A stretch of DNA of 64,000 nt. It comes from Pedosphaera sp. GTDB lineage: Bacteria; Verrucomicrobiota; Verrucomicrobiia; Limisphaerales; SIBH01. Within the stretch, counting starts at the first letter, position 1; the number at the start of each line of letters is the position of its first letter. The position numbers and the translations under genes are program-made. The notes beneath the pieces were generated by a model, which saw nothing but the letters and a program-made list of their open reading frames with translations, was not told the origin of the DNA and made no database searches. Positions 1-64,000 of the stretch are shown here, in pieces. The stretch lies in assembly GCA_031414955.1 (NCBI GenBank), contig JANOQV010000012.1, positions 31,100 through 95,099 of the forward strand, written 5' to 3'.

Positions 1-83
1 CCAGTGTGACCAAGCAGGCCCAGGAACGGCTCAACGATTTTTCTTCTATCGCCGCCATCTCACTGCGCGTGTAAGTTCCGCGC

Positions 84-1172
84 ATGGAAGTTTTCAACCG
101 GATACTCAGGGCGGCCGTGGACGCGCACGCCTCTGATTTGCACATAAAAGTGGGCGGCCCGATCGTTCTGCGCATCAGTCGCCAGCTCATCGCTATCGAG
201 GCTCCCATTCCCACCGTCGAGTGGATGGATAATGTGATCACCCATCTCATTCCCCACCACATGAAGGCGCATTTTGATGAAAAGCGTGAGGCGGACTTTT
301 CCTATCTCGTCCACGGCATCGGGCGGTTCCGGACCAACGTCTTCCAGCAACGAGGCGAAATGGCCGTCGCCATGCGCTACGTCAAGGCCCAGGTGCCCGA
401 CTTCGAGCATCTGGGTTTGCCTCCCATCATGCGGCAGTTGGCCGAGTCGCCCCGCGGCATCGTGCTGCTGGCCGGCACCACTGGCTCGGGCAAATCCACC
501 TCGCTCGCCGCGATGATCGAGCACATCAATTGTAACTTCCGCAAACACATCGTCACCCTGGAAGACCCCATCGAGTACGTGTTCGAGGACAATCAATCCA
601 TCATCGAGCAACGCGAAGTCGGCCTCGATACTGAGACCTTTTACTCGGGCCTGCGCGCCGCCCTGCGCCAGGATCCGGACGTGGTGATGATTGGCGAAAT
701 GCGCGACTCCATCACGTTCGCGTCCGCCATGAATTCCGCCGACACAGGTCAAACAGTGCTCTCCACCGTTCACACCACCAACGCTTCGCAATCCATCGTC
801 CGCATCCTTGACTATTTCCGGGCGGATGAACGCGAGCAGGTGCGCCGCCAGTTGTCCGTCACCCTCAAGGCCGTCGTCTGCCAGCGCATGGTTCCCTCGC
901 TCGATGGCAAAATGGTTCCCGCCTGCGAGATCATGCTCAACACGCCCCTCGTGCGGAAACTTATCGAGGAGAATCGCCTCGACAAACTTTCCGTAGCGGT
1001 CGAGACCGGGGTCGATGACGGCATGCAGGATTTTAACAAAGCCGTCTTCGATCTCTACAACGCGGGCAAGATCTCCAAGGAAGAAGCCATGCTCAAGGCC
1101 AGCAACCCCGCCGCGCTGGAGATGAACCTCAAGGGCATCTTCCTCACCCAGGGCAGCCGGATTCTCGGGTAG
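84..1172 (+). CDS. pilT: Type IV pilus retraction ATPase, PilT/PilU family
   Basis: 362-aa ORF. Walker A 'GTTGSGKSTS', Asp-box 'DPDVVMIGEMRD', His-box region 'TGQTVLSTVHT', and an N-terminal 'ASDLHIKVGGP' segment typical of PilT. Confidence 0.9.
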   Translation: MEVFNRILRAAVDAHASDLHIKVGGPIVLRISRQLIAIEAPIPTVEWMDNVITHLIPHHMKAHFDEKREADFSYLVHGIGRFRTNVFQQRGEMAVAMRYVKAQVPDFEHLGLPPIMRQLAESPRGIVLLAGTTGSGKSTSLAAMIEHINCNFRKHIVTLEDPIEYVFEDNQSIIEQREVGLDTETFYSGLRAALRQDPDVVMIGEMRDSITFASAMNSADTGQTVLSTVHTTNASQSIVRILDYFRADEREQVRRQLSVTLKAVVCQRMVPSLDGKMVPACEIMLNTPLVRKLIEENRLDKLSVAVETGVDDGMQDFNKAVFDLYNAGKISKEEAMLKASNPAALEMNLKGIFLTQGSRILG

Positions 1173-1390
1173 GTCCGGAGCGCTTGGCCAAACCCTGGCG
1201 AGTCAGGCCCGATCAAACTGAACGCGCTTCGTTTTCACCATTCCCGCTTTCAGGCTGGCTCTCGTTGGGCGGACTTTGGGGGATGCGGTCGGTGGCGCTC
1301 GCCTTTCGCTACGGGTGCTTCCGTAGCGCCGCCGGAGAGAATGCAGTTGCACGAACCGACCTGACGGCTTTCATTGGCCGCAACCTGACT

Positions 1391-3253
1391 ATGATTCAAA
1401 CAAACACGCCGCTGAAAGTCTTCCTCGCCACCACCGCTCTTTTTCTTGCCACCCAGGGCGCGCGCGCAGCCGCCCTGCCGCCGGGATTTGTGGAGATCAC
1501 TCTGGCCAGCGGTTTCACGAATGCCAGCGCCCTGGTCGTGGCCCCCGATGGCCGCGTTTTCGTAGGACAGCAAAACGGCGTCATCAGGGTGGTGAAGAAT
1601 GGCGTCTTGCTGCCGACACCTTTCGTGCGCGTGCCGGCGGACTCGAACACCGATCGCGGCCTGATTGGTTTGACCATTGATCCTGGGTTCTTGAGCAACG
1701 ACCTGGTGTATGTGAGCTACACCGCCACGAACACGGCGGTCGCCGGAACTTTTCTCCAGCGCATCAGCCGGCTCACAGCCAGCGGCGATGTGGCCCTGCC
1801 CGGCAGCGAAACGATCTTGTTCGAGACCGATGCCTTCGCCGGGTCAGTGGTCCGCGAGGTAGGCGGTGGTTTGCGCTTCGGCCCGGACGGCTTGCTCTAC
1901 GCCGGCATGGGACGGAGCGGCCCGGATTCAAACTCTCAAACCCTGAACAGCCAGTTCGGGAAAATTCTACGCCTGAACAGTGATGGCAGCATTCCGCCCT
2001 CGAATCCGTTCTTTGCCACGGCGGTGGGGAAGAATCGCGCCATCTGGGCGGTGGGCTTGCGTAATCCCTTCGCCCTCTCCTTCCAACCCGGCACGGGCCG
2101 GATGTTCATCAACGATGTGGGCCAATTAACGCGGGAAGAAATCAACGAGGGGGTGATGGGCACGAATTACGGCTGGCCAGTGTGTGAAGGGCCTTGCGTC
2201 AGCGTGACCAACCTGAATCCCGTTTTCAGCTACTCGTCCGCCGCGCCGGCCGTGGAATGTGCCATCACGGGCGGCACATTCTACAATCCGGCCGCAGCGC
2301 TTTTCCCACCGCAGTTCGTAGGAAACTATTTTTACTCCGACTACTGTTCCTCCAAGATTTACGCCCTCCAGCCCGCCACGACGAATTCCACCGTCTTCGC
2401 CAGCAACATCGTCGGCTTTGTGGTGGCATTGGATGTGGGGCCGGAAGGATCGCTCTATTGTCTGGGCCACAGCGCCTCGCCGACGGGGGGCGGTGTCCTG
2501 AGCAAGTTCGTTCCGGGCGTCGAGACGCTGCTGCCCTTCGGCTCGACCTGGAAGTATCTCGACACCGGCATCTCCAACATCCCTGCCAACTGGGTGCAAT
2601 CTGCCTTCGACGACAGCACCTGGTCCAACGGACTAGCGCAGTTGGGCTGGGGCATCAACGGCGAAGTCACCCTCGTGCGCAGCAACCGCACCGACCTCAC
2701 CCGCATCACTACCACTTACTTTCGCAAGTCCTTCGTGCTGACCAATACCGCGCCTTACAGCAATTACGTGGTGAGTTTGGTCCGTGATGACGGCGGCGTG
2801 GTTTATCTGAACGGAACGGAAGTGTTTCGCAGCAACATGTCCACCGGGTTGATGACTTCGACCAATCTGGCCCTCGTCGGCATCGCCAATAACGACGAGC
2901 GGGCGACGCATGGCGCGGTGCTCAATCCCTCGTTGCTTCTACATGGCACCAACCAATTCGCCGTGGAGATTCACCAGCAGTCAATCGTTGGAACCTCCAT
3001 CGACATGAGCTTCGATCTCTCGCTGCTCGGAGTGAATGGCGGGGCCACGCTCCGCGCGCTCAGTTCCGGAGGCGGCATCACCCTGGCCTATCCGCTCTGG
3101 GCCTCGCGCTTCGCCGTCGAGTCCACAACCAACCTGACCACCGCGAGTTGGCTCCCGGTGCCGACGAACGGCGCGACCGCGGTCGGGAATGAACTGCAAC
3201 TGCCTCTGAACACGACCCAGCCTCTGGAAGTTTTCCGCCTGCGCAGCCCGTGA
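1391..3253 (+). CDS. Secreted PQQ-dependent sugar (glucose/sorbosone) dehydrogenase-like beta-propeller fused to a C-terminal jelly-roll module and a short C-terminal tail domain
   Basis: The ORF track starts at 1184, but the Met at 1391 begins a signal peptide (MIQTNTPLKVFLATTALFLATQGARA). 'LPPGFVEITLASGF..LVVAPDGRVFVGQQNGVIRVV', 'GLRNPF' and 'NYGWP' fit the SGDH fold. The C-terminal module carries 'WKYLD..W..FDDSTW..TTYFRKSF..RDDGGVVYLNGTEVFRSNM..AVEIHQ'. Confidence 0.75.
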   Translation: MIQTNTPLKVFLATTALFLATQGARAAALPPGFVEITLASGFTNASALVVAPDGRVFVGQQNGVIRVVKNGVLLPTPFVRVPADSNTDRGLIGLTIDPGFLSNDLVYVSYTATNTAVAGTFLQRISRLTASGDVALPGSETILFETDAFAGSVVREVGGGLRFGPDGLLYAGMGRSGPDSNSQTLNSQFGKILRLNSDGSIPPSNPFFATAVGKNRAIWAVGLRNPFALSFQPGTGRMFINDVGQLTREEINEGVMGTNYGWPVCEGPCVSVTNLNPVFSYSSAAPAVECAITGGTFYNPAAALFPPQFVGNYFYSDYCSSKIYALQPATTNSTVFASNIVGFVVALDVGPEGSLYCLGHSASPTGGGVLSKFVPGVETLLPFGSTWKYLDTGISNIPANWVQSAFDDSTWSNGLAQLGWGINGEVTLVRSNRTDLTRITTTYFRKSFVLTNTAPYSNYVVSLVRDDGGVVYLNGTEVFRSNMSTGLMTSTNLALVGIANNDERATHGAVLNPSLLLHGTNQFAVEIHQQSIVGTSIDMSFDLSLLGVNGGATLRALSSGGGITLAYPLWASRFAVESTTNLTTASWLPVPTNGATAVGNELQLPLNTTQPLEVFRLRSP

Positions 3254-3519
3254 GGACTGGAGTGCGGAGCCAGCCTCGCCCTGCCCGCGACTTTCGGCGG
3301 GTCGCCCCTCTGCGTTCGAAGCGGAGGAATCCTGCTTGTGCAAGGGAGCCTTCTCCATAGGATTCATTCCGTTGTCTGGGGGGCATCCGCGCGGAGGCTG
3401 GGAAACCGCTGGCTCGTCGGGCCGCGGGCCGGTGACCTGATCGTATGGCAGAACACCGGGCCATGGCTGGTTTCCGCGCCGCCCCACCCGACCTCGTTTG
3501 ATTCAACACAGTACTTAAA

Positions 3520-4485
3520 ATGAAAAAATATCTTTGGCCGGTGCTTGTCCCCATGTTCTTCACCCTGCTGTCGCTGGTCTCAGCCCAAGCCGCGACTCTC
3601 TTCCCCGTGCTGGTCGGCGACCGTTGGGGCTTCATCGACAAGTCCGGGACCGTGGTCATCAACCCGCAGTTCGAGCGCGCGGGCAACTTCGCCTCGGGCC
3701 TGGCGGAAGTGCGCCTGGGCAAGTGGGGCTACGTCGCTCCGTCGGGCAAGTTGGTCATCAACCCGCAGTTTGACCAGGCGGCCGGCTTCCAGGGTGGGCT
3801 GGCGGTAGTTGAGTTTGGCGACCGATTTGGCTTCATCAATGCCGAGGGCAAGTACGCCATCAACCCTCAGTTCGATGCCGCCGGCCCGTTCTCGGAAAAT
3901 CGAGCCGCAGTCAAACTCAAGCGCCTGCATGGCTACATCGACAAGACCGGTGGCATCGTGATCAACCCGCAGTTCCAAAGCGCGGAACCGTTCTCCGAGG
4001 GGCTGGCAGCCGTGGAATTAGGCGGTCGTTTTGGCTTCATCGATCCGGAGGGCAACATCGTCATCAATCCGCAGTTTGACAAAGCCAGTTCGTTTGCCTA
4101 CGGACTGGCCGCCTTCAAACTGAATCGGCGCTGGGGCTTCGTCAGCAAGGCCGGCAAGATCGTGATCAACCCGCAGTTCGACGAAGTTGGGCCGTTCGTG
4201 AAGGAAGTGGCGCCCGCGCGCCTGGGCAAGTGGGGTTACGTCGACGCGACGGGCAAGTTCACCATCAACCCGCAGTTTGACGAGGCGGGCGAATTCTCGG
4301 AAGGCCTGGCGCGGGTTCGGTTGGCCGGTCGCTGGGGCTTCATTGATCGCAGTGGCAAGTTCGCCATCAACCCCCAATTCGACGAGGCGATGTCCTTTAC
4401 CGACGGGCTGGCCCGGGTAAAGATCGGCCGCAAGATTGGCTACGTCGATCCCACCGGGAAGTACGTCTGGAATCCGGTGAACTGA
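3520..4485 (+). CDS. WG-repeat (KWG-type) secreted protein
   Basis: Signal peptide MKKYLWPVLVPMFFTLLSLVSAQA. About 9 tandem ~35-aa repeats follow, of the form 'WG(F/Y)ID..GK.VINPQFD.A..F..GLA.V'. Confidence 0.8.
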   Translation: MKKYLWPVLVPMFFTLLSLVSAQAATLFPVLVGDRWGFIDKSGTVVINPQFERAGNFASGLAEVRLGKWGYVAPSGKLVINPQFDQAAGFQGGLAVVEFGDRFGFINAEGKYAINPQFDAAGPFSENRAAVKLKRLHGYIDKTGGIVINPQFQSAEPFSEGLAAVELGGRFGFIDPEGNIVINPQFDKASSFAYGLAAFKLNRRWGFVSKAGKIVINPQFDEVGPFVKEVAPARLGKWGYVDATGKFTINPQFDEAGEFSEGLARVRLAGRWGFIDRSGKFAINPQFDEAMSFTDGLARVKIGRKIGYVDPTGKYVWNPVN

Positions 4486-4504
4486 GCGCCGAGGCCGTCC
4501 CGCC

Positions 4505-5125
4505 TCAGAACCGCACCATCAACCCGGCGGTGAAGCCCGCATAGGTCACGTCCTTTGTGGCCTGGGTCGGTCCTTGGACTTCGATGGACGAGCCATCGTA
4601 GCCAACCTCGATGGCCATGCCGATCTTCTTGCTCCGCCAAAAGTCGACCCCGACGGCGACCACCGGCCCTACTTGCGAAGACTCCACGTTGCGACCGCCG
4701 ACGATGGGGTACCGAAAGCCGACGCGCAGGTAGGGTGAGACATCCTTGTCCCGCAAAAAGGTGTAACGGAGATCGGCTCCGATGGGGACGACATAAGAGA
4801 CATCGTAGCTGTCCGACGATCCGTCGGAATAGATGGTGCGGTTGTTCAGGACAATGACGGTGGCGGGGCCGACATTCAGGCCGACGGCCAGACCGTTGTC
4901 GAATTCATAGTAGGGGTTCAGGGAAAGCCCGATAGGCACCACGACATTCTCTTCAAAACGATAACCCGCCGCCGTGTAGAGATCGTCCAGCGCGGACACG
5001 GCATCATTGATGCCAGAGGCATAGGTAATCCCCACCGGGAAGTAGAAGTGGCCCGCTTGCGCCGCCCCAGGCAGCGCGAGACCGGTGACGAGGGCAAGGA
5101 GGCATTTGAGCTGGCGTGTGTTCAT
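4505..5125 (-). CDS. Small outer-membrane beta-barrel protein (porin-family fold)
   Basis: Signal peptide ...ALPGAAQA. Alternating hydrophobic beta-strand pattern, Gly/Tyr rich, C-terminal '...GLMVRF' with a terminal aromatic residue. Confidence 0.6.
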   Translation of the reverse strand: MNTRQLKCLLALVTGLALPGAAQAGHFYFPVGITYASGINDAVSALDDLYTAAGYRFEENVVVPIGLSLNPYYEFDNGLAVGLNVGPATVIVLNNRTIYSDGSSDSYDVSYVVPIGADLRYTFLRDKDVSPYLRVGFRYPIVGGRNVESSQVGPVVAVGVDFWRSKKIGMAIEVGYDGSSIEVQGPTQATKDVTYAGFTAGLMVRF

Positions 5126-5430
5126 GGTGTTTCCTGTGTTTTGCCCTGGGCAACAGGGCGGTGTGCGTTTGGTCTTTTTTGGGCTTCCTCAAGGCTTTCT
5201 GTGCCCATTGCTGGATGTTGCGTAGAGCACGCGCCTGAGGAGTCGCTCGTTGCTATCCTCCGCTCCGAAGGTTGTCAAACGTCATCTTGTGGATAAATTT
5301 CGGCTCGGCGCAGTTTGCACGGCCGCTGCCGTGGGGCGGGATCAAGATCGGCGCGACGAAGTTGCTCGCCCATTTTTACTCCTTCTCGGTTGCGGCAGTA
5401 GCGCCAAGCCATGATACAACTTCGGTTGTC

Positions 5431-7062
5431 ATGCAAAGCACCAGGGTCCATTCATCTCGGAGACGCGGCCTCGGATGTTTCACCGGCCTGCTGCTGGCCC
5501 TGACGATCCAGGGAGCGGGGACGAAGAAAGAGCCGGGTGAAAAGTTCTTCACCGAGCTGATCCCGCGCACGTTTCACTTCGAGATTCCAGAAGCCACGAT
5601 GGCCCAGCTTCGCCGTTCGCCGCGCACTTATGTTTCAACCACCGTCCGCGAAGGCGACCGTGTGCTGACCAATGTTGCCGTCCGCGTCAAGGGCATGGGC
5701 AGCTTCCGCACCATCGATGAAAAGCCAAGCCTGGTGGTGAAGTTCGATGAGTTCGCCACCAACCAGCACTACCGCGGCCTACGCAAGCTCATGTTCAACA
5801 ACTCAGTCCAGGACTCGACCTACCTGGCCGAGTTGCTGGCCACGCAGATGTTCCGCGACGCCGGCGTGCCGGCGGCGCGCGGCACTCATGCGAGAGTGAC
5901 CTTGAACGGTCGCGACCTCGGCCTCTTCGTGGTCTTCGAGGCCATGAACAAGCAGTTCCTCAAGCAGCATTTCCCGAGCGGCAACGGCAACCTGTATGAG
6001 ACTTACGTCCGCGACATCGACGTGACGATGGAACAGGACGGCGGAAGCGACACCTCGCAGTCGGACGTGGCCGCCCTGCTCGCCGCCTGCCGCATCTCCG
6101 AACTGGCGGCGCGCTGGCGGGAATTGCAGAAGGTGCTCGATGTGGATCGATTCATCTCGTTCGCGGCGATGGAGGTTCTCACCAGCCATTGGGATGGCTA
6201 CGTGATGCACACCAACAACTTCCGGCTCTACCACGATCCAGTGACCGACAAGTTCGCCTTCATCACGCACGGCATCGACTGGGCCTTTCGCCGACCGAAC
6301 ATCTCCATCCATCCACCGCCGAAAAGTCTGGTGGGCCGGGCCGTGCTGGAAACGCCGGAAGGTCAACGGCTCTTCCGCGAACGCCTCGGCACGCTCTTCA
6401 CCAATTACTTTCGTGGGCCGGTGATCACCAACCGCCTCGAACAGGCGCTGGCGAAAATCCGCCGGGCCAACTTAAACGCCAGCGACCTGGAGAAGATCGA
6501 ACGTCGCGCCATCTGGTTGCGGCAACAGATTGAAGCCCGCGCCGCCAAGGTCAGCGAGCAACTGCGCGGAATCCCGTTGGCGCCGATGAAGTTCGGGCCG
6601 GACGGCACCGTGAGCCTGAGCGAAACCAATCGCTGGCGCGACGAGCCGGATCGCGGTGACGCGCGGATGGACCGCGGGAAGGTGGACGGGCACAACGCAC
6701 TGCACATCGCGGCGCGCAACGAGCGCACGCGCGCCTCGTGGCGGGCGCAGGTTTATCTGGCGCGGGGCTGGTATCGCTTTGAAGGTTTGGCGCGCACGGA
6801 AACTTTGAGCGGCGGCTCGGTGCGCCTGCGCATCTCAGGCGACACCCGCAGCGTCGGCATCGCGGATACGCGTGGCAGTTGGCGTCCGCTGACCCATGAC
6901 TTCGAAGTGGTGGACACCGGCATGGACATCGAGTTCGTCTGCGAACTGACCGCGATGCAAGGCGAGGTGTGGTTCGACATCGATTCGCTCAAGGTTCGGA
7001 AGTTGAACGCTGACGAAGCGCGCCCGGCCAACAATCTCCGCCGGACTATTTTGGAACAGTGA
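5431..7062 (+). CDS. CotH-family (spore-coat-kinase-like) secreted protein with a C-terminal carbohydrate-binding-like domain
   Basis: The Met at 5431 precedes a hydrophobic signal segment (CFTGLLLALTIQGAG). 'PSLVVKFDEF...YRGLRKLMFNNSVQDSTYLAELLATQMFRDAGVPAARGTHARVTLNGRDLGLFVVFEAMNKQFLKQHF' and 'SHWDGY..NNFRLYHDP' match the CotH signature. Confidence 0.8.
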   Translation: MQSTRVHSSRRRGLGCFTGLLLALTIQGAGTKKEPGEKFFTELIPRTFHFEIPEATMAQLRRSPRTYVSTTVREGDRVLTNVAVRVKGMGSFRTIDEKPSLVVKFDEFATNQHYRGLRKLMFNNSVQDSTYLAELLATQMFRDAGVPAARGTHARVTLNGRDLGLFVVFEAMNKQFLKQHFPSGNGNLYETYVRDIDVTMEQDGGSDTSQSDVAALLAACRISELAARWRELQKVLDVDRFISFAAMEVLTSHWDGYVMHTNNFRLYHDPVTDKFAFITHGIDWAFRRPNISIHPPPKSLVGRAVLETPEGQRLFRERLGTLFTNYFRGPVITNRLEQALAKIRRANLNASDLEKIERRAIWLRQQIEARAAKVSEQLRGIPLAPMKFGPDGTVSLSETNRWRDEPDRGDARMDRGKVDGHNALHIAARNERTRASWRAQVYLARGWYRFEGLARTETLSGGSVRLRISGDTRSVGIADTRGSWRPLTHDFEVVDTGMDIEFVCELTAMQGEVWFDIDSLKVRKLNADEARPANNLRRTILEQ

Positions 7063-7083
7063 ACTGCACCGACGCTCCGTGCG

Positions 7084-10000
7084 CTACGCCAGCACGTCCG
7101 CCAGGAATCGACCAGTGTGCGAGCCTTTGGTCCGCGCCACCTGCTCCGGCGTGCCCTGCGCCACCAGCGTGCCGCCGGCTTCGCCCGCCTCGGGACCGAG
7201 ATCGATCACCCAGTCGGCCTCGGCGATGAGGTCGAGGTTATGCTCGATGACGATGACGGAGTGTCCGGCCTCGACGAGCCGCTGAATCATTTCCACCAAT
7301 CGCCGCACATCGGCCATGTGCAATCCGATGGTGGGTTCCTCGAGGATGAACAGGTTGCGCTTCTGCTTGGGGTCGAACAGCGTGGGTTGCCTGAGTCCGG
7401 TGAGCAGATGCGTGACGAGCTTGACCCGCTGCGCCTCACCACCGCTCAAGGTCGGGCTGGTCTGGCCGAGTTGGAGGTAGCCCAACCCCGTGTCGCGCAA
7501 CGCCTCGATGGGCCGTTTGATTTTCGGGAAGCTCGCGAAGAACTCGATGGCTTCCTCGACCGCCAGATCCAGCACCTGCGCGATGTTCCGGCCCTTGTAT
7601 TCGATGTCGAGGGTCTCGCGATTGAACCGGCTCCCGCCGCACGTCTCGCAACGCACGTAAGCCGGCGGCAGGAAGTTCATCTCCAGCTTGATCTGGCCCG
7701 CGCCCTCGCATTCGGGGCAACGACCCTGCGCGCTGTTGAAGGAAAATCTTCCCGGCCCGTAGCCGCGCATCCGGGCCTCGGGCGTCTGGGCGAAGAGCGC
7801 GCGGATGTCGTCGAAGAAACCGACATAGGTCGCCGGCGTGGAGCGTGGCGTGCGTCCGATGGGCGATTGATCGACTTCATAGACTGCGGCGATTTGCTCG
7901 TGACCAGAAACAATCTCGCCCGAAGGCGGCCCGACCTTGGACGCTCGCTCGCGCTTTATCGGAGTTGGACCTTGGCCCTTGGACCGCTTCAGCTTCCCCA
8001 GGAGCGTGGGCAACAAACACTCCCGGATAAGCGTGCTCTTGCCCGAGCCGCTCACGCCGGTCACCACCACGAAGCGATTCAGGGGAAACTCGACGGTGAG
8101 GTTTTTGAGATTGTGAACGGACGCGCCGCGCAGCACCAACGTGCCCCCGGCGTCCCGCCGGGTCGGGGCGCTCTCCGTCCGGGCAGTCCTCCTGGGCTTG
8201 AGCACGGAACCCGGCGGGACGCCGGGGGCACGTTGCACTGACCGCCTCTCCCCGCGCGCCGGATACTGCTTATGTTCCCGCAGGCAGCGCCCCGTGATGG
8301 AGTCCTCTTGCCGCAACAACTCGGCCAGCGTTCCAGCCGCGACAACCACGCCGCCTTGCACGCCGGCACCGGGGCCAAGGTCCACGATGAAATCCGCGCG
8401 ACGCATGGTCGCTTCATCATGTTCGACGACCACGAGCGAATTGCCGCGCGCCCGCAACTGCTCCAGGGTGGCGATAAGCTGCTCATTGTCGCGCGCGTGC
8501 AGGCCGATGGTCGGCTCGTCGAGCACGTAGAGCACGCCGCAGAGGTTGGAACCAAGCTGGGCCGCAAGCCGGATGCGCTGGGCTTCCCCGCTGGAGAGCG
8601 TGGTCACGCTGCGACCCAGTTGCAGATAACCCAGACCCACTTCGAACAGAAACTTCAGCCGCTCGGAAATTTCCGGAATCATGTCGCGAGCGATGAGCGC
8701 CTCGCGTCCGCTGAACTGGAGCGTGCGGAAAAACTGCGCGGCCTGCGCCACCGACAGTTGAGCGACCGAATCGATAGTGGGCGGCTTTGGACCTTGGACG
8801 CTCGCTCGCGATTTATCGGAGTTGGACCTTGGACCCACACAATCAAGCCGCACCGCGCGCGCGATCTCGTTCAGCCGCCCGCCGTGGCACGTCGGGCACT
8901 CCTCGCGCTTGCCTTCCTGCCATCCAAACCATGACTCCTCGATGGCATCGGCCCGCGCGCCCCGCTCCACGTCTGGGAGGTAGAACAACTCGCCAAAGCC
9001 GCGGCATTGGGGACACCAGCCCTGCGACGAGTTGTAGCTGAACATCTTCGGGTCGAGCGGCTGAAAGGAGCGCCCGCACTGACCGCAGGCGCGCTCGGTC
9101 GAATGCACGCTCACATGCTGCTGGTCGTCCACCGCGAGCAAAGTGCCGTGGCCGAGGTCGAGCGTGGTGTCGATAAGTTGTTGCGGGGTGCGCTGGCCGG
9201 GCGCGGTGTTCTCACCGCGCCGGGCGGCGGACGACGTTCGCGGCGCGCTGAGGACAGCGCGCCCTACCTTGCGAGGTTTTGCTTCCAGCACCCCGGTCAC
9301 GATCTCCACATCGTGCTCCTTGAAACGGTCGAGACGCAAAGGCTTGTCGGTGCGGACCAGTTTTCCGTCGGCGCGAACTTCGGCGTAGCCGTGCTTCGCG
9401 GCCCACTCGGCGACGTCGGTATGGAAGCCCTTGCGGTTCTTGACCACGGGCGCGAGCAGCAGCAAATCACCGCGTTGCTTCATCTCCTTTTGCAACTGCG
9501 CCCGCAACTGGTCCCGGGTCTGCGGCTCCACCGGAATCTGGCAGGCCGGACAATACTGAGTGCCGAGCCGGGCCATGAGCAGGCGAATGAAATGATAAAC
9601 CTCGGTGACGGTGGCGACCGTGCTCTTGCCGCCGCCGCGCGTGGTGCGCTGCTCGATGCTGACCGCGGGCGGGAGGCCGGTGATGAGATCCACATCCGGC
9701 CGCGCCATCTGTTCCACAAACTGCCGCGCGTAGGCGTTCATGGAATCGAGAAAGCGCCGCTGCCCTTCGGCGAACAGCAAGTCGAAGGCGAGCGTGCTTT
9801 TGCCCGAGCCGCTTACGCCGGTGATGACGACAAACTTCCCGCGCGGGATGTCGAGCGAGATGTTCTTCAAGTTATGCTGGCGCGCGCCCAGGATGCGGAT
9901 GACATCCGGGCTGGCAACGAGAGTCAGAGGCGTGGGCGCGACGTTCACGGCGGGAGGAGTAACATGAGTCGGTCGAAACGCCAAAATTGAAACCCCGCCT

Positions 10001-10164
10001 CCATGAATGCAGGCCGGCCCAGGCACCCACGCCGCCGGCCCATTTTGGCTCGGGAGAACTATTTGATGTTTGGCGGGCGGTGTTTGGTGTTTATTCCGAG
10101 CGATGTATTCGGCCAACTTCAAAGACGCCGCACTGGTCTTGATTGGGCACGGCTCAACGCTCAA
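7084..10164 (-). CDS. uvrA: Excinuclease ABC subunit A (UvrA), carrying four in-frame repeat-element insertions
   Basis: Two ABC modules ('ITGVSGSGKSTLAFD' and 'VTGVSGSGKSTLIRE'; 'LSGGEAQR' twice; 'YVLDEPT', 'FILEEPT'). Zn-finger cysteines are present (CPAC, CGQCG..CPQCRG, CPTCHG, CPEC..CETC). The start is uncertain: conserved UvrA sequence begins near 'VIRILGARQHNLKN', and an in-frame GTG at 9948 is a more plausible start than the ATG at 10164. That ATG would overlap the divergent gene at 10103. Confidence 0.9.
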   Translation of the reverse strand: MSVEPCPIKTSAASLKLAEYIARNKHQTPPAKHQIVLPSQNGPAAWVPGPACIHGGGVSILAFRPTHVTPPAVNVAPTPLTLVASPDVIRILGARQHNLKNISLDIPRGKFVVITGVSGSGKSTLAFDLLFAEGQRRFLDSMNAYARQFVEQMARPDVDLITGLPPAVSIEQRTTRGGGKSTVATVTEVYHFIRLLMARLGTQYCPACQIPVEPQTRDQLRAQLQKEMKQRGDLLLLAPVVKNRKGFHTDVAEWAAKHGYAEVRADGKLVRTDKPLRLDRFKEHDVEIVTGVLEAKPRKVGRAVLSAPRTSSAARRGENTAPGQRTPQQLIDTTLDLGHGTLLAVDDQQHVSVHSTERACGQCGRSFQPLDPKMFSYNSSQGWCPQCRGFGELFYLPDVERGARADAIEESWFGWQEGKREECPTCHGGRLNEIARAVRLDCVGPRSNSDKSRASVQGPKPPTIDSVAQLSVAQAAQFFRTLQFSGREALIARDMIPEISERLKFLFEVGLGYLQLGRSVTTLSSGEAQRIRLAAQLGSNLCGVLYVLDEPTIGLHARDNEQLIATLEQLRARGNSLVVVEHDEATMRRADFIVDLGPGAGVQGGVVVAAGTLAELLRQEDSITGRCLREHKQYPARGERRSVQRAPGVPPGSVLKPRRTARTESAPTRRDAGGTLVLRGASVHNLKNLTVEFPLNRFVVVTGVSGSGKSTLIRECLLPTLLGKLKRSKGQGPTPIKRERASKVGPPSGEIVSGHEQIAAVYEVDQSPIGRTPRSTPATYVGFFDDIRALFAQTPEARMRGYGPGRFSFNSAQGRCPECEGAGQIKLEMNFLPPAYVRCETCGGSRFNRETLDIEYKGRNIAQVLDLAVEEAIEFFASFPKIKRPIEALRDTGLGYLQLGQTSPTLSGGEAQRVKLVTHLLTGLRQPTLFDPKQKRNLFILEEPTIGLHMADVRRLVEMIQRLVEAGHSVIVIEHNLDLIAEADWVIDLGPEAGEAGGTLVAQGTPEQVARTKGSHTGRFLADVLA
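7933..7985. repeat. 'TTGGACC-type' dispersed element, copy 1, in frame inside uvrA
   Basis: GACCTTGGAC-GCTCGCTCGCGCTTTATCGGAG-TTGGACCTTGGCCCTTGGACC. Translated on the minus strand as ...KGQGPTPIKRERASKVG... Confidence 0.85.
8141..8231. repeat. 91-nt palindromic element in frame inside the uvrA inter-ABC linker
   Basis: GTGCCCCCGGCGTCCCGCCGGGT (8141-8163) and its perfect reverse complement ACCCGGCGGGACGCCGGGGGCAC (8209-8231) flank a 45-nt spacer. Confidence 0.9.
8783..8835. repeat. 'TTGGACC-type' dispersed element, copy 2, in frame inside uvrA
   Basis: GGCTTTGGACCTTGGAC-GCTCGCTCGCGATTTATCGGAG-TTGGACCTTGGACC. Translated as ...GPRSNSDKSRASVQGPKP..., which is shifted by one nucleotide relative to copy 1. 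Confidence 0.85.
9199..9268. repeat. GC-rich repeat (related to the element at 59844-59945) in frame inside uvrA
   Basis: GGCGCGCTGAGGACAGCGCGCCCTACC (9242-9268) matches GGCGCGCTGGGGACAGGCGCGCCCTACC at 59918-59945. It is preceded by the hairpin GGCGCGGTG-TTCT-CACCGCGCC. Encodes ...KVGRAVLSAPRTSSAARRGENTAPG... Confidence 0.75.
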
Positions 10165-10969
10165 CGCCGATTCGGCCGCGCCGACCCATCAACACGCGGA
10201 CGAGCTGCGGCGGCGGGGCGTGTTCGGTCAAGTTCGCGTGGCTTTCTGGAAGCAGGAGCCGGCCATCCGCACGGTTTTGGACGGCCTGCAGACGCGACGG
10301 GTTTTCATCGTGCCGTTGTTCATCAGCGAGGGCTACTTCACTCAGGAGGTGATTCCCCGCGAGCTGGAGTTGTTGGTCCAAGGTCCAAAGTCCGAGGTCC
10401 AAAGCCTGGAGAGGGTGCAGCGGCGTGGCGCGCAGACGATCTATTACTGCGGCCCCGTCGGCACGCACGACAGCATGACGGAGGTGTTGCTGGCCCGCGC
10501 GTGCGAGGTCGTGGAACGGTTTCCCGCCGGCCCTGCACCCGCTCCGTCTGACACCACGCTTTTCATCGCCGGTCATGGCACGGGCAACAACGAGAACTCG
10601 CGCCGGGCCATTGAGCGACAGGCGGAACTAATCCGTGCGCGGAAGATTTACGCCGAGGTCCACGCCGTCTTCATGGAGGAGGAACCGCGCATTGAGACGT
10701 GTTACGCGATGGCCCGCTCCCGGAATATCGTCATGGTGCCGCTCTTCGTCAGCGATGGGCTGCACTCCCAGGAGGACATCCCGGTGCTGCTCGGCGCGTC
10801 GCCTGCAGTCGTCAAAGAGCGGATGCGGCTGGGTCAGCCGACCTGGCACAACCCGACCGAGATGCAGGGCAAACTCGTCTGGTACGCGCGCAGCATCGGC
10901 AGCGAACCGCACCTGGCCGACGTCATTCTGGAGCGTGTGCAGGAGCAGGTGGTCGCGGCGGTCGATTAG
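10103..10969 (+). CDS. CbiX-like (sirohydrochlorin chelatase-type) protein, double domain
   Basis: Two halves each begin 'L(V/F)I(I)GHGS/T' and are followed by 'VPLF(I/V)S(E/D)G.H', the CbiX/SirB fold signature. The Met at 10103 is preferred over 10070. Confidence 0.65.
   Translation: MYSANFKDAALVLIGHGSTLNADSAAPTHQHADELRRRGVFGQVRVAFWKQEPAIRTVLDGLQTRRVFIVPLFISEGYFTQEVIPRELELLVQGPKSEVQSLERVQRRGAQTIYYCGPVGTHDSMTEVLLARACEVVERFPAGPAPAPSDTTLFIAGHGTGNNENSRRAIERQAELIRARKIYAEVHAVFMEEEPRIETCYAMARSRNIVMVPLFVSDGLHSQEDIPVLLGASPAVVKERMRLGQPTWHNPTEMQGKLVWYARSIGSEPHLADVILERVQEQVVAAVD
10373..10406. repeat. Short form of the 'TTGGACC-type' element in frame inside the CbiX-like gene
   Basis: TTGGTCCAAGGTCCAAAGTCCGAGGTCCAAAGCC is the reverse complement of the uvrA copies, lacking their 22-nt core. 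Encodes ...LVQGPKSEVQSL... Confidence 0.75.
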
Positions 10970-10999
10970 ATCTGGCGGAGAGGCGCGGCTCAACCGCCC

Positions 11000-11836
11000 T
11001 CAAGACGGCGCGAAAAGCCGCTCGAACTGGAAGATCAGTTCGAGTCCGGTGACGAAAAGAAAGGCGAAGACCACGCGCATGAAAGCCCGTTCGGAAATTC
11101 TCCGGTTCATCCACACCCCGAGCCACACGCCGAGCGGGACGAGCGGGAAGAAAATCAGACTCGTGAGCAACGTCTCGCGGGTGATCAGCGCGCGGGCCGC
11201 AAAAACGGGCAGGTTAATCTGTGTCTGATCCAGGCAGAAGAAGGGCATCTTAAGCCAGTTCACGAAGGTGAAGATGAGCACATTGGTGGCGACGAAGGTT
11301 TCCTTGGGCAGCCGTTGCGGGATGAGAAACATGCTGATGATCGGCCCGGCCCCGTGGGCGAAGGTCGAGGTGATGCCAGTGGCCAGTCCGATCGGGACGC
11401 CCACGCGGTGATTCGGCGCGAAGGCGCCTTCGGCCCGGAAGATTCTCTCCTTCATCAGTTGAAAGAGCACGAAGGCCACGGCAATGCCGCCGATGGCAAT
11501 GTTGAGCTGCCGGTGGTTAAACTGCCCGATGAGTTGCACGCCGATCACGATGCCCACGATCACGCCGGGGAGGACAAACTTCAGATTTCGCGCCTCCCAC
11601 TTGCGCCAGTAGTTCCAGAGGGAGAAGGCATCGCCGGCACAGAGCAGCGGGAGGATGACGCCGATGGCGTCCTTCGAGCCGAAAGTGAGCACAGCCAGCG
11701 GAGTGGTGAGCAGGCCCAACCCGCCGCCGAAGCCAGCCTTGGAGATGCCGATGAAGAGCACGGCCACGATGGCAAACGCAAGCTTGGGTGAAATTTCCGG
11801 CACGACGGCGCGGACTAAACACCAAATCCGAAACAT
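11000..11836 (-). CDS. TauE/SafE (TSUP) family anion exporter
   Basis: Polytopic membrane protein with two 'G.GGG/HGAG' motifs ('ISKAGFGGGLGLLTTP', 'TSTFAHGAGPIISMFL'). The start is chosen at the Met before the first TM segment. Confidence 0.75.
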   Translation of the reverse strand: MFRIWCLVRAVVPEISPKLAFAIVAVLFIGISKAGFGGGLGLLTTPLAVLTFGSKDAIGVILPLLCAGDAFSLWNYWRKWEARNLKFVLPGVIVGIVIGVQLIGQFNHRQLNIAIGGIAVAFVLFQLMKERIFRAEGAFAPNHRVGVPIGLATGITSTFAHGAGPIISMFLIPQRLPKETFVATNVLIFTFVNWLKMPFFCLDQTQINLPVFAARALITRETLLTSLIFFPLVPLGVWLGVWMNRRISERAFMRVVFAFLFVTGLELIFQFERLFAPS

Positions 11837-11949
11837 CAGACACCAAATAAATTCCTGGCGACAAAGCGCCCTGGCGAGCACGGCGCAGCTCCGTGGTGCA
11901 GCTTTTCGCAGCGCGACCATGGCCAGGATGGAGGACCAAGGCGGGCGAC

Positions 11950-13281
11950 TCAGGGCGCGATCCAGAGGCCGAAGGGCGCGTATTTGGAAACCCCGCCAAT
12001 CTGCACCTGGGCGAACAAGCGCACCAGGCCCGGCTGGGGCGGAAAGAACTGGAACTCAAGCTCCGGTCCACCGCGCGCCGCCGGATCCGAAACCAGCCCA
12101 CCTTTCGGGTGCAGATGCAGCACCGTCTTGCGGTCTTCGTGGAAACCAACCAGATGCACAAAGGCGTTCATCAACGGCTCCAGCCGGGTGAAAGGTTTTC
12201 CGTCCGCGCCCGTCAGGCGCAGTTTCCCGACCACCGGACGGCCGCTGCGCAACTTCTCCGTGGCGAAGGTCAGCTCAAAGAGCATGCCTTCCACCAGCAC
12301 GCGGTTGGTGACCGTTCGATCGGAGAGCGGAGCCTCGGACGTCGTCGCGGAAATGGTGGTGGTGAGATATTGCTGCAGCCCCAGGGGCCGCGGACGGACA
12401 TCCACCCAGGCGAGATAGCGCCCTGGTCTTTGCGGAGTGAACGAGAACGGATACTCGCCCGGCACCCGGCTGACCTGCGGATGGAGGTGGTGATAATCGG
12501 TCAGAGTCGAATCGATGAGGAGCAAGTGGATGCGCTCCGTGTGCGCCACAATCAGGTCCGGCGGATACACCGCTGAACCGTCCAGTTTGTTCAGATCGAG
12601 AAACCCTTTGGCCGGCTGGCCAGGCACAAGCGGCTGGTCGGTGTGAATCTTCGCCGTCATGGAGGGCCGCGCCGGAGTGGGCAGTCCGCAGAACTCGGGC
12701 AGGATGCGCACGCGCTGATCGAGCAGGGCACCACACTTGGGACAGGTGTCGGCGCGCTGGCCGCGAATGTCCCGGTGCGAGGGACACATCCAGTGCGAAG
12801 CCGCCGTCTCGGCGTCAGCCACGGCCGAGGGGTTGAAACAGCCCTTGATGCGGCCCAGCGTTTCAAGAATCAGCCGGAGTTTCTCCTCCGCGACCGCCTG
12901 TTGCTGCAAATCCCCCGCGAGATGCAGCGCGGCCACGCCCTGCGCCAAGGTTTCCACATCCGCGCGAAAGGCCACGCGCCGTTCCTCGTCGATGCGCCGG
13001 GCCTGTTGCTGAATCGCCACCAGGCTCGCGGCCAGCACCATGTCCTCGCTGTGAATCGACGCGAGATCCTTCGACTGCACGGTCTCCTCCAGATGGCTCA
13101 CCACCTGCAAGAGCATCCCCAGCGCCTCGGTGGAACTGGCGAAATAGTTGGTCCCATCGACACGGGCAGACTCCGTTCCCTCCGCCCCGGCGACGGGCCG
13201 GGCCAAAGTCGCCAGCCCGAGGCTGACGGAAGCGAGCAGGCTCGCGCTGAAACAGAGGCTCAAACTGCGGTTCATAATCAT
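11950..13281 (-). CDS. Secreted protein with a heavy-metal-binding zinc-ribbon motif and a C-terminal Ig-like (FixH/YtkA-like) region
   Basis: Signal peptide MIMNRSLSLCFSASLLASVSLGLA. 'WMCPSHRDIRGQRADTCPKCGALL' resembles the HMBD motif found at the N-terminus of Cus/Czc-type adaptors. His-rich 'DYHHLHP', 'LHLHPKGG'. Confidence 0.45.
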   Translation of the reverse strand: MIMNRSLSLCFSASLLASVSLGLATLARPVAGAEGTESARVDGTNYFASSTEALGMLLQVVSHLEETVQSKDLASIHSEDMVLAASLVAIQQQARRIDEERRVAFRADVETLAQGVAALHLAGDLQQQAVAEEKLRLILETLGRIKGCFNPSAVADAETAASHWMCPSHRDIRGQRADTCPKCGALLDQRVRILPEFCGLPTPARPSMTAKIHTDQPLVPGQPAKGFLDLNKLDGSAVYPPDLIVAHTERIHLLLIDSTLTDYHHLHPQVSRVPGEYPFSFTPQRPGRYLAWVDVRPRPLGLQQYLTTTISATTSEAPLSDRTVTNRVLVEGMLFELTFATEKLRSGRPVVGKLRLTGADGKPFTRLEPLMNAFVHLVGFHEDRKTVLHLHPKGGLVSDPAARGGPELEFQFFPPQPGLVRLFAQVQIGGVSKYAPFGLWIAP

Positions 13282-13401
13282 CTCCGGCGCGAGAAGCTAT
13301 CGGCACGAACCCGCCTCCGGTCAACCCTGCGCAAGACGGTGGTGGTTTTATCCCTACAGGATTTTCCCTGGGCAGCCGATGTGGGGGAAGGAAAACAGTT
13401 C

Positions 13402-13812
13402 ATGAACACCAAGAACATTTTAGTGCTGGAAGACGCGGCTTTAATTCGCAACCTCGTGCATGGTCGCCTGGAGGCCGAGGGTTATCAGGTCACCTCGGCC
13501 AGCATGGTCTCGGAAGCCTTGCATGAAATCCGCGCCCGGATGCCGGACCTGATCATTCTCGACCTGGGCCTGGAGGATGACGATCCCTTCGCCGCCCTGA
13601 CTGACGGGTTCGCTTTTCTCGGCATGCTGCGCCGCAGTTACCCTGGCTCGGACACCTCGGTCATCATTTACTCGGTGAGTTACTCGCCGGAGATTGAGGT
13701 GCGCGCCAAAACGCTGGGCGTGCTCGAGGTCATCGAGAAAAAGCGCGGGATGACCGCCTTGCTCGGCGCGGTGCGGAAGGCTTTCGAGCGCCGAGAAGAA
13801 CAGGCGGCTTAA
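13402..13812 (+). CDS. Stand-alone response-regulator receiver (CheY-like) protein
   Basis: 'ILVLEDAALIR...PDLIILDLGL' receiver signature. The rest of the track ORF 12643..13812 is antisense to the gene at 11950..13281. Confidence 0.8.
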   Translation: MNTKNILVLEDAALIRNLVHGRLEAEGYQVTSASMVSEALHEIRARMPDLIILDLGLEDDDPFAALTDGFAFLGMLRRSYPGSDTSVIIYSVSYSPEIEVRAKTLGVLEVIEKKRGMTALLGAVRKAFERREEQAA

Positions 13813-13964
13813 CCCGCCTGCGGGGAGGGCCCGCCGGAAGGCCGGACCTGCACCCAGCCAACGATGGACTTGGTGGCACCGATCCGCCGAAGGCGAGGCC
13901 GTTCGCTCGTCTGGATTCTCAGAGCCGGTCTGAAAATTCACTGGGGCAGCGCAAGCTGCCCGCC

Positions 13965-14075
13965 CCGGAGTGCGCTCGTGCTCGGGCGCCGCCACTTGCA
14001 AACACAAGCGGGTGTGGGTTTTTCCGACGCGCTCCAAGTCATCACCTTGCTGCGCCCGAGGACGGGCGCACTCCG
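13965..14075. repeat. ~111-nt inverted-repeat element (family 'GCGCCCGAGGACGGGCGCACTCC')
   Basis: CCGGAGTGCGCTCGTGCTCGGGCGCC (13965-13990) and CTGCGCCCGAGGACGGGCGCACTCCG (14050-14075) are inverted, and each arm is itself a hairpin. It sits in a convergent intergenic region. Confidence 0.8.
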
Positions 14076-14098
14076 CCTCCGAATTTTCAGATCGGCTC

Positions 14099-16969
14099 TT
14101 ACCGAGGAATGGCGGCGGGCAGGACGGGCAATATGTTTAGCAGCACGGGCTGGGAGACGTGGTCCCCATCAACTCTCGCCCGGAGATGGAACAAGCGTCG
14201 GCCAGGCGAGGCGACCTTCGAGGCGGTCAGGAAGAACTCGCGCTCGGTCTGGCCTTCGACAATCAGCAGGCCGTTCAACCCGATGTTGTCCACATAGACA
14301 CCGTGCGGTGAATTGCGGCCGCAATCCTCCACGCCCAGCTCGATGCGCTCCTTGAAGTCATGACGCGTGGCCCGCACGAGGGCCGTGATGGTCTGGCCGG
14401 GACGGAGGGTAAACTCCAGCGGCTGGCCGGGAGTTTCCTTCACAAAGCTCCGGTCTTTTCCCGGCCGGATGGCCACCGTCACCTTGGCCGGCTTGGCAAG
14501 CTCGATGTTGCCGAGGGTGCCCAGTTCGTGCGTGACCGCGCGGCCGTGGATGCGGGCGGTGGCGATAATTTTCACGGCGCGGTCGGCATTCGTGTCCGGT
14601 GCCACGGCGTTGGTCGCGGCCTGCAACGTGGCCTGGGCGCGAATCTGGCCGGCCTCGATCTCGAGGGGCGAACTGGCGCTGAAGCCGATGGGCAGATTCG
14701 TAAGCTCGATGCGGATGGGACCCATGAATCCCTCCCGGCGTTGGGCGACGAAGCTGATTTCCCGGCCGCTGCCCGGACTGACCTTCGGATCCTTGCCCTC
14801 CACCGTGACGCTGAAGCCGGGGCGTTGTTCGCGCACAGCCAAGGTGTAATGGAAGTTCGTGCCGCCCAGGCCGCGCGTGTCGCGGACGCGCACCAGGTAG
14901 TCGCCGCTGGCCGGCGCGGTAAAGAGCAGCACGGAATCGGCACCGGCCCGGCGGCTTGGATCGTCGTCGTTTTCGTAGCTCAAGCGATAGACGGGCAGGC
15001 CGTTCGGCACCGGCTCCGTGCCGGGCGGGAGCGGCGTGACGATGTAGCCAGGTTCGTTGAGCGCGTGCGTGAGCGCGGTGGTGCCGAAATAAGTCTGCCG
15101 CCGGCCTTCGCCCGGATAGACCTTGTAGCCGGAGTCCGGCCCGCGCGGGTAAAGCCACAGCTTCACGACCTCGCCGTTGGCGTAGAAGTATTCGTCCAGT
15201 TCCATCTCGGCCCAGTTGTGCAGGCGGAAGTCATCCACGGTGTCGGAATCCTTGCCCCGGAAGGTGAACCACGAGTCGCGCACGGCTTGCAGCACGACTT
15301 GCTCGACCGGGCGACCATCGGCGTGCAGCACTTCGAGCCGGCTGTCCAGCGGCGACTTCGATTGCGCCGCGTGGATGGCCAGCGTGAATTCCTCTCCGGC
15401 CCGGGCGCGAAAGCGAAACAGGTCGGCGTCGCCGGGCGGGTCGATGACTCCCTTGATTTCGGCCGGCCAAGGCACGGAGGCGGCCTGCGCGGGCCGGTTG
15501 TTCGGCTCGGCTTCGGCGAGCTGCGTCACGTTGGTGGAAGCGGAGCCAGGCGCCTTCGTCACGAGTGACGTGGCCCGTGGTTTCTTCGCCGGGGAAACTT
15601 TCGCTTCGTAGAGTTGCAGTGAACCATCCAAGCGCACGGCGAGGAATTCATCGGCCTTGGGACGGGCCGCAATCGCGGCGGCGAGGTCGGGCTGGAGATC
15701 ATACGCATAACGCTCGGTCAGATCAGGCAGGCTCCAGAGCTTGAGCGTGCGATCGGCGGCCGAGGTGATGAGGAACTTGCCGTTCGCGCTGAGATCAAAG
15801 GCGGTGATGGCCGCTTCGTGGGCAAAGCGGGAATGAACCACGGGATTGAGCGCGGGCCCGGTCTTGGAAACGAAACGCCAGAGGTGGATGCGCTTGTCGT
15901 TCCCGGCGGCGAGCAGGTGCTGGCCGTCCGGCGTGAAGGCCACGGCGTTCAATTCGCCCTGCGGCTGGTTCAAGGTGTCGAGCCGCGCGCCATCGGCCAC
16001 GCGCCAGAGCTTCACGGTTTGATCCGCGCTGGCCGAGGCCAGGACAGTGCCGCTCGGATCGAAGGCGAGATCGAAGACCGCGCCGTTGTGGCCGGCGATG
16101 GCGTGAAGCAACGTGCCGTCGCTGATGCGCCAGAGTTTGATCACCCGATCGTAACCGGCGGTGGCGAGTGTCCGGCCGTCGGGCGAAAACTCCGCGTCGT
16201 AGAGCGCATCGCGATGGCCGCCAAACTCGCGCACCTTCCGTCCGCCGGCCACTTCCCAAAGCTGGGCCGCGCCGCTCAGTCCGGTGATACCGCTGGCCGC
16301 GATCAAATGCTTGCCGTCCGGCGCGAAGTGAACGGCGTTGACCTTGCCGGGCAGGCCGCTGAAGACGCGCAAGGCCGGGCCGCGCGAAGAACGACGCAGT
16401 TCGACCCGGTTGGCCAGGCCCACGGCGAATTGCCGGCCATCGGGCGACCAGGCCGCGGCGGTCAACGGCGGTCGCAGGCCGGGCGCGGTCTTGATTTCCG
16501 GGACCACGAGGCTTTCGAGAATGGAGACGTCCTGCCTGGGCGCGGCGGCTCCGGCGGCGATCCATTGCTTGAGCACGGCGAGTTCAGCGGCGGGAACTTG
16601 CGGTTCGTCCTTGGGCGGCATGTGCGGTCGCGCGCGGCTTTCAATCGATTTGATCAGAAACGATTCATCTGCCTGACCGGGCTTGATGGGGTCGCCCTTC
16701 TCGCTGCCGCCCTGGCGCAAGGCGGCGTAGGTCTCGACGGAGAAATCATTTTCGTGCTCGGTCGCGTTGTGACAGCCCGCGCAATAGGTGCGCAGAATGG
16801 GCGCGATGTTCTGCTCGAAAGTAATCTGGGCCCGAGCGGCGGCGCAAAAGGTGAGCAGGACCAGGAGGCCAGCCACCGGCCACGCGGGCAGAGCGAAGCG
16901 CCGGGACGGGCGAGGCCTGGCGCTCCAGGACGGGTTGAAGCAGGACGTAACGGATGGAACCAGGTTCAT
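14099..16969 (-). CDS. Planctomycete-type cytochrome c (PSCyt1) + WD40 beta-propeller + pre-peptidase-C-terminal-like domains protein
   Basis: N-terminal 'IAPILRTYCAGCHN...MPP' heme-binding module. Multiple WD40 repeats follow ('H.GAVFDLAFDPSG..LASASADQTVKLW'), then 'GDADLFRFRARAGEEFTLAIHA' and 'SGDYLVRVRD' PPC-like modules. Confidence 0.8.
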   Translation of the reverse strand: MNLVPSVTSCFNPSWSARPRPSRRFALPAWPVAGLLVLLTFCAAARAQITFEQNIAPILRTYCAGCHNATEHENDFSVETYAALRQGGSEKGDPIKPGQADESFLIKSIESRARPHMPPKDEPQVPAAELAVLKQWIAAGAAAPRQDVSILESLVVPEIKTAPGLRPPLTAAAWSPDGRQFAVGLANRVELRRSSRGPALRVFSGLPGKVNAVHFAPDGKHLIAASGITGLSGAAQLWEVAGGRKVREFGGHRDALYDAEFSPDGRTLATAGYDRVIKLWRISDGTLLHAIAGHNGAVFDLAFDPSGTVLASASADQTVKLWRVADGARLDTLNQPQGELNAVAFTPDGQHLLAAGNDKRIHLWRFVSKTGPALNPVVHSRFAHEAAITAFDLSANGKFLITSAADRTLKLWSLPDLTERYAYDLQPDLAAAIAARPKADEFLAVRLDGSLQLYEAKVSPAKKPRATSLVTKAPGSASTNVTQLAEAEPNNRPAQAASVPWPAEIKGVIDPPGDADLFRFRARAGEEFTLAIHAAQSKSPLDSRLEVLHADGRPVEQVVLQAVRDSWFTFRGKDSDTVDDFRLHNWAEMELDEYFYANGEVVKLWLYPRGPDSGYKVYPGEGRRQTYFGTTALTHALNEPGYIVTPLPPGTEPVPNGLPVYRLSYENDDDPSRRAGADSVLLFTAPASGDYLVRVRDTRGLGGTNFHYTLAVREQRPGFSVTVEGKDPKVSPGSGREISFVAQRREGFMGPIRIELTNLPIGFSASSPLEIEAGQIRAQATLQAATNAVAPDTNADRAVKIIATARIHGRAVTHELGTLGNIELAKPAKVTVAIRPGKDRSFVKETPGQPLEFTLRPGQTITALVRATRHDFKERIELGVEDCGRNSPHGVYVDNIGLNGLLIVEGQTEREFFLTASKVASPGRRLFHLRARVDGDHVSQPVLLNILPVLPAAIPR

Positions 16970-16972
16970 ACC

Positions 16973-19195
16973 TCAGTGCTGGAACAGGAATTCACGGCTG
17001 GTCAGGAGGGACCAGAAGATGTCCTCGACGATCAGGCGTTGCTCACCGGCGGAAGCCTCGCGCAGCATCGGCCCGAACTGCTCGAGTTCCTTGACCGAGG
17101 GCGGACGGCCCAGGCAGAGCAGCCAGGCCTCGCGGAGGAGTTGCTCCGGCGGCGGATTCGTCGCCAGGATTTTGGCGAGGCGTCCGTTGGTGGAAGCGAG
17201 CTTGTCGTTGATGGTGCCGCCGTTGGAGAGGTGCAACACCTGCACCAGGCTGGGCTGGTTGGAGCGTTCGCACTCGCAGGTGATTTCACGCTCGTTCCGG
17301 CCAAAGGTTTTCAGGAAGTAGTTCTTCACCTTCGAGTCGTAGAGTTGCACCGCGCGAGTGGTGTTGGTGTAGAGAGAAACCTTTTCCGTGGAACCGTCGT
17401 TGAGCGCGAGTTCGGTGTACTTGTCGCGCACGGCCGTGATGTCCGCGATGGCGTCGCTCAACACCTCGGCACTGAGCCGGCGCGGGAAGAAGCGCGAGTA
17501 ATGGCGGCGGTCCTCGCGGTTCTCGGCCAGCGGCTCGCTGGAGCGGCGATAGGTCTGGGAGGTGAGAATCAGCCGCATCAAGGCGCGCAGGTCGTAGCGT
17601 TGCTCCACCGTGGAGGCGGCCAGCGCCGCGAACAGTTGCTCATTGCTGGCCGGATTGGAGACGCGCAGATCATCGACGGACTCGACCAGGCCCACGCCGA
17701 GGAAGCTGGCCCAGACGCGGTTGACGATGGCGCGGCTGAAATACGGATTCTCCGGCGCGGTCAGCCAGTCCGCCAACACCTCTCGTCGGTCGCGCGTGTT
17801 TTCAGCCGGAATGGCCGGGGCGTCGAGCGGGGCGGGCGGCTGGGGTTGGCCGGTGCGCGGCTGAAGCAAGTCGCCGTGCGACTCGACGTAGAGCGTGCGC
17901 TGGCCGTCACCGCTGCGGGAATCGCCGCCCCAGCCCTTGGCCCGGACACGCGCGAAGAGGTTGGCGAACTGGTAATACTGATCGTTGGTCCACTTCTCGA
18001 GCGGATGATTGTGGCAGCGCGCGCAGCCGATGGAGAGCGAGAGAAAAGCCTGGCTCACGTTCTCGGCCATCGACTCCGGGTCCTGATGTACGGCGTAGAA
18101 ATTGGACTCCCCGTCCTCCAGCGAGGAGCCGCGCGCGGTCACTACTTCGCGGACCAATTTATCCCAGGGCGTGTTCTCGGCCACGCGTTGCCGAATCCAG
18201 CCATAGTAGGACTTCACCGCCGCAGGCCGCAGCTTCGCGCCGCTTACCAGCAGCAAGTCCGACCATTTGTAAGCCCAGTAGTCCACGAATTCGGGCGTGT
18301 TCAACAGGCGATCGGCCAGGCGGGCGTGTTTGTCCGGCGCGGCATTGGTGACGAAGGCGTTGACCTCCTCGGGCGTGGGCAGCCGACCGATGGTATCCAG
18401 CGTGGCGCGGCGGACGAAGGTGGCATCACGGGCGGGGGGCGAGGGCTTCAGGTTGAGCCGCTCCAACTGCGCGAGCACCAGGTCGTCGATCAAGTTGGCG
18501 CGCGGCGCACGGGCGAAAACGGCGGCGGGCAGATTGTTCGAGTAGGGCGAGGTCAGGCGGGCAATGACAATGCGGGAAGAATACCACGCGGTGATCGCGC
18601 CGGCCCCGGGACCGAGCACGGTGACGTGGCCATTGGCCTCGACGGTGGCCACGGTTTCGTCCGTGGAGGTGAACTTCGCCCAGCGCGTCACGTCGCGTTC
18701 CTGGCCGTCGCTGAACCGGGCGCGTACGACGAGCTTCAAGCTTTGGCCCTGCTGCACGGTGCTTTCCGCCGGCGTGATCGTGAGGTGCGTCATCTGGGCC
18801 TCATCCGGCCGCGGACCGGGCGCGCCCTCGGCAATCCAGGCCGCGAGAATGCGGTAGTCGTCCGAATCGACGGCGATGCGCTTGCCGCCCTTGTGCTTCA
18901 AGGCCGTGGTCGGCTTGGTCAGGAACAGGCTGGCCCCGGGCTGGGCCAGGTCGATGCGCCGGCCCCGCGACTCGCGGGTGAGGGCCAGGTAATCAGCCTC
19001 GGGATTGTAGCCGAAGAGGGAGAGCTTGAAACCGCCCTTCCCCGCCAGCGCCCCATGACAGCCGCCGCCGTTGCAGTTGGCCTTGGAGAGGACGGGAAGG
19101 ACATCGTTGCGAAACGAGGTCGCGGCGTGCGCGGACGTGAACAAGGAGAACGCGAGCGCCAGGAACAGAAGACGGGGTTTCTGCAAACGGCTCAC
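16973..19195 (-). CDS. DUF1549/DUF1553 (PSD1) domain protein with a Big_2-like Ig domain
   Basis: 'CNGGGCHG' and 'CARCHNHPLEKWTNDQYYQFANLF' motifs, with a C-terminal 'LTSREFLFQH'. A GTG start at 19195 gives the signal peptide VSRLQKPRLLFLALAFSLFTSAHA. It overlaps the upstream stop as GTGA. Confidence 0.85.
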   Translation of the reverse strand: MSRLQKPRLLFLALAFSLFTSAHAATSFRNDVLPVLSKANCNGGGCHGALAGKGGFKLSLFGYNPEADYLALTRESRGRRIDLAQPGASLFLTKPTTALKHKGGKRIAVDSDDYRILAAWIAEGAPGPRPDEAQMTHLTITPAESTVQQGQSLKLVVRARFSDGQERDVTRWAKFTSTDETVATVEANGHVTVLGPGAGAITAWYSSRIVIARLTSPYSNNLPAAVFARAPRANLIDDLVLAQLERLNLKPSPPARDATFVRRATLDTIGRLPTPEEVNAFVTNAAPDKHARLADRLLNTPEFVDYWAYKWSDLLLVSGAKLRPAAVKSYYGWIRQRVAENTPWDKLVREVVTARGSSLEDGESNFYAVHQDPESMAENVSQAFLSLSIGCARCHNHPLEKWTNDQYYQFANLFARVRAKGWGGDSRSGDGQRTLYVESHGDLLQPRTGQPQPPAPLDAPAIPAENTRDRREVLADWLTAPENPYFSRAIVNRVWASFLGVGLVESVDDLRVSNPASNEQLFAALAASTVEQRYDLRALMRLILTSQTYRRSSEPLAENREDRRHYSRFFPRRLSAEVLSDAIADITAVRDKYTELALNDGSTEKVSLYTNTTRAVQLYDSKVKNYFLKTFGRNEREITCECERSNQPSLVQVLHLSNGGTINDKLASTNGRLAKILATNPPPEQLLREAWLLCLGRPPSVKELEQFGPMLREASAGEQRLIVEDIFWSLLTSREFLFQH

Positions 19196-20583
19196 GCGAA
19201 CAACTCCTTGATCGGCTCCGTGCCCAGATCGGTCAGCGAGAAGGGACGCCCGCCGGGGCCGGGCAGATGCGCGGCATGATTGAAGCCGAGGCTGTGAAAA
19301 ATCGTGGCCACGACATCGCCGGGCTTGGCCGGGCGCTCGGCTGGGAATCCGCCGATGGGATCGCTCGCTCCGATGACGCGTCCCCCTTTCACGCCGCCGC
19401 CGGCAAAGTAGGTGGTGAAACATTGCGGCCAATGATCGCGACCGCCGGCTGGATTCACCTTGGGCGTGCGCCCGAATTCCGACAGACAAGCCACCAGCGT
19501 GTCATCCAGCAGACCGCGCTGGCTCAGGTCTTCAATCAGGGCGCTGTAGGCCTGATCGTACATCGGGCACACCAAGTCCTTCATGCCTTCGATGGAGGTG
19601 AAGGGCTTCGAGCCGTGAATGTCCCAGGTGATTTCGTCGAAGACGGTCAGGAAAGTGTTGATGGTGATGAAGCGCACCCCGCCCTCCACGAGCCGCCGCG
19701 CCAGCAGGCAGCATTGGCCGAAGCGGTTCATGCCGTAGCGCTCCCGCACCGCCATCGGTTCCTTGGTCAGATCAAAGGCCGCGCGCGCCTGGGCGCTGGT
19801 CATCATGCGGAAGGCGGCGTGGAAATTCTCGTCGAGCAACCGCGCATCTTCGCTCGCCTCGAAGTCCGCCACGGTCTGCTCCACGATGTCGCGCATCTTG
19901 CGGCGGCGTTCGAGCCGGTGCGCGCCGATTTGATCCGGCGGCAACAAGTCCGGCACTCTGAAATCCTTCTTCGACGGATCAGCCATGAGGGCAAAAGGAT
20001 CGTGGGCCTTGCCCAGGAAACCGCCGGCCTGGCCGTTGGGCAAATTGCCGCCGCCCCGGCCCATCAACTGTGGCAGCACCACAAAGGGCGGCAGGTCGGT
20101 CTTGCGCCCCATCAGGTGCGCGGTCACTGCACCGGCGTGCGGCGTGTGAATGCCGCCCGTAAAGCGCCGCCCCGTCTGCATCATCTGCCAGCCCGCGTCA
20201 TGCACGGCCGCGCCATCGTGATGACAGGAGCGCACGAGCGAAAACTTGTCGGCGATTTTCGCGTGGAGCGGGAGCAGTTCGGAAAGCTCGAAGGCGTCGG
20301 ACTTGGTGCGGATCGGTTTGAACGGGCCGCGAATCTCGCTCGGCGCGTCGGGCTTCATGTCCCACAGATCGATATGACTCGGTCCGCCGAGGTTGAAGAT
20401 CATGATGCACGAACGCTGATCCTGGCCCGGCTTCACCAACCCGGCCTGCTTGGCCTGCAACAGTTGCGGCAGCGAAAGACCGATGGCGGCCAGCGAGCCG
20501 ATCTGGAGGAACTCCCGGCGGCTGTGGCCGGGGCCGCACAGGCGCGCCCGGTCCTGCGGTGATTCAGCGAGGAAATCGAACAT
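19192..20583 (-). CDS. DUF1501 (sulfatase-fold) protein with a twin-arginine signal
   Basis: 'HSRREFLQIGSLAAIGLSL' Tat-like leader from the Met at 20583. 'DLWDMKP', 'FITINTF..WDIHG' and 'GRDHW' are typical DUF1501 blocks. Confidence 0.85.
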   Translation of the reverse strand: MFDFLAESPQDRARLCGPGHSRREFLQIGSLAAIGLSLPQLLQAKQAGLVKPGQDQRSCIMIFNLGGPSHIDLWDMKPDAPSEIRGPFKPIRTKSDAFELSELLPLHAKIADKFSLVRSCHHDGAAVHDAGWQMMQTGRRFTGGIHTPHAGAVTAHLMGRKTDLPPFVVLPQLMGRGGGNLPNGQAGGFLGKAHDPFALMADPSKKDFRVPDLLPPDQIGAHRLERRRKMRDIVEQTVADFEASEDARLLDENFHAAFRMMTSAQARAAFDLTKEPMAVRERYGMNRFGQCCLLARRLVEGGVRFITINTFLTVFDEITWDIHGSKPFTSIEGMKDLVCPMYDQAYSALIEDLSQRGLLDDTLVACLSEFGRTPKVNPAGGRDHWPQCFTTYFAGGGVKGGRVIGASDPIGGFPAERPAKPGDVVATIFHSLGFNHAAHLPGPGGRPFSLTDLGTEPIKELFA

Positions 20584-20653
20584 GGCCGCAGGTTGCCAGA
20601 ACCCGGCCCGTTCCGGCCTTGATAGAAACCGCATCTTTTTGTAATTAAACCGC

Positions 20654-21430
20654 ATGGCTGCAACCGTTATTCGCCCGCCCCCGGCCCCCGCCCTGGTGCG
20701 GGAGTTTTTCGCCGCGCTCGGCGAAGGCACGCCCTGGTTCCAGCTCTTCGACCATCTGCCGCGCGTTTACCTCTTCGTGAAGGATGCGCGCGGCCGCTTC
20801 ATGAAGGTGAACCGGGCCGAGCTTGATCTGCATGGCTGCCGGCAGGAGTCCGAGATGCTGGGCCGGACCGACTACGACTTCCATCCGCCGGCCATGGCCG
20901 CGCAATACGTGGAGGAGGATCAGCGCGTGATGAAGTCCCGCCGCCAGCTCCGGGACCAGGTCTGGCTGGTCATGGGCCATGACCGGATGCCGCGCTGGTA
21001 TTTAAGCACCAAGATTCCGCTCCTGGGCCGCGACGGGAAGCCCGTCGGCATCGCGGGTGTGATGCGACCCTACGACCACACCGGAGTCTCCCCGGCGGAT
21101 TACAATCGCCTCACGCCCGTCATGGAATACGTCCTGGCCCATTACGGCAAACGCATCGAGGTGGCCCAGCTCGCCGCGCGCGCCCACGTCTCGGTCAGCC
21201 AGTTGCAACGTGAATTCCAGAAACTCTTTGGCCTGACGCCCGGCGATTACCTCCTGAAGGTCCGCCTGCTCATGGCCCGGCGGCGGTTGGAGGAAGGAGA
21301 CGAGGCGGTCGGGGCCATCGCCCTCGACTGCGGCTTCTACGACCAAAGCCATTTCAACCGCGCCTTCCGCTCCCTGGTCGGCCTGCCGCCCAGTGATTAC
21401 CGGCGGAGGTTCCGGCGCACCAGCCGCTGA
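20654..21430 (+). CDS. AraC-family transcriptional regulator with an N-terminal PAS-like sensor domain
   Basis: C-terminal 'VSVSQLQREFQKLFGLTPGDYLLKVRL..A..L......IALDCGFYDQSHFNRAFRSLVGLPPSDYRR' is a canonical AraC HTH pair. The N-terminal 'VKDARGRFMKVNRAELDLHG' is PAS-like. Confidence 0.8.
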   Translation: MAATVIRPPPAPALVREFFAALGEGTPWFQLFDHLPRVYLFVKDARGRFMKVNRAELDLHGCRQESEMLGRTDYDFHPPAMAAQYVEEDQRVMKSRRQLRDQVWLVMGHDRMPRWYLSTKIPLLGRDGKPVGIAGVMRPYDHTGVSPADYNRLTPVMEYVLAHYGKRIEVAQLAARAHVSVSQLQREFQKLFGLTPGDYLLKVRLLMARRRLEEGDEAVGAIALDCGFYDQSHFNRAFRSLVGLPPSDYRRRFRRTSR

Positions 21431-21600
21431 GGCGCCGTGGTTCCACGCCCCCGCTGCTCCCGAACGAGGCCGGGCCGAACGACGAAACGAACGACCCGCC
21501 CGCCCCGCCGGTGCCCAAGGCTCCGTGAAGTGATGGTGGCAGTGGCGGGCCTCCTCGTGTCGCCGGCGGTTGCGTGAACGACTGGCGCAGCCGCGTTCCG

Positions 21601-22224
21601 TTAATCATTCTCCAGGCGGCGGACTTCCTTCTTGAGGCGGGTGGAGATTTTGTATTTCGCAAAATAAACCTGCGGCAATTTCGCGCCGAGGCGACGCGCC
21701 ACTTGCAAGGCCGGCATGTTCTTCACCACATGCAGGTAGAACATCTGAAACTCCCGGGCGTCGGCCTGCTCTTTGACGCGATCCAGCGCCGTGTCGAGCA
21801 GGTGGGTCCGCCATTCGTCCTCCCAGATCGCGTCCAGCGTCAGACCCGCATGGCCGGGCTGGGTTTCCAGCAGGGCGGTGCTGAGCGTCTCTTCGCGGGG
21901 CACTTGCTCGTCCCCCTGCTTGTAGCTCTTGCGGCGGAACGCGTCGATGATCCGGGACCGGGTGATTTGCAGCATCCAGCCTTTGAATGACCCGAGTTCC
22001 GGGTTGTAGCGAAACTCCGGCATGTGCCGCGAAATCGCCACGAAGGTTTCCTGGACAATGTCCTGCGCGGCGGCCTCGTTGAATCCCGCTTTTCGCGCCA
22101 CGCTAAAAATCAATTTCCAGTAGGTGTCGAAGAATTCGCGCCAGCTCTTGTCGTCCCCGAGATCCCGGAGCCGGAGCAGGAGCGTCTCGCGCGTCGGGAG
22201 CAGGTCTTCAGGTGGTGTGGTCAT
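21601..22224 (-). CDS. ECF-type RNA polymerase sigma-70 factor
   Basis: Region 2 is 'AQDIVQETFVAISRHMPEFRYNPELGSFKGWMLQITRSRIIDAFRRK'. Region 4 is 'MPALQVARRLGAKLPQVYFAKYKISTRLKKEV'. The start is at the Met 11 nt downstream of the kinase stop. No anti-sigma gene is adjacent. Confidence 0.85.
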   Translation of the reverse strand: MTTPPEDLLPTRETLLLRLRDLGDDKSWREFFDTYWKLIFSVARKAGFNEAAAQDIVQETFVAISRHMPEFRYNPELGSFKGWMLQITRSRIIDAFRRKSYKQGDEQVPREETLSTALLETQPGHAGLTLDAIWEDEWRTHLLDTALDRVKEQADAREFQMFYLHVVKNMPALQVARRLGAKLPQVYFAKYKISTRLKKEVRRLEND

Positions 22225-22235
22225 GGGAATTATTT

Positions 22236-24497
22236 TCAGGCGGGCGGTTCTGAGTCGAGCTGCTGTCGCAACTCGGCGAGACCGCGGCGCAAGTCCGCCG
22301 CGGTCTGGTGGCGTCTCGCGGGGTTGGCGTCGCACGCCTGGAGCACGATCCGGTTGAGTCCATACAGCACGTTGCCGCCGGGATTCGCGATCATGTCCGT
22401 GGGCAGTTCGGGGTAATGAGCCACCGCCAGTCCGAAACCGATCTCGTAGATGAGTTTGCCCAGGCTGTAGATGTCCGCCATCGGCGTGCCCGGCCCTTCT
22501 GGCGCGATGTAGCCCTTGGTGCCGAGGTAGGTGACGCTGGCGCCGCCCGTGGCGGCATCCGTGACCAGCCCGATGTCGGCAAACTTGGCGATGCCTTGCA
22601 CAAAAATGATGTTCGCCGGTTTGATGTCACGATGAATGAGCTTGTGCCTGTGCAGGTGATGCAGCGCATCGGCCAGGTGCATCGCGATGTCCAGGCACTC
22701 CGCCAAGGGGAGCCGCTGGCGCCGGCGCAATTCGCTCTTGAGCGTTTTTGCGGCGTAGGATTCGGGATTGATTTGCTGGCCCTGGGTTTCGTCGTCGCCC
22801 AGTTCCATCACGTAGTAGATGTAATCATCACGAACGCTGCGCCCGACGTGGAGGACGTGGACGAAACCGGGATGCGTTCGCGAAATTGGTGTGAAGCGGC
22901 TGATGCCCCGGAACTCCCGTTCGTACGGGCCCGCGTCCTGGAACACCTTCCGGTGAACGATCTTGACCGCGTGGTAGCTGCCGATGATGTCGCGCGCCAG
23001 CCACACTTCGCCATAAGCCCCCTTGCCGATGGGGCGCAGCATTTCGTGATCAGGGACGCTCGGCACCAGATCGTCCGGCTCGGGAAGAATCACCGTGCGC
23101 TCGGGCGCGACCCACGCCGCGCTGGCCGGAGCCAACGCTGGTCCGGCACTGCCCGGAGCTGGGGATCTTCCAGCCGGCGAATTCGCACCACCGCCCAAGG
23201 CGACTTCTTGTTCGAGCAGATTCATTTCCCGCTGCAATCGCCGCGTATGAATGACCACGGACCATCCGACCGCGCAGGGGATTTGCACGGCCGCGGGGAT
23301 CAGCCAGGGGAACCAGACCTGCGTGGTCAAAACGCTGATAATTCCGCCGACCGCGACGCAGCAGGCGAACACCATCCCGACCCAGACTGAGGTCAGCGGG
23401 CGCAAGGAGGTGAAATAAATTCCCACGATCGCTCCGAACAACATCACCAAGGGCAGCTCGACGAAGGGAGACAGCCGCGAGAGCGATTCGCCGCGCGCCA
23501 GGTTCAGATACGCTGTGGCGTTGACCTCGACTCCGGGCGCCTTGCGGCCGGTCCACAAGGTGTGCGGAATGCGGAAATCGTCGGTGCCCTTTCCGCCCGT
23601 AAAACCAACGCTCCACAAGGCGCCGACGAACACGACCTTGTTCGAAAAAGCCGCCACCACGTCGAAATCTTTCTCGAACACGTCCGCGTACGACTTGTGC
23701 GGCAGGTAGCCGGGCGGACCATAAAAGTTGACCCAGTGCCGCGCGAAGGGATCGCCGTCCAATTTTCCATGCGCCAGTTCCGCCGCGCGCCAGGCGAGGC
23801 TGGGGATTTGGAACACCGTGTCGCGATAATGTTCGCGCACGGCTTTGCTCGCGTCGCTGGCCTCGCTCATTCCCCAGGCGCTCACGGCGGCGAGTTCGTC
23901 GAAGGGCTTGATGATCTCGGAGCCGATGATTTCGCCGGCATGGACCCGGAAACCGTTGATGGCCGCCACCACGACTTTGCCATTCTCCCGCGCGGCCGCG
24001 GCGAGTTCGCGATTGGCCACCAGGTTGGTGTCTGCGCCGAACACCACGTCGAACACCACGGCCTTCGCTCCCGCCCCGGTGAGCCTCCGAATCAGCCGCG
24101 CATGCACCGTCCGATCCCATCTGTCCCATCGGCCCTGGCCCAGCGCCGCTTCGGAATGCTCGTCCATGTAGAGCACCACCACTTCATTCACCGGGACGGT
24201 CGCGCGAAAATAAAAAGGCAGGTCATAGCTGTAATTCGCCGGCCCTTGCAGGAAAGGAAGCGTGAGAAAGCACAGGCCGAGCAGGGCGGGAAAGGCGGCG
24301 GCGGTGGCCGGGGCGAGCCACTTGCGTCCGGCCCGGGAATCAAACATGCGCTGGAGCTGTGGTGATGAACCCTGGGGCCGGTCCGCCCCGGCGGGCTGGC
24401 CCGGTCGTTCCTTCTGAATGGGGCTTTGCAGGTTCACAATCGCGCGGCTGTCGATGAGCCGGATACGTCCGCAGTTTGAACCGCGGTCCCGGCGCAA
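22236..24497 (-). CDS. CHASE2 sensor-domain transmembrane Ser/Thr protein kinase
   Basis: N-terminal TM segment, then a periplasmic CHASE2-like region ('VVVLYMDE..', 'VVFDVVF', 'KVVFVGA') and a cluster of TM helices. The Hanks kinase carries 'GKGAYGEVWLA', 'HAVKIV', 'HRDIKPANIIF', 'DIGLV', 'GTKGYIAPE'. An alternative start is the Met at 24347. Confidence 0.85.
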   Translation of the reverse strand: MRRDRGSNCGRIRLIDSRAIVNLQSPIQKERPGQPAGADRPQGSSPQLQRMFDSRAGRKWLAPATAAAFPALLGLCFLTLPFLQGPANYSYDLPFYFRATVPVNEVVVLYMDEHSEAALGQGRWDRWDRTVHARLIRRLTGAGAKAVVFDVVFGADTNLVANRELAAAARENGKVVVAAINGFRVHAGEIIGSEIIKPFDELAAVSAWGMSEASDASKAVREHYRDTVFQIPSLAWRAAELAHGKLDGDPFARHWVNFYGPPGYLPHKSYADVFEKDFDVVAAFSNKVVFVGALWSVGFTGGKGTDDFRIPHTLWTGRKAPGVEVNATAYLNLARGESLSRLSPFVELPLVMLFGAIVGIYFTSLRPLTSVWVGMVFACCVAVGGIISVLTTQVWFPWLIPAAVQIPCAVGWSVVIHTRRLQREMNLLEQEVALGGGANSPAGRSPAPGSAGPALAPASAAWVAPERTVILPEPDDLVPSVPDHEMLRPIGKGAYGEVWLARDIIGSYHAVKIVHRKVFQDAGPYEREFRGISRFTPISRTHPGFVHVLHVGRSVRDDYIYYVMELGDDETQGQQINPESYAAKTLKSELRRRQRLPLAECLDIAMHLADALHHLHRHKLIHRDIKPANIIFVQGIAKFADIGLVTDAATGGASVTYLGTKGYIAPEGPGTPMADIYSLGKLIYEIGFGLAVAHYPELPTDMIANPGGNVLYGLNRIVLQACDANPARRHQTAADLRRGLAELRQQLDSEPPA

Positions 24498-24507
24498 ACG
24501 AGCCTCA

Positions 24508-27500
24508 TCAAAAATTAAATTTCAGCCGGGCCACGTAAGTTCTTTCGCGCGGCAGTTCCGCCGTCAGGTTCAACGGACTCAGCCGGTAGTCTTCGCCCGT
24601 CAGGTTCAGCACGCCGACCCGGACTTCAAAGCGTCGCTGAAATCCGCGCCATCCGGCATACAGATTGAACTGCCAGAACTCGTCGTCGGTCCCCGCCCCC
24701 GCTCCGCCGTTGATCTGACCGTTCCAAAGCGCCTCCGCCTGGGAGAAAAAGCCGGAGCGGTGATTGAAAATCGCGAAGAGATTCACCTGGTGCAACAAGG
24801 CGTCGCTCTTTGTGCGCGAATGAAAATCCAGGGCGGTCAGTGCGTTCCCGGGGATGTCTCTGAAGTGACTTTCCAGCTCGGCGTAGCTGACGCGGTAACG
24901 CACCCCGAGCGACCAGTCATCCGCGACGAGCTGGTTGAGGGTCAGCGCCACGGTCCGCTCCTGGTAATCCAGACGCTGGCGCGTCGAGGATCGTGCGACT
25001 TGGAATGACGGCAGAAAATCATAGACCCCGAAGTCCCGCTCGAGCTCCGATCGCAGCCATTCGCCGGACAGCCCGACATACGTGCCCTTCCCGAACCGCT
25101 GCTCGATCGACGCACCCCAGTTCTCGAAACTGGCCGCCGAGTTCGCGCCCGCAATCGACTCGGGAATAATGCTGCGAAACGCCTGGTTGAAGCCGGCCAC
25201 CTGCGTCGGCTCCAGACGAAAGCTCTGGTCGAAGCCGACCCCGCCGAGGGATTGCGAGTAGGCCGCGCGCAGCGTCGTGCGATCCGTCGGCGTCCAAATC
25301 AAACCGCCCTTGGGAGAAATTTGATCCGTCTCGTCTTCGCCCGCCCCGAGCGGCGCGTAACGAAAGTTCACCGGATAACGCAGCCAGTCATAACTCACTC
25401 CGGCCACCAGCAGGAGCGGCGTCACGGGACGCCAGTGGTAGTACCCGTAGCCGCTCGCACGCTCCATCTGCGAATCAACACTTTCGCGCCCGGTCGGAAA
25501 CAGCGCCGAGACAAAACCCGGAATAGGCGGAGGGACTTGCGCATTCATCTGCTCGCTGCGCGTCTCGAACTGCCCGGCCTGGTACCGGCCACCGACAATG
25601 AAGGCGTGATTCTCAGTCTGCCAAAGCTGCTGCAACTCGGCCGTGAACAGCCCAAGGTCGGTGGCATACTTCTGCTCGATCAGGATCGGCACCGCGTCCG
25701 TCACCTTGCCGCCTGAGTCCTTGCCCAGCAGCAGGGTTTGTTGCTGGCCGTTCTTGACCATCATCTCGTCCTGCAACCAGCCGACGAGGGCCAGGGTGTG
25801 AACGCCGGGCGCCCACTTGTGTTGCCAGCCCGCCAGCAACAACGGCTCCTGCCGCTCCTCTACGCGCAAGGTGCGGTTGGCCGAGGCCGGATCCTGCCGG
25901 GTCAGCAGATCGCCGCCTTCGATTTCACTGCGCACCGCGTGGAAGTAAAGGCTGTCTTCGGGCGTGATCTGGTACTTGAGCTGCAAGGACAGTTCATTCT
26001 GCTCCAGGTCGTTGCTGGCGCGCTGGCCCTGGTCGGAATTGTAGAACGCGGACACCGCGTAGCTGAAATTTTCGACGCTTCCGTATTGCGCGCCGGACTG
26101 CCACCACGCGCCGCGACTGTAGTATTCCGTGCTCGAGGAAACGCCCAGTCCGTCGCGCTCGAAGAGCTTTGAGTATTCGTTCTGGGTGACCGACTGCGCG
26201 AGGGTGCCCGCGCCGATCGGCGCGAGCAGGTTGGCCAGCAGGTATTCGGTCACGGCGGCCGTCTCGAACCGCTGGCTGATGCGCGCGGGATCGCGCCGGC
26301 GCTCATACGTCTCCGCGAGAAACAGGTGCGTCGAGTAATTCGCGGGATCAGCTTCCACGGCCCGGCCCGCTTCGCGCGCACTCACCTCCAACATGCCGGC
26401 ATCATCGTATAAGCCGGCCAGGTTCACGGCCTGCACGGCCAGATCCTGATCCAGCGTCAGGCGCGGGCGAAAGACCCGCCGGTTCTCGTTCAATTCACGC
26501 GCGTGTTCCAGATCCCGCACGCCTTCGTTGATTCGGTTCACGTCCCGGTTCAGCAGGGCCGAGTAAAGCCACGCCGTCGGGTCGTTGGGATCGAGGCTCT
26601 GCGCGAGATGCAGTTCTTTGCGCGCGCGCAGGACATCACGTTCGTTGCTGAAGGCTTTGCCCAGGTAGCTGCGAAAAATCGCGCGCTGCGGTTCGACCGT
26701 TGCCGCCACTTGCAAATCCTCCCGGCCACCCGCGAGATCACCGCGACGGATACGGCACAGGCCGCGTCCCAGCCAGGCGTTCCCCATCGCGCTGTTGAGC
26801 ACGATGGCTTCGTCGAAGGCCGCGATGGCTTCCCGGGTGCGATTGTCCGCGGCGAACAGAAATCCCCGGAGCGCGACGGCGTGGGCGTTGCGCGGCGCCA
26901 GGGATAAACTTTTCTCCACGGCCTCGCGCGCTGGCGTCGTTCGCCCGAAACTGAATTCCAATTCGGCCACCCGCGCCCAGGCAAAACTGAAACCGGGCGA
27001 CACCCCGGTGGCACGCCGCGCGAATTCCAGCGCCTCCTTCAGTTCGCCGCGCGACTGCGCGAAATACGATTCCGCGAGCAGCTTTGTGGCGGTCCCGGCT
27101 GCGCCTTGCTCCCTCTCCTGGGGGAGAGGGCCGGGGTGAGGGCGCAATTGAATCGCGGCCATGACCGTGCGCAGCGCCCGCGCTATCGACGCCGCTGGGC
27201 TGTTCACATCGGGAATCGTATTGAGAGCAGCCTGCGCCAGCCCGACCTCGCCGACCGCGAGGTCCAGCGCGGCCAGATAAACTTTCTCCGCATCCGAGGC
27301 GGGCTGACGGTTCGCCGGATAATTCGTCACCGCCGCGATCAAGTCGCCGCTGCGATACGCCGCCAGCGACGCCTCCAACGCCTGCGCCTCCGCTGGCGTG
27401 AGCGGCAGCTCCTCCAAATCCAAAACGCCGGGGTAATACAGCACCCATTGAATCACGTTCACCGCTTCGAGAGCGGGCACCTTGACTGGAGCAGAGTTCA

Positions 27501-28317
27501 CTTGCGCCGTGGCCGCTTCGCCATTCGTCAGCGTGAGCGGCGGCCCAAACTGATTCGTCATCACGAGGCTGCCGTCGATCAGCGTCACCCGCGTGGCGTC
27601 ATTGTCATCCACCTCGATCACGAATTCCGTGCCGAGAATGGCCGCGTAGGCGGAAGGTGTCTGCACCGGCAACGTGCCCGGCTCGTCGCGGTGAAAGTAG
27701 TAGAGCAGGCCGCGCAGCAACTGGACGCCGCCGCCCTTCTCCTCGGGAATGCGAACGAAGCTCAGCGGACCGAGGCGCAGCGTGCTGTGATCGGAGAGTT
27801 GCACCACGGCGCGGCTGCGTTCCATCGTGCGCAGACTGTCCCCGGGGAACAGCACCTGATTGGTGTAGCCCGGATCCCGGGCCGGGGAGTTGCCGCGCGA
27901 GACGAATATTTTCCCTTCAAAGCCCAGCAGCACCGCCTCCGTTTTCTGCGCCGCGCCCGCCGTGGTTCCGATCCCGCCCAGGACGATGGCCCACAGCGCC
28001 AGCGCGAAGCCAATGTAACGCCGCGTTATTCTCCCTCTCCCCTCACCGGGGAGAGGGCCGGGGTGAGGGGTGAGAATGGCAGTGGGCGGTGGTTGGCAAA
28101 CGACAGTGCTCGGACGATCCCACCCCTCACCCTCAATCCCTCTCCCCGTTGAGGAGAGAGGGAAGCCCGCCACGGACGCGCTCTTCATGGAAAGAGAGCC
28201 ATCCTCCTGAGTGTGCGGCAAGCTGCGCCGGCTTTCGCCGCGAGCCTCCCCAGCCGCGCCAACACTTCTGCTCCGCTGTTTCGAGGAAGGTTCAAGTTCA
28301 CATTTCATGCGTGTCAT
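24508..28317 (-). CDS. FecR-domain + TPR-repeat + C-terminal outer-membrane beta-barrel protein
   Basis: Hydrophobic segment 'YIGFALALWAIVLGGIGTTAGAAQ'. FecR-like block 'KIFVSRGNSPARDPGYTNQVLFPGDSLRT..AVVQLSDHSTLRLGPLSFVRI'. TPR-like helices run to about aa 700. A Gly/Tyr/aromatic-rich strand pattern follows, ending '...TYVARLKFNF'. The N-terminal ~95 aa are repeat-derived, so the true start is uncertain. Confidence 0.7.
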   Translation of the reverse strand: MTRMKCELEPSSKQRSRSVGAAGEARGESRRSLPHTQEDGSLSMKSASVAGFPLSSTGRGIEGEGWDRPSTVVCQPPPTAILTPHPGPLPGEGRGRITRRYIGFALALWAIVLGGIGTTAGAAQKTEAVLLGFEGKIFVSRGNSPARDPGYTNQVLFPGDSLRTMERSRAVVQLSDHSTLRLGPLSFVRIPEEKGGGVQLLRGLLYYFHRDEPGTLPVQTPSAYAAILGTEFVIEVDDNDATRVTLIDGSLVMTNQFGPPLTLTNGEAATAQVNSAPVKVPALEAVNVIQWVLYYPGVLDLEELPLTPAEAQALEASLAAYRSGDLIAAVTNYPANRQPASDAEKVYLAALDLAVGEVGLAQAALNTIPDVNSPAASIARALRTVMAAIQLRPHPGPLPQEREQGAAGTATKLLAESYFAQSRGELKEALEFARRATGVSPGFSFAWARVAELEFSFGRTTPAREAVEKSLSLAPRNAHAVALRGFLFAADNRTREAIAAFDEAIVLNSAMGNAWLGRGLCRIRRGDLAGGREDLQVAATVEPQRAIFRSYLGKAFSNERDVLRARKELHLAQSLDPNDPTAWLYSALLNRDVNRINEGVRDLEHARELNENRRVFRPRLTLDQDLAVQAVNLAGLYDDAGMLEVSAREAGRAVEADPANYSTHLFLAETYERRRDPARISQRFETAAVTEYLLANLLAPIGAGTLAQSVTQNEYSKLFERDGLGVSSSTEYYSRGAWWQSGAQYGSVENFSYAVSAFYNSDQGQRASNDLEQNELSLQLKYQITPEDSLYFHAVRSEIEGGDLLTRQDPASANRTLRVEERQEPLLLAGWQHKWAPGVHTLALVGWLQDEMMVKNGQQQTLLLGKDSGGKVTDAVPILIEQKYATDLGLFTAELQQLWQTENHAFIVGGRYQAGQFETRSEQMNAQVPPPIPGFVSALFPTGRESVDSQMERASGYGYYHWRPVTPLLLVAGVSYDWLRYPVNFRYAPLGAGEDETDQISPKGGLIWTPTDRTTLRAAYSQSLGGVGFDQSFRLEPTQVAGFNQAFRSIIPESIAGANSAASFENWGASIEQRFGKGTYVGLSGEWLRSELERDFGVYDFLPSFQVARSSTRQRLDYQERTVALTLNQLVADDWSLGVRYRVSYAELESHFRDIPGNALTALDFHSRTKSDALLHQVNLFAIFNHRSGFFSQAEALWNGQINGGAGAGTDDEFWQFNLYAGWRGFQRRFEVRVGVLNLTGEDYRLSPLNLTAELPRERTYVARLKFNF
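27109..27145. repeat. 'CTCTCC..GGAGAG-GGCCGGGGTGAGG' hairpin repeat in frame inside the TPR region of the FecR-barrel gene
   Basis: CTCCCTCTCC-TGG-GGGAGAGGGCCGGGGTGAGGGCGC. Encodes ...RPHPGPLPQEREQGA... The same family occurs at 28031-28164. Confidence 0.75.
28031..28164. repeat. Composite palindromic repeat (two inverted copies of the 'GGGAGAGGGCCGGGGTGAGGGG' family) within the 5' end of the FecR-barrel ORF
   Basis: CTCCCTCTCCCCTCACCGGGGAGAGGGCCGGGGTGAGGGGTGAG ... CCCACCCCTCACCCTCAATCCCTCTCCCCGTTGAGGAGAGAGGGAAG. Encodes ...GIEGEGWDRP...TPHPGPLPGEGRGRI... upstream of the only hydrophobic segment. Confidence 0.8.
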
Positions 28318-28326
28318 CTCGCCAGG

Positions 28327-28354
28327 GATACGTATGGGACCCGTCGAGTTTTAA
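28327..28354 (-). promoter_or_regulatory. Weaker copy of the same bipartite motif facing the FecR-barrel/kinase/sigma operon: TTAAAA-N16-CGTATC
   Basis: The minus strand reads GAAAGATTAAAAC-TCGACGGGTCCCATA-CGTATCCC. It has one mismatch in the -35-like hexamer and the same 16-nt spacing. It lies only ~10 nt from the first ATG of the ORF, so it would imply a downstream start. Confidence 0.25.
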
Positions 28355-28372
28355 TCTTTCTGCAACTTTGTG

Positions 28373-28408
28373 AAGATTTTTTCAAAAAGGCCCGGCCGGT
28401 TGCGTGTT
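28373..28408 (+). promoter_or_regulatory. Candidate ECF-type promoter, distal copy upstream of RCC1 paralogue 1: AAGATTTTTTCAAA-N16-CGTGTT
   Basis: TTCAAA at 28381-28386, an exactly 16-nt spacer, CGTGTT at 28403-28408. One of five co-oriented copies of the same bipartite motif. Confidence 0.4.
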
Positions 28409-28440
28409 CATGCCAGTGCAGGCAGCCGCGCAAATTGTTT

Positions 28441-28700
28441 TCAGCCGCTCTGGTCCACCGCCGAGACGGGAAGAGCGCAGAGGTTTTCCGGCCGGGATCT
28501 CTGTACTGCAATCCATCCGAATCCTCGTGCGCCGCGAGGATTTCTGCCCGCCTGATCCACCGCCGAGGCGGGAAGGGCGCAGAGACAGCGCGTTCGGAAA
28601 GCTCTGCCCCCTTCCCGCCTCTGCGGTGGATCAGCCCGTTCCCTTTGGTTGCGGCTCCGCCGCGCTGTGTCCTTCCCGTCTCTGTGGTGCCACCGGGTGG
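28441..28700. repeat. Cluster of four ~35-nt GC-rich repeats (family 'CTCTGCGCCCTTCCCGCCTCGGCGGTGGATCAG'), two forming a long hairpin
   Basis: GATCCACCGCCGAGGCGGGAAGGGCGCAGAG (about 28552-28582) and CTCTGCCCCCTTCCCGCCTCTGCGGTGGATC (about 28600-28630) are inverted. Further copies lie near 28450 and 28665, and at 34845-34935 upstream of paralogue 2. Confidence 0.75.
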
Positions 28701-28745
28701 ATCGTTTGGTTGCGGCTTGGCCGCTCCGTGTCCAGCCGTGGTTAA

Positions 28746-28781
28746 AAGATATTTTCAAAAAGGCCCGGCCCGTTGCGTATT
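28746..28781 (+). promoter_or_regulatory. Candidate ECF-type promoter, proximal copy upstream of RCC1 paralogue 1: AAGATATTTTCAAA-N16-CGTATT
   Basis: TTCAAA at 28754-28759, 16-nt spacer, CGTATT at 28776-28781. About 110 nt upstream of the ATG at 28892. Confidence 0.45.
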
Positions 28782-28891
28782 GCTCTGTAGAGATGGACAG
28801 GATGTGTTATGACAGGACCCGAATTGCCCAGGTCATCCGGCGACGAGGCGCAGCTTTGTCCGCGAATGACACCCCGGCGGCTACTTGACGA

Positions 28892-31800
28892 ATGAAATTT
28901 TGCTTCACAGTTTGCGGTGATCCAAGGCGGCGGTGGCGTGGCCCTGCGGCCCTGCGGCGGTGGCGGCTTCTTCTGCTGCTGGGGTCCGCGCTCCTCCTCC
29001 TGTGCGCCTGGCTCGGAATGGGCACCGCTTATGCCGCTACTCCCGGCGCGGTGCTGGGGTGGGGAATCTCCTCCCAAAGTTACATGCCCCTCGCGACGCA
29101 GAGTGGGGTGGTGGCCGTTGCGGCGGGACAGTATCGCGCGGTGGCCTTGAAGACCGACGGGAGCTTGCTGGCGTGGACACCCTTCGCCTACGAGGTAACG
29201 ACCGTGCCCGTGGAGGCGCAGAGCGGGGTGATGGCCATTGCAGCGGGAGGGGATAACATCGTGGCCTTGAAGACCAACGGGAGCGTGCTGGAGTGGCTGG
29301 TGTGGGGAGACAACTGGTCCGTCCAAACGGTGCCCGTGGAGGCGCAGAGCGGGGTGACGGCCATTGCAGCGGGAAGCTTTCACGCCGCGGCCTTGAAGAC
29401 CAACGGGAGCGTGGTGGCGTGGGGATCCACCGTCCACGGCCAAACGACGGTACCGGTCACGGCGCAGAGCGGAGTGATAGCGATTGCAGCGGGAGGTTCT
29501 CACACCGTGGCCTTGAAGTATGACGGGAGCGTGGTGGCGTGGGGTTATAACGCCTACGGCCAAACCAATGTGCCCGTGGCCGCGCAAAGCGGGGTGGCGG
29601 CCATTGCGGCGGGAAAATATCACACCGTAGCCTTGAAGTATGACGGGAGCGTGGTGGCGTGGGGAGACAACGGCTTCGGCCAAACGACGGTGCCCGCGGC
29701 GGCGCAGAGTGGAGTGATGGCCATTGCAGCCGGATACGGACACACCGTGGCCTTGAAGACCAACGGGAGCGTGCTGGCGTGGGGAGACAACTGGGCCGGC
29801 CAAACGACGGTGCCCGTGGCGGCGCAGAGTGGAGTGACGGCGATCGCGGCGGGAGAGGGACATACCGTGGCGCTCGTCATCCCGACTCCCCCCACCATCA
29901 CCACTCAACCCGTGAGCCTGACGGTGAACGCGGGGCAGAGCGCGAGCTTCACCGTGGTGGCCACGGGTTTTCCCTTGAACTACCAATGGTTCAAGGACGG
30001 AACCAATCTCAACGGGGTAACGAGCCACGGCCACGGCTTGGACCACGCATCGTTCAATGACGCGGGAAGCTACACCGTGGTGGTGACCAACTCTGTCGGG
30101 AGCGTGACGAGCGCGCCACCGGCGGTGCTGACGGTGAACGCGGCGCTTCCCGGCGCGGTGGTGGAGTGGGGAGTCAACTTCTCGGGCCAAGTGAATGTGC
30201 CTGTGGCGGCGCAGAGCGGGGTGACCGCCATTGCGGCGGGAGAGTATCACACGGTGGCCTTGAAGACCGACGGGAGCGTGCTGGCGTGGGGACAAAACGA
30301 CGTTGGCCAAACGACCATTCCCGTTGAGGCCCAGAGCGGGGTGATGGCCATCGCCGCGGGAGAGATACATACCGTGGCGCTGAAGAATGACGGAAGCGTG
30401 GTGGCGTGGGGAGACAACGCGGAAGACCAAACGACCGTGCCCCTGGCGGCCCAGAGTGGAGTGACGGCCATTGCGGCGGGAGCATATCACACCGTGGCCT
30501 TAAAGAACGACGGAAGCGTGGTGGCCTGGGGATACGCCGGCATCGTAACGACGGTGCCCGTGATGGCGCAGAGCGGGGTGACGGCCATCGCGGCGGGAGG
30601 CTATCACACCGTCGCCTTGAAGAATGACGGAAGCGTGGTGGCGTGGGGAGACAACTGGGCTGGCCAAACGATCGTGCCCGTTGCAGCGCAGAGCGGGGTG
30701 ATGGCCGTTGCGGCAGGAAACTCCCACACCGTGGCCTTGAAGACTGACGGGAGCGTGCTGGCGTGGGGAGACGGCTCTTACGGCCAAATGAATGTGCCTG
30801 TGCCGGCACAAAGCGGAGTGACGGCCATTGCGGCGGGATATGGCCACACCGTGGCCTTGAAGAACGACGGGAGCGTGATGGTCTGGGGCCGCAACGACTA
30901 CGGCCAAGCAACGGTGCCCGTGGCGGCGCAGAGCAGAGTGACGGCCATTGCGGCGAGAGGTGGTCACACCGTGGCGCTGCTCGGAGATGGGAGGCCGGTG
31001 GTGACCGTGCCACCGGTGGAACAAACCGCGCTCCTCGGTAACACCTTCCGCCTGGCGGCCATGGTCGTGGGCAACGGGCCGTTGTTTTATCAGTGGCGCT
31101 TCAACGGAGTGGACATCGCCGGAGCGACCAATGCCCTGCTCGAACTTCTCAACGTGCAAACCAATCAGGCGGGTGGTTACACGTTCGTCGTGACCAATGC
31201 CCTCGGCGCGGTAACGGGCGCGGTGGCGCAAGTGACAGTTCTCGTTCCGGCGCACGTTGATCCCTTGCCGCCGAGCACCACGGTGTTGCTTGGCTCCAAC
31301 GTGACGCTGTCTGCGAATGCGGAGGGCACGCCGCCGCTGCGGTATCAGTGGCGCAAGAACGGGGCGAACATTCCGGGAGCCACGAACAGCAACTACACCA
31401 TCACCAACGTCCAGGTCAGCGATGGCGGCGCGTACACGGTGGTGGTGCAGAACGATTACGGCACAGCCACCAGCGACCCGACGCTGCTCATCGTCCAAGT
31501 GCCGCCCCAGGCTCCGGGCGATAATTTCGCCAACCGAGTCGCGATCATCGGCACCAACGGGGTGGTCGGGGGCACGAACCGTTTCGCGACCAAGGAAGCG
31601 GGCGAACCCAACCACGGCGGCAAGGCGGGCAGCAATTCAGTCTGGTACACCTGGCAGGCGCCGAGCAACGGCATCGCCACCTTCCGCACCCAGGGCAGCG
31701 TGTTCGACACCCTGCTCGGCGTTTACACCGGCGGCACCGTTTCCAATCTCACGACGGTCGCCAGCGACGAAGATCTCGGCGGCTTCTTCACCAGCGAAGT

Positions 31801-33100
31801 GCAGTTCAACGCCGTGGCCGGAACCGACTACCAGATCGCCGTCGATGGCTTCGCCGGGGGACAGGGCGAGTTCATCCTGGGCTGGGATCTGGAGATCACC
31901 AGCGACACCCTGCCCGTGATCACCACCCAACCACTTAGCCGGGCCGTGTTGATCGATTCAGACGTGACGTTCAACGTGTCTGCTACGGGAACCGGCCTGA
32001 CCTACCAATGGTTCTTCAACGGCTCCGCCCTCTCCGGCGCAACCAACACCGCCCTCACCCGCAGCAGCGTGCAAGCGGCGGATGTCGGCTACTACACCGT
32101 GCGCGTGCGCAACAGCGTGGGACGTGAAGTGGACAGTCTGGCCGCAGCCTTGGAACTGGTGAGCGAGCTGCGGCCACTCTCCCAGGATAAGTTCGAGGAT
32201 CTACTGTCGCCGCCGGTCCCGGATCGTTACCCGCCCAAGGGCGGCTCCTCGTTCACCGTGTCGCTGGGGACGATCGATTATCAGATCGTGAGCAACGTGC
32301 GTTCGACGACCGATCTGGGCGAGCCGACCCCGTGCGACGTGATCGGCGGGGCCAGCCAGTGGATCACCCTGCGCGGGACGAGCAATGGGGTGTTCCGCAT
32401 CGACACCATCGGCAGCGCCATCAACACGGTGCTGACGGTCTATCGCTCGACCAACCTACTTTACCTCCACACGGCGCAAGTGGCCTGCGACGACAATGGC
32501 GCGCCGGACGGTGTGCGCAGCCTGCTCTGGTTCAATGCCACCGCCAACACCGATTACCTGGTGGTGGTGGACGGCGTGAACTCCGCGCGCGGCACCATCC
32601 ACATCAACTGGGCCTTCGGCCTGCCGCCCTCAGCAGCAACCAACAGCCTGCCGCCGCGCCACGCTTTTCTGCCCGGCCAGAGCCTGACGCTGCGCTCACC
32701 GGCGACCAACGGCCTTCCCCCGCCGCGTTTCCAGTGGCTTTGGAACGGCAGCCCGATCGTCGGTGCGACCAATGCGCTGCTCACCCTGACCAACCTGCAA
32801 TCGGCCCAGGTCGGTTTCTACACTGTGGTAGTCAGCAATGCCCTGGGCATACTGACCTACGCGACCGACCTCAGCCTGGAGGTGCCCACCTTCCAGGCCG
32901 AACTCACGCTGACCAACAAGACGCTGCGCCTCTGGCTGCCCACTACGACTAATCAAATCACCATCGTGGAAACTTCCACCAACCTCCTGAACTGGACGCC
33001 GGTGTACTTTTACGCGCCGCCCCAGAACAACTACTTCGACCTCTCCATCACCAACGCCGCCCAGCAGTTCTTCCGCACGCGTTCGATCACCGGGCCGTAA
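28892..33100 (+). CDS. Giant secreted RCC1-repeat (two 7-bladed propellers) / Ig-like / PPC-like multidomain surface protein, paralogue 1
   Basis: Signal segment 'RLLLLLGSALLLLCAWLGMGTAYA'. There are 14 blades of ~39 aa, 'GQTTVPVAAQSGV.AIAAG..HTVALK.DGSV.AWG.N'. Ig-like modules carry 'YQW..NG..I.GATN..L.L.NVQ...G.Y..VV.N..G'. Two modules carry 'GEP.H...SVWY.W.AP..G...F.T.GS.FDT.L.VY.G'. A C-terminal ~70-aa tail ends 'QQFFRTRSITGP'. Confidence 0.85.
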   Translation: MKFCFTVCGDPRRRWRGPAALRRWRLLLLLGSALLLLCAWLGMGTAYAATPGAVLGWGISSQSYMPLATQSGVVAVAAGQYRAVALKTDGSLLAWTPFAYEVTTVPVEAQSGVMAIAAGGDNIVALKTNGSVLEWLVWGDNWSVQTVPVEAQSGVTAIAAGSFHAAALKTNGSVVAWGSTVHGQTTVPVTAQSGVIAIAAGGSHTVALKYDGSVVAWGYNAYGQTNVPVAAQSGVAAIAAGKYHTVALKYDGSVVAWGDNGFGQTTVPAAAQSGVMAIAAGYGHTVALKTNGSVLAWGDNWAGQTTVPVAAQSGVTAIAAGEGHTVALVIPTPPTITTQPVSLTVNAGQSASFTVVATGFPLNYQWFKDGTNLNGVTSHGHGLDHASFNDAGSYTVVVTNSVGSVTSAPPAVLTVNAALPGAVVEWGVNFSGQVNVPVAAQSGVTAIAAGEYHTVALKTDGSVLAWGQNDVGQTTIPVEAQSGVMAIAAGEIHTVALKNDGSVVAWGDNAEDQTTVPLAAQSGVTAIAAGAYHTVALKNDGSVVAWGYAGIVTTVPVMAQSGVTAIAAGGYHTVALKNDGSVVAWGDNWAGQTIVPVAAQSGVMAVAAGNSHTVALKTDGSVLAWGDGSYGQMNVPVPAQSGVTAIAAGYGHTVALKNDGSVMVWGRNDYGQATVPVAAQSRVTAIAARGGHTVALLGDGRPVVTVPPVEQTALLGNTFRLAAMVVGNGPLFYQWRFNGVDIAGATNALLELLNVQTNQAGGYTFVVTNALGAVTGAVAQVTVLVPAHVDPLPPSTTVLLGSNVTLSANAEGTPPLRYQWRKNGANIPGATNSNYTITNVQVSDGGAYTVVVQNDYGTATSDPTLLIVQVPPQAPGDNFANRVAIIGTNGVVGGTNRFATKEAGEPNHGGKAGSNSVWYTWQAPSNGIATFRTQGSVFDTLLGVYTGGTVSNLTTVASDEDLGGFFTSEVQFNAVAGTDYQIAVDGFAGGQGEFILGWDLEITSDTLPVITTQPLSRAVLIDSDVTFNVSATGTGLTYQWFFNGSALSGATNTALTRSSVQAADVGYYTVRVRNSVGREVDSLAAALELVSELRPLSQDKFEDLLSPPVPDRYPPKGGSSFTVSLGTIDYQIVSNVRSTTDLGEPTPCDVIGGASQWITLRGTSNGVFRIDTIGSAINTVLTVYRSTNLLYLHTAQVACDDNGAPDGVRSLLWFNATANTDYLVVVDGVNSARGTIHINWAFGLPPSAATNSLPPRHAFLPGQSLTLRSPATNGLPPPRFQWLWNGSPIVGATNALLTLTNLQSAQVGFYTVVVSNALGILTYATDLSLEVPTFQAELTLTNKTLRLWLPTTTNQITIVETSTNLLNWTPVYFYAPPQNNYFDLSITNAAQQFFRTRSITGP

Positions 33101-33101
33101 C

Positions 33102-33119
33102 GCCGACATTCGTGTCGGC
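33102..33119 (+). terminator. Stem-loop immediately after the RCC1 paralogue 1 stop (possible terminator or RNA-stabilising hairpin)
   Basis: GCCGACA-TTCG-TGTCGGC, a 7-bp stem with a UUCG tetraloop, begins 2 nt after the TAA. No U-tract follows. Confidence 0.3.
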
Positions 33120-33149
33120 CGGTCAAGACGCTTTCCAGCGTCGCCCCGC

Positions 33150-33432
33150 CAGTTGAGTTGGCCGGTGGCGTTGGCCTCCGCGGTGCCTCCAAGCCCTGTC
33201 CGACCTCCCGCCGCCCCATGCTTCGCGCGAGCGTCTTGGAGTGCGGTAGCCCTCTACCGCTTTCCCCCTGACGGGGGATGAGTCCGAGAGCGAAGTTCTG
33301 CCCGCCGTCCTTTTCACACGCGCGGTCAAAGCGCCAGAGGACTGGCGCACTCCAAGCCCTGGCGGCCCTCCCAGCGCCCCGTGCTTCGCGGAGCGTCTTG
33401 GACTGCAGTAGCCCTCTACCGCTTTTCGTTCG
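33150..33432. repeat. Two tandem copies of a ~120-150-nt intergenic repeat (family '...GCTTCGCG.GAGCGTCTTGGA.TGC.GTAGCCCTCTACCGCTTT')
   Basis: 33205-33265 and 33375-33425 align nearly base for base. They generate the spurious minus-strand ORFs with 'GLPHSKTLAR' / 'LLQSKTLREA' and 'SAPVLWRF' peptides. Confidence 0.8.
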
Positions 33433-33579
33433 CAGTGCGCCGCGCCCACGACAAATCCCGCGCCTACTTCCTTCCCCCGCCCGCCGCCAAGGCGCCACGG
33501 CCCTCTCACCTCCATCGCTCGTAGCAGCCGACGTCAGGAGGCTCCGATCCATTTCCCCTTTCTGCTTTTCCAGACGCCC

Positions 33580-33597
33580 TTGACAATCTGGTGTCAA
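33580..33597 (+). promoter_or_regulatory. Putative TacA/TacT promoter -35 embedded in an operator-like palindrome TTGACA-N6-TGTCAA
   Basis: Perfect TTGACA (33580-33585) and its reverse complement TGTCAA (33592-33597), about 20-35 nt upstream of the antitoxin ATG. TA operons are typically autorepressed at such palindromes. Confidence 0.35.
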
Positions 33598-33614
33598 AGT
33601 GGCACCAAGCTGGA

Positions 33615-33899
33615 ATGGAACATGTCATCGAACAGCCTCGCAAGCGGATCACGGCCCGCGTTTCGGACACGGTGCGCGTGACGCTGGAACAGGCGGCGGA
33701 GCTTTTGGGTTCGACCGTCAACCAGTTCGTCGTGCAAACGGCGTATCAGGAAGCGCAGCGCGTGGTGGAGCGTGAGACGGTCATCCGGCTGTCGCAGAAA
33801 GACGCGCGGAAGGTTCTTTCCCTGCTCGACCATCCGCCCAAACCCAACCAGCGTCTCAAGGACGCGGTAAAAGAATTCAAAGGCACGGTGCGTGCGTAA
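33615..33899 (+). CDS. DUF1778-family (TacA/KacA-type, RHH) antitoxin
   Basis: 'RKRITARVSDTVRVTLEQAAELLGSTVNQFVVQTAYQEAQRVVERE..I.LS..D....L..L..PP.PN..L..A' matches the DUF1778 antitoxin pattern. It overlaps the downstream toxin gene by 8 nt. The Met at 33615 gives the usual ~94 aa. Confidence 0.85.
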   Translation: MEHVIEQPRKRITARVSDTVRVTLEQAAELLGSTVNQFVVQTAYQEAQRVVERETVIRLSQKDARKVLSLLDHPPKPNQRLKDAVKEFKGTVRA

Positions 33900-34404
33900 A
33901 ATCGAACGGCTGGCCAAGTCTCACGACCGGGACGGATTCGACTGCGGGAGTGAACCGCTCAATCTGTTTCTGAGGCAAACCGCACGCCAACACGCGGAAC
34001 GGGGAATCTCGCGGACCTTCGTTCTCGTGGACGGGGACGCTGCCGCACCCAAACCCATTTTGGGTTTCTTCTCCCTCAACATCTGTCAGATAAAATCGGA
34101 ATCCCTTTCAGCGGAAGAAGCGAAGAAGCTGCCGCGTGACGTGTCCGGGATAAGGCTTGGCCGGCTGGCCGTCTCGAAAGCATTCCAGCGGCAAGGCATC
34201 GGGAAAACCCTGCTGGTCGCGGCCATGGGGAAATTCATCGAGATTTTCAACACGGCGGGCGGGATTGGACTTTTCGTGGACGCGAAAGACCAGGAAGCCA
34301 AACGCTACTACGAGCAATTTGGTTTTGTTTCCCTGCCGTCGAACGAATTGGAACTGTTCCTGCCGGTCAAAACGATTCAAGAGGCATGGACCTCGCACCC
34401 GTAA
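33892..34404 (+). CDS. GNAT-family acetyltransferase toxin (TacT/KacT/AtaT-type)
   Basis: GTG start. 'FDCGSEPLNLFLRQTARQHAERGISRTFVLVD', 'GRLAVSKAFQRQGIGKTLLVAAM' (acetyl-CoA P-loop-like Q/RxxGxG) and 'VDAKDQEAKRYYEQFGF' are hallmarks of GNAT toxins paired with DUF1778. Confidence 0.85.
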   Translation: MRKIERLAKSHDRDGFDCGSEPLNLFLRQTARQHAERGISRTFVLVDGDAAAPKPILGFFSLNICQIKSESLSAEEAKKLPRDVSGIRLGRLAVSKAFQRQGIGKTLLVAAMGKFIEIFNTAGGIGLFVDAKDQEAKRYYEQFGFVSLPSNELELFLPVKTIQEAWTSHP

Positions 34405-34772
34405 GGCGACGGGGCAGAGGTGACGGACCTTTGGCGTGGGGGGCTGGGGACGGCGCAAGTACCCAAGGAAAGAAAAAGGCGGTCGAGTCGCTATGCCCCG
34501 GCCGCGTGCTTTACCGGCGATCCATCCTGGTCTGGCACCATCACGGTGATGGCGGGTTGTGGGTCGTTGCTGGCGAGCGTCCCGCCAGTGGCGATGAGTT
34601 TCAGCAGCCGTGAACTGTGGTCGGGGGAAAGCTCCCAACCGCGGATAAACACAGACGGACAAGGATGAAGAGCGGGCTATTTCGGCTTCCGCCGGTCACG
34701 AAATGACAATTGGTTCGCGGTGATCACAAGATGGCTCCTTATCCGTGTTTATCGGTCTTCATCCGCGGTTGA

Positions 34773-34808
34773 AAGATTTTTTCAAAAAGGCCCGGCCCGT
34801 TGCGTGTT
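34773..34808 (+). promoter_or_regulatory. Candidate ECF-type promoter, distal copy upstream of RCC1 paralogue 2
   Basis: TTCAAA at 34781-34786, 16-nt spacer, CGTGTT at 34803-34808. The surrounding ~125 nt are almost identical to 28372-28495. Confidence 0.4.
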
Positions 34809-34943
34809 CATGCCAGTGCAGGCAGCCGCGCAAATTGTTTTCAGCCGCTCTGGTCCACCGCAGAGACGGGAAGAGCGCAGAGGTTTTCCGGCCGGCGATC
34901 TCGGTGTCCTTCTCGTCTCTGCGGTGCCAGAACGCGCCCGGCG

Positions 34944-34979
34944 AAGATTTTTTCAAAAAGGCCCGGCCCGTTGCGTATT
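34944..34979 (+). promoter_or_regulatory. Candidate ECF-type promoter, proximal copy upstream of RCC1 paralogue 2
   Basis: TTCAAA at 34952-34957, 16-nt spacer, CGTATT at 34974-34979. About 105 nt upstream of the ATG at 35084. Confidence 0.45.
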
Positions 34980-35083
34980 GCTCTGTAGAGATGGACAGGA
35001 TGTGCTATGACAGAACCCGAATTGCCCAGGTCATCCGGCGGCGTGGCGCGGCTGCGGATGACACCACGGCGGCTCCTTGGCGA

Positions 35084-38000
35084 ATGATTTTTTATATCAC
35101 AGTTTGTGGTGATCCGAGGCGGCGGTGGCTGTTAACCCTGCTGCTTTTGTGCGCTGCGCTCCCTGGCCCGGCGACGCACGGCGCGGGTTCCTTGCTGTCG
35201 TGGGGTTTGAACAACGCCGGCCAGACCAATGTGCCGGCGGGCCTGACCAATGTTGTGGCCGTGGCGGCGGGCCAGAACCACAGCCTGGCCTTGAGGGACG
35301 ACGGCACCGTGGTGGCGTGGGGCAGCAATGCCACCGGCCAGACCAACCTTCCTCCGGGGCTGGATGGAGTGAGCGCCATGGCCTCCGGACTCTTCCACAA
35401 CCTCGCCGTGCGCGCCGATGGCACTGTCGTGGCGTGGGGCCAGAACATCTATGGCCAGACCAATGTCCCGGCCGGGCTGCAAAATGTCGTCGCGGTGGCG
35501 GCTGGCACCCGACATAGCCTGGCCTTGCGGGCGGATGGCACCGTCGCCGGCTGGGGCACGAATGAGGACGGCCAGATCACCATCCCGCCCAACCTCACCA
35601 ACGCCCTGGCCATCGCCGCCGGGGCTTATCACAGCCTGGCGCTCCGCCGCGACGGCACCGTCGTGGCCTGGGGCCGGACGAACTACTTGCAGACGGCGGT
35701 CCCGGCCTCGGCCACGAACATCCTCGCCCTCGCCGCCGGCGGAGATCACTCCCTCGCCCTGCGCGCGGACGGCCAGGTGATCGCCTGGGGTTACAGCGTC
35801 TCCGGCCTGACCAACGTGCCGGTCGATCTCACCAATGCCGTGGGCGTTGCGGCGGGATACTATTTCAACAGCGCCCTGCGCGCGGATGGCCGAGTGGTGG
35901 CCTGGGGTGCCAACAACTCCGGCCAGACCAACGTGCCGCCGGGCATGACGAACGTGGTAGCGCTGGCCGCGGGTTACGGTCACGCCTTGGCTCTGCGCGA
36001 TTCAGATTTTGTCGTGTCCTCTGCGCCAAGGATTCTAACCCAGCCGCACGCACGGACCATCTACAGCGGCACTACCGTCACGCTGGACGTGCTCGCCATC
36101 GCTCCCGATCCAATCGCCTATCAGTGGCAATTCGGGGAGACGAATCTGGCCGGGGCGACGAATGCGTCGCTCGTTTTGGAGAACGTGCAGTTCGCGCAGG
36201 CGGGACTGTATCGTGTGGTGGTCAGCAGCAGCGGTGGAGTTGCTGTGAGCATCGACTCCTTGCTTTCGGTGGTTGGCGCCGGCCCGATCATCGTCAGCGG
36301 ACCATCGAATGTGGTGACGCTTGCTGGTTCGACTGCGGAGTTCCACGTCACTGCGGACGGATCAGAACCCTTCAGCTACCAATGGCAGTTCAATGGTGCG
36401 GACATCAGTGGGGCCACCAGCAGCAGTTTGTTTCTCTCGAATATCCAACTGGCTGACCAGGGCGGGTACCGCTGCGTCGTCAGCAACGCCTTCGGCGTCA
36501 TCACCAGTTCGGCGGCGATCTTGATCGCACCGGCGCTCGTCATCGCGTCGCAGCCTCAAAGCCAGACTGTCTTGGCGCTGGCCAGCGTCACCTTCAGCAT
36601 CGTCGCCGTTGGCTCTGGCCCCTTCACCTACCAGTGGCGGAGATCCGGCATCAGCCTGACGGAGGGCGGCTGGATTCTGGGGGCGCAGACGGCCACGCTG
36701 ACCTTGTCCAATGTTCTGCCCGCCGACGCGGGCAGTTACTCGGTGACGGTGCATAATGCCTTTGGCACCGCGTCCAGTTCCAACGCTTGGTTGGCGGTGG
36801 TGCCACTGGTGGCTTGGGGCACCAATTCATTCGGGCAAACCAGCATTCCACTGAGTCTCACCAACGTGACGGCGGTGGCTGCGGGCGCCTATCATAATCT
36901 GGGGCTGAAGGCAGACGGGACAGTAGTCGCTTGGGGGCAGAACTCTTCCGGTCAGATCAATGTTCCACCGAGCTTATCCAATGTGGAGGCCGTCGCGGCA
37001 GGAGTCGCTTGGAGCCTGGCTCTGCGCGGCAATGGAACGGTGATGGCGTGGGGATCTGGTATTCAGACCAATGCTCCGTCCGCGCTGTCGAACGTGATCG
37101 CGATCGCGGCTGGCGGCTTTCATGGTCTGGCCTTGAAACAGAACGGCACCGTGGTGGCCTGGGGCCAGAACACCGAGGGCCAGACCAATGTGCCTCCCGG
37201 CCTGTCGAACGTGATTGCGATTGCGGCCGGACAATCCCATAGCCTGGCCTTGAAGGCGGACGGTCGGGTCGTCGCCTGGGGCTGGAACACCTGGGGCCAG
37301 ACGAACGTGCCGCCGGGGCTTTCAAACGTGGTCGCGATTGCAGCGGGCATGTTCTACAGCCTGGCCTTGAAAGACAACGGGACCGTGGCGGCCTGGGGTT
37401 CCAACTCCCTTCCCAGCGGATTAAGCAACGTCGTGGCCATCGCGGCAGGTGCGGCAGGTGCGCCCGATCACGGTCTCGCACTCACGGACGACGACACGTT
37501 GCTACGGTGGGGAAACACTTGCTGTGGCCTGACGAACATTCCGTCTGGCCTGACCGGCATCGCCGCTGTCGCGGCGGGTGCCAACCATGACCTGGCTCTC
37601 GTGTTTGGCTCATTGGCCGTGAACCCGATAACTCCTGGTGCCGTGGTGGCCTGGGGAAACAACAACTACGGCCAAACGACGGTGCCCGTGGCAGCGCAGA
37701 GCGGAGTGGTGGCCATTGCGGCGGGAGGTTCTGAATACGGTGGTCACACCGTGGCCTTGAAGACCGACGGCAGCGTGGTGGCGTGGGGAGAAAACGACTA
37801 CGGCCAGACGACGGTGCCCGTGGCGGCGCAGAGCGGAGTGACGGCCATTGCGGCGGGAGCTGGTCACACTGTGGCCTTGAAGAACGACGGGAGCGTGCTG
37901 GCGTGGGGACGCAACTTCGAAGGCCAAACGAACGTGCCCGTGGCGGCACAGAGCGGAGTGACGGCCATTGCGGCGGGACGTGTTTATACCGTGGCCCTAA

Positions 38001-41000
38001 AGACCGACGGGAGCGTGGTGGCGTGGGGAAGCTACTACACGGTCCCCGGGGAAGCGCAGAGCGGGGTGATGGCCATTGCGGCAGGAAGGAACCACACTGT
38101 GGCCTTGAAGAATAATGGGAGCGTGGTGGCCTGGGGACGAAACTACGAAGGCCAGACGACCGTGCCCGGAGAAGCGCAGAGCGGCGTGACGGCGATTGCG
38201 GCCGGAGCTAATCACACCTTGGCCTTGAAGATCGGCGGGCGCGTACTGGGCTGGGGAGACGACGACAACGACCAATCGGATGTGCCCGGCGAGGCGCAAA
38301 GTGGAGTGGTGGCCATTGCGGCGGGAGGTTATCACAGTCTGGCTTTGAAGGCTGACGGTAGCGTGGTGGCCTGGGGAGAAAACGAGGACCCATGGGAACA
38401 ACACTGGTACGGCCAGGCGACCGTGCCCGTGGCAGCGCAGAGTGGAGTGGAGGCCATCGCGGGGGGGAGCTACCACTCGGTCGCGCTCGTCATCCCCTCG
38501 GCCCCCAGCATCATTGCCCAACCCGTGAGCCAGGTGGCGAACGCCGGACAGAGCGCCACTTTCACCGTTACGGCCAGGGGTGCGCACAATTACTTCCAGT
38601 GGCGGAAGGATGGAACCAACCTCCCCGGGGCGGTGGGGGTCACCTTGCACTTGAACAACGTCTGGTTCAGCGACGCGGGTTATTATACTGTGGTGGTGAG
38701 CAACTCCCTGGGCAGTGTGACGAGCGCGCCAGCAGCCGTGCTGACCGTGAACGCCACCTCTCCCGGCGCAGTGATAGCGTGGGGATACAACGGCCGGGGC
38801 CAAACGACGGTGCCCGTGACGGCGCAGAGTGGAGTGATAGCAATTGCTGCGGGATATGGTCACACGGTGGCCTTGAAGAATGACGGAAGCGTGGTGGCAT
38901 GGGCAGGGGACGGGTACGGCGAAGCGATCGTGCCTGTGGCCGCGCAGAGCGCGGTCAGGGCGATTGCGGCGGGACGATATCACACTGTGGCCCTGAAGAA
39001 CGATGGGAGCGTGGTGGCGTGGGGAAGCTACTACACGGTCCCCGTGGCAGCGCAGAGCGGAGTGACGGCCATTGCGGCGGGAAGTTATCACGATGTTGCG
39101 CTGAAGAATGACGGGAGCGTGGTGGCGTGGGGGTGGAACGACTACGGCCAAACCATGGTGCCCATAGCGGCGCAAAGTGGAGTGATAGCAATTACTGCGG
39201 GATATGGTCACACCGTGGCCTTAAAAGACAACGGGAGCGTGGTGGCATGGGGAGACAATTGGTACGGCCAAACGACGGTGCCCGTGGTGGCGCAAAGTGG
39301 AGTGATAGCAATTGCTGCGGGATATGCTCACACCGTGGCCTTAAAAAACGACGGAAGCGTCGTGGCGTGGGGATACAACTACTCCGGCCAGACGACCGTG
39401 CCCGTGGTGGCGCAGAGCGGGGTAGTCGCTATTGCGGCGGGAGATTGGCACACCGTGGCCTTGAAGAACGACGGGAGCGTGCTGGCCTGGGGCCGAAACG
39501 ACTACGGCCAAACGACGGTGCCTGTCGCAGCTCAGAGCGGGGTGATAGCCATTGCGGGCGGAGGTTTTCACACCGTGGCACTGCTGGGGGATGGAAGACC
39601 GATCCTGACCTCTCATTTGGTGAATCAAACTGCTTTCCTTGGCGAAACCGTCCGCCTGGCCGCGATGGTCGTGGGCAACGGGCCGATGTTCTATCAGTGG
39701 CGCTTCAACGGACTGGACATCGCCGGAGGGACCAATGCCCTGTTCGAGATCCTCAACGTGCAAACCAACCAGGCGGGGGCTTACACATTCGTCGCGAGCA
39801 ATGCGCTGGGTTGGGTGACGGGCGCGGTGGCACAAGTGACAGTTCTCGTTCCGGCGCACGTTGATCCCCTGCCGCCGAGCACCACGGTCTTGCTCGGCTC
39901 CAATGTGACGTTCTCTGCGAACGCCTCGGGCACGCCGCCGCTGATCTATCAGTGGCGCAAGAATGGCGCGAACATTCCCGGCGCTACGAACGCCACCTTC
40001 ACCCTCACCAACGTGCAGGTCATTGATGGCGGTGCCTACACGGTGGTGGTGCAGAACAATTACGGCGTTGCCACCAGCGATCCAACGCTGCTCATCGTCG
40101 AGGTGCCGCCACAAGCACCGGGAGATAATTTCGCCAATCGTGCCACGATCATGAACACGGTTGGAGTCATCGGCGGCACGAACCGCTTCGCGACGAAGGA
40201 AACGGGCGAACCGCATCACGGCGGCAAGGCGGGCAGCAATTCTGTTTGGTACACCTGGACCGCGCCGGCCACGGGCATCGCCACGTTCCGCACCCAAGGC
40301 AGCGTGTTCGACACTTTGCTCGGCATCTACACCGGCGGCACGGTGTCCAATCTCACCACCATCGCCAGCGACGAAGACCTCGGCGGCTTCTTCACCAGCG
40401 AGGTGCAGTTCAATGCGCTGGCCGGAACGAGCTACCACATCGCGGTCGATGGCTTTGCCGGCGGCTCAGGCGAGTTCATCCTGGGCTGGGACCTGGAGAT
40501 CACGAGCGACACCTTGCCGGTGATCACCAATCAGCCAATCAGCCGTGCCGTGTTGATCGGTTCCGACGTGACGTTCAACGTGTCTGCTACGGGAACCGGC
40601 CTGACCTACCAATGGTTCTTCAATGACTCCGCGCTCCCCGGCGCGACCAACACAGCCCTCACCCGCAGCAGCGTGCAAGCGGCGGATGTCGGATATTACA
40701 CCGTGCGCGTGCGCAACAGCGTGGGACGTGAAGTGGACAGTCTGGCCGCGGCCCTGGAACTGGTGAGCGAGTTGCGGCCGCTTTCGCAGGACAAGCTGGA
40801 GGATCTGTTGTCACCGCCGCCAGCCCCGGACGGTCGCCCGCCCAAGGAGGGAGGCTCGTCCTTCACCGTGTCGCTCGGCACGATCGATTACCAGATCGTG
40901 AGCAATGTGCGTTCGACGACCCAGCCGTTGGAACCAACTCCGTGCGACGTGATCGGCGGGGCCAGCCAGTGGATCGTGTTGCGCGGGACGAGCAATGGCA

Positions 41001-41716
41001 TGTTCCGCATCGACACCCTCGGCAGCAGCATCAACACGGTGCTGACGGTGTACCGCTACACCAACCTGCTCTACCTCCACACCGCGCAGGTGGCCTGCGA
41101 CGACAACGGCGCGCCGGACGGAGTGCGCAGCCTGCTCTGGTTCAACGCCACGGCCAACACGGACTATCTCGTGGTGGTGGACGGAGTGAACTACGAGCGC
41201 GGCACGATCCATATCAACTGGGCCTTCGGCCTGCCGCCCTCGGCCGGCACGAACAGCCTGGCACCGCAGCACACGTTTCTGCGCGGTGAGAGCCTGACCT
41301 TGCGATCACCGGCGACCAACGGCCTTCCCCCGCCGCGTTTCCAGTGGCTTTGGAACGGCAGCCCGCTGGCTGGGGCGACCAATGCCTCGCTCACCCTGAC
41401 CAACCTGCAACCGGCCCAGGTCGGTTTCTACACTGTGGTAGTCAGCAATGCCCTGGGCACGCTGACCTACGCGACCGACCTCGGCGTGGAAGTGCCCACC
41501 TTCCAGGCCGAACTCACGCGGACCAACAAGACGCTGCGGCTCTGGCTGCCCACCGTGACCAATCAAACCACCGTGGTGGAAACCTCCACCAACCTGCTGA
41601 ACTGGACGCCGGTTTACTTCTACGCGCCGCCCCAGAACAACTACTTCGACCTCTCCATCACCAACGCCGCCCAGCAGTTCTTCCGCACCCGCTCGATCAC
41701 CAGCCCGCCTTATTAG
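35084..41716 (+). CDS. Giant secreted RCC1-repeat (four propeller blocks) / Ig-like / PPC-like multidomain surface protein, paralogue 2
   Basis: The start is chosen at the ATG at 35084 (MIFYITVCGDPRRRW...), homologous to the start of paralogue 1 (MKFCFTVCGDPRRRW...). The track ORF extension back to 34745 runs through intergenic repeats. Two blade types are present ('GLTNVVAVAAG..HSLALR.DGTVVAWG' and 'AAQSGV.AIAAG..HTVALK.DGSVVAWG'). The last ~700 aa are nearly identical to paralogue 1. Confidence 0.85.
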   Translation: MIFYITVCGDPRRRWLLTLLLLCAALPGPATHGAGSLLSWGLNNAGQTNVPAGLTNVVAVAAGQNHSLALRDDGTVVAWGSNATGQTNLPPGLDGVSAMASGLFHNLAVRADGTVVAWGQNIYGQTNVPAGLQNVVAVAAGTRHSLALRADGTVAGWGTNEDGQITIPPNLTNALAIAAGAYHSLALRRDGTVVAWGRTNYLQTAVPASATNILALAAGGDHSLALRADGQVIAWGYSVSGLTNVPVDLTNAVGVAAGYYFNSALRADGRVVAWGANNSGQTNVPPGMTNVVALAAGYGHALALRDSDFVVSSAPRILTQPHARTIYSGTTVTLDVLAIAPDPIAYQWQFGETNLAGATNASLVLENVQFAQAGLYRVVVSSSGGVAVSIDSLLSVVGAGPIIVSGPSNVVTLAGSTAEFHVTADGSEPFSYQWQFNGADISGATSSSLFLSNIQLADQGGYRCVVSNAFGVITSSAAILIAPALVIASQPQSQTVLALASVTFSIVAVGSGPFTYQWRRSGISLTEGGWILGAQTATLTLSNVLPADAGSYSVTVHNAFGTASSSNAWLAVVPLVAWGTNSFGQTSIPLSLTNVTAVAAGAYHNLGLKADGTVVAWGQNSSGQINVPPSLSNVEAVAAGVAWSLALRGNGTVMAWGSGIQTNAPSALSNVIAIAAGGFHGLALKQNGTVVAWGQNTEGQTNVPPGLSNVIAIAAGQSHSLALKADGRVVAWGWNTWGQTNVPPGLSNVVAIAAGMFYSLALKDNGTVAAWGSNSLPSGLSNVVAIAAGAAGAPDHGLALTDDDTLLRWGNTCCGLTNIPSGLTGIAAVAAGANHDLALVFGSLAVNPITPGAVVAWGNNNYGQTTVPVAAQSGVVAIAAGGSEYGGHTVALKTDGSVVAWGENDYGQTTVPVAAQSGVTAIAAGAGHTVALKNDGSVLAWGRNFEGQTNVPVAAQSGVTAIAAGRVYTVALKTDGSVVAWGSYYTVPGEAQSGVMAIAAGRNHTVALKNNGSVVAWGRNYEGQTTVPGEAQSGVTAIAAGANHTLALKIGGRVLGWGDDDNDQSDVPGEAQSGVVAIAAGGYHSLALKADGSVVAWGENEDPWEQHWYGQATVPVAAQSGVEAIAGGSYHSVALVIPSAPSIIAQPVSQVANAGQSATFTVTARGAHNYFQWRKDGTNLPGAVGVTLHLNNVWFSDAGYYTVVVSNSLGSVTSAPAAVLTVNATSPGAVIAWGYNGRGQTTVPVTAQSGVIAIAAGYGHTVALKNDGSVVAWAGDGYGEAIVPVAAQSAVRAIAAGRYHTVALKNDGSVVAWGSYYTVPVAAQSGVTAIAAGSYHDVALKNDGSVVAWGWNDYGQTMVPIAAQSGVIAITAGYGHTVALKDNGSVVAWGDNWYGQTTVPVVAQSGVIAIAAGYAHTVALKNDGSVVAWGYNYSGQTTVPVVAQSGVVAIAAGDWHTVALKNDGSVLAWGRNDYGQTTVPVAAQSGVIAIAGGGFHTVALLGDGRPILTSHLVNQTAFLGETVRLAAMVVGNGPMFYQWRFNGLDIAGGTNALFEILNVQTNQAGAYTFVASNALGWVTGAVAQVTVLVPAHVDPLPPSTTVLLGSNVTFSANASGTPPLIYQWRKNGANIPGATNATFTLTNVQVIDGGAYTVVVQNNYGVATSDPTLLIVEVPPQAPGDNFANRATIMNTVGVIGGTNRFATKETGEPHHGGKAGSNSVWYTWTAPATGIATFRTQGSVFDTLLGIYTGGTVSNLTTIASDEDLGGFFTSEVQFNALAGTSYHIAVDGFAGGSGEFILGWDLEITSDTLPVITNQPISRAVLIGSDVTFNVSATGTGLTYQWFFNDSALPGATNTALTRSSVQAADVGYYTVRVRNSVGREVDSLAAALELVSELRPLSQDKLEDLLSPPPAPDGRPPKEGGSSFTVSLGTIDYQIVSNVRSTTQPLEPTPCDVIGGASQWIVLRGTSNGMFRIDTLGSSINTVLTVYRYTNLLYLHTAQVACDDNGAPDGVRSLLWFNATANTDYLVVVDGVNYERGTIHINWAFGLPPSAGTNSLAPQHTFLRGESLTLRSPATNGLPPPRFQWLWNGSPLAGATNASLTLTNLQPAQVGFYTVVVSNALGTLTYATDLGVEVPTFQAELTRTNKTLRLWLPTVTNQTTVVETSTNLLNWTPVYFYAPPQNNYFDLSITNAAQQFFRTRSITSPPY

Positions 41717-41831
41717 TCTTGCGTTCCCTTCCCGCCGCGGAAGCCGTGTTCATGCTGTTGGAATTTCAACGCCAAGACGCTGGGGAAAACTGACTGATGG
41801 GGGATGGGTTCCAGCAGCGACGGCAAAAATC

Positions 41832-41944
41832 CCGGAGTGCGCCCGTCCTCGGGCGCAGCAATGCTCGCAGGGTGGCAAAGTCTCGAAAACCTGGCTTCTT
41901 TCCGCGCGAGGACATCGCTGCGCCCGAGGACGGGCGCACTCCGG
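41832..41944. repeat. ~113-nt inverted-repeat element, same family as 13965-14075
   Basis: CCGGAGTGCGCCCGTCCTCGGGCGCAGC (41832-41859) and GCTGCGCCCGAGGACGGGCGCACTCCGG (41917-41944) are perfect reverse complements with a 57-nt spacer. The pair is nested inside a second, weaker inverted repeat (TTTCAACGCCAAGACGC near 41765 and GCGCCTTGGCGTTAAAC near 42005). Confidence 0.85.
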
Positions 41945-42069
41945 GTGAGTTCTGCAATCGCGTCTCCAACTTTCCATTTCCGCCTGGCGTCTTCGCGGCT
42001 TTGCGCCTTGGCGTTAAACAACTTGGCCCTCAACCGCATGGATACGGTCCAGAGCCGAAACTCGAGCAA

Positions 42070-42105
42070 AAGATATTTTCAAATAACGCCTCCCTCCTGC
42101 GTATC
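42070..42105 (+). promoter_or_regulatory. Candidate ECF-type promoter upstream of the FHA gene: AAGATATTTTCAAA-N16-CGTATC
   Basis: TTCAAA at 42078-42083, a 16-nt spacer of completely different sequence (TAACGCCTCCCTCCTG), CGTATC at 42100-42105. Both half-sites and the spacing are conserved while the spacer is not. Confidence 0.45.
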
Positions 42106-42165
42106 CCTCAGTGGCCGGACATTCAACCAGACCGGCCTGTGGAAAATTTGAAAGACGATGTCGCT

Positions 42166-42609
42166 ATGCCAAAACTGATATTCATCGGTGAACATTTCGC
42201 CGGCCGGGTTTACGAACTCACGCTGGAAAAAACCACGGTGGGCCGGGGCGATGGCAACATTCTCGCCATTCACGAACCATCGGTCTCGCTCGCGCACTGC
42301 GAGATTCTGGTGCATGGCCCGGAGGTGATTGTGCGGGATCTCGGCTCCTCCAACGGCACCTTCGTCAACCGGGTGCGCCTCGAACACCGCCAGGCCCAGC
42401 TCAAATCCGGGCAAGTGGTGCGGTTCGGTTCGGTCGAGGCACGCTTGGAGTTGGATCCGGCCGACGATGAGTACGGGGCGTCCGAAATCACCGCCGTCCA
42501 CGAACACGCGCGACTGCTGCGCGACCAGCGGCGCGAGCAGAGCCATCCCAAGGCCGCGGACCCTACCATGACACTCGCCGACGGCGCGACTGGCGCGGGA
42601 GGCTCCTGA
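42166..42609 (+). CDS. Small FHA-domain protein
   Basis: 'TTVGRGDGNILAIHEPSVSLAHCEILVHGPEVIVRDLGSSNGTFVNRVRL' is a canonical FHA core (GR...S..H..., SxNGT.VN). The upstream part of track ORF 41797.. is repeat sequence. Confidence 0.8.
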   Translation: MPKLIFIGEHFAGRVYELTLEKTTVGRGDGNILAIHEPSVSLAHCEILVHGPEVIVRDLGSSNGTFVNRVRLEHRQAQLKSGQVVRFGSVEARLELDPADDEYGASEITAVHEHARLLRDQRREQSHPKAADPTMTLADGATGAGGS

Positions 42610-42688
42610 CGGATTACTGTTTCACAGATCACTTTCCCCTACTCCGCGCTTCCGTTCCAACAGGGTTTGCCCTAGAACCGCCGCACCT

Positions 42689-44095
42689 ATGAAACATTGC
42701 CTCGCCCTTTCGACGTCCCTGGCGTTCCTCACTTTATTTTCAACGCTGGCCCAGGCTGCGGCGGCGCTCCTGCCGCCCAAGTCGGCGGATGCGTATTTCG
42801 AGAAGTTCAATCCCAAGCCCGCGCCCCAGCCCGCTGGACTGATGCTGAAGAAGGGCGACCGGCTGGCCGTCATCGGCGATTCCATCACCGAGCAGAAAAT
42901 GTATTCGCGCGTCATGGAAACTTATCTGACCGTCTGCGTGCCCGAACTGGATGTCACCGTCCGCCAGTACGGCTGGGGTGGCGAAACCGCGCCCGGCTTC
43001 CTGCGCCGCATGACTAATGACTGCCTGCGCTTCAACCCCACCATCGCCACCACCTGTTACGGCATGAATGATCACGGCTACCGTCCTTATGAAGCCTCCA
43101 TCGGCGACCGCTACCGCAAGGCGTCCACCGCCATCGTCCAGTCCTTCAAGGCCGCCGGGACGGGGGTCATCCAGGGTTCGCCTGGCTGCGTCGGCACCAA
43201 GAACCAGCCCGGCTGGGACGCGGCGGGCGTCGAGTCCAAGAACCTCAATCTCGCCACGCTGCGCGACATCGGCATCGAGATCGCCGGAGCCGAGCAGGTC
43301 GGTTTCGCGGACGTGTTCTGGCCGATGCTGAACGCGGGCTTTGAGGCGCGGAATCGTTACAGCACCAACTACAACATTGCCGGCGGCGACGGCGTGCATC
43401 CGGGCTGGGCCGGCAGCTTCTCGATGGCCTACGCGTTCCTCAAGTCCTTCGGCCTCGACGGCGAGATCGGGACGATCAACGTCGATCTGAAATCAAATAA
43501 GGCCAGCGCCTCGAAGGGACACGATGTGCTCTCCGCCCAGGCCGGCGCGGTCGAGATCAAGAGCAGCCGCTATCCGTTCTGTGCCACGGGCGAATTGAAC
43601 AAGGACAACAACATCCGCTCCGCCATGACGCTTCTGCCCTTCAACCAGGAATTGAATCGCCTCACCCTCGTGGCCAAGAACGGCACGGCGCAGAATTACA
43701 AAGTGACGTGGGGCACGGAATCGAAGAGCTATTCCGCCGCGCAACTCGCGCAGGGCGTCAACCTCGCGGCGGACTTCGCGGTCAATCCTTTCTCTGATGC
43801 CTTCAAGAAAGTCGATGCCGCGGTCATCGCCAAGCAGAACTACGAGACCAAACAGATCAAGCAGCTCTTCCACGACCTGCCCGCCGGCAAATACAGCACC
43901 AAGGAAGACCGCTGCAAGCCGCTCGAAACGGTCAAGGACGCCGAGGTGCTCAAGCTTTTCGCCGCCTGCCAGGACGGCAAGTTCAACGCCGACACCATCG
44001 CCGCCGAGACCGAGAAGGTCCGCGCCCCTCTGGCCGCGGCCATCAAGACGGCGTTCGTGCCGGTGACGCACACCATCAAGATCGAGGCGGAGTAA
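42689..44095 (+). CDS. Secreted SGNH/GDSL-family hydrolase with a C-terminal extension
   Basis: Signal peptide ...STLAQAAA. Block I 'LAVIGDSITEQ', 'YGWGGET', 'GMNDHG' and 'DGVHPG' give the SGNH catalytic blocks. Confidence 0.75.
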   Translation: MKHCLALSTSLAFLTLFSTLAQAAAALLPPKSADAYFEKFNPKPAPQPAGLMLKKGDRLAVIGDSITEQKMYSRVMETYLTVCVPELDVTVRQYGWGGETAPGFLRRMTNDCLRFNPTIATTCYGMNDHGYRPYEASIGDRYRKASTAIVQSFKAAGTGVIQGSPGCVGTKNQPGWDAAGVESKNLNLATLRDIGIEIAGAEQVGFADVFWPMLNAGFEARNRYSTNYNIAGGDGVHPGWAGSFSMAYAFLKSFGLDGEIGTINVDLKSNKASASKGHDVLSAQAGAVEIKSSRYPFCATGELNKDNNIRSAMTLLPFNQELNRLTLVAKNGTAQNYKVTWGTESKSYSAAQLAQGVNLAADFAVNPFSDAFKKVDAAVIAKQNYETKQIKQLFHDLPAGKYSTKEDRCKPLETVKDAEVLKLFAACQDGKFNADTIAAETEKVRAPLAAAIKTAFVPVTHTIKIEAE

Positions 44096-44167
44096 CGGAG
44101 ACGAGGCGGTGGCGGGCCATGCCTCCGCCCGCAAACGGTGATCTGGTTCGTGCCTGTAGATCCTTCC

Positions 44168-44223
44168 GGCGTGCCGGCGAACGGGTCGGTGTCCAGATTC
44201 GGGTGCGCTCCGGCCGGCACGCC
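44168..44223. repeat. Inverted repeat downstream of the SGNH hydrolase gene
   Basis: GGCGTGCCGGC (44168-44178) and GCCGGCACGCC (44213-44223) are perfect 11-nt arms with a 34-nt spacer. Confidence 0.6.
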
Positions 44224-44337
44224 CGGAGGGAGACTGATGGAGGGGCATCGATACCTAGAACCCTGACGATAAAGCTCAACATCCGGCCGATGGTAATAGA
44301 CCTACCGGTCGATGGAATTGGGGGGGATTGTTGAATT

Positions 44338-44411
44338 GGAGCGGGCGAAGGGAATCGAACCCTCGTGGCCAGTTTGGAAGACTGGAGCTCTACCATTGAG
44401 CTACGCCCGCC
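44338..44411 (-). tRNA. tRNA-Gly (anticodon UCC)
   Basis: Minus-strand read GCGGGCG-TA-GCTC-AATGGTA-GAGC-T-CCAGT-CTTCCAA-ACTGG-CCAC-GAGGG-TTCGATT-CCCTT-CGCCCGC-T-CCA. It folds as a full cloverleaf with a 7-bp acceptor stem, a TTCGATT T-loop, anticodon TCC and an encoded CCA. Confidence 0.92.
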
Positions 44412-44633
44412 CAAGTGCGCCGCAGTCTAGCCGCGAACCCCGTCTTGTCAACGCGGCGAGGTGGGTGCGGTGAAGTGAGTGGAAAGAGCGTATCCGACAC
44501 ACGCCTGACTGGCCGCATATCCCTTCCGCTCCGAGACCCGCCACCGCCCGTCGCACCGGGAACGCGGTCGCGTCCAGGTCACAATCACGTTGCACGGCGC
44601 GGCGGTTCGCGGCTTACTGGCTGCATGCCTTGC

Positions 44634-46319
44634 ATCTTCACCCTGCTACGTTGTTCCGCCACGGCCGGCTTCATGTTGATAGCCTTCGCGTGGCGGGCCG
44701 GCGCGGCCACGGAGCCGTTCTCGCAGGCGGCAGTGGTGGCGCAGGACAAGATCGCAGCCCAAGTCGGCACGGACATTCTTCGGCACGGTGGTAACGCGAT
44801 CGATGCGGCGGTGGCCACGGCCTTCGCCCTCGCGGTCACGCATCCAGCGGCGGGCAACATCGGCGGCGGCGGCTTCCTGGTCTTTCGCTCCCACCGCGGG
44901 ACGGCGGCGGCGTATGACTTTCGCGAAATGGCGCCCGCCGCCGCGCGCGCGGACATGTTTCTGAACGAGGGCCAGTATGACGCGCAGCGGCATCACCACA
45001 GCCATGTGGCGGTGGGCGTCCCGGGCACGGTGGCCGGACTGCACCTGGCGTGGCGGGAGCATGGCAGCCTGCCGTGGAACGAGCTTGTGCAACCCGCTCT
45101 CAAACTGGCGGGCGAGGGATTTGTCGTCAGCCCCGGCCTGGCGCGCTCGCTCCAGACCGCGCTGCCGGTGCTGAAAAAATATCCGGCCTCGCTCGCTCAG
45201 TTCACCCGGCGCGGCCGGCCCTTCGAGGCGGGCGACACGCTGCGGCAGCCAGATCTCGCCCGGACGTTGCAGCGCATCGCGAATGAGGGGCCGGACGGAT
45301 TCTACGCCGGCGAGACGGCGCGTCTCATTGAGCGGGAGATGAGCGCCCACGGAGGTTTGATCACGCGCGCTGATTTGAAGAACTACCGCGCGGTGAGGCG
45401 CGAAGCGGTGCGGGGCACGTATCGGGGCTGTGAGATCATTTCCATGCCGCCGCCCAGTTCAGGCGGCGTCGCGCTCATTGAGATGCTGAACATCCTCGAG
45501 GGCTATGATTTGCGGCGCGAAGGCCCGGGGGCGTTGGCCAACGTGCATCGCATCGCCGAGGTCATGCGCCGCGCCTTCGCCGATCGCGCGCAACATCTCG
45601 GCGATCCTGAATTCAATCCCGCCCGGCCGGTCGCGCGGCTCATCTCGAAGGATTACGCGGCGACCCTACGGGCCAGCATCTCTCCGGCGCGCGCCTCGGT
45701 TTCGACGACGACGAATTTCTCGTGGCCAGCGGAGAGCCAGGAGACGACGCATCTCTCCGTGGTGGACTCGAACCGCAATGCCGTGGCCCTGACTTACACG
45801 CTGGAGGAATCGTATGGTTCGGGCATCGTGGTGCCAGGTGCGGGCTTTCTGCTCAACAACGAGATGGGCGACTTCAATGCGGTGCCCGGCTTCACCAGCA
45901 CCAACGGACTCATTGGCACTCCGCCCAACCTGGCCGCACCGGGCAAGCGCATGTTGTCCAGCATGACGCCGACCATCGTGGTCCGTGACGGCAAGCTGCT
46001 CATGGTCACGGGCAGCCCCGGCGGGCGCACCATCATCAACACGGTACTGCTGACCGTGCTCAACGTGGTCGACTTCGAGATGAACGCGCAAGCCGCCGTG
46101 GATGCGCCACGCTTTCATCATCAATGGCTGCCGGCGCAAATTCAGTTCGAGCGCGGCGGATTCTCGGCGAACGTGATGCAGGGTCTGCGCGAGCGCGGTC
46201 ATGGGTTGCGCGAAACCGGCGCGCAAGGCGCGGCCCAAGTCATCGTGGTGAATGGCACCGGCACGCTCGACACGGGCGCGGATCGCCGGGCCCACGACAG
46301 CGCGGCGGCCGGTTGGTGA
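44634..46319 (+). CDS. ggt: Gamma-glutamyltransferase
   Basis: 'AAGNIGGGGFLV', 'ETTHLSVVD' (autoprocessing Thr), 'MLSSMTPTIV' and 'TGSPGGRTIINTVL' are the GGT family signatures. The Met at 44634 precedes a signal-like segment. Confidence 0.9.
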   Translation: MFTLLRCSATAGFMLIAFAWRAGAATEPFSQAAVVAQDKIAAQVGTDILRHGGNAIDAAVATAFALAVTHPAAGNIGGGGFLVFRSHRGTAAAYDFREMAPAAARADMFLNEGQYDAQRHHHSHVAVGVPGTVAGLHLAWREHGSLPWNELVQPALKLAGEGFVVSPGLARSLQTALPVLKKYPASLAQFTRRGRPFEAGDTLRQPDLARTLQRIANEGPDGFYAGETARLIEREMSAHGGLITRADLKNYRAVRREAVRGTYRGCEIISMPPPSSGGVALIEMLNILEGYDLRREGPGALANVHRIAEVMRRAFADRAQHLGDPEFNPARPVARLISKDYAATLRASISPARASVSTTTNFSWPAESQETTHLSVVDSNRNAVALTYTLEESYGSGIVVPGAGFLLNNEMGDFNAVPGFTSTNGLIGTPPNLAAPGKRMLSSMTPTIVVRDGKLLMVTGSPGGRTIINTVLLTVLNVVDFEMNAQAAVDAPRFHHQWLPAQIQFERGGFSANVMQGLRERGHGLRETGAQGAAQVIVVNGTGTLDTGADRRAHDSAAAGW

Positions 46320-46559
46320 AGGAGAAATCCTGGCCCAAGGCACTTATTGATTCCTCGGGCCATCCATGCCGGGGCGGACGCGGACATCGAATGGGTGGCG
46401 AGCAGCGCTCGGCACGAGAAGAAACGCCGCGCCTTCCGGATTTACGGTTTCTGGCGAACTTGCTTGAGCCGCGCCGGACGGTTTGGCACCAAGGAGCGGT
46501 TGGAGATGGCCGGGCGGCGTGCGTTTGCGCTCCCGAGCGGTTCCAATCCGAATTGATTG

Positions 46560-47645
46560 ATGTCCGCAGCAATTCCAAATCGCAAGACCGTCCTCTTTGT
46601 GGATGACGACACGCAGTTCCTCGAACTGCTCCAACCCTACATGGAACGCCTCAGCCGTGGCGAGTGGGAGGTCTTGGTGGCCTCGAACTCCGGGGCCGCC
46701 CTGAGCACGCTGAACTCCCGCACGATTGACCTGGCCGTGCTCGACGTGCAGTTGCCGGTCATGGATGGGGTGCAACTCTTGCAACTCGTCCATCGCAAGC
46801 ATCCCCAGCTCAAGAAGGCCGTGCTGAGCGGATTCGTGGACGAGGCCTGCCGTTCCCGCTCGTTGATCGGCGGGGCCGAGCTGGTTCTGGAAAAGCCGCA
46901 CGACGCCCCGGGCTACGAAGCCCTCTTCGCCGCCTTGAACGAGTTGCTCCACACTCAGAATGAACAGGGCTTCCGCGGCATGCTCCGCAAGGTCGGGTTG
47001 GAGGACATCATCCAGATGGAATGCCTGAGCCGGCATTCGCTGATTTTGGAAGTAGTGGCGCGCGGCAGCCGCGGGAGGCTTTACATCTGCGAAGGAGCGC
47101 TTGTGCATGCGGAGTTCGGCCAGCACAGCGGCGAGGCCGGTTTGCAGCAACTGCTCAGCCTGACCGGCGGCGAATTTCACCACCGCGCCTACACCGATCC
47201 GGCCAAGAAGACTTTGGAAGGCTCCTGGGAATTCCTCCTCATGGAGGCGGTGCGCCAACGCGATGAGGCGGTGGGTGCCGCCGCAGAAAAGGCTGCCGAG
47301 GAGGCGCTCGCATCAGCCATCGCTCCCACCTCATCGGTGGAATTGCCCGAGACTCCGGTGAGGGCCGAGGAACCGCCCGCCGAAATCCAAATCGAAGAGC
47401 AGGCCCCGGTCATCAACGAGTTGGTCGTCTGCACTTCCAAAGGGGAGCTGCTCTACGCCTCGCAGTCGCCCAATCCCCAGGAGCGCTGCCATTTGTGCGT
47501 GGCATTGATGGAAGCCGCCGCGCGCCTGCAACCGCTGCTGCCGTTTGGATCGCTCGAACGTGTGGAGTTCGTCTCCGTATCCGGCCGTATGCTCACGCGG
47601 CTTCAAGATGGGCAGGCCGTTTTCCTGCGCGCCAACGATGTTTGA
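46560..47645 (+). CDS. Response-regulator receiver + DUF4388-like + C-terminal roadblock/LC7-like region
   Basis: 'VLFVDDD...DLAVLDVQLPVMDG' receiver. 'GMLRKVGLEDIIQMECLSRHSLILEV....GRLYICEGALVHAEFG...GEAGLQQLL' is DUF4388-like. The C-terminal ~90 aa have an alpha/beta pattern like roadblock domains (weak call). Confidence 0.65.
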   Translation: MSAAIPNRKTVLFVDDDTQFLELLQPYMERLSRGEWEVLVASNSGAALSTLNSRTIDLAVLDVQLPVMDGVQLLQLVHRKHPQLKKAVLSGFVDEACRSRSLIGGAELVLEKPHDAPGYEALFAALNELLHTQNEQGFRGMLRKVGLEDIIQMECLSRHSLILEVVARGSRGRLYICEGALVHAEFGQHSGEAGLQQLLSLTGGEFHHRAYTDPAKKTLEGSWEFLLMEAVRQRDEAVGAAAEKAAEEALASAIAPTSSVELPETPVRAEEPPAEIQIEEQAPVINELVVCTSKGELLYASQSPNPQERCHLCVALMEAAARLQPLLPFGSLERVEFVSVSGRMLTRLQDGQAVFLRANDV

Positions 47646-47646
47646 T

Positions 47647-48015
47647 ATGGACGACGCAAAAAAAACGAACATGCAGTCCTGGTTCGAACAAGAGTTCGCG
47701 CTGGACGGCGTGCTTGCGGCCGGTGGGGGAGTGTCACCCACCGAGGTGTTCGCGGCCTTCGCCGCCGGCGAGTTCGTCCTCGCCAGCAATGAGGAAGTCT
47801 GGCGGAGCATCGGCGAGAGCGTCCAGTCGGTCAGCGCTCACGGCAGCCCGACGGGCGAAATGCTTTGGGGCTTCGAGCGCGCCCTGCTCTGCACCATTCG
47901 CCGGCCAGACGGGGCGTGGCTCGGCGTCATCACCGAACCGCAGTTGCGCGACGATTCGGCTCTCGCCCTCCGCACCAAGCTCGACGCGTTCAAGCAACAG
48001 GACTTCACCTCCTAG
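47647..48015 (+). CDS. Hypothetical protein, possibly roadblock/LC7-like, translationally coupled to the upstream regulator
   Basis: The ATG lies 1 nt after the upstream TGA (tgaTATG context). 122 aa with no recognisable catalytic motif. Confidence 0.4.
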   Translation: MDDAKKTNMQSWFEQEFALDGVLAAGGGVSPTEVFAAFAAGEFVLASNEEVWRSIGESVQSVSAHGSPTGEMLWGFERALLCTIRRPDGAWLGVITEPQLRDDSALALRTKLDAFKQQDFTS

Positions 48016-48034
48016 CGCTGACTCACGTCCGCAG

Positions 48035-48889
48035 CTACACGGTGACAACGCTGTTCTCCAGCACCCCGATCCCGGAAATCTCAATCCGTACCACGTCACC
48101 CACTGCGAGTGTGAAATCATCGCCGGGCACCACGCCCGTGCCGGTGAGCAGCACCGCGCCGTGCGGGAACGTCTGCGAGCGGAACAGGTATTCCGCCATC
48201 TCGGCGAAGGTGCGTTTGATTTGCGACACCGAAGTCTGGCCGGTGAAAACGGCCTGACCCGCGCGCGAAATCTGCACCGCGATGGTCCAGCCGCGCGCCG
48301 CTTCTTCACTTTCACCAACCACGATGCACGGCCCCACCGCGCACGCACGGTCGTAGATTTTCGCCTGCGGGAGATAGAGCAGATTCTCGCCCTCAATGTC
48401 GCGCGAGCTCATGTCGTTGCCCACGGTGTAGCCGACGACGCGGCCGCGCGCGTTCAGCACCAGCGCCAGTTCCGGCTCCGGCACGTTCCAGGTCGCGTCC
48501 CTGCGGATACCCACGGCGTCGCCCGTCCCGACGACTTTCTCCGGCATGGATTTGAAGAACAGCTCCGGGCGCGGCGCGTCATAAACCTTGTCGTAAGCCG
48601 TGGCGCTGAAATCCGATTCCTCCATGCGCGCCTTCTTGCTGCGCAGATACGTGACGCCCACCGCCCAGACCTCCTGCCGCTCGACCGGCGGCAACAACCG
48701 CACCTCGCTCGGCGAAACCTCCGGCAGCTTCTGCGCCGCGAGCGAACACAGATACGCGACGAGATCATCGCGCTCCAGCAACGGCGTGAGTTGTGTCACC
48801 CCCGCCGCGCTCAGGTCGGAGATTGTTCCGCCCTCGCTCCACAGGCCGATGCGGATTTGGTTTTGCTTCAGGAAACGACAGAGTTTCAT
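48035..48889 (-). CDS. Fumarylacetoacetate hydrolase (FAH) family protein
   Basis: 'GVTYLRSKKARMEE', 'PELFFKS', 'EPELALV', 'GYTVGNDMSSRDIEGEN' and 'KIYD..CAVGPCIV' fit the FAH/2-keto-4-pentenoate hydratase fold. Confidence 0.85.
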   Translation of the reverse strand: MKLCRFLKQNQIRIGLWSEGGTISDLSAAGVTQLTPLLERDDLVAYLCSLAAQKLPEVSPSEVRLLPPVERQEVWAVGVTYLRSKKARMEESDFSATAYDKVYDAPRPELFFKSMPEKVVGTGDAVGIRRDATWNVPEPELALVLNARGRVVGYTVGNDMSSRDIEGENLLYLPQAKIYDRACAVGPCIVVGESEEAARGWTIAVQISRAGQAVFTGQTSVSQIKRTFAEMAEYLFRSQTFPHGAVLLTGTGVVPGDDFTLAVGDVVRIEISGIGVLENSVVTV

Positions 48890-49148
48890 GGGGGATGATT
48901 TGACGAATGACTGGAGTTTGAAAAGCCAGGAGTCAGATCATTCGATCGAAAACCTGACCCGACGTTTCCGGCCTGGGACCAAGTGCGGAGGGCTTGACCG
49001 TGAAAAGCCCCGGATGGGATTTTACCAGACGCGCACGGCGCTTACGCCGCTTCACCATCCGCCCGCCCGCCGGTGAATCGATCCGCCCTCGCCAGCCCGG
49101 ACGCTGAAGCGACCTGAAGGCTGCGCAACGGGGACAAGGTGAGGGCGT

Positions 49149-49182
49149 GTTGCCCAAATCCCGGAGCGCGGGATTGGGCAAC
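49149..49182. repeat. Near-perfect 14-bp hairpin upstream of gmd
   Basis: GTTGCCCAAATCCCG-GAGCG-CGGGATTGGGCAAC. It is followed by the GTCCCGG..CCGGGAC hairpin (about 49198-49218) and the 12-nt palindrome TTGCCGCGGCAA (about 49233-49244). Confidence 0.6.
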
Positions 49183-49272
49183 AGACCCGCAGGATGCGTC
49201 CCGGCTCACTTCCGGGACGGATTGCAGACTTGTCTTGCCGCGGCAACTTCCGCACCGTCGCGCCTCATTGTT

Positions 49273-50292
49273 ATGGCAAAGAAAGCTCTCATCACCGGCA
49301 TCACGGGACAGGATGGTTCGTATCTCGCGGAGTTGCTCCTGAGCAAAGGCTACGAGGTGCATGGCATCATCCGCCGCGCCTCGACCTTCAACACTGGGCG
49401 GCTGGAGGACATTTACCAGGATCCGCACGCGAGCGGAAAAAGGCTTTCGCTCCATTATGGCGATCTCTCGGATGGCAGCGCGCTGGCGCGGTTGCTGGGG
49501 AAAATCGCCCCGGATGAAATCTACAACCTGGCCGCCCAGAGCCATGTGCGGGTGAGCTTCGATGCCGCCGAATACACGGCCGACGTGACGGCCACGGGCA
49601 CAGTGCGGGTGCTGGAGGCGATTCGCGAGACAGGCATGAAGCCGCGCTTTTATCAGGCCTCGTCGAGTGAGATGTTCGGGCTGGTGCAGGAGGTGCCGCA
49701 GAAGGAGACGACGCCGTTTTATCCACGCTCGCCCTATGGCTGCGCGAAACTGTTCTCGCACTGGCTGACGGTCAACTACCGCGAGAGCTACGGGATGCAC
49801 GCGAGCAGCGGGATTCTGTTCAATCACGAGTCGCCGCGGCGCGGGGAGACGTTCGTGACGCGCAAGATCACGCGGGCCGTGGCGCACATCAAACAGGGTC
49901 TGCAAAAGAAACTCTATCTTGGCAACCTCGACGCCAAGCGCGACTGGGGCTACGCGAAGGAATACGTGGAAGCGATGTGGCTCATGCTCCAGCAGCCCGA
50001 GCCGGATGATTACGTGATCGCCACCGGCGAGACGCATTCGGTGCGGGAGTTCCTCGAACACGCCTTCGCCCACGCCGGGCTGAACTGGAAGGATTACGTG
50101 GAGTTCGACGAACGCTACTGCCGTCCAGCTGAGGTGGATCTACTCATCGGCGATTGCAGCAAAGCCAAAGCAAAGCTCGGCTGGGAGCCGAAAACGAAGT
50201 TCACCGAGCTAGTGAAAATCATGGTCGAGGCGGACATGAAGAAAGTGCAGGACCGCCTGGCCGGCAAGATCAAGGTCATGGATCAACAGTGA
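49273..50292 (+). CDS. gmd: GDP-mannose 4,6-dehydratase
   Basis: '[40 protein letters not shown]...IYQDPH', 'LHYGDLSD', '[11 protein letters not shown]', '[13 protein letters not shown]' and '[22 protein letters not shown]' are near-identical in pattern to E. coli Gmd. Confidence 0.93.
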
Positions 50293-51455
50293 GGCGAGCG
50301 GTCCGGCCTTGAGTGCCTTGCCGACTGCCGGGCCAGCAGGCCATCGACCGCCTGGAGAACTTCCCCCACCGTGATGCGGCCCATGAATTCCTCGCCGCTG
50401 GAGGTGTTGGCCTCGGTGGGCGCAAGAAGACGGAAGTCTGGATCGCCTTGATGCGTCACCACCACGCTGTCGGCATGGGTTGGGGCCCAAAGCGGCAGCG
50501 ACCCTTGCCCAAACAAGGCAACCACCGGCCGACCAAGCGCGTCGTTCAGGTGCATCGGACCGGAGTCGAGCGTGATGATGAAGTCGAACTTCTGGAGCCG
50601 GGCGGCCCACTCGGCCACCGAGCCGCACTCCTGAACCTGTCCCCCAGTCTGGAGAATTTTTTCCGCCGCATCGCGTTGACCAGGACCGCACAAACCGACG
50701 GATTCGCAGCCGCGCTGCGCTAGTTGGCCGGCCAGCGCACGCCAGTTTTCTGCCGGCCACCATTTGCCCCGCCAGGGCGCGACCGGCACAAGGGCGATGC
50801 GCACGGGAACGGAACCGGCGCGCGTTTCGATGAAATGCGCCAGCCTCGGCCCCTCGCTGCTCCGCGCTTCCAAACCAAGGGGGGCAGCACAGCACAGATT
50901 GGACTCCCAGCGGCGCAGTCCGGGGGGGACTTCGACGGCGATGGCAGCGTGCCGGGGCATTTTCAAATCGGAACCAAGATAACGCGACAGGCTGACGACC
51001 CGCCGACAGCCGGCGAGATACAGGAGCAATACGCTGCGGATGTCGCCGCGCGTATCGAGACCAATCGCGCCGTGGGCCGCGTGGCTCAGGGTGCGCAGGA
51101 AGTCACGAAACTTCGGGCCGGTGTAAGCCTGGAGCGGATATTTTTCGCCCGCCGCGTGGCGTCCCCAGGCGATCTCGGAATCCACCCAATTGACTCCCGG
51201 CAGCAGGGATCGCCAGGCGGCAGCACCGCAAAAGGTCACATCGTAATGGTGCGCGCCCAGCAGCCTGACCAGTGGTTCGTGGGAAATAACGTCGCCCAGG
51301 CCAAACGGTTCGAGGATTACCACCGAGCGTTCGCGAGCCGGGCGCGATCGCCCCATCGCTCGGCCACCGCGCCACAGGCCGGCCGCGACCCCAAGCCCGG
51401 AGGCCAGAAGCCGTTTCCTAAGGCTGAAGTGAATGAGTGGCACGGTGCGCATCAT
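50283..51455 (-). CDS. Glycosyltransferase family 9 (heptosyltransferase-like)
   Basis: '[13 protein letters not shown]', '[20 protein letters not shown]' and '[25 protein letters not shown]' fit the GT9 pattern. It overlaps the gmd 3' end convergently by 10 nt. Confidence 0.75.
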
Positions 51456-51739
51456 GACGGGCGGAACTGTTCCCGAAAACCGTGGGAGGAATCAACCACG
51501 GGCCCGAGGCCCGGTGAGCGAAGGGCGCCGTTGCGGCCGTGGCAGCGCGGCTGGAACGCGAACGACTTCGCCAATCACCCCGCTGGAGTGGCTGGCTGAG
51601 GAAGGAAATCCAGGACTTTGTAGTTTGGGCCACCAGTCTGCGAGATACGCCCGGTCGAGCGAGCGCAATTAGTTTACCCTCCGAGTGCGGTGAGCATTCC
51701 GCAGCGATCAGATCGAACGGGTCGTCTGGAAATCCAGAT

Positions 51740-51772
51740 AAAAAAAGAGGGACCGGAGTTATCCGGTCCCTC
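51740..51772 (-). terminator. Rho-independent terminator of the giant Ig-repeat gene
   Basis: The minus strand has GAGGGACCGGA-TAAC-TCCGGTCCCTC (a perfect 11-bp stem) followed by TTTTTTT. It starts ~23 nt after the stop at 51795. Confidence 0.75.
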
Positions 51773-51794
51773 GTGAGAGCAGGCCACGGTCAGG

Positions 51795-54700
51795 CTAGGG
51801 CACCATCAATTCGTAGAAGACGGTATTGGTGCCAGCGAGCGAGTTCGTCACGGTGACCGATCCGAAGAAGTTGGTGTAAACATTCGTCCAGAGCGTGCTC
51901 GCGGCCGGGCTTCTCAGGCCGATGCTGCGCCGAAGGATGACGGTGGCATTGCTGCCACAAGTATTTATGACTGGATTGCTCCAGTTCAGCACACCTCGGG
52001 TGGTGCCATTGCTGTAGGTGATGCTAGTCCGCAGACCGTTGGTACCGAGCTTGAAGCCAGTCTGCCAGGCGATGTTCGTGCATATCACTCCTCCATTCGT
52101 CACGGTCAACACCGCCACGCTGCTGGTGGCGCTGCTGAAGGAGTTGTTGGCCCGCATCACATAGTTGGAAATGTTCGCGGTCGTGAGGTTCGGGATGACC
52201 AGCAGGCTGTTGGTCTCGCCGGAAAGAATAGCACCATTCTTGTACCACTGAAGGGTGATAGGCAGCGTGCCGGTGGCAGTAGAGCGGAAGAACGCGGTCG
52301 AAGCCACGCCATTCGTGCGACTGCGCGGATGCTCCACGATCCGCACCGGAATCGGCGTGGGCAACGGCCCGGAAGCAACGGTGGCAGTCATCTCCAGACC
52401 AAAAACCACATCGGAACTGGCGGCACCACTCTGGTGGACTTCCGCAGCAAAGACGTTGGTGCCGGGCAGCAAGGTGACGATCAAATCGACTGGTCCCACA
52501 ATGACGGCATCACCAACGGCTGCAATGCCCTGACTGGCGGCGGTCATCTGGCCGGCCGGCATGTTGAAGCGGTAGATTTCAGCCCCGTTCAGGTAGAGAA
52601 CCAGACCGTCGTCAACGATATGGCGGAGACGCAGCACGGTGTTCGCACCGCCGATCACGGCCGTGTATTTTTGGCGGAAATAGAATGTGTTGTAGCGGTT
52701 GCCAACTCCATCAGCCAAGGCCAGCGGGGTATTCTTGGCCGCTGGCAAAGGCGCGCCTTCCACGTAAAACAAGGCGTTGCTCGGCCCCGACCAGGTCGAG
52801 TCATCGAAAGAAGGAGTGAAGTAGGAGGCGTGGATTTCCTCGTTGGTGTTCACGAGCAGGTACTTCCAAGCGTTGGTGAAGGAGGCCACCTGCAAGACCG
52901 CGCCGACAGTGACTGAACTGTTGGGCGCGATGGGGTTGGCCCGGCTGGAGGCATCGGTCAGGTTGTTCACCACCACCATGTAGGCACCAACCGGGAGCGG
53001 GCTGGCAAAGTTCAGGACGACGTTGGAGCCATTCAGGACGGCGCTGGAGACGGGGAAGGTTCCGCCTACAATGTTGGTGACAAGATAGTTCACAACGAGT
53101 TGCGCCGGGGTCGCGGCCATTCGCTTACTGAAACCAAGCTGAATGGAAGTGCTGGAGACCAGAGAGCCGGACAGAAGAACGGGCGCGTTGGAATCAGTGA
53201 TGACATACAATCGAGCCACGATACTGGTGGCGCTGCCAGAGGCTGGGTTGCTCACGATGGCGCGGAATTGCCAGCCTGCCATGTTGGTCGAGACGTTCGC
53301 GATGGTGTAGTTGGCCGCAGCGGCCCCGGCCACATTCACGTTATTGGTCTGCCATTGATAGGACACTCCCGCGACAGAGAAGACCTGGAAGGTGGCGGAC
53401 TGGCCTTCGACCACGGTTTGATCAAACGGGCCATTCAAGACCTGCACCGGGCCGTTGGTGAAGGACTCCACGAAAGCATCCAGTTGCAGGCCAAATTCCT
53501 TGTCGATGTCGTTGATTTGTGGCTGATGCACCTCAACGGCGATCACGTTGCTGCCAACCTGATAGGAGGGAAGGGCGATGGAAATTGGTCCAATGCGGCT
53601 CGAATCACCCACCACTGCAGACGGCAGAGTCAAATAGTTGATCGCACCCGTGGGCATATTAAAGCGAAGAAATTCGCTCCCGTTCATCCAGAAAACGGCA
53701 CCATCGTCCAAAATGTGAGTGACGGCGAAATTCAGGTTGCCGGGGCTGGCCTGTAGGTTGAATCCACCCCGGAAGTAGGAGGTAATGCTCGGCGCTTCCG
53801 ACAAGGGCGTGCCGCCAGGGCCAGGAAGGTTATCTGCCGGTGAAACGTAAAACACACCGAAGCCAGGACTCATATATTGCTCATCCGGGTAACTGAAATC
53901 CTTCCAAGCGGTCCCCAAATCGGGCCCAATGACATCGAAAGGGGGGAATGGATCCAGGACGTTCCAAGCCGCAAGCGGATTGTTCAAACCACCCAAAGCC
54001 TTGGTCAGCACCTTCATGGTGATGGGCATCATGCTGTTCGGGGCGATGAGATTGGTGGCCGGGGAAGTATCGCGGACGTTGTTCACGATCAGAACGTAGT
54101 TGTTATTGACGAGGCGCGGGGCGGTCGTGGTGAGCAGGACGTTGCTACCATTAACCCGAACCGCACTGGAGACGGTGAGCATTCCGCCGAGAGTGTTGGT
54201 GATTTTGTAATAGGCAGCATTGGTGGCGGTGGAGGCCAGCACTAGTTCAGAGTAACCAACCAGCACCTGGGAGTTGGTGGCGGTACCGTCCGCCATGACC
54301 AGCAGGGGCCGGTTGGTGTCAACGATGACTCCCAAAGTGACCACGCTGCTGGTGACGCTGTTCACGGTATTGCTGGCCACGACGAAGTAACTTCCCACGT
54401 CGTTGGTGGTCGCCGACGCGATGATCAACGGATTTTGGGTGGCGTTGGAGACAGCCACGCCATCCTTGTACCACTGGTAGTAGGCGGGTTGGCCCTGGAG
54501 CCCAAGAGTGAAGTCGGCGATCTTGGTTTCCTCGACCACCAAATTTTGCGGCTGGCTGGTGATGGCGAGGAGACTGGGATTGTAAAAGTTGACGTTCACC
54601 TGCATACCGAAGTCAACGTCACTGCTGGTGTTGTTCACCTGGTGGACTTCCACCGCCAAGGTGTTGGTGCCCTGAATCAGGAGAGATGAAGGGATGTTGG

Positions 54701-56303
54701 ATACGACAAAAACAGCTTCAGTCAAAGTGCCCGGGGCTGTGACAGTGCAAGCCGGATCCCCAGCGGCCATGTTAATGCGAATCGCCTCGACCCCGTTAAC
54801 ATAAAAGATGGCTCCGTCGTCCACGTAGTTGCTGGCCACCAACTGAACTTCGCTGGGATTATTGGTCAGAACAAACTGCGTGCGAAAATAGTAGGTGATG
54901 ACGCGATTACCGCCGCCATCGGTCAGGGACAAAACGGTGTTGGTCAATGGGGTTAGGGCGGCATTGTCTTCGACAGCAAACAGTCCCCGTCCCTGCGGCC
55001 AAGCAGCATCATTAGTGTAATTAGCAGTTCTCCAACTCGCATCAAGACAGACACCCGCCTGGTTGTATTTCCAGAAATGATTGGTCAGTCCGACGATGAC
55101 ATACGGATTGTCCGCAACAGAGACCACGGCGCTGGCGCTGTTCGGCAACACGGCACAGTTGTCCACCGCTAGGGTGTAAAGCCCGGAATCGGAGGACACG
55201 GCGTTCAGTTTGGTGTAAGTGGCGTTGGTTGCGCCGAGGAGGATGGCTCCATTCCGATACCATTGATAGGAGATGGGCGAGGTGCCAGCCACTAGGGCGT
55301 TCACGGTGATGGTCGCTCCCGGAGCGACGGACTGGTCAGCGGGCGGAACAGTGAATGTGGTCGGGGTGGAGCAATTCACCACCACCAAGGCGTTGCTGCT
55401 GGTGACGGAGCCAAAGACATTCGCAACGACCACCGAATACAGACCGCCATCAATCGGCTGCGCATTGACAATGGTGAACGAACTGTTGGTTGCATTGACA
55501 ATCAGGTTGCTCTCCTTGCGCCACTGATAGGAGAGCGGTTGAGCACCGGTGGCGACCACGGTCAGGGTCACGTTTTGTCCGGGGGAGACAGAAGAATCCT
55601 GCGGCTGAGTGGTGATGCCGGGGAAAGGAATCGTGACGGCAAAATTATCGATCTGGTAGGCACCATCGGTATTCGTCACAGAGTTGTCATCCGCGAAAAG
55701 AATATACATCTTGCTGCCACCAACCCAGGGGCTGGCGAGGCTGATGTTGATGTTGGTGTTGCCCGCCGCGTAGAAGTTGCCGAGCGCCACCCAACTGCTG
55801 GCCAGACCGCTCAGGCTGTAATAGACGCGATGCCCGGGGCTTTCCTCCGCCGTCGCCGCCACGGCCACGGCCAGGCTGTAGCTCAGACCGATGTTAGTGA
55901 GACTGCTGCCAGAAGTGTTGGTGAGCGAGGCCATGAGCAAGGTCGCCGCGTTGCCCGTGGGCCGGGTTTGGAGATAAAAGCCCAAACTGCTCCATTGAGC
56001 AGTAGCGGCGGTACCAGGCGGATTAGCAGCATTGTTTCCCACGGCCGCGTTAATCAGAGCGGCGGTGTTGGTCTGCACGGCGGCATCCAGAGTTGCCAGC
56101 GTGGTGGCTGTTTGGAAATCGTTTGCGGTGCCTGGGATGGAACGTGTGGACCAACTAGTGGCCGGCGGAAGCGTGCCAAAAATATTCACCGCGCTGCCGG
56201 CCGGCCCGACGGAGATTTGGGCCGCAGCTTTGGATGGTCCGCTGAACAGAGCCAGAGCGATAGAGCCGGCCGTCAATAGGGTTCTCAGAGTTTGGGTTCG
56301 CAT
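51795..56303 (-). CDS. Giant secreted Ig-like-repeat protein with three 'FDDSxW' jelly-roll modules
   Basis: Signal peptide from the Met at 56303 (MRTQTLRTLLTAGSIALALFSGPSKAAAQ). At least five I-set-like modules ('YQW..NG..I.GATN..Y.I.N......G.Y..V..N..GS.TS'). Two SbsA-type Ig-like linkers. Three modules of the form 'W.Y......W....F.DS.W...........YFR......DDG...Y.NG.E..R.NMP...AVE.HQ'. A short C-terminal tail. Confidence 0.8.
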   Translation of the reverse strand: MRTQTLRTLLTAGSIALALFSGPSKAAAQISVGPAGSAVNIFGTLPPATSWSTRSIPGTANDFQTATTLATLDAAVQTNTAALINAAVGNNAANPPGTAATAQWSSLGFYLQTRPTGNAATLLMASLTNTSGSSLTNIGLSYSLAVAVAATAEESPGHRVYYSLSGLASSWVALGNFYAAGNTNINISLASPWVGGSKMYILFADDNSVTNTDGAYQIDNFAVTIPFPGITTQPQDSSVSPGQNVTLTVVATGAQPLSYQWRKESNLIVNATNSSFTIVNAQPIDGGLYSVVVANVFGSVTSSNALVVVNCSTPTTFTVPPADQSVAPGATITVNALVAGTSPISYQWYRNGAILLGATNATYTKLNAVSSDSGLYTLAVDNCAVLPNSASAVVSVADNPYVIVGLTNHFWKYNQAGVCLDASWRTANYTNDAAWPQGRGLFAVEDNAALTPLTNTVLSLTDGGGNRVITYYFRTQFVLTNNPSEVQLVASNYVDDGAIFYVNGVEAIRINMAAGDPACTVTAPGTLTEAVFVVSNIPSSLLIQGTNTLAVEVHQVNNTSSDVDFGMQVNVNFYNPSLLAITSQPQNLVVEETKIADFTLGLQGQPAYYQWYKDGVAVSNATQNPLIIASATTNDVGSYFVVASNTVNSVTSSVVTLGVIVDTNRPLLVMADGTATNSQVLVGYSELVLASTATNAAYYKITNTLGGMLTVSSAVRVNGSNVLLTTTAPRLVNNNYVLIVNNVRDTSPATNLIAPNSMMPITMKVLTKALGGLNNPLAAWNVLDPFPPFDVIGPDLGTAWKDFSYPDEQYMSPGFGVFYVSPADNLPGPGGTPLSEAPSITSYFRGGFNLQASPGNLNFAVTHILDDGAVFWMNGSEFLRFNMPTGAINYLTLPSAVVGDSSRIGPISIALPSYQVGSNVIAVEVHQPQINDIDKEFGLQLDAFVESFTNGPVQVLNGPFDQTVVEGQSATFQVFSVAGVSYQWQTNNVNVAGAAAANYTIANVSTNMAGWQFRAIVSNPASGSATSIVARLYVITDSNAPVLLSGSLVSSTSIQLGFSKRMAATPAQLVVNYLVTNIVGGTFPVSSAVLNGSNVVLNFASPLPVGAYMVVVNNLTDASSRANPIAPNSSVTVGAVLQVASFTNAWKYLLVNTNEEIHASYFTPSFDDSTWSGPSNALFYVEGAPLPAAKNTPLALADGVGNRYNTFYFRQKYTAVIGGANTVLRLRHIVDDGLVLYLNGAEIYRFNMPAGQMTAASQGIAAVGDAVIVGPVDLIVTLLPGTNVFAAEVHQSGAASSDVVFGLEMTATVASGPLPTPIPVRIVEHPRSRTNGVASTAFFRSTATGTLPITLQWYKNGAILSGETNSLLVIPNLTTANISNYVMRANNSFSSATSSVAVLTVTNGGVICTNIAWQTGFKLGTNGLRTSITYSNGTTRGVLNWSNPVINTCGSNATVILRRSIGLRSPAASTLWTNVYTNFFGSVTVTNSLAGTNTVFYELMVP

Positions 56304-56554
56304 AAAGGTGTAGGGTTTTTGATTCACGAGACACGCCGTTGTCGCATCGAAATTGAGTTTGCACTTCATGGGTTGTTTCAGAAGTGCAACAAGGAATCAC
56401 GGTTGGCCCTCTTTGGCAACAGTGAAAACAGGCGGCGCGATTATTTTTTGAGGTATTTTTCCTGCCTCGCCTTGGGAGGCGGCCTCGCGCCAGTTGCGGC
56501 CCGGCGGCTGGTTCCGCCGGTAATAATTTGTCGCCGGTATCAGGGACATAAAAA

Positions 56555-56582
56555 TTGACAATGATGGCTCGATTTGTAGAGT
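56555..56582 (+). promoter_or_regulatory. Putative sigma-70-type promoter of the FecR / CHASE2-cyclase operon
   Basis: TTGACA (56555-56560), 16-nt spacer, TAGAGT (56577-56582). About 40 nt upstream of the ATG at 56624. Confidence 0.35.
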
Positions 56583-56623
56583 GCCCTCCGAACAACTTGA
56601 AACTGGCCAAGCCAGAAAATGAT

Positions 56624-57370
56624 ATGAATTCAAACCCGCTGTTCTCTTGGAAGGCCGCTGTCGCCGTGGCAGCCGCCTTGTTACTGATCCCAGTTGCCCA
56701 GGCCCAAAATGCCGCGCAGCGCAAAGTGCTGGTCAAGGCCATCGCCGGCGAAGCTCGTTATTCAAGCGGTGGAGGCGAGTTTAAGATCTTGTCCCCCCAG
56801 ACTCAGGTGGGCAAAGGCGACGTCATCAAGACCTCCGTCAATTCCCACGTCGATCTCGACATGGGCAGCAATGTTGGCGTGCTCCAGATTCCAGAGAGCA
56901 CCACCCTGACCATAGACGAGGCCACCATCACTCAAACGCAGGTGGAAGAGCTGACTGACACTCAGATTTCGATCAGCGAAGGCGGAGTCTATGCCAAAGT
57001 CAATAAGCTGGCCAAAGGCTCGCGCTACGAAATTGCCACTCCCAAGGGCATTGCCGGCATTCGTGGCACTTCGATCTACTTGACCGCAGCGGGACAATTG
57101 ACGGTGGAAAAAGGCTTGGCGGGCATCGCCTACGGTCCCGGCGATGTGGTTTTGTGTCGCGAAGGTGAAACCGTCGGTCCCAGCGATCGTCCGCCGCACG
57201 AGGCTTCTTTGCTCGTCCTCCGCGAGATTGTCGAAGCCCTTCGCGATTGCTCCTTCCACGGAGTCTGGTACGGGCATCTGCCGTTTTTCCCGGGGTTCGA
57301 GCCATTTTGCTCTCCGGCCCTTCCGAATGGTAAGCCTTTCCCCGGTCGCGGTCGTCCGTTCGGCGGCTAG
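56624..57370 (+). CDS. Periplasmic FecR-domain protein
   Basis: Signal peptide 'AAVAVAAALLLIPVAQAQ'. 'AIAGEARYSSGGGEFKILSPQTQVGKGDVIKTSVNSHVDLDMGSNVGVLQIPESTTLTIDE' and 'YEIATPKGIAGIRGTS' fit the FecR sensor-domain pattern. Confidence 0.65.
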   Translation: MNSNPLFSWKAAVAVAAALLLIPVAQAQNAAQRKVLVKAIAGEARYSSGGGEFKILSPQTQVGKGDVIKTSVNSHVDLDMGSNVGVLQIPESTTLTIDEATITQTQVEELTDTQISISEGGVYAKVNKLAKGSRYEIATPKGIAGIRGTSIYLTAAGQLTVEKGLAGIAYGPGDVVLCREGETVGPSDRPPHEASLLVLREIVEALRDCSFHGVWYGHLPFFPGFEPFCSPALPNGKPFPGRGRPFGG

Positions 57371-57416
57371 AAATTTTGGCCAGACGTAGTCTTTTCAATC
57401 CCAGAGCGACCTTGAG

Positions 57417-59792
57417 TTGCTCTGGGGTTTTTGTTTCTGTCCTGCTGTGAAGTGGAAGGCGTCGCCACTTGTTCTCATCCTGATATGCGCTGGCGTGATC
57501 GCCGGTTTGAGTTTGCTTGAATGGTTAGGTGAGACTCAGCAGCGCCTCACTTTTTTCAAGCGGCTTGAATGGATCACCTATGATTGGCGGGTCCGTGAAG
57601 CGGCCCGGCACGCCTCGCCCGTCGCCACCAATCTTGGTTTTGTAACTTTGGATGAGGGCAGCATTGACGCTGTCTTGAACGGCTCGTTGCCTTATCGATT
57701 TGGGTTGCTCTGGCCCCGGCAGGTTTACGGTCGGCTTGTGAGTGAACTTTCCGCCCAAGGCGCGAATGTCGTGGGCCTGGATGCGTTGTTTTCCGAATTG
57801 CGACCGGATCACCAGGCGGTGTCCACCGATGGCGGCTCGATTTCTTCCGACGCCTTCTTCGCCCATGCCATGCGCCGCAGTGGACGGGTGTTACTTGCGA
57901 CGGAGGATGGTCTTTTCCCACCGGAATTGTTTGCGACCAATGCGCTGGGCGTGACGCATCTCGCCGCGCAACCGGAATCGGATGGCATTCTCCGGCGTGC
58001 TCAGGCTTTCATCGAGGTGCGCGAATGGCACCCCGCCATCAAGCAGGCAGCGCGGGAATTCGGCTGGGACTTGAATCGGTTCACCTCGAATTCGCGCCAA
58101 CTTATTTTTCCCCGGCAGGATGGCGGGGGCACAAACATTCTGGCCCTCGACGCCGCAGGCCGGTTCAACGTCGGCCTGCTGGAGCGCGCGCTATCCAGCG
58201 ACAAGATGAGCCCGCTCGTCTGGCGTTTTGCCGTGCCGTTCAAGGATCACCGTTTGTGGCACCTCGGCCTCGAAATAGCGGCGCGGGAATTGAAATTCGA
58301 CCTGAAGAATGCACTCATCGATTTGGAGCGGGGGCAAATCATTCTCTCGAATACCCAAGGTGTGCGGCGTGTGCTGCCCGTGGATCGCGCGGGCCGGTTT
58401 TACATCCACTGGAGCGTCGGGATGGCGGACCCACGGTTGACGACCAGGCCCATCGAGCACCTGCTTCACCAATACGAAGCTCGGCGGGCCGGGCGCATGG
58501 ACGAAGTGACCAACGAGTGGGCTGGTAAACTGGTGGTGGTTGGCTCCACGGCCTCCGGGAACAACCTGAGTGATCGGGGCGCGACGCCCTTGGAGCAGCA
58601 AACTTATCTCGTGAGCGGATATTGGAACGTCGCTAATTCGTTGCTCGTAAACCGGTTCGTGCATCCCCTGGGCCTGCCCGCCCGCCTGCTCATCATCGTA
58701 TTCTTCGCCGTGCTCTCCGCTTTCCTTACTTTGAATGCGCGCCTGCTGGTCGCGATCGCTTCCATTGTGGCGTTGGCCCTGGCTTACGCCGGCTTCGCCT
58801 ATGTTTTGTTTATCAAGACAGGCCACTGGCTTCCGATGGTGATGCCGGTGGCTGGTTCGTTGCTGGTGACCCATGTAAGCCTCATCACCTATCTGGTGCG
58901 CGTCGAACGGCGGCTGCGCAGGCACACCAAGGAGATCTTCAGCCGGGTGGTTTCCCCAGATATTGTGCATGAACTGCTGGATCGGGAAAAACTGCAACTG
59001 GGCGGCGCACGGCGGCGCATCACGATATTTTTCGCCGACATTCGAGGCTTCACCGCCGTGACCGAGCGCAGCCAGCAGCGAGCGGAAGAACTGGTGGCCC
59101 GGAGGTGCCTTTCAGGAGCCGAAGCGGAACGGCAATTCGATATCGAGGCCGAGACGGTGCTAAACACGGTCAACCCCTACTTGAGTGCCGTGGGTGATGT
59201 GATTTTGAAGCACGGCGGCTCGCTCGACAAATACATCGGCGATTGTGTGATGGCCTTTTGGGGCGCGCCGGCGGCAAATCCGCGCCATGCCGGTGCCTGC
59301 GTCCGCGCGGCGGTCGAGGTGCAGCGCGTCGTGCTGGAATTGAACGAGCAACGCCAGGCTGAGAATGTTCGCCGGACGGCGGAGCACCTCCATCGCGCGA
59401 CCCCCGGCCAGGATGCCTTGCCGATGCTCGAAATCCTGACGCTGGGCTCCGGCGTCAACACCGGCGTGGTGACCGTTGGCATGGTCGGTTCCGAGGCCCA
59501 TTTGATGAACTACACCGTGTTCGGCCGCGAGGTAAACCTGGCCAGCCGGCTCGAAGGTGCTTCGGGCCACGCCCGCATTTTGATCAGCGCAGAAACACAT
59601 GGTGATCTCCTGCGCGATGATCCGGAACTGGCCGCGCTTTGCCGGGAGCATCCGCCGCTCACGCTCAAAGGTTTCCGCGACCCGGTGAAAGCTTATGAGG
59701 TGATGTGGCGTCCGGCGGATGTCTCCGGGGACGAAGCCGGCCAAACCATGACCACCATCCGCTCCAAGACCCAGCGCGAGACCCCCAACTGA
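57417..59792 (+). CDS. CHASE2 sensor-domain adenylate/guanylate cyclase
   Basis: TTG start (a GTG at 57447 is an alternative). TM segment, then CHASE2 region ('GFVTLDE', 'VGLDALF', 'KLVVVGSTASG') and TM helices. The class III cyclase core has 'ITIFFADIRGFTAVTE', 'GGSLDKYIGDCVMAFWGAP' and 'YTVFGREVNLASRLE'. Confidence 0.85.
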   Translation: MLWGFCFCPAVKWKASPLVLILICAGVIAGLSLLEWLGETQQRLTFFKRLEWITYDWRVREAARHASPVATNLGFVTLDEGSIDAVLNGSLPYRFGLLWPRQVYGRLVSELSAQGANVVGLDALFSELRPDHQAVSTDGGSISSDAFFAHAMRRSGRVLLATEDGLFPPELFATNALGVTHLAAQPESDGILRRAQAFIEVREWHPAIKQAAREFGWDLNRFTSNSRQLIFPRQDGGGTNILALDAAGRFNVGLLERALSSDKMSPLVWRFAVPFKDHRLWHLGLEIAARELKFDLKNALIDLERGQIILSNTQGVRRVLPVDRAGRFYIHWSVGMADPRLTTRPIEHLLHQYEARRAGRMDEVTNEWAGKLVVVGSTASGNNLSDRGATPLEQQTYLVSGYWNVANSLLVNRFVHPLGLPARLLIIVFFAVLSAFLTLNARLLVAIASIVALALAYAGFAYVLFIKTGHWLPMVMPVAGSLLVTHVSLITYLVRVERRLRRHTKEIFSRVVSPDIVHELLDREKLQLGGARRRITIFFADIRGFTAVTERSQQRAEELVARRCLSGAEAERQFDIEAETVLNTVNPYLSAVGDVILKHGGSLDKYIGDCVMAFWGAPAANPRHAGACVRAAVEVQRVVLELNEQRQAENVRRTAEHLHRATPGQDALPMLEILTLGSGVNTGVVTVGMVGSEAHLMNYTVFGREVNLASRLEGASGHARILISAETHGDLLRDDPELAALCREHPPLTLKGFRDPVKAYEVMWRPADVSGDEAGQTMTTIRSKTQRETPN

Positions 59793-59843
59793 TCGAAGGG
59801 CGTGCGACTTGACCCTGTTCTTGGTACCGCCCAACCGGTGCAT

Positions 59844-59945
59844 GGTAGGGCGGCGCTGTCCCCAGCGCGCCGGGGTGAGGCGTGGAAAGTGCGGGAGTTC
59901 TCCTCCATTCGTGGCCCGGCGCGCTGGGGACAGGCGCGCCCTACC
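59844..59945. repeat. ~102-nt inverted-repeat element (family 'GGTAGGGCG.CGCTGTCCCCAGCGCGCC')
   Basis: GGTAGGGCGGCGCTGTCCCCAGCGCGCC (59844-59871) and GGCGCGCTGGGGACAGGCGCGCCCTACC (59918-59945) are inverted with 2 mismatches. It sits in the convergent intergenic region, ending 4 nt before the tail-collar-like gene stop. Confidence 0.85.
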
Positions 59946-59948
59946 CCC

Positions 59949-60410
59949 TCACTTCACCCGCAGCACCCACACCACTTCGTAATAAGTGGGCAGGCTCGAC
60001 GCGGGATCGCTGGTGTAATTGCCCGGCGGGAAGACGGTGACGTCCGCGCCCGCCACCACCGTGCCGCCGTTGATGTTCAAGGGCAGTCCATGCGAATGAA
60101 TCTCGTTGCCACCCGTGCCGCCGCTGGCATTCGCCCCGCGCAGGAAGACCGGCACCCCGCCTTGCGCTCCGTTCAGGTCCGGTGCGTTCAATCCGTTCAG
60201 CGGCGAGTCGGGATCACTGATGGCCTGCCCATTGCACTCGACCCAGGTGCCGGGCAGCGCGGGCACATTGGGCAGGCTTTTCAAATAACCGCTCACGCCC
60301 CCGACCGGATACACCGCGTCGATGAGCGCCTTGAGCGCGTTGAGTTGCGCGCGCATCTCGGCCGAGGCGAGCGGCGATTGGTTGGAAGGTTTGTTCGGAT
60401 CAAAGGGCAT
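59949..60410 (-). CDS. Phage tail-collar-like / tail-fibre-like small protein
   Basis: 153 aa. 'PGTWVECNGQAISDPDSPLNGLNAPDLNG......FLRG...SGGTGG...H.H' loosely resembles the tail-collar (MdpB-type) pattern W..CdGq....L.G...PDLrg. The N-terminal 'LASAEMRAQLNALKALIDAV' is like tail-fibre N-termini. Motif-level call only. Confidence 0.45.
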   Translation of the reverse strand: MPFDPNKPSNQSPLASAEMRAQLNALKALIDAVYPVGGVSGYLKSLPNVPALPGTWVECNGQAISDPDSPLNGLNAPDLNGAQGGVPVFLRGANASGGTGGNEIHSHGLPLNINGGTVVAGADVTVFPPGNYTSDPASSLPTYYEVVWVLRVK

Positions 60411-60418
60411 GGGCGAAG

Positions 60419-60449
<31 letters not shown>

Positions 60450-60616
60450 CGGGGAAAGCGGCGGTGAGGACCCTGTTCGTTGCCACGGCTCGGCGTTCCG
60501 TGGCGGGTGGCGGGAGCGGGCTTCTCACCCCGCTCTGAAACCAAGGAAACACCGGGCCAAAAACCCAAGTGAACCGGCTGGAAACCGCGCCGAAGTGCTC
60601 AAGAAGCCGACCTCGT

Positions 60617-60805
60617 TGCTCGGATATCCGACCTCCGGGCCTGGAATTCGAACCGGATCGGCCTCGGATTCCGACCTCAAAGCTCGGATTTCGGTGCTTC
60701 TGGGCGCGGTTTTCGACCGAAGAGGTCGGGTTTTTTACCTCGGAGTCCGGGTTTTTGACCGATTTGGCCGAGTTTTCAGGCACTGGGGCCGGGTTCTTTA
60801 CTGAT
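60617..60805. repeat. Degenerate ~21-bp periodic repeat array (about 9 units; core C(G/C)GG(A/G)TTTT(T)(C/G)(G)ACC)
   Basis: Cores start at about 60621, 60641, 60665, 60685, 60707, 60727, 60748, 60768 and 60790, spaced 20-24 nt with a mean near 21. Examples: GCGCGGTTTTCGACC, GTCGGGTTTTTTACC, TCCGGGTTTTTGACC. Confidence 0.75.
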
Positions 60806-60834
60806 AACGCCTTCATTGACAGCGATTAGCGTGT

Positions 60835-61422
60835 TTAAGGCGTCGGCGGCGTCGGCGTGGGGCCACCGCCGCCCCCGCGCGGGAAGAACCGCTTGAGATT
60901 GTCGAGGATGGTATTCGCGCCGGGCACGTTGCGCTTCGCGGCCTGCTTCACGTTGCTGTAGAAACTCAGGTAGGCCATGTAAGTGTCCACCCCCGCCGCC
61001 GTCTGCGTGTCATCCACGCCTTCGCAGAGCGGGCCGAGCTGCTGGAAGATCTCGCGCAAGGCCGAGCGCAGGGCGCGATCCTTGTTCACTTCGGCCAGGT
61101 CCACGAAGCCCGGCACCAGTTCGGGATGCGCGGCCATTTCCAGGGCGAAGGCCTCATCCATGCCGCTGCGGATGGTGCTCATCTTGGGCAGCGAACTTTT
61201 CTCCTCCGTGGTGAGGTTGAGCAGAAAGGGCAGTAGCGCGGTGATTTCATCCAGCTTGGTCAGGATGGTGTTTTTATTGGCCGAGGTCAGCTCGGCCGAG
61301 ATGCGATTATCCATGGTTTGTGTATGAGTTGAGGTTTGCGGTTGATGGCCATCCCAAGTGAGTTCGGGCGAATCCCACGACCAGGCGGGGTTCGGCGCGT
61401 CCCAAGTGAGCGGCGTTGACAT
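60835..61422 (-). CDS. Conserved-looking hypothetical protein (no assignable function)
   Basis: Coding-like composition. 'LTTEEKSSLPKMSTIRSGMDEAF..EMAAHPELVPGFVDLAEVNKD..L...L..I...L......VDDTQTAAGVDTYMAYLSFYSNVKQAAKRNVPGANTILDNLKRFF'. The start is ambiguous (ATG at 61422 or ATG at 61314). Confidence 0.5.
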   Translation of the reverse strand: MSTPLTWDAPNPAWSWDSPELTWDGHQPQTSTHTQTMDNRISAELTSANKNTILTKLDEITALLPFLLNLTTEEKSSLPKMSTIRSGMDEAFALEMAAHPELVPGFVDLAEVNKDRALRSALREIFQQLGPLCEGVDDTQTAAGVDTYMAYLSFYSNVKQAAKRNVPGANTILDNLKRFFPRGGGGGPTPTPPTP

Positions 61423-61639
61423 GCCCGTGGATATACGCCGGAGACGCGGCGGGCATAAGAGGAACAGTTGTTCCCCCCGGAGAACCGCCTCGCATTGCGA
61501 ATGTGGTGGAACCGGCCGCGCTGCGACCAGGAGCGCCGCGTAACAGCGGCGCAACAAACTCGCGAGAGTCTCGCCCGGTCGCACGCCCCACCCGGACCGC
61601 CCGCTGATGCGCGGGCGAGTTGTCGCAGCGCGACGACTG

Positions 61640-61954
61640 CTACCTCGCCACCCGCGCGCGGCGCTCGGCCTCGCGCACGAGCTGCCACGGAAATAATTCC
61701 AGCGCGTGCCCCAGTCGCGCCAGCGTGTCCAGCCCCGGCACGCGCTTGGCCCGCTCCACCAGCGACACGGCCTGATGCGACAAGCGCGAGCGCCGCGCCA
61801 GTTCCTTGAGCGACAGACCGAGCTTGACCCGCCGCTCGCGCAGCAACTCCGGCAGGGCCAGACAGACTGGTTCCAACAACGCGCGCGGCCCGGCCTGAGG
61901 TGCGCGCCGGGGGAGCGGTGGGGAGGAACTCTTTCGGGATGATTTCTTTTTCAT
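61640..61954 (-). CDS. XRE-family helix-turn-helix transcriptional regulator
   Basis: 'LRERRVKLGLSLKELARRSRLSHQAVSLVERAKRVPGLDTLARLGHALEL' is a classic Cro/C1 HTH. The start is chosen at MKKKSS (61954). Confidence 0.7.
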   Translation of the reverse strand: MKKKSSRKSSSPPLPRRAPQAGPRALLEPVCLALPELLRERRVKLGLSLKELARRSRLSHQAVSLVERAKRVPGLDTLARLGHALELFPWQLVREAERRARVAR

Positions 61955-62477
61955 GCCCGCGAGCCTCGCCCAAGGGATGGGACAAATACGGTCCCACCGG
62001 GGAAATAGTTTCGGAGCCAGCCAGGTGGGCGGCGACGAAATCCGGACCGGTTTCCAGGCAGGAGAAATCCATGCACCACAAACATATCCCGCCCGCCGAG
62101 GGTTCAATCTTCGGTGTAAAATTGGGAAACGAAGTCGGGTGCGGACCTGGCGGAGTGCCGCCATCGCCCCCGTTTGGGCGCTGGTTTGGGCTGGGAATGG
62201 CCGCAAGAATCGGGGCCTTCTGGCCAAGCCCGGTCAAGCGCGGGCCACCGGCTCAGGGCAATAATCGAGCATGAAGACCAGGGACCAAATGCACCCAAGC
62301 CCGCCGAGAAAGATGATCGGCCAGCACGAACCGGCGTGCCATAGCGAGTTGAAGAAACTAGGAACCGACCGCTCACGCTAATGGGTGCCCCCGTTATGAC
62401 CCCGTTACGACGACGCGGGCGACACCGACCTGCTGCGGGATGGACAAACCCAGGGACTTCAGGTAGGAAAATGAACG

Positions 62478-63296
62478 TTGAAAGCGCTGACCATACTCTT
62501 CGTTTCAATTGTTTCCATCCTGGCCCAAAGCCCGCCCCCGGCGCACCGTCTGCTTGGCACCAACATTGTAGATTTCACTTGGGTGTTGCGGGAACTGGCT
62601 AATCCCAATTCGGCGGTTGACTGGCACCGCAAATACATTGCGGCTGGTAAAGTGGAAAAAGTTTCCGCGGGCGGACTCATCGCGCTGGCCCAGACGCGAA
62701 AAGTTTACGAGTACAACACCGACTCTGTGAGCGGGCAACTGACGCGCCAGTACGGGGGCGGGTCCGATATGCTCGGCATGATGGCCGCGGCCAGGCTCGG
62801 GCAGAACGGTCCCATTAGCGCGGGCCATTACTTCTCGCTCAGCCCCAATCTGCGCCAGTATTTCAACGAAGTGAACCTGAAGACGGTGGTGACGGTGCGT
62901 GGCTATGAGCAGCCAACCTTCGTTGGTCAGAGTCTGGAGTTGGTCGCATGGCCGGTCGGCGTGAATACATTTGACTATGGCACGCCGGTGGCTGGCAACC
63001 TGGGTGACAAGGCCAGATTCGTCCTCAACGTGGGACCCAACGGAGTGACCACGTCACGCGCGGCGTCCACCGCAGATTTGAAACAGAGCGAGGCTGTGGC
63101 CTTCGAGCGCCAGCGTATCGCAGCCACCAACGGATCCGGCTCGGCGCAGTACGAGGTCGGCAAGCGATACCTGACCGCCGAGGAATTCGAACTGGCCCGC
63201 CACTGGCTGATGGCCGCGAAGACCAATGGATATGCGCAAGCCGCCGATAGGCTGCTCGAGAAGATCAAGCCTTCCAGTGCTCTCCCCGGCAAATGA
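62478..63296 (+). CDS. Secreted hypothetical protein with a C-terminal Sel1-like repeat
   Basis: TTG start about 9 nt after an AGGAAA. Signal peptide MKALTILFVSIVSILAQS. The C-terminal 'GSGSAQYEVGKRYLTAEEFELARHWLMAAKTNGYAQAADRL' is Sel1/TPR-like. Confidence 0.55.
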   Translation: MKALTILFVSIVSILAQSPPPAHRLLGTNIVDFTWVLRELANPNSAVDWHRKYIAAGKVEKVSAGGLIALAQTRKVYEYNTDSVSGQLTRQYGGGSDMLGMMAAARLGQNGPISAGHYFSLSPNLRQYFNEVNLKTVVTVRGYEQPTFVGQSLELVAWPVGVNTFDYGTPVAGNLGDKARFVLNVGPNGVTTSRAASTADLKQSEAVAFERQRIAATNGSGSAQYEVGKRYLTAEEFELARHWLMAAKTNGYAQAADRLLEKIKPSSALPGK

Positions 63297-63346
63297 CTGG
63301 CTGAATTTTCGGTGGGCAAACCCGGCTCTCTTGTTAAGCTCCTTCT

Positions 63347-63838
63347 GTGCGAACGGTCATTTATCCCGGCAGCTTCGATCCCCTCACGAACGGTCATCTC
63401 GACATCGTGCAGCGGGCCGCCAAGCTGTTTGACACGGTGATCGTGGCCGTGGCGGACAACGAAGGGAAGAAGCCGCTGTTTACGTTGCAGGAACGGATTG
63501 CGCTGGTGCAGGAATCCATCGGTTCCCTGCCCAATGTGAAAGTGGACTCGTTCAATGGGCTGCTGGTCGATTACGTGGAGAGCCGGGGCGGCCAGGCGGT
63601 CATTCGCGGATTGCGCGCCATCTCGGACTTCGAGTTTGAATTCCAACTGGCGCTGATGAACCGTAAGCTTAACGAGCGCGTCGAGACGATCTTCATGATG
63701 CCGAAGGAGACTTACACGTTTCTCAGCTCCCGCATCATCAAGGAAATCGCCCGGCTCCACGGCGATGTCCGGTCATTTGTCCCGGCGCATGTCGAAGCCG
63801 CCCTGAAAACGAAATTGGCGAAAGCGGTGAAGCATTGA
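63347..63838 (+). CDS. coaD: Phosphopantetheine adenylyltransferase
   Basis: GTG start. 'VIYPGSFDPLTNGHLDIVQRA', 'KKPLFTLQERI', 'IRGLRAISDFEFEFQLALMNR' and 'ETIFMMP...FLSSRIIKEIARLHGDV' are collinear with E. coli CoaD. Confidence 0.93.
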   Translation: MRTVIYPGSFDPLTNGHLDIVQRAAKLFDTVIVAVADNEGKKPLFTLQERIALVQESIGSLPNVKVDSFNGLLVDYVESRGGQAVIRGLRAISDFEFEFQLALMNRKLNERVETIFMMPKETYTFLSSRIIKEIARLHGDVRSFVPAHVEAALKTKLAKAVKH

Positions 63839-63924
63839 GAAGGGTCTGATCCTGGGACTGGTGCGAGGCGCGGCCATCTGCGCCTGATTCATCAGCTCAT
63901 GGAGAACTCAAACGAGAGGCATCT

Positions 63925-64000
63925 ATGCCATTAACATTTAACATCTGCCACTTGGGGAAGAAAGATCTCCACCTTCAGGGCGAGTTACCGGTCGAGGAAC
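63925..64000 (+). CDS. 5' fragment of a possible DUF177/YceD-like protein (runs off the window)
   Basis: ATG at 63925, 'MPLTFNICHLGKKDLHLQGELPVEE'. This resembles DUF177 N-termini, which are commonly found downstream of coaD. Only 25 codons are visible. Confidence 0.3.
   Translation, partial: MPLTFNICHLGKKDLHLQGELPVEE

Follow-up and report, generated by a model that had tools for sequence, protein, structure and literature searches.

Promoters of ECF sigma factors are bipartite, with a -35 and a -10 element of which the latter contains CGT, as in the TGAAAC-N16-CGTA type of Bacillus subtilis sigma-W, and an AAC core in the -35 element is common to many of them, although it is not universal. 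Planctomycetes and Verrucomicrobia are rich in kinase-linked ECF sigma factors; to our knowledge, experimental study of such factors is limited to the proteobacterial members of ECF43. ECF sigma factors are usually autoregulated and co-encoded with their targets, which forms the basis of promoter prediction (PMC7826278). Described pairs of the kinase-activated ECF43 group are EcfP/PknT (Vibrio parahaemolyticus) and EcfK/PknS (Xanthomonas citri), and ECF59, 61, 62, and 217 are predicted planctomycetal kinase-linked groups (PMC8999054, PMC7826278). ECF43-like factors are recognized by the replacement of the DAED motif of region 2.2 with uncharged residues, including a phospho-acceptor Thr (PMC8999054). 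A further group, ECF267 (28 sequences, 100% Proteobacteria), has a kinase gene as well as a gene for a FecR-like TPR protein in its neighborhood, and which of these partners regulates the sigma factor is unclear according to the literature (PMC7826278).

Gene content and comparison with described systems

The locus lies on a contig of Pedosphaera sp., in a stretch of 64 kb that is referred to here as the window (Table 1). Homologues of its FHA protein, for which no exact match is on record, carry names including "Verrucomicrobia subdivision 3," and PSCyt/PSD/DUF1501 genes are also encoded in the window; together these indicate a Verrucomicrobia-like organism. [quoted passage not shown]

Table 1. 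Genes, predicted promoters, and inserts of the locus, in window coordinates.
Feature	Coordinates	Strand	Remarks
ECF sigma factor, 207 aa	21601..22224	-	proposed reader of the motif
CHASE2-domain Ser/Thr protein kinase	22236..24497	-	proposed activator of the sigma factor
FecR-domain/TPR/C-terminal beta-barrel protein, 1269 aa	24508..28317	-	first gene of the three-gene operon
Sigma-operon promoter (predicted, autoregulatory)	28328..28361	-	AGA-N4-TTAAAA-N16-CGTATCC
Target promoter copy A1 (predicted)	28373..28407	+	-35 TTCAAA 28381-28386, -10 CGTGT 28403-28407
Insert between A1 and B1	28409..28745		337 nt, nested palindromic repeats; absent from orthologs L121 and L146
Target promoter copy B1 (predicted)	28746..28780	+	-35 TTCAAA 28754-28759, -10 CGTAT 28776-28780
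RCC1-repeat/Ig-domain giant, paralogue 1, 1402 aa	28892..33100	+	target gene (predicted)
Target promoter copy A2 (predicted)	34773..34807	+	duplicate of A1, 5' of RCC1 paralogue 2
Insert between A2 and B2	34809..34943		135 nt, one long palindrome
Target promoter copy B2 (predicted)	34944..34978	+	duplicate of B1, 105 nt 5' of the ATG of RCC1 paralogue 2
RCC1-repeat/Ig-domain giant, paralogue 2, 2210 aa	35084..41716	+	target gene (predicted)
FHA gene target promoter (predicted)	42070..42104	+	61 nt 5' of the ATG; spacer unrelated to the other copies
FHA-domain protein, 147 aa	42166..42609	+	target gene (predicted)

Similar to ECF43, a Ser/Thr kinase adjoins the sigma gene in all of the loci examined, and a classical anti-sigma gene was not seen beside the sigma gene in any of the relatives examined. 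The acidic DAED motif is degenerate, as it is in EcfP: region 2.2 (residues 52-55) reads (A/E)AQD instead of the canonical DAED, with the Q found in 103 of 111 homologues. The negative charge is only partly lost, however, with one acidic residue kept, and no Ser or Thr takes the place of the acidic residues, so that this sigma factor, unlike EcfP, has no counterpart to the phosphorylated position within the STTA motif and lacks the phospho-acceptor by which ECF43-like factors are recognized. The kinase also differs from those of ECF43 in that it carries a CHASE2 sensor domain.

The neighborhood of an ECF sigma factor, a protein kinase, and a FecR-like TPR protein resembles that of ECF267, as judged from the published description of that group only, although the lineage here is Verrucomicrobia-like and close homologues of the sigma factor also occur without a FecR-type gene. 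A likeness to the FecA-FecR-FecI system is also apparent, since an ECF sigma factor is encoded together with a periplasmic FecR domain and an outer-membrane beta-barrel; in this locus, however, a single protein combines the FecR domain with the TPR repeats and the barrel, and the CHASE2 kinase gene stands between the FecR-type gene and the sigma gene. The C-terminus of the fused protein is ...KFNF, as in outer-membrane barrels, and no cytoplasmic anti-sigma domain is evident in its 1269 aa. Elsewhere in the window, a second FecR-domain ORF (56555-57370) lies directly 5' of a gene for a CHASE2-adenylate/guanylate cyclase (57417-59792), and because of this arrangement FecR and CHASE2 evidently are a recurring pair independent of the sigma factor. 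The FecR domain seems to partner CHASE2 rather than to serve as an anti-sigma factor.

The motif and its consensus

A bipartite motif had been described as occurring five times in the window, and all five copies are present as exact matches to AAGATWTTTTCAAA-N16-CGTRT on the + strand, where 0.01-0.02 would be expected by chance (dinucleotide-preserving shuffles); no additional match was found in the 64-kb window at up to three mismatches. Two duplicated blocks hold four of these copies, so that the five repeats amount to only three independent targets in the window (type A, type B, and the FHA copy). The block at 28373-28495 is 98% identical to that at 34773-34895, and the block at 28746-28855 is 95% identical to that at 34944-35053; since both blocks repeat at such identities, the upstream regions evidently were duplicated along with the RCC1 paralogue genes. 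The spacer is near-identical among the four RCC1-upstream copies, of which A1 and B1 sit 484 nt 5' of the start and 111 nt 5' of the ATG of paralogue 1, respectively. The preliminary description placed the conservation in the half-sites and not in a shared block; within the window this is borne out by the FHA copy alone, and orthologous loci provide independent support.

A weaker copy on the minus strand (TTAAAA-N16-CGTATC, 28354-28328), also noted previously, is present as well, with its hexamer at 28354-28349 and CGTAT at 28332-28328, and the end of its -10 element is 10 nt from the first ATG of the long FecR-type ORF. All six sites of the window are intergenic, and each is directed at the next gene.

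Alignment of 21 sites from the window and its relatives gives the consensus AGA-N4-TT(C/A/G)AAA-N16-CGTAT(C/T)C. The half-sites and spacing of the earlier motif are retained in it, but the -35 side is longer than was described, reaching to a conserved AGA 4 nt before the hexamer (positions -7 to -5 from it) that is in register in the sigma-side and target copies alike. The distance from hexamer to CGT, for which a fixed 16 nt had been claimed, is exactly that in 21/21 sites. The -10 element is CGTAT in 17 of the 21, the rest being CGTGT (two, the A copies), CGTAG (one), and CGTAA (one). The bipartite form, the fixed 16-nt spacer, and the CGT-containing -10 element are all like those of the sigma-W type. 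In contrast to that type, the -35 element here is A/T-rich (TTNAAA) and follows the conserved AGA-N4, and AAC is found only in the sigma-side copies, which read TTAAAAC or TAAAAAC; the target copies read TTCAAAAA or TTCAAATA, and AAC in register is absent from them.

The sites are also rare elsewhere in the DNA examined. A weight matrix built from 13 distinct sites recovered six sites in the window at 24.9-30.6 bits, with the next best at 13.0 bits, and the top score in 30 Markov-simulated windows was 20.6. A non-circular pattern defined from the window alone, TT[CA]AAA-N16-CGT[AG]T, had 10 matches in 141 kb of related loci, where 0.145 were expected (dinucleotide shuffles). All 10 are at sigma-operon or target places known from relatives, and, because L121 and L151 overlap, 8 of them are distinct; a looser pattern over 302 kb gave no matches at other places. 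In public genome contigs, AGATWTTTTCAAA-N16-CGTRT had at least 118 single matches, nearly all in AT-rich unrelated genomes and attributable to chance. The pattern AGATWTTTTCAAA-N14-TGCGTRT had 14 matches in metagenome contigs, mostly AT-rich, with no sign of a repeat spread; this pattern is too strict, since the TG before CGT is not conserved (L146). Two of the GC-richer metagenome matches, inside leuC/leuA (L132) and in a phage-like contig (L145), were inspected and appear to be chance matches.

Conservation of the sites in related loci

Homologues of the sigma factor are numerous and occur in two operon layouts, FecR-CHASE2 kinase-sigma and sigma-kinase. In every readable relative with 70-94% sigma identity, and in both layouts, TTAAAA-N16-CGTAT(C/T)C is located directly 5' of the sigma operon. 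Among the FecR-type operons (L121/L151, sigma 94% identical; L146, 84%), GAAAGATTAAAAC-N-CGTAT(C/T)CC faces the operon, in the form AGAAAGATTAAAAC...CGTATCCC in L121/L151 and GAAAGATTAAAAC...CGTATTCC in L146. The sigma-kinase operons (L122-127, L128/129, L149/150, and L148; sigma 70-74% identical) have (T/C)TAAAA-N16-CGTAT(C/T)C, with 15 nt from the end of the -10 element to the sigma ATG, and their remaining upstream sequence cannot be aligned to the window. A copy in this autoregulatory position is thus present in the window, L121/L151, L146, L122-129, and L148-150, a set that includes close relatives and represents few independent lineages (approximately the FecR-type clade, the sigma-kinase clade, and L148). 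In L130, whose sigma factor is 59% identical, no copy of the motif was found 5' of the FecR-type gene.

The target-side copies are likewise found at orthologous places. In L121/L151, the ortholog of the RCC1 giant is preceded by AAGATTTTTTCAAA-AAGACCCTTTCCGTTG-CGTAT, in which AAGACCCTTTCCGTTG is the spacer, and the divergent copy of L146 reads AAGATATTTTCAAA-AACATCCCCGGCGTTC-CGTAT, with AACATCCCCGGCGTTC as spacer; the RCC1 giant and the FecR-kinase-sigma operon are divergent in L121, and the P0017 contig (74%) shows the same arrangement. The FHA ortholog of L151 (84% identical, on the same contig as L121) is preceded by AAGATATTTTCAAA-AAGCACCTTTCCGCTG-CGTATCCCTCAGTGGCCG, which matches the FHA promoter of the window at 19/19 positions of the half-sites and at 9/16 of the spacer; the sequence 5' of AAGAT is unrelated to the window, and CCCTCAGTGGCCG after the motif is kept. 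Across relatives, therefore, half-sites and the 16-nt spacing are conserved, and spacers and outer flanks have diverged.

The predicted regulon had been described as two RCC1 giants and the FHA protein. These targets fit the comparative data, and the relatives, scanned with the weight matrix, add others: a phytase-like gene is preceded by the motif in L151 (8186), a Porin_5 gene by TTGAAA-N16-CGTATTC in three sigma-kinase loci (L122, L128, L148), and a divergent hypothetical/alkaline-phosphatase operon by the motif in L128 and L149. Just 5' of the FHA promoter of L151, after the phytase-like gene, the 3' end of an RCC1 giant gene persists as a relic (9735-9783, encoding ...QQFFRTR..PPY*), which suggests that a second RCC1 paralogue was lost or replaced in this lineage. 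The window encodes a further giant Ig-domain protein (1524 aa, 51795-56369, minus strand), which has no motif copy upstream.

Probable promoter function and the predicted regulon

The motif is probably a promoter read by RNA polymerase with the adjacent ECF sigma factor, which would place the genes behind it in a small, autoregulated regulon. Both parts of this reading, the ECF-type promoter and the adjacent kinase-linked sigma factor as its candidate reader, had been predicted from the window, and both agree with the comparative data, given that half-sites and spacing recur at orthologous places and that the motif accompanies the sigma factor over the range of 70-94% identity. The minus-strand copy would drive the FecR/TPR/barrel-kinase-sigma operon, resulting in positive autoregulation, and the + strand copies would drive the two RCC1/Ig giants and the FHA gene, with transcription predicted to start approximately 6-9 nt after CGTAT. 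The autoregulatory role previously proposed for the weak minus-strand copy fits its retention at the same position in relatives of two operon layouts: a motif 5' of the sigma factor's own unit in both layouts is to be expected where an ECF promoter is autoregulated (PMC7826278). The locus resembles classical autoregulated ECF systems in this respect and in the clustering of targets beside the sigma gene. It differs from the sigma-W type in that its predicted regulon, located in a Verrucomicrobia-like host, is made up of RCC1/Ig giants and an FHA protein and is unlike a cell-envelope stress set.

An alternative that we regard as unlikely is that the sites are alternative-sigma promoters read by another sigma factor, such as an ECF paralogue encoded elsewhere, with the adjacent sigma operon as one of the targets. 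Verrucomicrobia-like genomes are usually rich in ECF paralogues, any one of which could share or own the specificity, and the link between the sites and the adjacent sigma factor is drawn from sequence comparison, with a view confined to 64 kb of the genome. Related modules do exist in these bacteria: at L152 (394-7337), an FHA homologue (72% identical) is encoded inside an operon with a member of another ECF sigma family (PF07638) and two Ser/Thr kinases. That locus, however, has no copy of the motif, and no second sigma gene was found in the 64-kb window. Furthermore, the motif tracks this sigma family across two layouts, always immediately 5' of the sigma factor's own unit, and it is gone at 59% sigma identity, as would be expected if promoter and sigma factor co-evolve.

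Less probable again is that a DNA-binding regulator binds at the motif, with the true promoters located elsewhere. A candidate, the PAS-AraC protein (20654-21430), is encoded beside the sigma factor, as is a PAS/AraC-type regulator in L119, and the conserved AGA-N4 before the hexamer exceeds a classical -35 element. Yet TTCAAA and CGTAT do not repeat each other in direct or inverted orientation, the motif is kept in sigma-kinase loci that have no AraC neighbor, and a search of 28200-29000 for sigma-70-type promoters and terminators found none. In addition, the distal half-site of the sigma-side copies ends 10-15 nt before the start codon, which would accommodate a promoter, but not an activator site together with a separate promoter. 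That the copies are inert remnants without a regulatory function, left by a small mobile repeat or a segmental duplication, is very improbable: although the two duplicated blocks (95-98% identity) hold 4/5 copies and a palindromic insert lies between the A and B copies in the manner of a long target duplication, the FHA and orthologous copies keep just the half-sites and spacing while spacers and flanks diverge, all sites point at a gene, and the public metagenome and genome matches listed consist of chance hits only, with no repeat spread among them.

Under the preferred reading, in which the adjacent sigma factor reads the sites, its activity would be switched on by the co-encoded CHASE2 Ser/Thr kinase. 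Control by the kinase is suggested by its presence in both layouts, in contrast to the FecR-type gene, which is absent from the sigma-kinase loci. Given this absence and the second pairing of FecR with a CHASE2-cyclase, the FecR/TPR/barrel protein would act at the envelope as a sensor partner of the CHASE2 domain, with no anti-sigma role. FHA domains bind phospho-threonine, and the FHA protein may feed back on phospho-signaling; this is speculative, and the FHA homologue within the ECF-kinase operon of L152 would fit such a role.

A more far-reaching proposal, which we put forward tentatively and consider doubtful as a whole, is that the locus represents a new layout of surface signaling, running from the FecR/TPR/barrel protein via the CHASE2 kinase and the ECF sigma factor to the RCC1/Ig giants, with feedback by the FHA protein. 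An outer-membrane FecR/TPR/barrel protein would report to the periplasmic CHASE2 domain of the kinase, and the kinase, in place of an anti-sigma factor, would activate a sigma factor whose RNA-polymerase-binding DAED motif is half-neutralized. This sigma factor would read the unusual, A/T-rich extended -35 promoter AGA-N4-TTNAAA-N16-CGTATCC; giant RCC1/Ig surface proteins would be the output, and the FHA protein, as a phospho-adaptor, would close the feedback loop on the kinase.

The more general conclusion, that the locus is an autoregulated ECF regulon of a known kind belonging to an uncharacterized kinase-linked sigma family, is supported by the sequence comparisons and is unsurprising in kind. 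What the locus supplies, namely a consensus for the promoter, a small set of predicted targets, and an argument from comparison, could be tested in a heterologous host. In the comparative argument, the kinase would be the constant partner and FecR would pair with CHASE2. The predicted promoters also give a first point of entry into the regulation of the enigmatic RCC1-repeat giants in these bacteria.

Tandem copies and palindromic inserts

In the orthologs, the RCC1 gene has one promoter only, which stands back-to-back with the sigma-side promoter, and no insert is present. In the window, it is A1 that is back-to-back with the sigma-side promoter and retains the ancestral left flank, and B1 that retains the ancestral right flank and leader. 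The A copies (-10 CGTGT) are derived, by tandem duplication of a 35-nt core around a palindromic insert. The A copies may fire or stay silent. Within the window, the palindromes (core CACCGCNGAGNCGGGAAGNGCGCAGAG) are confined to the regions 5' of the two RCC1 genes, and in the insert of paralogue 1 a second palindrome is nested within the first. The 135-nt insert has a predicted RNA fold of -69 kcal/mol (z -5); an Rfam search of the region returned no family, with only sub-threshold matches to miRNA hairpins, located at the palindromes.

Two short upstream ORFs (28809-28895, 28 codons; 35007-35087, 26 codons) overlap the RCC1 starts by ATGA. They were considered as a regulatory feature and rejected, as the peptide is not conserved in the L151 ortholog; the overlaps are probably incidental. 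Other REP-like, GC-rich palindromes are located at 28032-28163, 33235-33356, and 41831-41945 (e.g., GGAGTGCGCC...GGCGCACTCC), and the occurrence of a REP-like palindrome within the 5' part of the long FecR-type ORF casts doubt on the start codon of that gene. Between the RCC1 paralogues, a gene for a TacA-like antitoxin (33615-33899; Pfam TacA1, E 9e-24) is overlapped by a downstream ORF (33892-34404) whose product has, by eye, the look of a GNAT-type toxin.

Follow-up and report, generated by a model that had tools for sequence, protein, structure and literature searches.

A FecR-CHASE2 adenylate cyclase pair and an NsrA-like CHASE2 kinase module in a Verrucomicrobial contig: putative envelope signalling beside giant Ig-repeat proteins

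In a 64,000-nt stretch of DNA from Pedosphaera sp. (the window), a gene for a small secreted FecR-domain protein and a gene for a CHASE2 adenylate cyclase probably form a two-gene envelope-signalling operon, and a second module in the window would be a fuller version of the same FecR-CHASE2 logic. We assign this explanation as a whole, both modules included, a probability of about 0.6. According to the proposed mechanism, the small FecR protein would act in the periplasm as a partner of CHASE2, either binding that domain or presenting a signal to it, and this action would govern the activity of the cyclase dimer and, through it, cAMP synthesis. In the second module, an NsrA-like outer-membrane protein composed of barrel, TPR and FecR parts would pass on an event at the cell surface to a CHASE2 Ser/Thr kinase, which in turn would control the adjacent ECF sigma factor; the cognate Ig_3 surface protein, of giant size in the window and short in many relatives, would be the likely target or cue. 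We infer the FecR-CHASE2 contact, the direction of signalling, the kinase-to-sigma control and any role of the giant on the cyclase side. Pairs of FecR and CHASE2 have been described before; novelty lies only, and in part, in the link to giant proteins.

The FecR-cyclase pair

The FecR-domain protein of 248 aa is encoded on the plus strand at 56624..57370 (ORF open from 56555; Pfam FecR, 6e-8), and a CHASE2 class III (IIIb-type) adenylate cyclase follows on the same strand at 57417..59792 (Pfam CHASE2, 5e-28; Guanylate_cyc, 3e-18). A giant secreted Ig-repeat protein is encoded divergently on the minus strand at 51795..56369 (ORF and Pfam Ig_3/I-set; Ig_3, 7e-32). All ORFs of the initial annotation were recovered at or near the same positions, and Pfam bore out their domains, with some changes in boundaries. 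The order and domains of the pair stand, but the gap of 46 nt given earlier does not, if the cyclase starts at GTG 57447, as is probable from orthologue N-termini; the gap then becomes 76 nt. Likewise, the divergence of the giant was confirmed, while its former size and start (1503 aa, 51795-56303) were revised: the gene most likely starts at ATG 56369 and encodes 1524 aa, because a 22-aa N-terminal extension and the surrounding DNA are conserved in orthologues. This extension is followed by a signal peptide ending at AAAQ and at least five Ig_3-type domains (five by a local Ig HMM), and full-length orthologues at 45-47% identity were found in L003, L012 and L001.

The cyclase is laid out as TM1, a periplasmic CHASE2 domain (residues ~40-435), three TM helices and a cyclase domain. 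The CHASE2 domains of the two copies in the window score 98.7 and 99.9 bits against PF05226 (cut-off 26.3), and hydrophobic segments flank CHASE2 on both sides, as read in the translations. Class III cyclases are defined by a pair of Asp residues that bind metal, a Lys that specifies the substrate, Thr/Asp, and a transition-state Asn and Arg. The window protein belongs to this class, with 66.5 bits for Guanylate_cyc, and in the PDB it matches CyaB of P. aeruginosa best (3r5g, E 2e-30). The motifs FFADIRGFT, DKYIGDC and YTVFGREVNLASRLE align with those of CyaB, the roles of single residues being a reading of the motifs; judged by this alignment, the catalytic motifs are intact.

The 248-aa FecR protein consists of a signal peptide (about residues 1-29), a beta-sandwich core (30-185), a helix (196-211) and a disordered Pro-rich tail; 87 homologues were found. 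It reaches 33.5 bits against PF04773 (cut-off 24) and has a matching fold. Its AF2 model has a pLDDT of 86 overall and >95 in the core, and the best Foldseek matches in the PDB were 4m0n/4m0h and the PupR CCSSD (6ovk_R), all at a probability of 1.0. The fold match is nevertheless partial, since the TM-scores are only 0.39-0.46. In a FecR/PupR-type anti-sigma factor, the periplasmic FecR domain would follow a cytoplasmic anti-sigma domain at the N-terminus and a single TM helix; here only a cleavable-looking signal peptide precedes the core, and this assignment was rejected.

Three regulatory elements were marked at the pair. A conserved leader/promoter block of ~80 nt around the start codon of the giant (56350..56430, minus strand; CATGGGTTGTTTCAGAAGTGCAACAAGGAATCACG-N10-TTTGGCAAC) is near-invariant in the window, L012, L010, L001 and L003, where the flanking proteins are just 45-60% identical; an Rfam search of the block gave no matching family. 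The FecR-cyclase operon is preceded by a sigma-70-like promoter (56555..56582, plus strand; TTGACA-N16-TAGAGT, 10/12 matches in a consensus scan), which is also kept in L010, L001 and L003. Between the FecR and cyclase genes, a terminator-like scan picked out a 14-bp stem-loop followed by a T-run (57397..57429, plus strand), a putative attenuator that may set the FecR:cyclase ratio.

Gene order and known FecR-CHASE2 systems

A FecR-CHASE2 partnership is strongly supported by gene order. Orthologous cyclase loci were compared, one per species, if their sequence extended 900 nt or more upstream; in 70 of these 71 loci, the ORF directly 5' on the same strand belongs to the FecR family. In the family of the barrel protein of the second module, a CHASE2 gene lies downstream in 47/60 loci, and in all six alphaproteobacterial plasmid loci sampled a FecR or FecR+TPR gene abuts a CHASE2 gene, which encodes a cyclase or, in L174, a CHASE2-GGDEF-EAL protein. 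The enrichment expected from the initial annotation is thus far beyond chance, in a non-random sample of one phylum plus rhizobial plasmids. The outputs found behind FecR were adenylate cyclase, Ser/Thr kinase and GGDEF-EAL (L174), and histidine kinase is a fourth (PMC5192318). The last occurs in the Burkholderia BiofilmReg operon (response regulator / LysM-FecR, COG4254 / CHASE2 histidine kinase / DUF4136), with a counterpart in P. aeruginosa PA4035-36. As in the window, the gene of a secreted FecR protein lies immediately 5' of the CHASE2 transducer gene in the same operon (PMC5192318). BiofilmReg differs in its output, a histidine kinase with a response regulator, and in the LysM of its FecR partner; the two FecR proteins of the window had no Pfam match to LysM and so are not of the COG4254 LysM-FecR kind. 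FecR also stands beside CHASE2 in an adenylate cyclase cluster of Campylobacterota (PMC9239204); this cluster, known from comparative genomics alone, includes a cAMP phosphodiesterase, and none was seen in the window.

The cyclase pair itself has a counterpart in cyaD1-smc02177 of Sinorhizobium meliloti, where the gene of a small extracytoplasmic FecR protein likewise lies next to that of a CHASE2 adenylate cyclase (PMC5498481). SMc02177, the one small FecR protein studied by genetics, counts among the Clr targets; it is dispensable for signal perception and needed for the output phenotype (PMC5498481). This raises the alternative that the small FecR protein in the window, though co-transcribed, acts downstream of the cyclase or by itself, perhaps as an effector or adhesin in the periplasm or at the surface, and not as a CHASE2 co-sensor. 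In line with it, the protein comes closest in NCBIfam to models of Leptospira surface adhesins (Lsa33, LipL45 and Lsa19), each under its cut-off, and a stem-loop with a T-run separates the two genes. Furthermore, the P0073 loci (two contigs) retain the FecR gene beside the giant without any cyclase, and the small FecR protein is therefore not strictly tied to CHASE2. Nevertheless, the order FecR-then-CHASE2 holds in nearly all cyclase loci at 41-60% identity and recurs with four output domains in three phyla (PMC5192318, PMC9239204), and NsrA-type proteins with the same FecR domain are required upstream of CHASE2 cyclases. We therefore regard an independent role as rather unlikely, at roughly one chance in five, and favour the small FecR protein as a CHASE2 partner. 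The earlier proposal that CHASE2 sensors have FecR proteins as dedicated partners is backed by gene order, the four outputs and the NsrA-CyaK pathway, but not by the dispensability of SMc02177 for perception.

The kinase-type module

The second module is transcribed from the minus strand and comprises genes for a 1269-aa FecR + TPR + TonB-type beta-barrel protein (24508..28317; Pfam), a CHASE2 Ser/Thr protein kinase (22236..24497; Pfam CHASE2, 2e-28; Pkinase, 1e-24) and, as the last gene of the operon, an ECF sigma factor (21601..22227; Pfam Sigma70_r2; NCBIfam sigma70-ECF, 1e-19). A giant RCC1/Ig protein is encoded divergently on the plus strand (28892..33100; Pfam). The earlier description of a FecR protein, a CHASE2 kinase and a divergent RCC1/Ig giant agrees with Pfam, but the FecR protein is not a small periplasmic one, and the sigma factor gene 3' of the kinase gene was absent from that description. 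The product of 24508-28317 is predicted to be an outer-membrane protein, because FecR, TPR and a TonB_dep_Rec beta-barrel are combined in it; 801 homologues were found. Orthologous loci (76% and 68% identity) show the same divergent layout of giant and barrel operon between other outer flanks. A conserved block of ~75 nt 5' of the barrel gene (28317..28390, minus strand), located by comparison with L170 and a pattern match, contains GAAAGATT-N20-CGTAT; it is ~93% identical to L170, where the orthologous protein is 76% identical, and the remaining intergenic region is unalignable.

By hhalign, the Verrucomicrobial barrel family matches a 1219-aa S. meliloti pSymB ORF, the stop of which overlaps the cyaK start, with a probability of 99.3% (E 3.6e-20) and colinearly over the FecR+TPR region; the barrel regions align weakly. 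On this profile comparison, the barrel protein of the window is a remote homologue of the S. meliloti protein encoded 5' of cyaK. From its size, position and architecture, this gene is probably nsrA. NsrA is a ~1200-aa outer-membrane protein on which signalling to CyaK and CyaD1/D2 depends (PMC7529298, PMC13001267, PMC10463352), and in S. meliloti it functions in perceiving an exogenous protein signal (PMC7529298). In architecture, position and homology, the product of 24508-28317 qualifies as an NsrA-type relay and the small FecR protein does not; FecR + TPR + barrel proteins were also found by Pfam in L172, L173, L175 and L176. The NsrA-CyaK/CyaD1/CyaD2-Clr pathway thus resembles the window in having a ~1200-aa FecR/TPR/TonB-type barrel protein encoded directly 5' of a CHASE2 gene. 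In contrast to that pathway, the NsrA-like protein of the window pairs with a CHASE2 Ser/Thr kinase and an ECF sigma factor and not with a cyclase, the cyclase of the window pairs with a small soluble FecR protein without TPR or barrel, and Ig-domain partner genes are absent from the rhizobial loci examined.

The FecA-FecR-FecI and PupB-PupR systems share a FecR-fold periplasmic domain with the window (Foldseek 4m0n; PupR CCSSD, 6ovk), and their overall logic is alike, running from an outer-membrane barrel via a periplasmic FecR domain and an inner-membrane transducer to an ECF sigma factor. In the window, however, the FecR domain is free and secreted or fused to a barrel rather than carried on a membrane anti-sigma factor, STN and Plug are lacking, and the inner-membrane step would be a CHASE2 enzyme. 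FecA-type TonB-dependent transducers have an STN signalling domain, a Plug domain and a 22-strand barrel. Pfam at E<=0.01 gave no match to Plug or STN in 24508-28317 and found only TonB_dep_Rec_b-barrel (37 bits), so this class was rejected, as was a FecR/PupR-type anti-sigma factor, the FecR domain leading into TPR repeats and a barrel. The missing Plug and STN domains would suit a different role, in which the barrel protein primarily exports or assembles the Ig protein and the CHASE2 kinase reports channel occupancy. TonB-dependent-transporter-like proteins are used for protein secretion in myxobacteria, which offers an analogy. The Ig genes are closely integrated into the module, and in NCBIfam the TPR region resembles, below the cut-offs, TPR proteins from systems of the pilus-assembly and PEP-CTERM kinds. 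But secretion-system components are not conserved in the loci, and the S. meliloti homologue serves perception of an exogenous protein (PMC7529298). Export thus seems improbable as the primary function, and we prefer a signal relay by the barrel protein.

As in the ECF43 systems EcfP/PknT and EcfK/PknS and in planctomycetal ECF59-62, the ECF gene adjoins a gene for a transmembrane Hanks-type kinase, without an anti-sigma factor (PMC13147305, PMC7826278). ECF43 factors are marked by a sigma-2.2 that has lost its acidic DxxD and by a conserved Thr that serves as phospho-acceptor, with the consensus QTTA (PMC13147305). Unlike these kinase-regulated factors, the sigma factors of the module type read (E/A)xxDxxQE(T), with the acidic ExxDxxQE kept (AAAQDIVQET, i.e. 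AxxD, in the window copy), and the kinase sensor is CHASE2. Since the acidic motif is kept, the ECF43 phospho-threonine hallmark is lacking, and an ECF43-type kinase-activated sigma factor was rejected for them.

The giant Ig proteins

Control Verrucomicrobial DNA holds few Ig_3-type ORFs (8 in 1.23 Mb, mostly the orthologous giants themselves), and the presence in 64 kb of two giants, each abutting a FecR/CHASE2 module, is therefore not due to chance; the twofold arrangement noted earlier is genuine. A functional link, namely that the modules monitor or regulate the giants, is only partly supported overall. For the kinase-type module, it is supported by context: in barrel-family loci, 44/47 Ig_3 ORFs lie inside the module or within ~800 nt of it, in several arrangements. 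Modules of this type regularly include an Ig_3 protein (240 to ~2600 aa), and where it is small, its gene is preceded by an ECF-type promoter motif. A search of the window for this motif with the same spacing found none.

For the cyclase pair, the divergent giant is limited to the closest clade (the window, L001, L003, L010-L012 and the P0073 loci). In 40/62 other cyclase loci a Wzy_C/TPR gene lies upstream instead, and unrelated genes in the rest. The giant may thus be an inherited neighbour without a functional tie to FecR/CHASE2. Downstream, the order coaD, YceD, L32, plsX is likewise conserved, general synteny therefore being high in this lineage, and the FecR operon is headed by a conserved sigma-70-like promoter of its own. 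Against this, the trio of giant, FecR and cyclase is kept although the far flanks differ (GT9 and GDP-mannose dehydratase in the window; N_methyl genes, Amidase_3 and Rex in relatives), the three proteins have diverged to a similar degree (45-60%), and the Ig association of the kinase-type module is clear and tolerant of rearrangement. We give mere inheritance somewhat less than an even chance.

The synteny anchor coaD (CTP_transf_like; 63347..63838, plus strand), recognised by translation and neighbourhoods, lies directly 3' of the cyclase in most relatives; in the window an insert of ~3.5 kb (59.8-63.3 kb) intervenes. An Arg-rich ORF at 59802-60434, 3' of the cyclase, belongs to no family and looks spurious. 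A third giant in the window (34745/35084-41716) is paralogous to the RCC1/Ig giant of the kinase-type module through a recent tandem duplication.

Gene content of the two modules

The genes named in the initial annotation were all present in the window as ORFs, and their domains were verified with Pfam. In the cyclase pair, a FecR-domain protein with a signal peptide ahead of the FecR domain (56624-57370, plus strand) precedes a protein with CHASE2 and class III cyclase domains (57417-59792, plus strand), and both are divergent from an Ig_3/I-set repeat protein, the 1524-aa giant (51795-56369, minus strand). The most likely start of this giant is ATG 56369, and that of the cyclase is GTG 57447. 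As judged by alignment, the catalytic motifs of the cyclase match those of P. aeruginosa CyaB (PDB 3r5g). The other module had been described as FecR followed by a CHASE2 kinase, divergent from a giant RCC1/Ig protein. That order was found, but the composition is more elaborate: the first gene encodes a barrel protein of 1269 aa with N-terminal FecR, TPR repeats and a TonB-type beta-barrel (24508-28317, Pfam), the next a CHASE2 Ser/Thr kinase (22236-24497) and the last an ECF sigma factor (21601-22227), and an RCC1/Ig giant (28892-33100) is divergent from this operon. The window is itself Verrucomicrobial, and Verrucomicrobiota were the source of all named homologues.

FecR-domain proteins are encoded beside CHASE2 proteins

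A scan with the CHASE2 part of the cyclase, taking one genome per species, gave 80 loci, all from Verrucomicrobiota and with 41-60% identity; the seed was an alignment of cyclase-type CHASE2 domains, so this genome sample covers one orthologous family. Of 71 cyclase loci with enough upstream DNA, 70 had a same-strand ORF directly upstream that matched an HMM built from the small FecR family; in the sole locus without a match, L023, the assembly has a gap. When metagenomes were scanned with the FecR-TPR-barrel family, 80 further loci were obtained. Among the 60 with at least 1.5 kb of downstream DNA, 47 carried a downstream CHASE2 gene on the same strand, which was directly adjacent to the barrel gene in 22 and separated from it by a short insert in the remainder. 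Beyond this phylum, annotated plasmids were searched by tblastn with the kinase-type CHASE2 domain, which matched rhizobial and Methylocystis replicons; the cyclase-type domain gave no match to plasmids by tblastn. All six plasmid species examined had a FecR-domain gene upstream of the CHASE2 gene. In four of them, FecR+TPR proteins of about 1220 aa are encoded ahead of CHASE2 cyclases; in Neorhizobium the order is a 365-aa FecR protein, a 566-aa ORF and a CHASE2 cyclase; and in Rhizobium sp. NZLR1 a 346-aa FecR protein precedes a CHASE2-GGDEF-EAL protein. Counting the histidine kinases of Burkholderia (PMC5192318), the pairing spans at least four output domains. The proposal that FecR proteins are partners of CHASE2 sensors is well supported by gene context, but it is not new. 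Several papers already note the pairing, which is therefore no discovery of ours; they describe an operon encoding a LysM-FecR protein together with a CHASE2 histidine kinase (PMC5192318), and a FecR-domain protein, SMc02177, located in the cyaD1 region of S. meliloti (PMC5498481).

In a relative (L001), a second FecR+TPR protein, of 496 aa, is encoded about 3.5 kb downstream of the cyclase, and hypothetical genes and CHASE2 fragments come after its gene (L001:16761-20768), so that both module types occur near each other in that genome too.

The barrel protein resembles NsrA

NsrA of S. meliloti is an outer-membrane protein whose barrel occupies residues 600-1200, and a protein signal reaches the CHASE2 cyclases CyaK and CyaD1/D2 only with NsrA (PMC7529298, PMC13001267, PMC10463352). 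On pSymB, the stop codon of a 1219-aa ORF overlaps the start of cyaK; FecR plus TPR were found in this ORF, and in a second S. meliloti strain a TonB-type barrel was also found in the ORF upstream of cyaK. From its size and architecture, the pSymB ORF is probably nsrA. The Verrucomicrobial barrel family aligned with it colinearly (hhalign probability 99.3%, E 3.6e-20, 457 columns), which argues that the module at 21601-28317 is an NsrA-type relay with kinase/ECF output, whereas the output in S. meliloti consists of CHASE2 cyclases. No description of an NsrA-like module with kinase/ECF output and an embedded Ig gene was found in the literature searched, and this module is the most original element of the finding.

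The small FecR protein of the cyclase pair has a confidently predicted beta-sandwich core (AlphaFold2, 68 homologues; pLDDT above 95 over residues 30-211). A PDB sequence search returned noise only, and relatives came from the fold search: the best PDB neighbours in Foldseek were 4m0n/4m0h, a Bacteroidetes FecR-like anti-sigma factor, and 6ovk, the periplasmic cell-surface-signalling domain of PupR (probability 1.0, TM-scores 0.39-0.46). A FecR-type anti-sigma factor was nevertheless ruled out, as the protein has neither a membrane anchor nor an anti-sigma domain.

Ig genes cluster with the kinase-type module

In the barrel-family loci (1.05 Mb), an Ig_3-type HMM detected 47 ORFs, compared with 8 in the cyclase-family loci (1.23 Mb), and 44 of the 47 lie within a module or no more than about 800 nt from its edge. 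In the small form, the gene lies between those for the barrel protein and the CHASE2 kinase, on the strand opposite to them, and encodes a single-Ig secreted protein of 235-335 aa (Pfam Ig_3; L104:14050-14763, L109:4028-4762, L128:12786-13541 and about 25 other barrel-family loci); besides its one Ig_3 domain, each of these proteins carries a conserved C-terminal domain that contains Cys. In the large form, the product is a multi-Ig protein ranging from 640 to about 2600 aa, and the gene is located directly upstream, in divergent orientation, between both genes or downstream. The divergent RCC1/Ig giant is retained in close orthologues of the window's module (76% and 68% identity), where the outer flanks differ. 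When the module-linked Ig proteins, small and large, were searched for a common C-terminal domain, one match was strong and the others were weak, and the giants of the window gave none.

A promoter-like motif, TTGAAAGATT-N13-CGTAT, equivalent to TGAAA-N17-CGTA and of ECF-type layout, was found 40-140 nt upstream of 19 of 28 small Ig genes, and weaker copies precede some sigma and barrel genes. This distribution fits a regulon comprising the module and its own Ig gene. A PWM of the motif gave no match of at least 16 bits anywhere in the window. Upstream of the window's barrel gene, a block of about 75 nt (28317-28390) is about 93% identical in an orthologous locus (L170), and the remainder of the intergenic region cannot be aligned between the two. 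The block contains GAAAGATT-N20-CGTAT, which we do not claim as the same ECF-type promoter because its spacer is 7 nt longer. In addition, a 21-nt element, GGGCCTTTTTGAAAAAATCTT, occurs in four copies on the minus strand (28373-28393, 28746-28766, 34773-34793 and 34944-34964; chance expectation 0). Upstream of the 2323-aa giant, a tandem paralogue of the RCC1/Ig giant, lies an 86-98% identical copy (34773-35129) of the region that precedes the first giant (28373-28937), and the real start of the 2323-aa giant is therefore placed at about 35084 rather than 34745.

The giant beside the cyclase pair

At the cyclase pair, the divergent giant has conserved orthologues within the nearest clade, comprising the window, five sampled loci (L001, L003, L010-L012) and two P0073 contigs. 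Among 62 more distant loci, 40 have instead a same-strand gene upstream of the FecR gene, encoding a Wzy_C (O-antigen-ligase-like) and TPR protein of about 640 aa directly before the FecR-cyclase pair (L019:7090-9051, L035:7082-8983 and 38 others), and the rest are variable. Most of the Verrucomicrobial species sampled thus have a three-gene unit, which the window lacks. The invariant core consists of FecR and the CHASE2 cyclase. The P0073 contigs (161 kb and 6.7 kb) keep the giant Ig and FecR genes, the CHASE2 cyclase is absent, and coaD directly follows FecR. The giant may be functionally linked to the pair, or its position may merely be inherited synteny.

A near-invariant leader block of about 80 nt surrounds the giant's start codon (56350-56430; copies at L001:9764-9796, L003:9747-9779, L010:1438-1470 and L012:2844-2876), with flanking proteins that are 45-60% identical, and it encodes a 22-aa N-terminal extension (MTDKLYFGATT..NQQP.TFM) ahead of a normal signal peptide. 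No Rfam family matched this block, and reading it by eye gave no convincing CRP/Clr-type palindrome (TGTGA-N6-TCACA or TGTT-N8-AACA). A sigma-70-like promoter of the FecR operon forms the second conserved non-coding block of the divergent intergenic region. The two blocks show that sequence constraint acts on both transcription units; they provide no connection between them. The suggestion that such modules monitor or regulate the giants is supported at the kinase module by Ig clustering and the promoter motif; at the cyclase pair, where the giant is conserved in the nearest clade, it may or may not hold.

A proposed protein partner for CHASE2

To our knowledge, CHASE2 is a widespread sensor domain for which neither a ligand nor a mechanistic model is available. 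On the best-supported reading of our data, CHASE2 domains have FecR-fold proteins as their periplasmic partners. The partner would be a free protein, a protein tethered by lipid or LysM, or part of a fusion that adds a TPR arm and an outer-membrane barrel. Of the two FecR/CHASE2 pairs in the window, one would lead to cAMP synthesis, and the other would have a Ser/Thr kinase with an ECF sigma factor as its output. A simple co-sensor role is contradicted by SMc02177, which was dispensable when signals were perceived (PMC5498481). The sigma factors of the modules also argue against it, as they keep an acidic sigma-2.2 motif and lack the ECF43 phospho-threonine signature. Their membership of ECF43 was rejected on the same grounds and, given the retained motif, we infer kinase-to-sigma control from gene order only.

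We tentatively propose, at a probability of roughly one in four, that the NsrA-like barrel/CHASE2-kinase/ECF modules of Verrucomicrobiota are trans-envelope circuits, each devoted to one cognate Ig surface protein, from 240-aa single-Ig forms to multi-kilobase giants. Such a circuit would sense the display or engagement of its protein at the outer membrane and drive its transcription through TGAAA-N17-CGTA; the CHASE2 "ligand" would be the FecR-fold protein and not a small molecule, and the cyclase pair beside the 1524-aa giant would be the version with cAMP output. In the sampled lineages a FecR-fold partner almost always accompanies CHASE2, whichever of the four output domains is present, and the full-length partner is homologous to the sole outer-membrane protein that experiments have linked to CHASE2 signalling. 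The two points combined lead to a testable hypothesis, that CHASE2 reads a protein partner. With its embedded Ig gene and recognisable promoter motif, the kinase/ECF variant offers a tractable entry point, and could shed light on the control of giant surface proteins, which are numerous in Verrucomicrobia.

Other features of the window

An insert of about 3.5 kb (59800-63300) separates the cyclase from coaD, and most relatives do not have it. No Pfam match was obtained for the proteins encoded there, among them an XRE-like HTH protein (61640-62227) and the product of a 153-aa ORF (59949-60410), both on the minus strand, and a 272-aa secreted protein (62478-63296); a further ORF at 59802-60434 looks spurious. 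PSCyt/PSD1/DUF1501 genes are also present in the window, and a tRNA gene (44340-44410, minus strand) is its sole Rfam match at gathering score. Between the FecR and cyclase genes, a 14-bp stem-loop with a T-run (57397-57429) overlaps a possible TTG start of the cyclase, and may be an attenuator.

Follow-up and report, generated by a model that had tools for sequence, protein, structure and literature searches.

The window analysed here, a 64,000-nt stretch of Pedosphaera sp. DNA, contains a gene cassette in which hyp, a gene for a hypothetical protein, lies upstream of a tail-collar-like gene. The two genes are both on the minus strand and flank a gap at 60411-60834 that holds an array of degenerate units repeated every 21 nt (Table 1). 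The predicted hyp protein starts MSTPLTWDAPNPAWSWDSPELTWDG, carries three copies of an (L/T)WD motif at its N-terminus (61342-61425) and ends in a Pro/Thr-rich tail. It is modelled by AlphaFold as an all-alpha protein with a pLDDT of 80.6. No PDB fold match, nucleic-acid-binding folds included, was found for the model, no match to Pfam or PHROG families was found for the protein, and the family is confined to Verrucomicrobia. The tail-collar-like gene has ~10 paralogues in the genome. The gene that the first-pass annotation, made from the letters of the window, had assigned to an XRE-family regulator is confirmed by Pfam in its HTH type.

Table 1. Features of the cassette and its array, in window coordinates
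Feature	Position (strand)	Description	Basis or remark
Tail-collar-like gene	59949..60410 (-)	153 aa	PHROG tail collar fiber, E=0.008, weak
(AACCCTC)x4 leader tract	60419..60449 (-)	8 nt before ATG of tail-collar-like gene	
21-nt array	60545..60796 (-)	~12 degenerate units, steps 21-22 nt	Autocorrelation, unit fit
Array unit, minus (gene) strand		~AAAWCSGASC-NNNNN-GGTCGG	
Weak terminator-like hairpin and T-run	60552..60568 (-)	Promoter-distal end of array	
Short hairpin-like element	60800..60824 (-)	Directly 3' of hyp stop codon	
hyp	60835..61425 (-)	196 aa from conserved ATG; acidic (pI 4.9), all-alpha	
XRE-family HTH regulator	61640..61954 (-)	Upstream of hyp; candidate binder	Pfam HTH_3, E=1.2e-9
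96-nt element	62027..62122 (-)	85% identical to G000:C58:643-738	

The 96-nt element exists in two genome copies only, each of which is found upstream of the regulator gene of one of two paralogous cassettes, although the regulators themselves differ, being XRE-type in the window and AraC-like (by eye) on contig C58. The element is possibly a promoter or leader of the cassette. A scan for sigma-70 promoters over 59900-62300 gave no match, and no convincing sigma-54 promoter was seen by eye. The tract that precedes the tail-collar-like gene, (GAGGGTT)n on the opposite strand, is the only part of the gap that recurs elsewhere in the genome. It was rejected as a part of the array, being a leader motif that occurs at 43 sites, housekeeping genes included. 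At these sites (AACYYTC)n is present in 2-4 copies, in many cases 5-50 nt upstream of start codons, and examples are C181:1962 before tsf, C32:6065 before glpK and C134:4531 before ahcY (genes identified by eye). Such tracts resemble a motif of general use in the 5' leaders or translation initiation of this organism rather than a slipped-strand switch specific to the tail-collar-like gene.

Periodicity and anatomy of the array

In autocorrelation, the gap between hyp and the tail-collar-like gene peaks at lag 21 (z=6.9) and lag 42 (z=6.6), and its best lag was matched by 0 of 300 dinucleotide-preserving shuffles, so that the phasing of ~21 bp proposed in the first-pass annotation survives comparison with shuffled sequence. 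The six repeat cores that it quoted are all present on the plus strand (60618-60633, 60662-60676, 60704-60718, 60726-60740, 60746-60760 and 60788-60802). Its limits for the array, about nine repeats at 60617-60805, had to be revised, as the periodic signal extends over ~60550-60800, i.e., further toward the tail-collar-like gene, and comprises ~12 units. The seven best-fitting units occupy 60607-60754 with steps of 21, 21, 21, 22, 21 and 21 nt, and Tandem Repeats Finder reports a period of 21 at 60708-60776 only (3.3 copies, 68% match). The signal at lags 21 and 42 is also found in all nine related gaps. At the site equivalent to the terminator-like hairpin, orthologues keep a GCCGTTT(T)C motif, and the stem that follows the hyp stop codon has other sequences in orthologues that by eye are still complementary (GCTGA..TCAGC, GTGCT..AGCAC and TCATTGA..TCAATGA).

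The anatomy of the unit was derived from 118 units of 12 orthologous arrays. Their conserved columns read A..TCSGACC....AGGTCSG with a variable centre of 4-5 nt. Each unit thus consists of two inverted half-sites of 6-7 bp around the variable centre, followed by an A-rich linker of 3-4 nt. The half-site columns are conserved at 70-90% (C4 in 99, A7 in 96, C9 in 107, G15 in 103 and T17 in 89 of the 118 units), and columns 10-13 are mixed. Successive units are 21 nt apart in ~80% of the steps and 22 nt apart in ~17%, with steps of 20 nt being rare. Because TCSGA pentamers occur 40, 34 and 28 times at the three 7-nt registers, the 21-nt unit can also be described as three heptads; lags 7, 14 and 28 are significant in the arrays of loci L019, L023 and L024. 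In the unit column counts, TCGGA and its reverse complement TCCGA are about equally frequent, as expected for a putative symmetric site in duplex DNA, and conserved half-sites with a variable centre are the sequence layout of a putative dimer operator.

Coding, RNA and terminator readings

As an alternative to DNA sites, the first-pass annotation had considered that the gap may be translated from the minus strand into a heptad-repeat protein. The open frame that it described at 60400-60816 is present (138 aa) and covers the gap, a period of 21 nt equals seven codons, open frames also span the gaps of L015, L016 and L017, and one database gene call (P0026, 294 aa) runs into the array. GC by codon position, however, is 0.60/0.55/0.65 in the window frame vs ~0.6/0.48/0.80 in real genes, and in the homologous arrays of 12 loci most or all frames are closed by stops and the GC3 signature of coding DNA is absent. 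Stops close every forward frame in L021, L023 and L024 and all six frames in the arrays L041, L047 and C127. The peptides derived from the long open frame through homologous gaps are unrelated among the four loci first compared, nearly every difference between L022 and L023 alters an amino acid (by eye), and the steps of 20 and 22 nt among the 118 units would break any frame, on which ground a coding reading of the array was rejected. The heptad-repeat protein thus fails on stops, frame-breaking steps, codon-position GC and divergent peptides, and it is extremely unlikely that the array is coding DNA, be it as the frame 60400-60816 or as an extension of hyp. The gene call P0026 (L026, 1000-1440) corresponds to hyp continued into the array and the spacer after a 1-nt frame shift near its end, which would be either an annotation artefact or a natural frameshift.

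The array could also act as RNA, in which case it would form short stem-loops with A-rich linkers in the 3' UTR of hyp or in the intercistronic RNA between hyp and the tail-collar-like gene and would set the stability or processing of the mRNA, balance the expression of the two genes or shield the transcript from Rho. Its place is suited to such a role: arrays begin 30-60 nt 3' of the hyp stop codon, in L021 only ~35 nt lie between the end of the array and the next ATG, so that the array is very probably transcribed, and in L030 and L032 the array trails hyp without a co-directional gene downstream. In most arrays the A-rich linker lies on the strand that is sense for the flanking genes, the small hairpin 3' of the stop codon seems to covary (by eye), and the arrays are strongly self-complementary and outfold their shuffles with z scores of -3 to -8.5. 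Folding is, however, alike on both strands (mean z of -4.76 and -4.47), and pairing within the units does not behave as a selected trait. Watson-Crick pairing among the 118 units, compared with shuffled partners, has a summed z of 1.3 (within units) and -0.8 (between units). At the variable S columns pairing is below chance (0.27 vs 0.36), and A:C mismatches exceed G:T mismatches on the gene strand in both pairing registers (65:41 and 58:33; a palindrome-based count gives 46 A:C and 40 G:T). Neither compensatory covariation nor an excess of G:U was found among the 118 units in either register, and hairpin pairing is therefore not the selected property. A search of region 59000-62500 against Rfam 15 at E<=1 found no relevant match to a known RNA family, and a sharp 21-nt period common to arrays of unrelated sequence fits no RNA mechanism. 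We regard a function of the array at the RNA level as rather unlikely. The units fit best with the recognition of double-stranded DNA by a putative symmetric protein.

A further reading, on the opposite strand, is a stack of terminators, in which the plus-strand units would act as GC-rich hairpins with T-runs that block antisense or convergent transcription. Three plus-strand terminator-like sites do lie within the array, wobble-type mismatches favour the plus strand, and the arrays of L030 and L032 face a convergent gene. The 2.4-kb region, however, contains five terminator-like sites where 2.6 +/- 1.6 are expected, many other arrays have no T-run beside the stem, and a single terminator would suffice and would leave the 21-nt ruler unexplained, all of which makes a terminator stack very improbable.

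Homologous arrays and a genome-wide class of 21-nt arrays

The hyp gene is present in 3 of 41 relatives, and its best-matching loci are in Prosthecobacter/Verrucomicrobiaceae MAGs and in lake or groundwater metagenome contigs. The unit consensus is common to the window and the Prosthecobacter-type loci, where hyp is 68-78% identical, and the spacer after the array appears unrelated between them (by eye). A perfect 17-bp palindrome typical of the Prosthecobacter-type loci is absent from 301 genomes of the window's own order, and these loci are therefore placed outside that order. This distribution suggests a patchy cassette that has passed from one order to another. Nearly every locus fetched has a gap of 300-400 nt with a 21-nt array 3' of the hyp stop codon, the exceptions being L025, L031 and L033, where unrelated sequence comes after hyp. 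The arrays of L030 and L032 are followed by neither a tail-collar nor a collagen-like gene but by a convergent gene, from which it follows that the array goes with hyp, the sole gene that always adjoins this array family. Prosthecobacter includes cultured species, and the cassette is carried by Prosthecobacter sp. assembly GCA_034366625.1 (L056).

Individual loci have further features. At positions 1-3233 of L056 the cassette of hyp, array and collagen-like gene is divergent from a gene for a 3098-aa protein with RHS/YD and TSP3 repeats, and in L019, L021 and L023 the divergent neighbour is a large gene with repeats of DSDGD type (by eye). Locus L021 (CAMCWM010000040.1) is labelled Akkermansia muciniphila and is close to the cassettes of Prosthecobacter/Verrucomicrobiaceae lake metagenomes, so that this MAG may be taxonomically mislabelled. 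The hyp paralogue at G000:C58:1368-2033 is split into two frames or has an in-frame TAG. It is possibly a pseudogene, with its array and tail-collar paralogue intact.

More distant homologues of hyp also have a 21-nt array, and the units there are different, i.e., in the C58 paralogue (42% identical), G011:C432 (65%) and G011:C148 (29%); those of the C58 cassette are non-palindromic direct 21-nt units. The period was then scanned over the whole genome in windows of 147 nt, with codon periodicity controlled for, by a statistic in which the highest value at lags p±3 and p±6 is subtracted from the mean of lags p and 2p. At a threshold of 0.17, 27 arrays were found at p=21 vs 0-4 at each other period from 12 to 36, and 17 of the 27 lie outside ORFs of at least 250 aa. 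At a threshold of 0.14 the scan gives 32 arrays for period 21 and 28 for period 42; at 0.12 it gives 48 and 42, respectively. Every array has its own unit, which is often a small palindrome, and the units were not found as dispersed repeats elsewhere in the genome; the pattern CCGASC-N5-GSTCGG has six matches genome-wide, two of them inside the window array. A REP-like dispersed repeat was rejected on the ground that the array unit is unique in the genome. The arrays resemble REP, BIME and REPIN elements in being intergenic and in having alternating palindromic arms, but REP elements are many dispersed copies of one sequence, whereas each of the present arrays is unique in the genome and has a fixed period of 21 nt. 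Nothing relevant was found in the literature on 21-nt or 21-bp repeat arrays in Verrucomicrobia.

The neighbours of the arrays are uncharacterised genes, which encode N-terminal W-D repeat proteins (e.g., MRTAYWDSGLRFDDPNLRWGDP and MTWDTGTWDSGFWD), helical proteins with Pro/Thr- or Ser-rich tails and tail-collar paralogues. The homologues of one of them, the MRTAYWDSG gene, in G015, G017, G011 and G005 are preceded by 9-16 units in a near-exact 21-nt register. These arrays lie in other genera and families, have unrelated unit sequences and range in GC from 41 to 70% in the three arrays computed. An N-terminal triple (L/T/R)W(D/G/N) motif is shared by otherwise unrelated array-linked proteins (e.g., LTWD..WSWD..LTWDG and MTWDTGTWDSGFWD) and was found in hyp, C280, C184, C119, C213, C210 and L037. 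The motif may serve these proteins as a shared signal for targeting or assembly. The array and downstream W-D gene at C213:30028-30560 and C119:22324-22860 (G000) are two copies, ~96% identical, in which array and gene are separated by ~180 nt of unrelated hairpin-rich spacer, and this locus is considered a mosaic because near-identical parts flank a completely unrelated spacer. At G000:C280:12300-12365 (L035), a perfect (GCGCTGTT)x8 octamer repeat adjoins another 21-nt array.

These comparisons bear on two readings in which no dedicated protein recognizes the array. In the first, the array would be a neutral or selfish minisatellite, produced by drifting tandem duplication of a small palindrome and devoid of function. 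Consistent with drift, close relatives differ in unit number (the L032 array exceeds that of L030 by one unit), the units are degenerate (~68% match) and the cassette is as patchy as described above (3 of 41 relatives). Slippage, however, would not favour period 21 alone (27 arrays vs 0-4 elsewhere), the place of the array beside homologous genes is stable across genera, families and orders, and the half-site columns are 70-90% conserved, and a minisatellite is accordingly improbable. In the second, the array would be purely architectural. Its in-phase bends would give the DNA intrinsic curvature or anisotropic flexibility, by which promoters, loops or the binding of nucleoid proteins would be organised without a dedicated sequence-specific binder. 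Such a role would account for a period that is kept despite free sequence, and many arrays have an A- or T-tract once per unit, including the AAAA(A)C tracts of the window. Curvature was predicted with a wedge model, the parameters of which are provisional, as the ratio of end-to-end to contour length relative to genome percentiles and shuffles. With these parameters the window array is predicted to be bent (ratio of 0.80 vs 0.94 in shuffles, with 0 of 100 shuffles as bent), and 15 of 30 arrays fall under the genome's 5th percentile. The other half of the arrays are predicted to be straight, the provisional parameters count against this evidence, and the conservation of the hyp-family unit consensus across orders is more than curvature alone would need. 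Curvature is a plausible contributor to the function of the arrays but no general explanation, and we assign a low probability to a purely architectural role.

Candidate regulators and a putative DNA platform

In the window and in L024 and L027, an HTH_3/XRE gene is part of the cassette, and such genes are also found beside the arrays C213, C249, C292, L037 and L046. The order in C213, L037 and L046 is XRE, array and W-D gene, and C292 has the order of the window, i.e., XRE, helical protein and array. A local HMM identifies 17 XRE-like ORFs in the genome, and 4 of the 17 are within 1.5 kb of an array vs 0.23 expected (~17-fold), a test that is partly circular because three of these four ORFs were seeds. 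No XRE gene is present in the DNA examined of the orthologous-array loci L019, L021, L023, L030 and L056, and since many orthologous arrays have no XRE gene nearby, the XRE protein is a candidate binder only. At C184 the regulator gene is divergent and has an NtrC-type look (by eye). A search for extra units near the XRE or hyp promoters, with at most one mismatch allowed, gave no match except one of chance level at 61652, and an autoregulatory copy of the unit was rejected. The hyp protein itself is disfavoured as binder, being acidic, all-alpha and without a fold or family match.

Based on these results, we propose, at somewhat less than an even chance, that the array is a phased platform of double-stranded DNA for a cooperative regulator that would control the transcription of the cassette. 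As duplex DNA, the array would present ~12 degenerate, roughly dyad-symmetric putative sites 21 bp apart. As 21 bp are two helical turns, all of these sites would be on one face of the helix, and each 21-bp unit may be read as three 7-bp sub-sites with a TCSGA core. We infer that a sequence-specific protein would most likely bind cooperatively along the array, the first candidate being the XRE-type HTH protein of the cassette and the second another small protein. A protein so bound may act as a roadblock, as a repressor or through looping and thereby control the transcription that proceeds from hyp to the tail-collar-like gene. The array would be one of a class of 21-bp-phased arrays that, in this genome and some relatives, flank accessory cassettes of uncharacterised genes, the predicted products of which are N-terminal W-D-motif, tail-fibre-like or helical proteins with low-complexity tails. 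The first-pass annotation had likewise supposed phased non-coding sites for a DNA-binding protein. That part is strengthened by the half-sites, the lack of hairpin covariation and the XRE enrichment, and its analogies to iterons and partition sites are not sustained, as discussed below.

Several observations count against a regulator platform. For five orthologous arrays the DNA examined contains no XRE gene, the XRE and hyp promoters have no extra copy of the unit, and hyp, the sole constant gene, is acidic and has no nucleic-acid-binding fold match. The array sits between co-directional genes or faces a convergent gene (L030 and L032), is probably transcribed and is not in a classic divergent promoter region, twelve sites far exceed usual operators, and the XRE enrichment partly rests on seeds picked for their nearness to arrays.

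Among known systems, the OR and OL operators of lambda, 434 and P22, which are bound by CI/Cro-type proteins of the XRE family, consist of dyad-symmetric sites of 14-18 bp placed about two helical turns apart. Dimers of CI/Cro-type proteins bind cooperatively on one face of the DNA, at three sites and between divergent promoters. The present array is similar to these operators in its conserved outer half-sites, variable centre, spacing of about two turns and the small HTH_3 gene in the cassette, but it differs in having 12 putative sites instead of 3, in lying between co-directional genes and in that many orthologous arrays have no XRE gene. A second comparison is with the omega protein (ParB) of plasmid pSM19035, a ribbon-helix-helix (RHH) protein. 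According to the account in PMC9499535, omega arrays are composed of contiguous 7-bp sub-sites in direct and inverted orientation, of which at least four contiguous repeats are needed (PMC9499535; Weihofen et al., 2006, as cited there). In the same account, the omega protein wraps DNA and the heptad repeats double as transcription operators (PMC9499535). The occurrence of TCSGA at all three 7-nt registers is a similarity to these heptad arrays. RHH, ParA and delta genes were, however, not found, the third heptad is in many cases an A-rich linker, and there are dozens of arrays, which lie on the chromosome and differ from one another in core sequence.

The iterons of plasmids R6K and pPS10 are 22 bp long, and the parC repeats of pSK41 are 20 bp long. 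Like these iterons and the ParR-parC system, the present arrays have tandem units of 20-22 bp on one helical face, lie beside a gene of the same module and differ in sequence between homologous modules. Unlike them, they have no initiator, segregation NTPase, DnaA boxes or AT-rich region, their units are quasi-palindromic and there are many arrays per chromosome. The first-pass annotation had likened the array to iterons and to centromere-like partition sites. True plasmid- or phage-type replication iterons or a partition centromere would be consistent with iteron-like tandem units of ~21 bp on one helix face and with 7-bp sub-sites in both orientations, which resemble the heptad parS of pSM19035 (PMC9499535). 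In searches with Pfam and PHROGs, however, no Rep, ParA, ParM or RHH gene was found, and there is no AT-rich region, GC being at least 0.58 in every 200-nt segment from 60300 to 61000. The ~27 arrays are on chromosomal contigs, and their flanking genes are ordinary chromosomal ones. The iteron analogy does not hold, given that neither a gene for a Rep initiator nor an AT-rich unwinding element was found and that this genome has ~27 arrays. The partition-site analogy likewise falls, as neither a ParA/ParM NTPase gene nor a gene for a small centromere-binding protein was found among the ORFs and Pfam matches of 59900-62500. A role in replication or partition is therefore barely credible. The array has the geometry of CI/Cro operators, omega heptads and iterons/ParR-parC alike, whereas the linked genes and copy number of these systems fail to match.

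Beyond the platform for a cooperative regulator, we consider it possible, if on balance doubtful, that the 21-bp arrays are an unrecognised class of cis-element of Verrucomicrobiota whose defining feature is a ruler of two turns (21 bp, in many cases with a super-period of 42 bp) rather than a sequence. In such a class each array would co-evolve with its own cassette, and a one-faced nucleoprotein filament or loop would switch accessory cassettes of surface, tail-fibre-like or W-D-motif genes, some of which would move between orders. The class may represent a chromosomal version of the architecture of plasmid segrosomes or iterons that has been put to new use in gene control.

If this interpretation is true, a single genome would contain long arrays by the dozen, each of 9-16 sites, with nothing in common but two-turn spacing, and relatives in other genera, in other families and in one or more other orders would keep this arrangement. 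The arrays would be a natural case in which helical phasing, and not site sequence, is the conserved feature, and models of cooperative one-face binding or of DNA architecture would be directly testable with them. They would also provide a handle on the regulation of many uncharacterised genes of Verrucomicrobia, i.e., those encoding W-D-motif proteins, tail-collar/collagen-like fibres and helical proteins with low-complexity tails.
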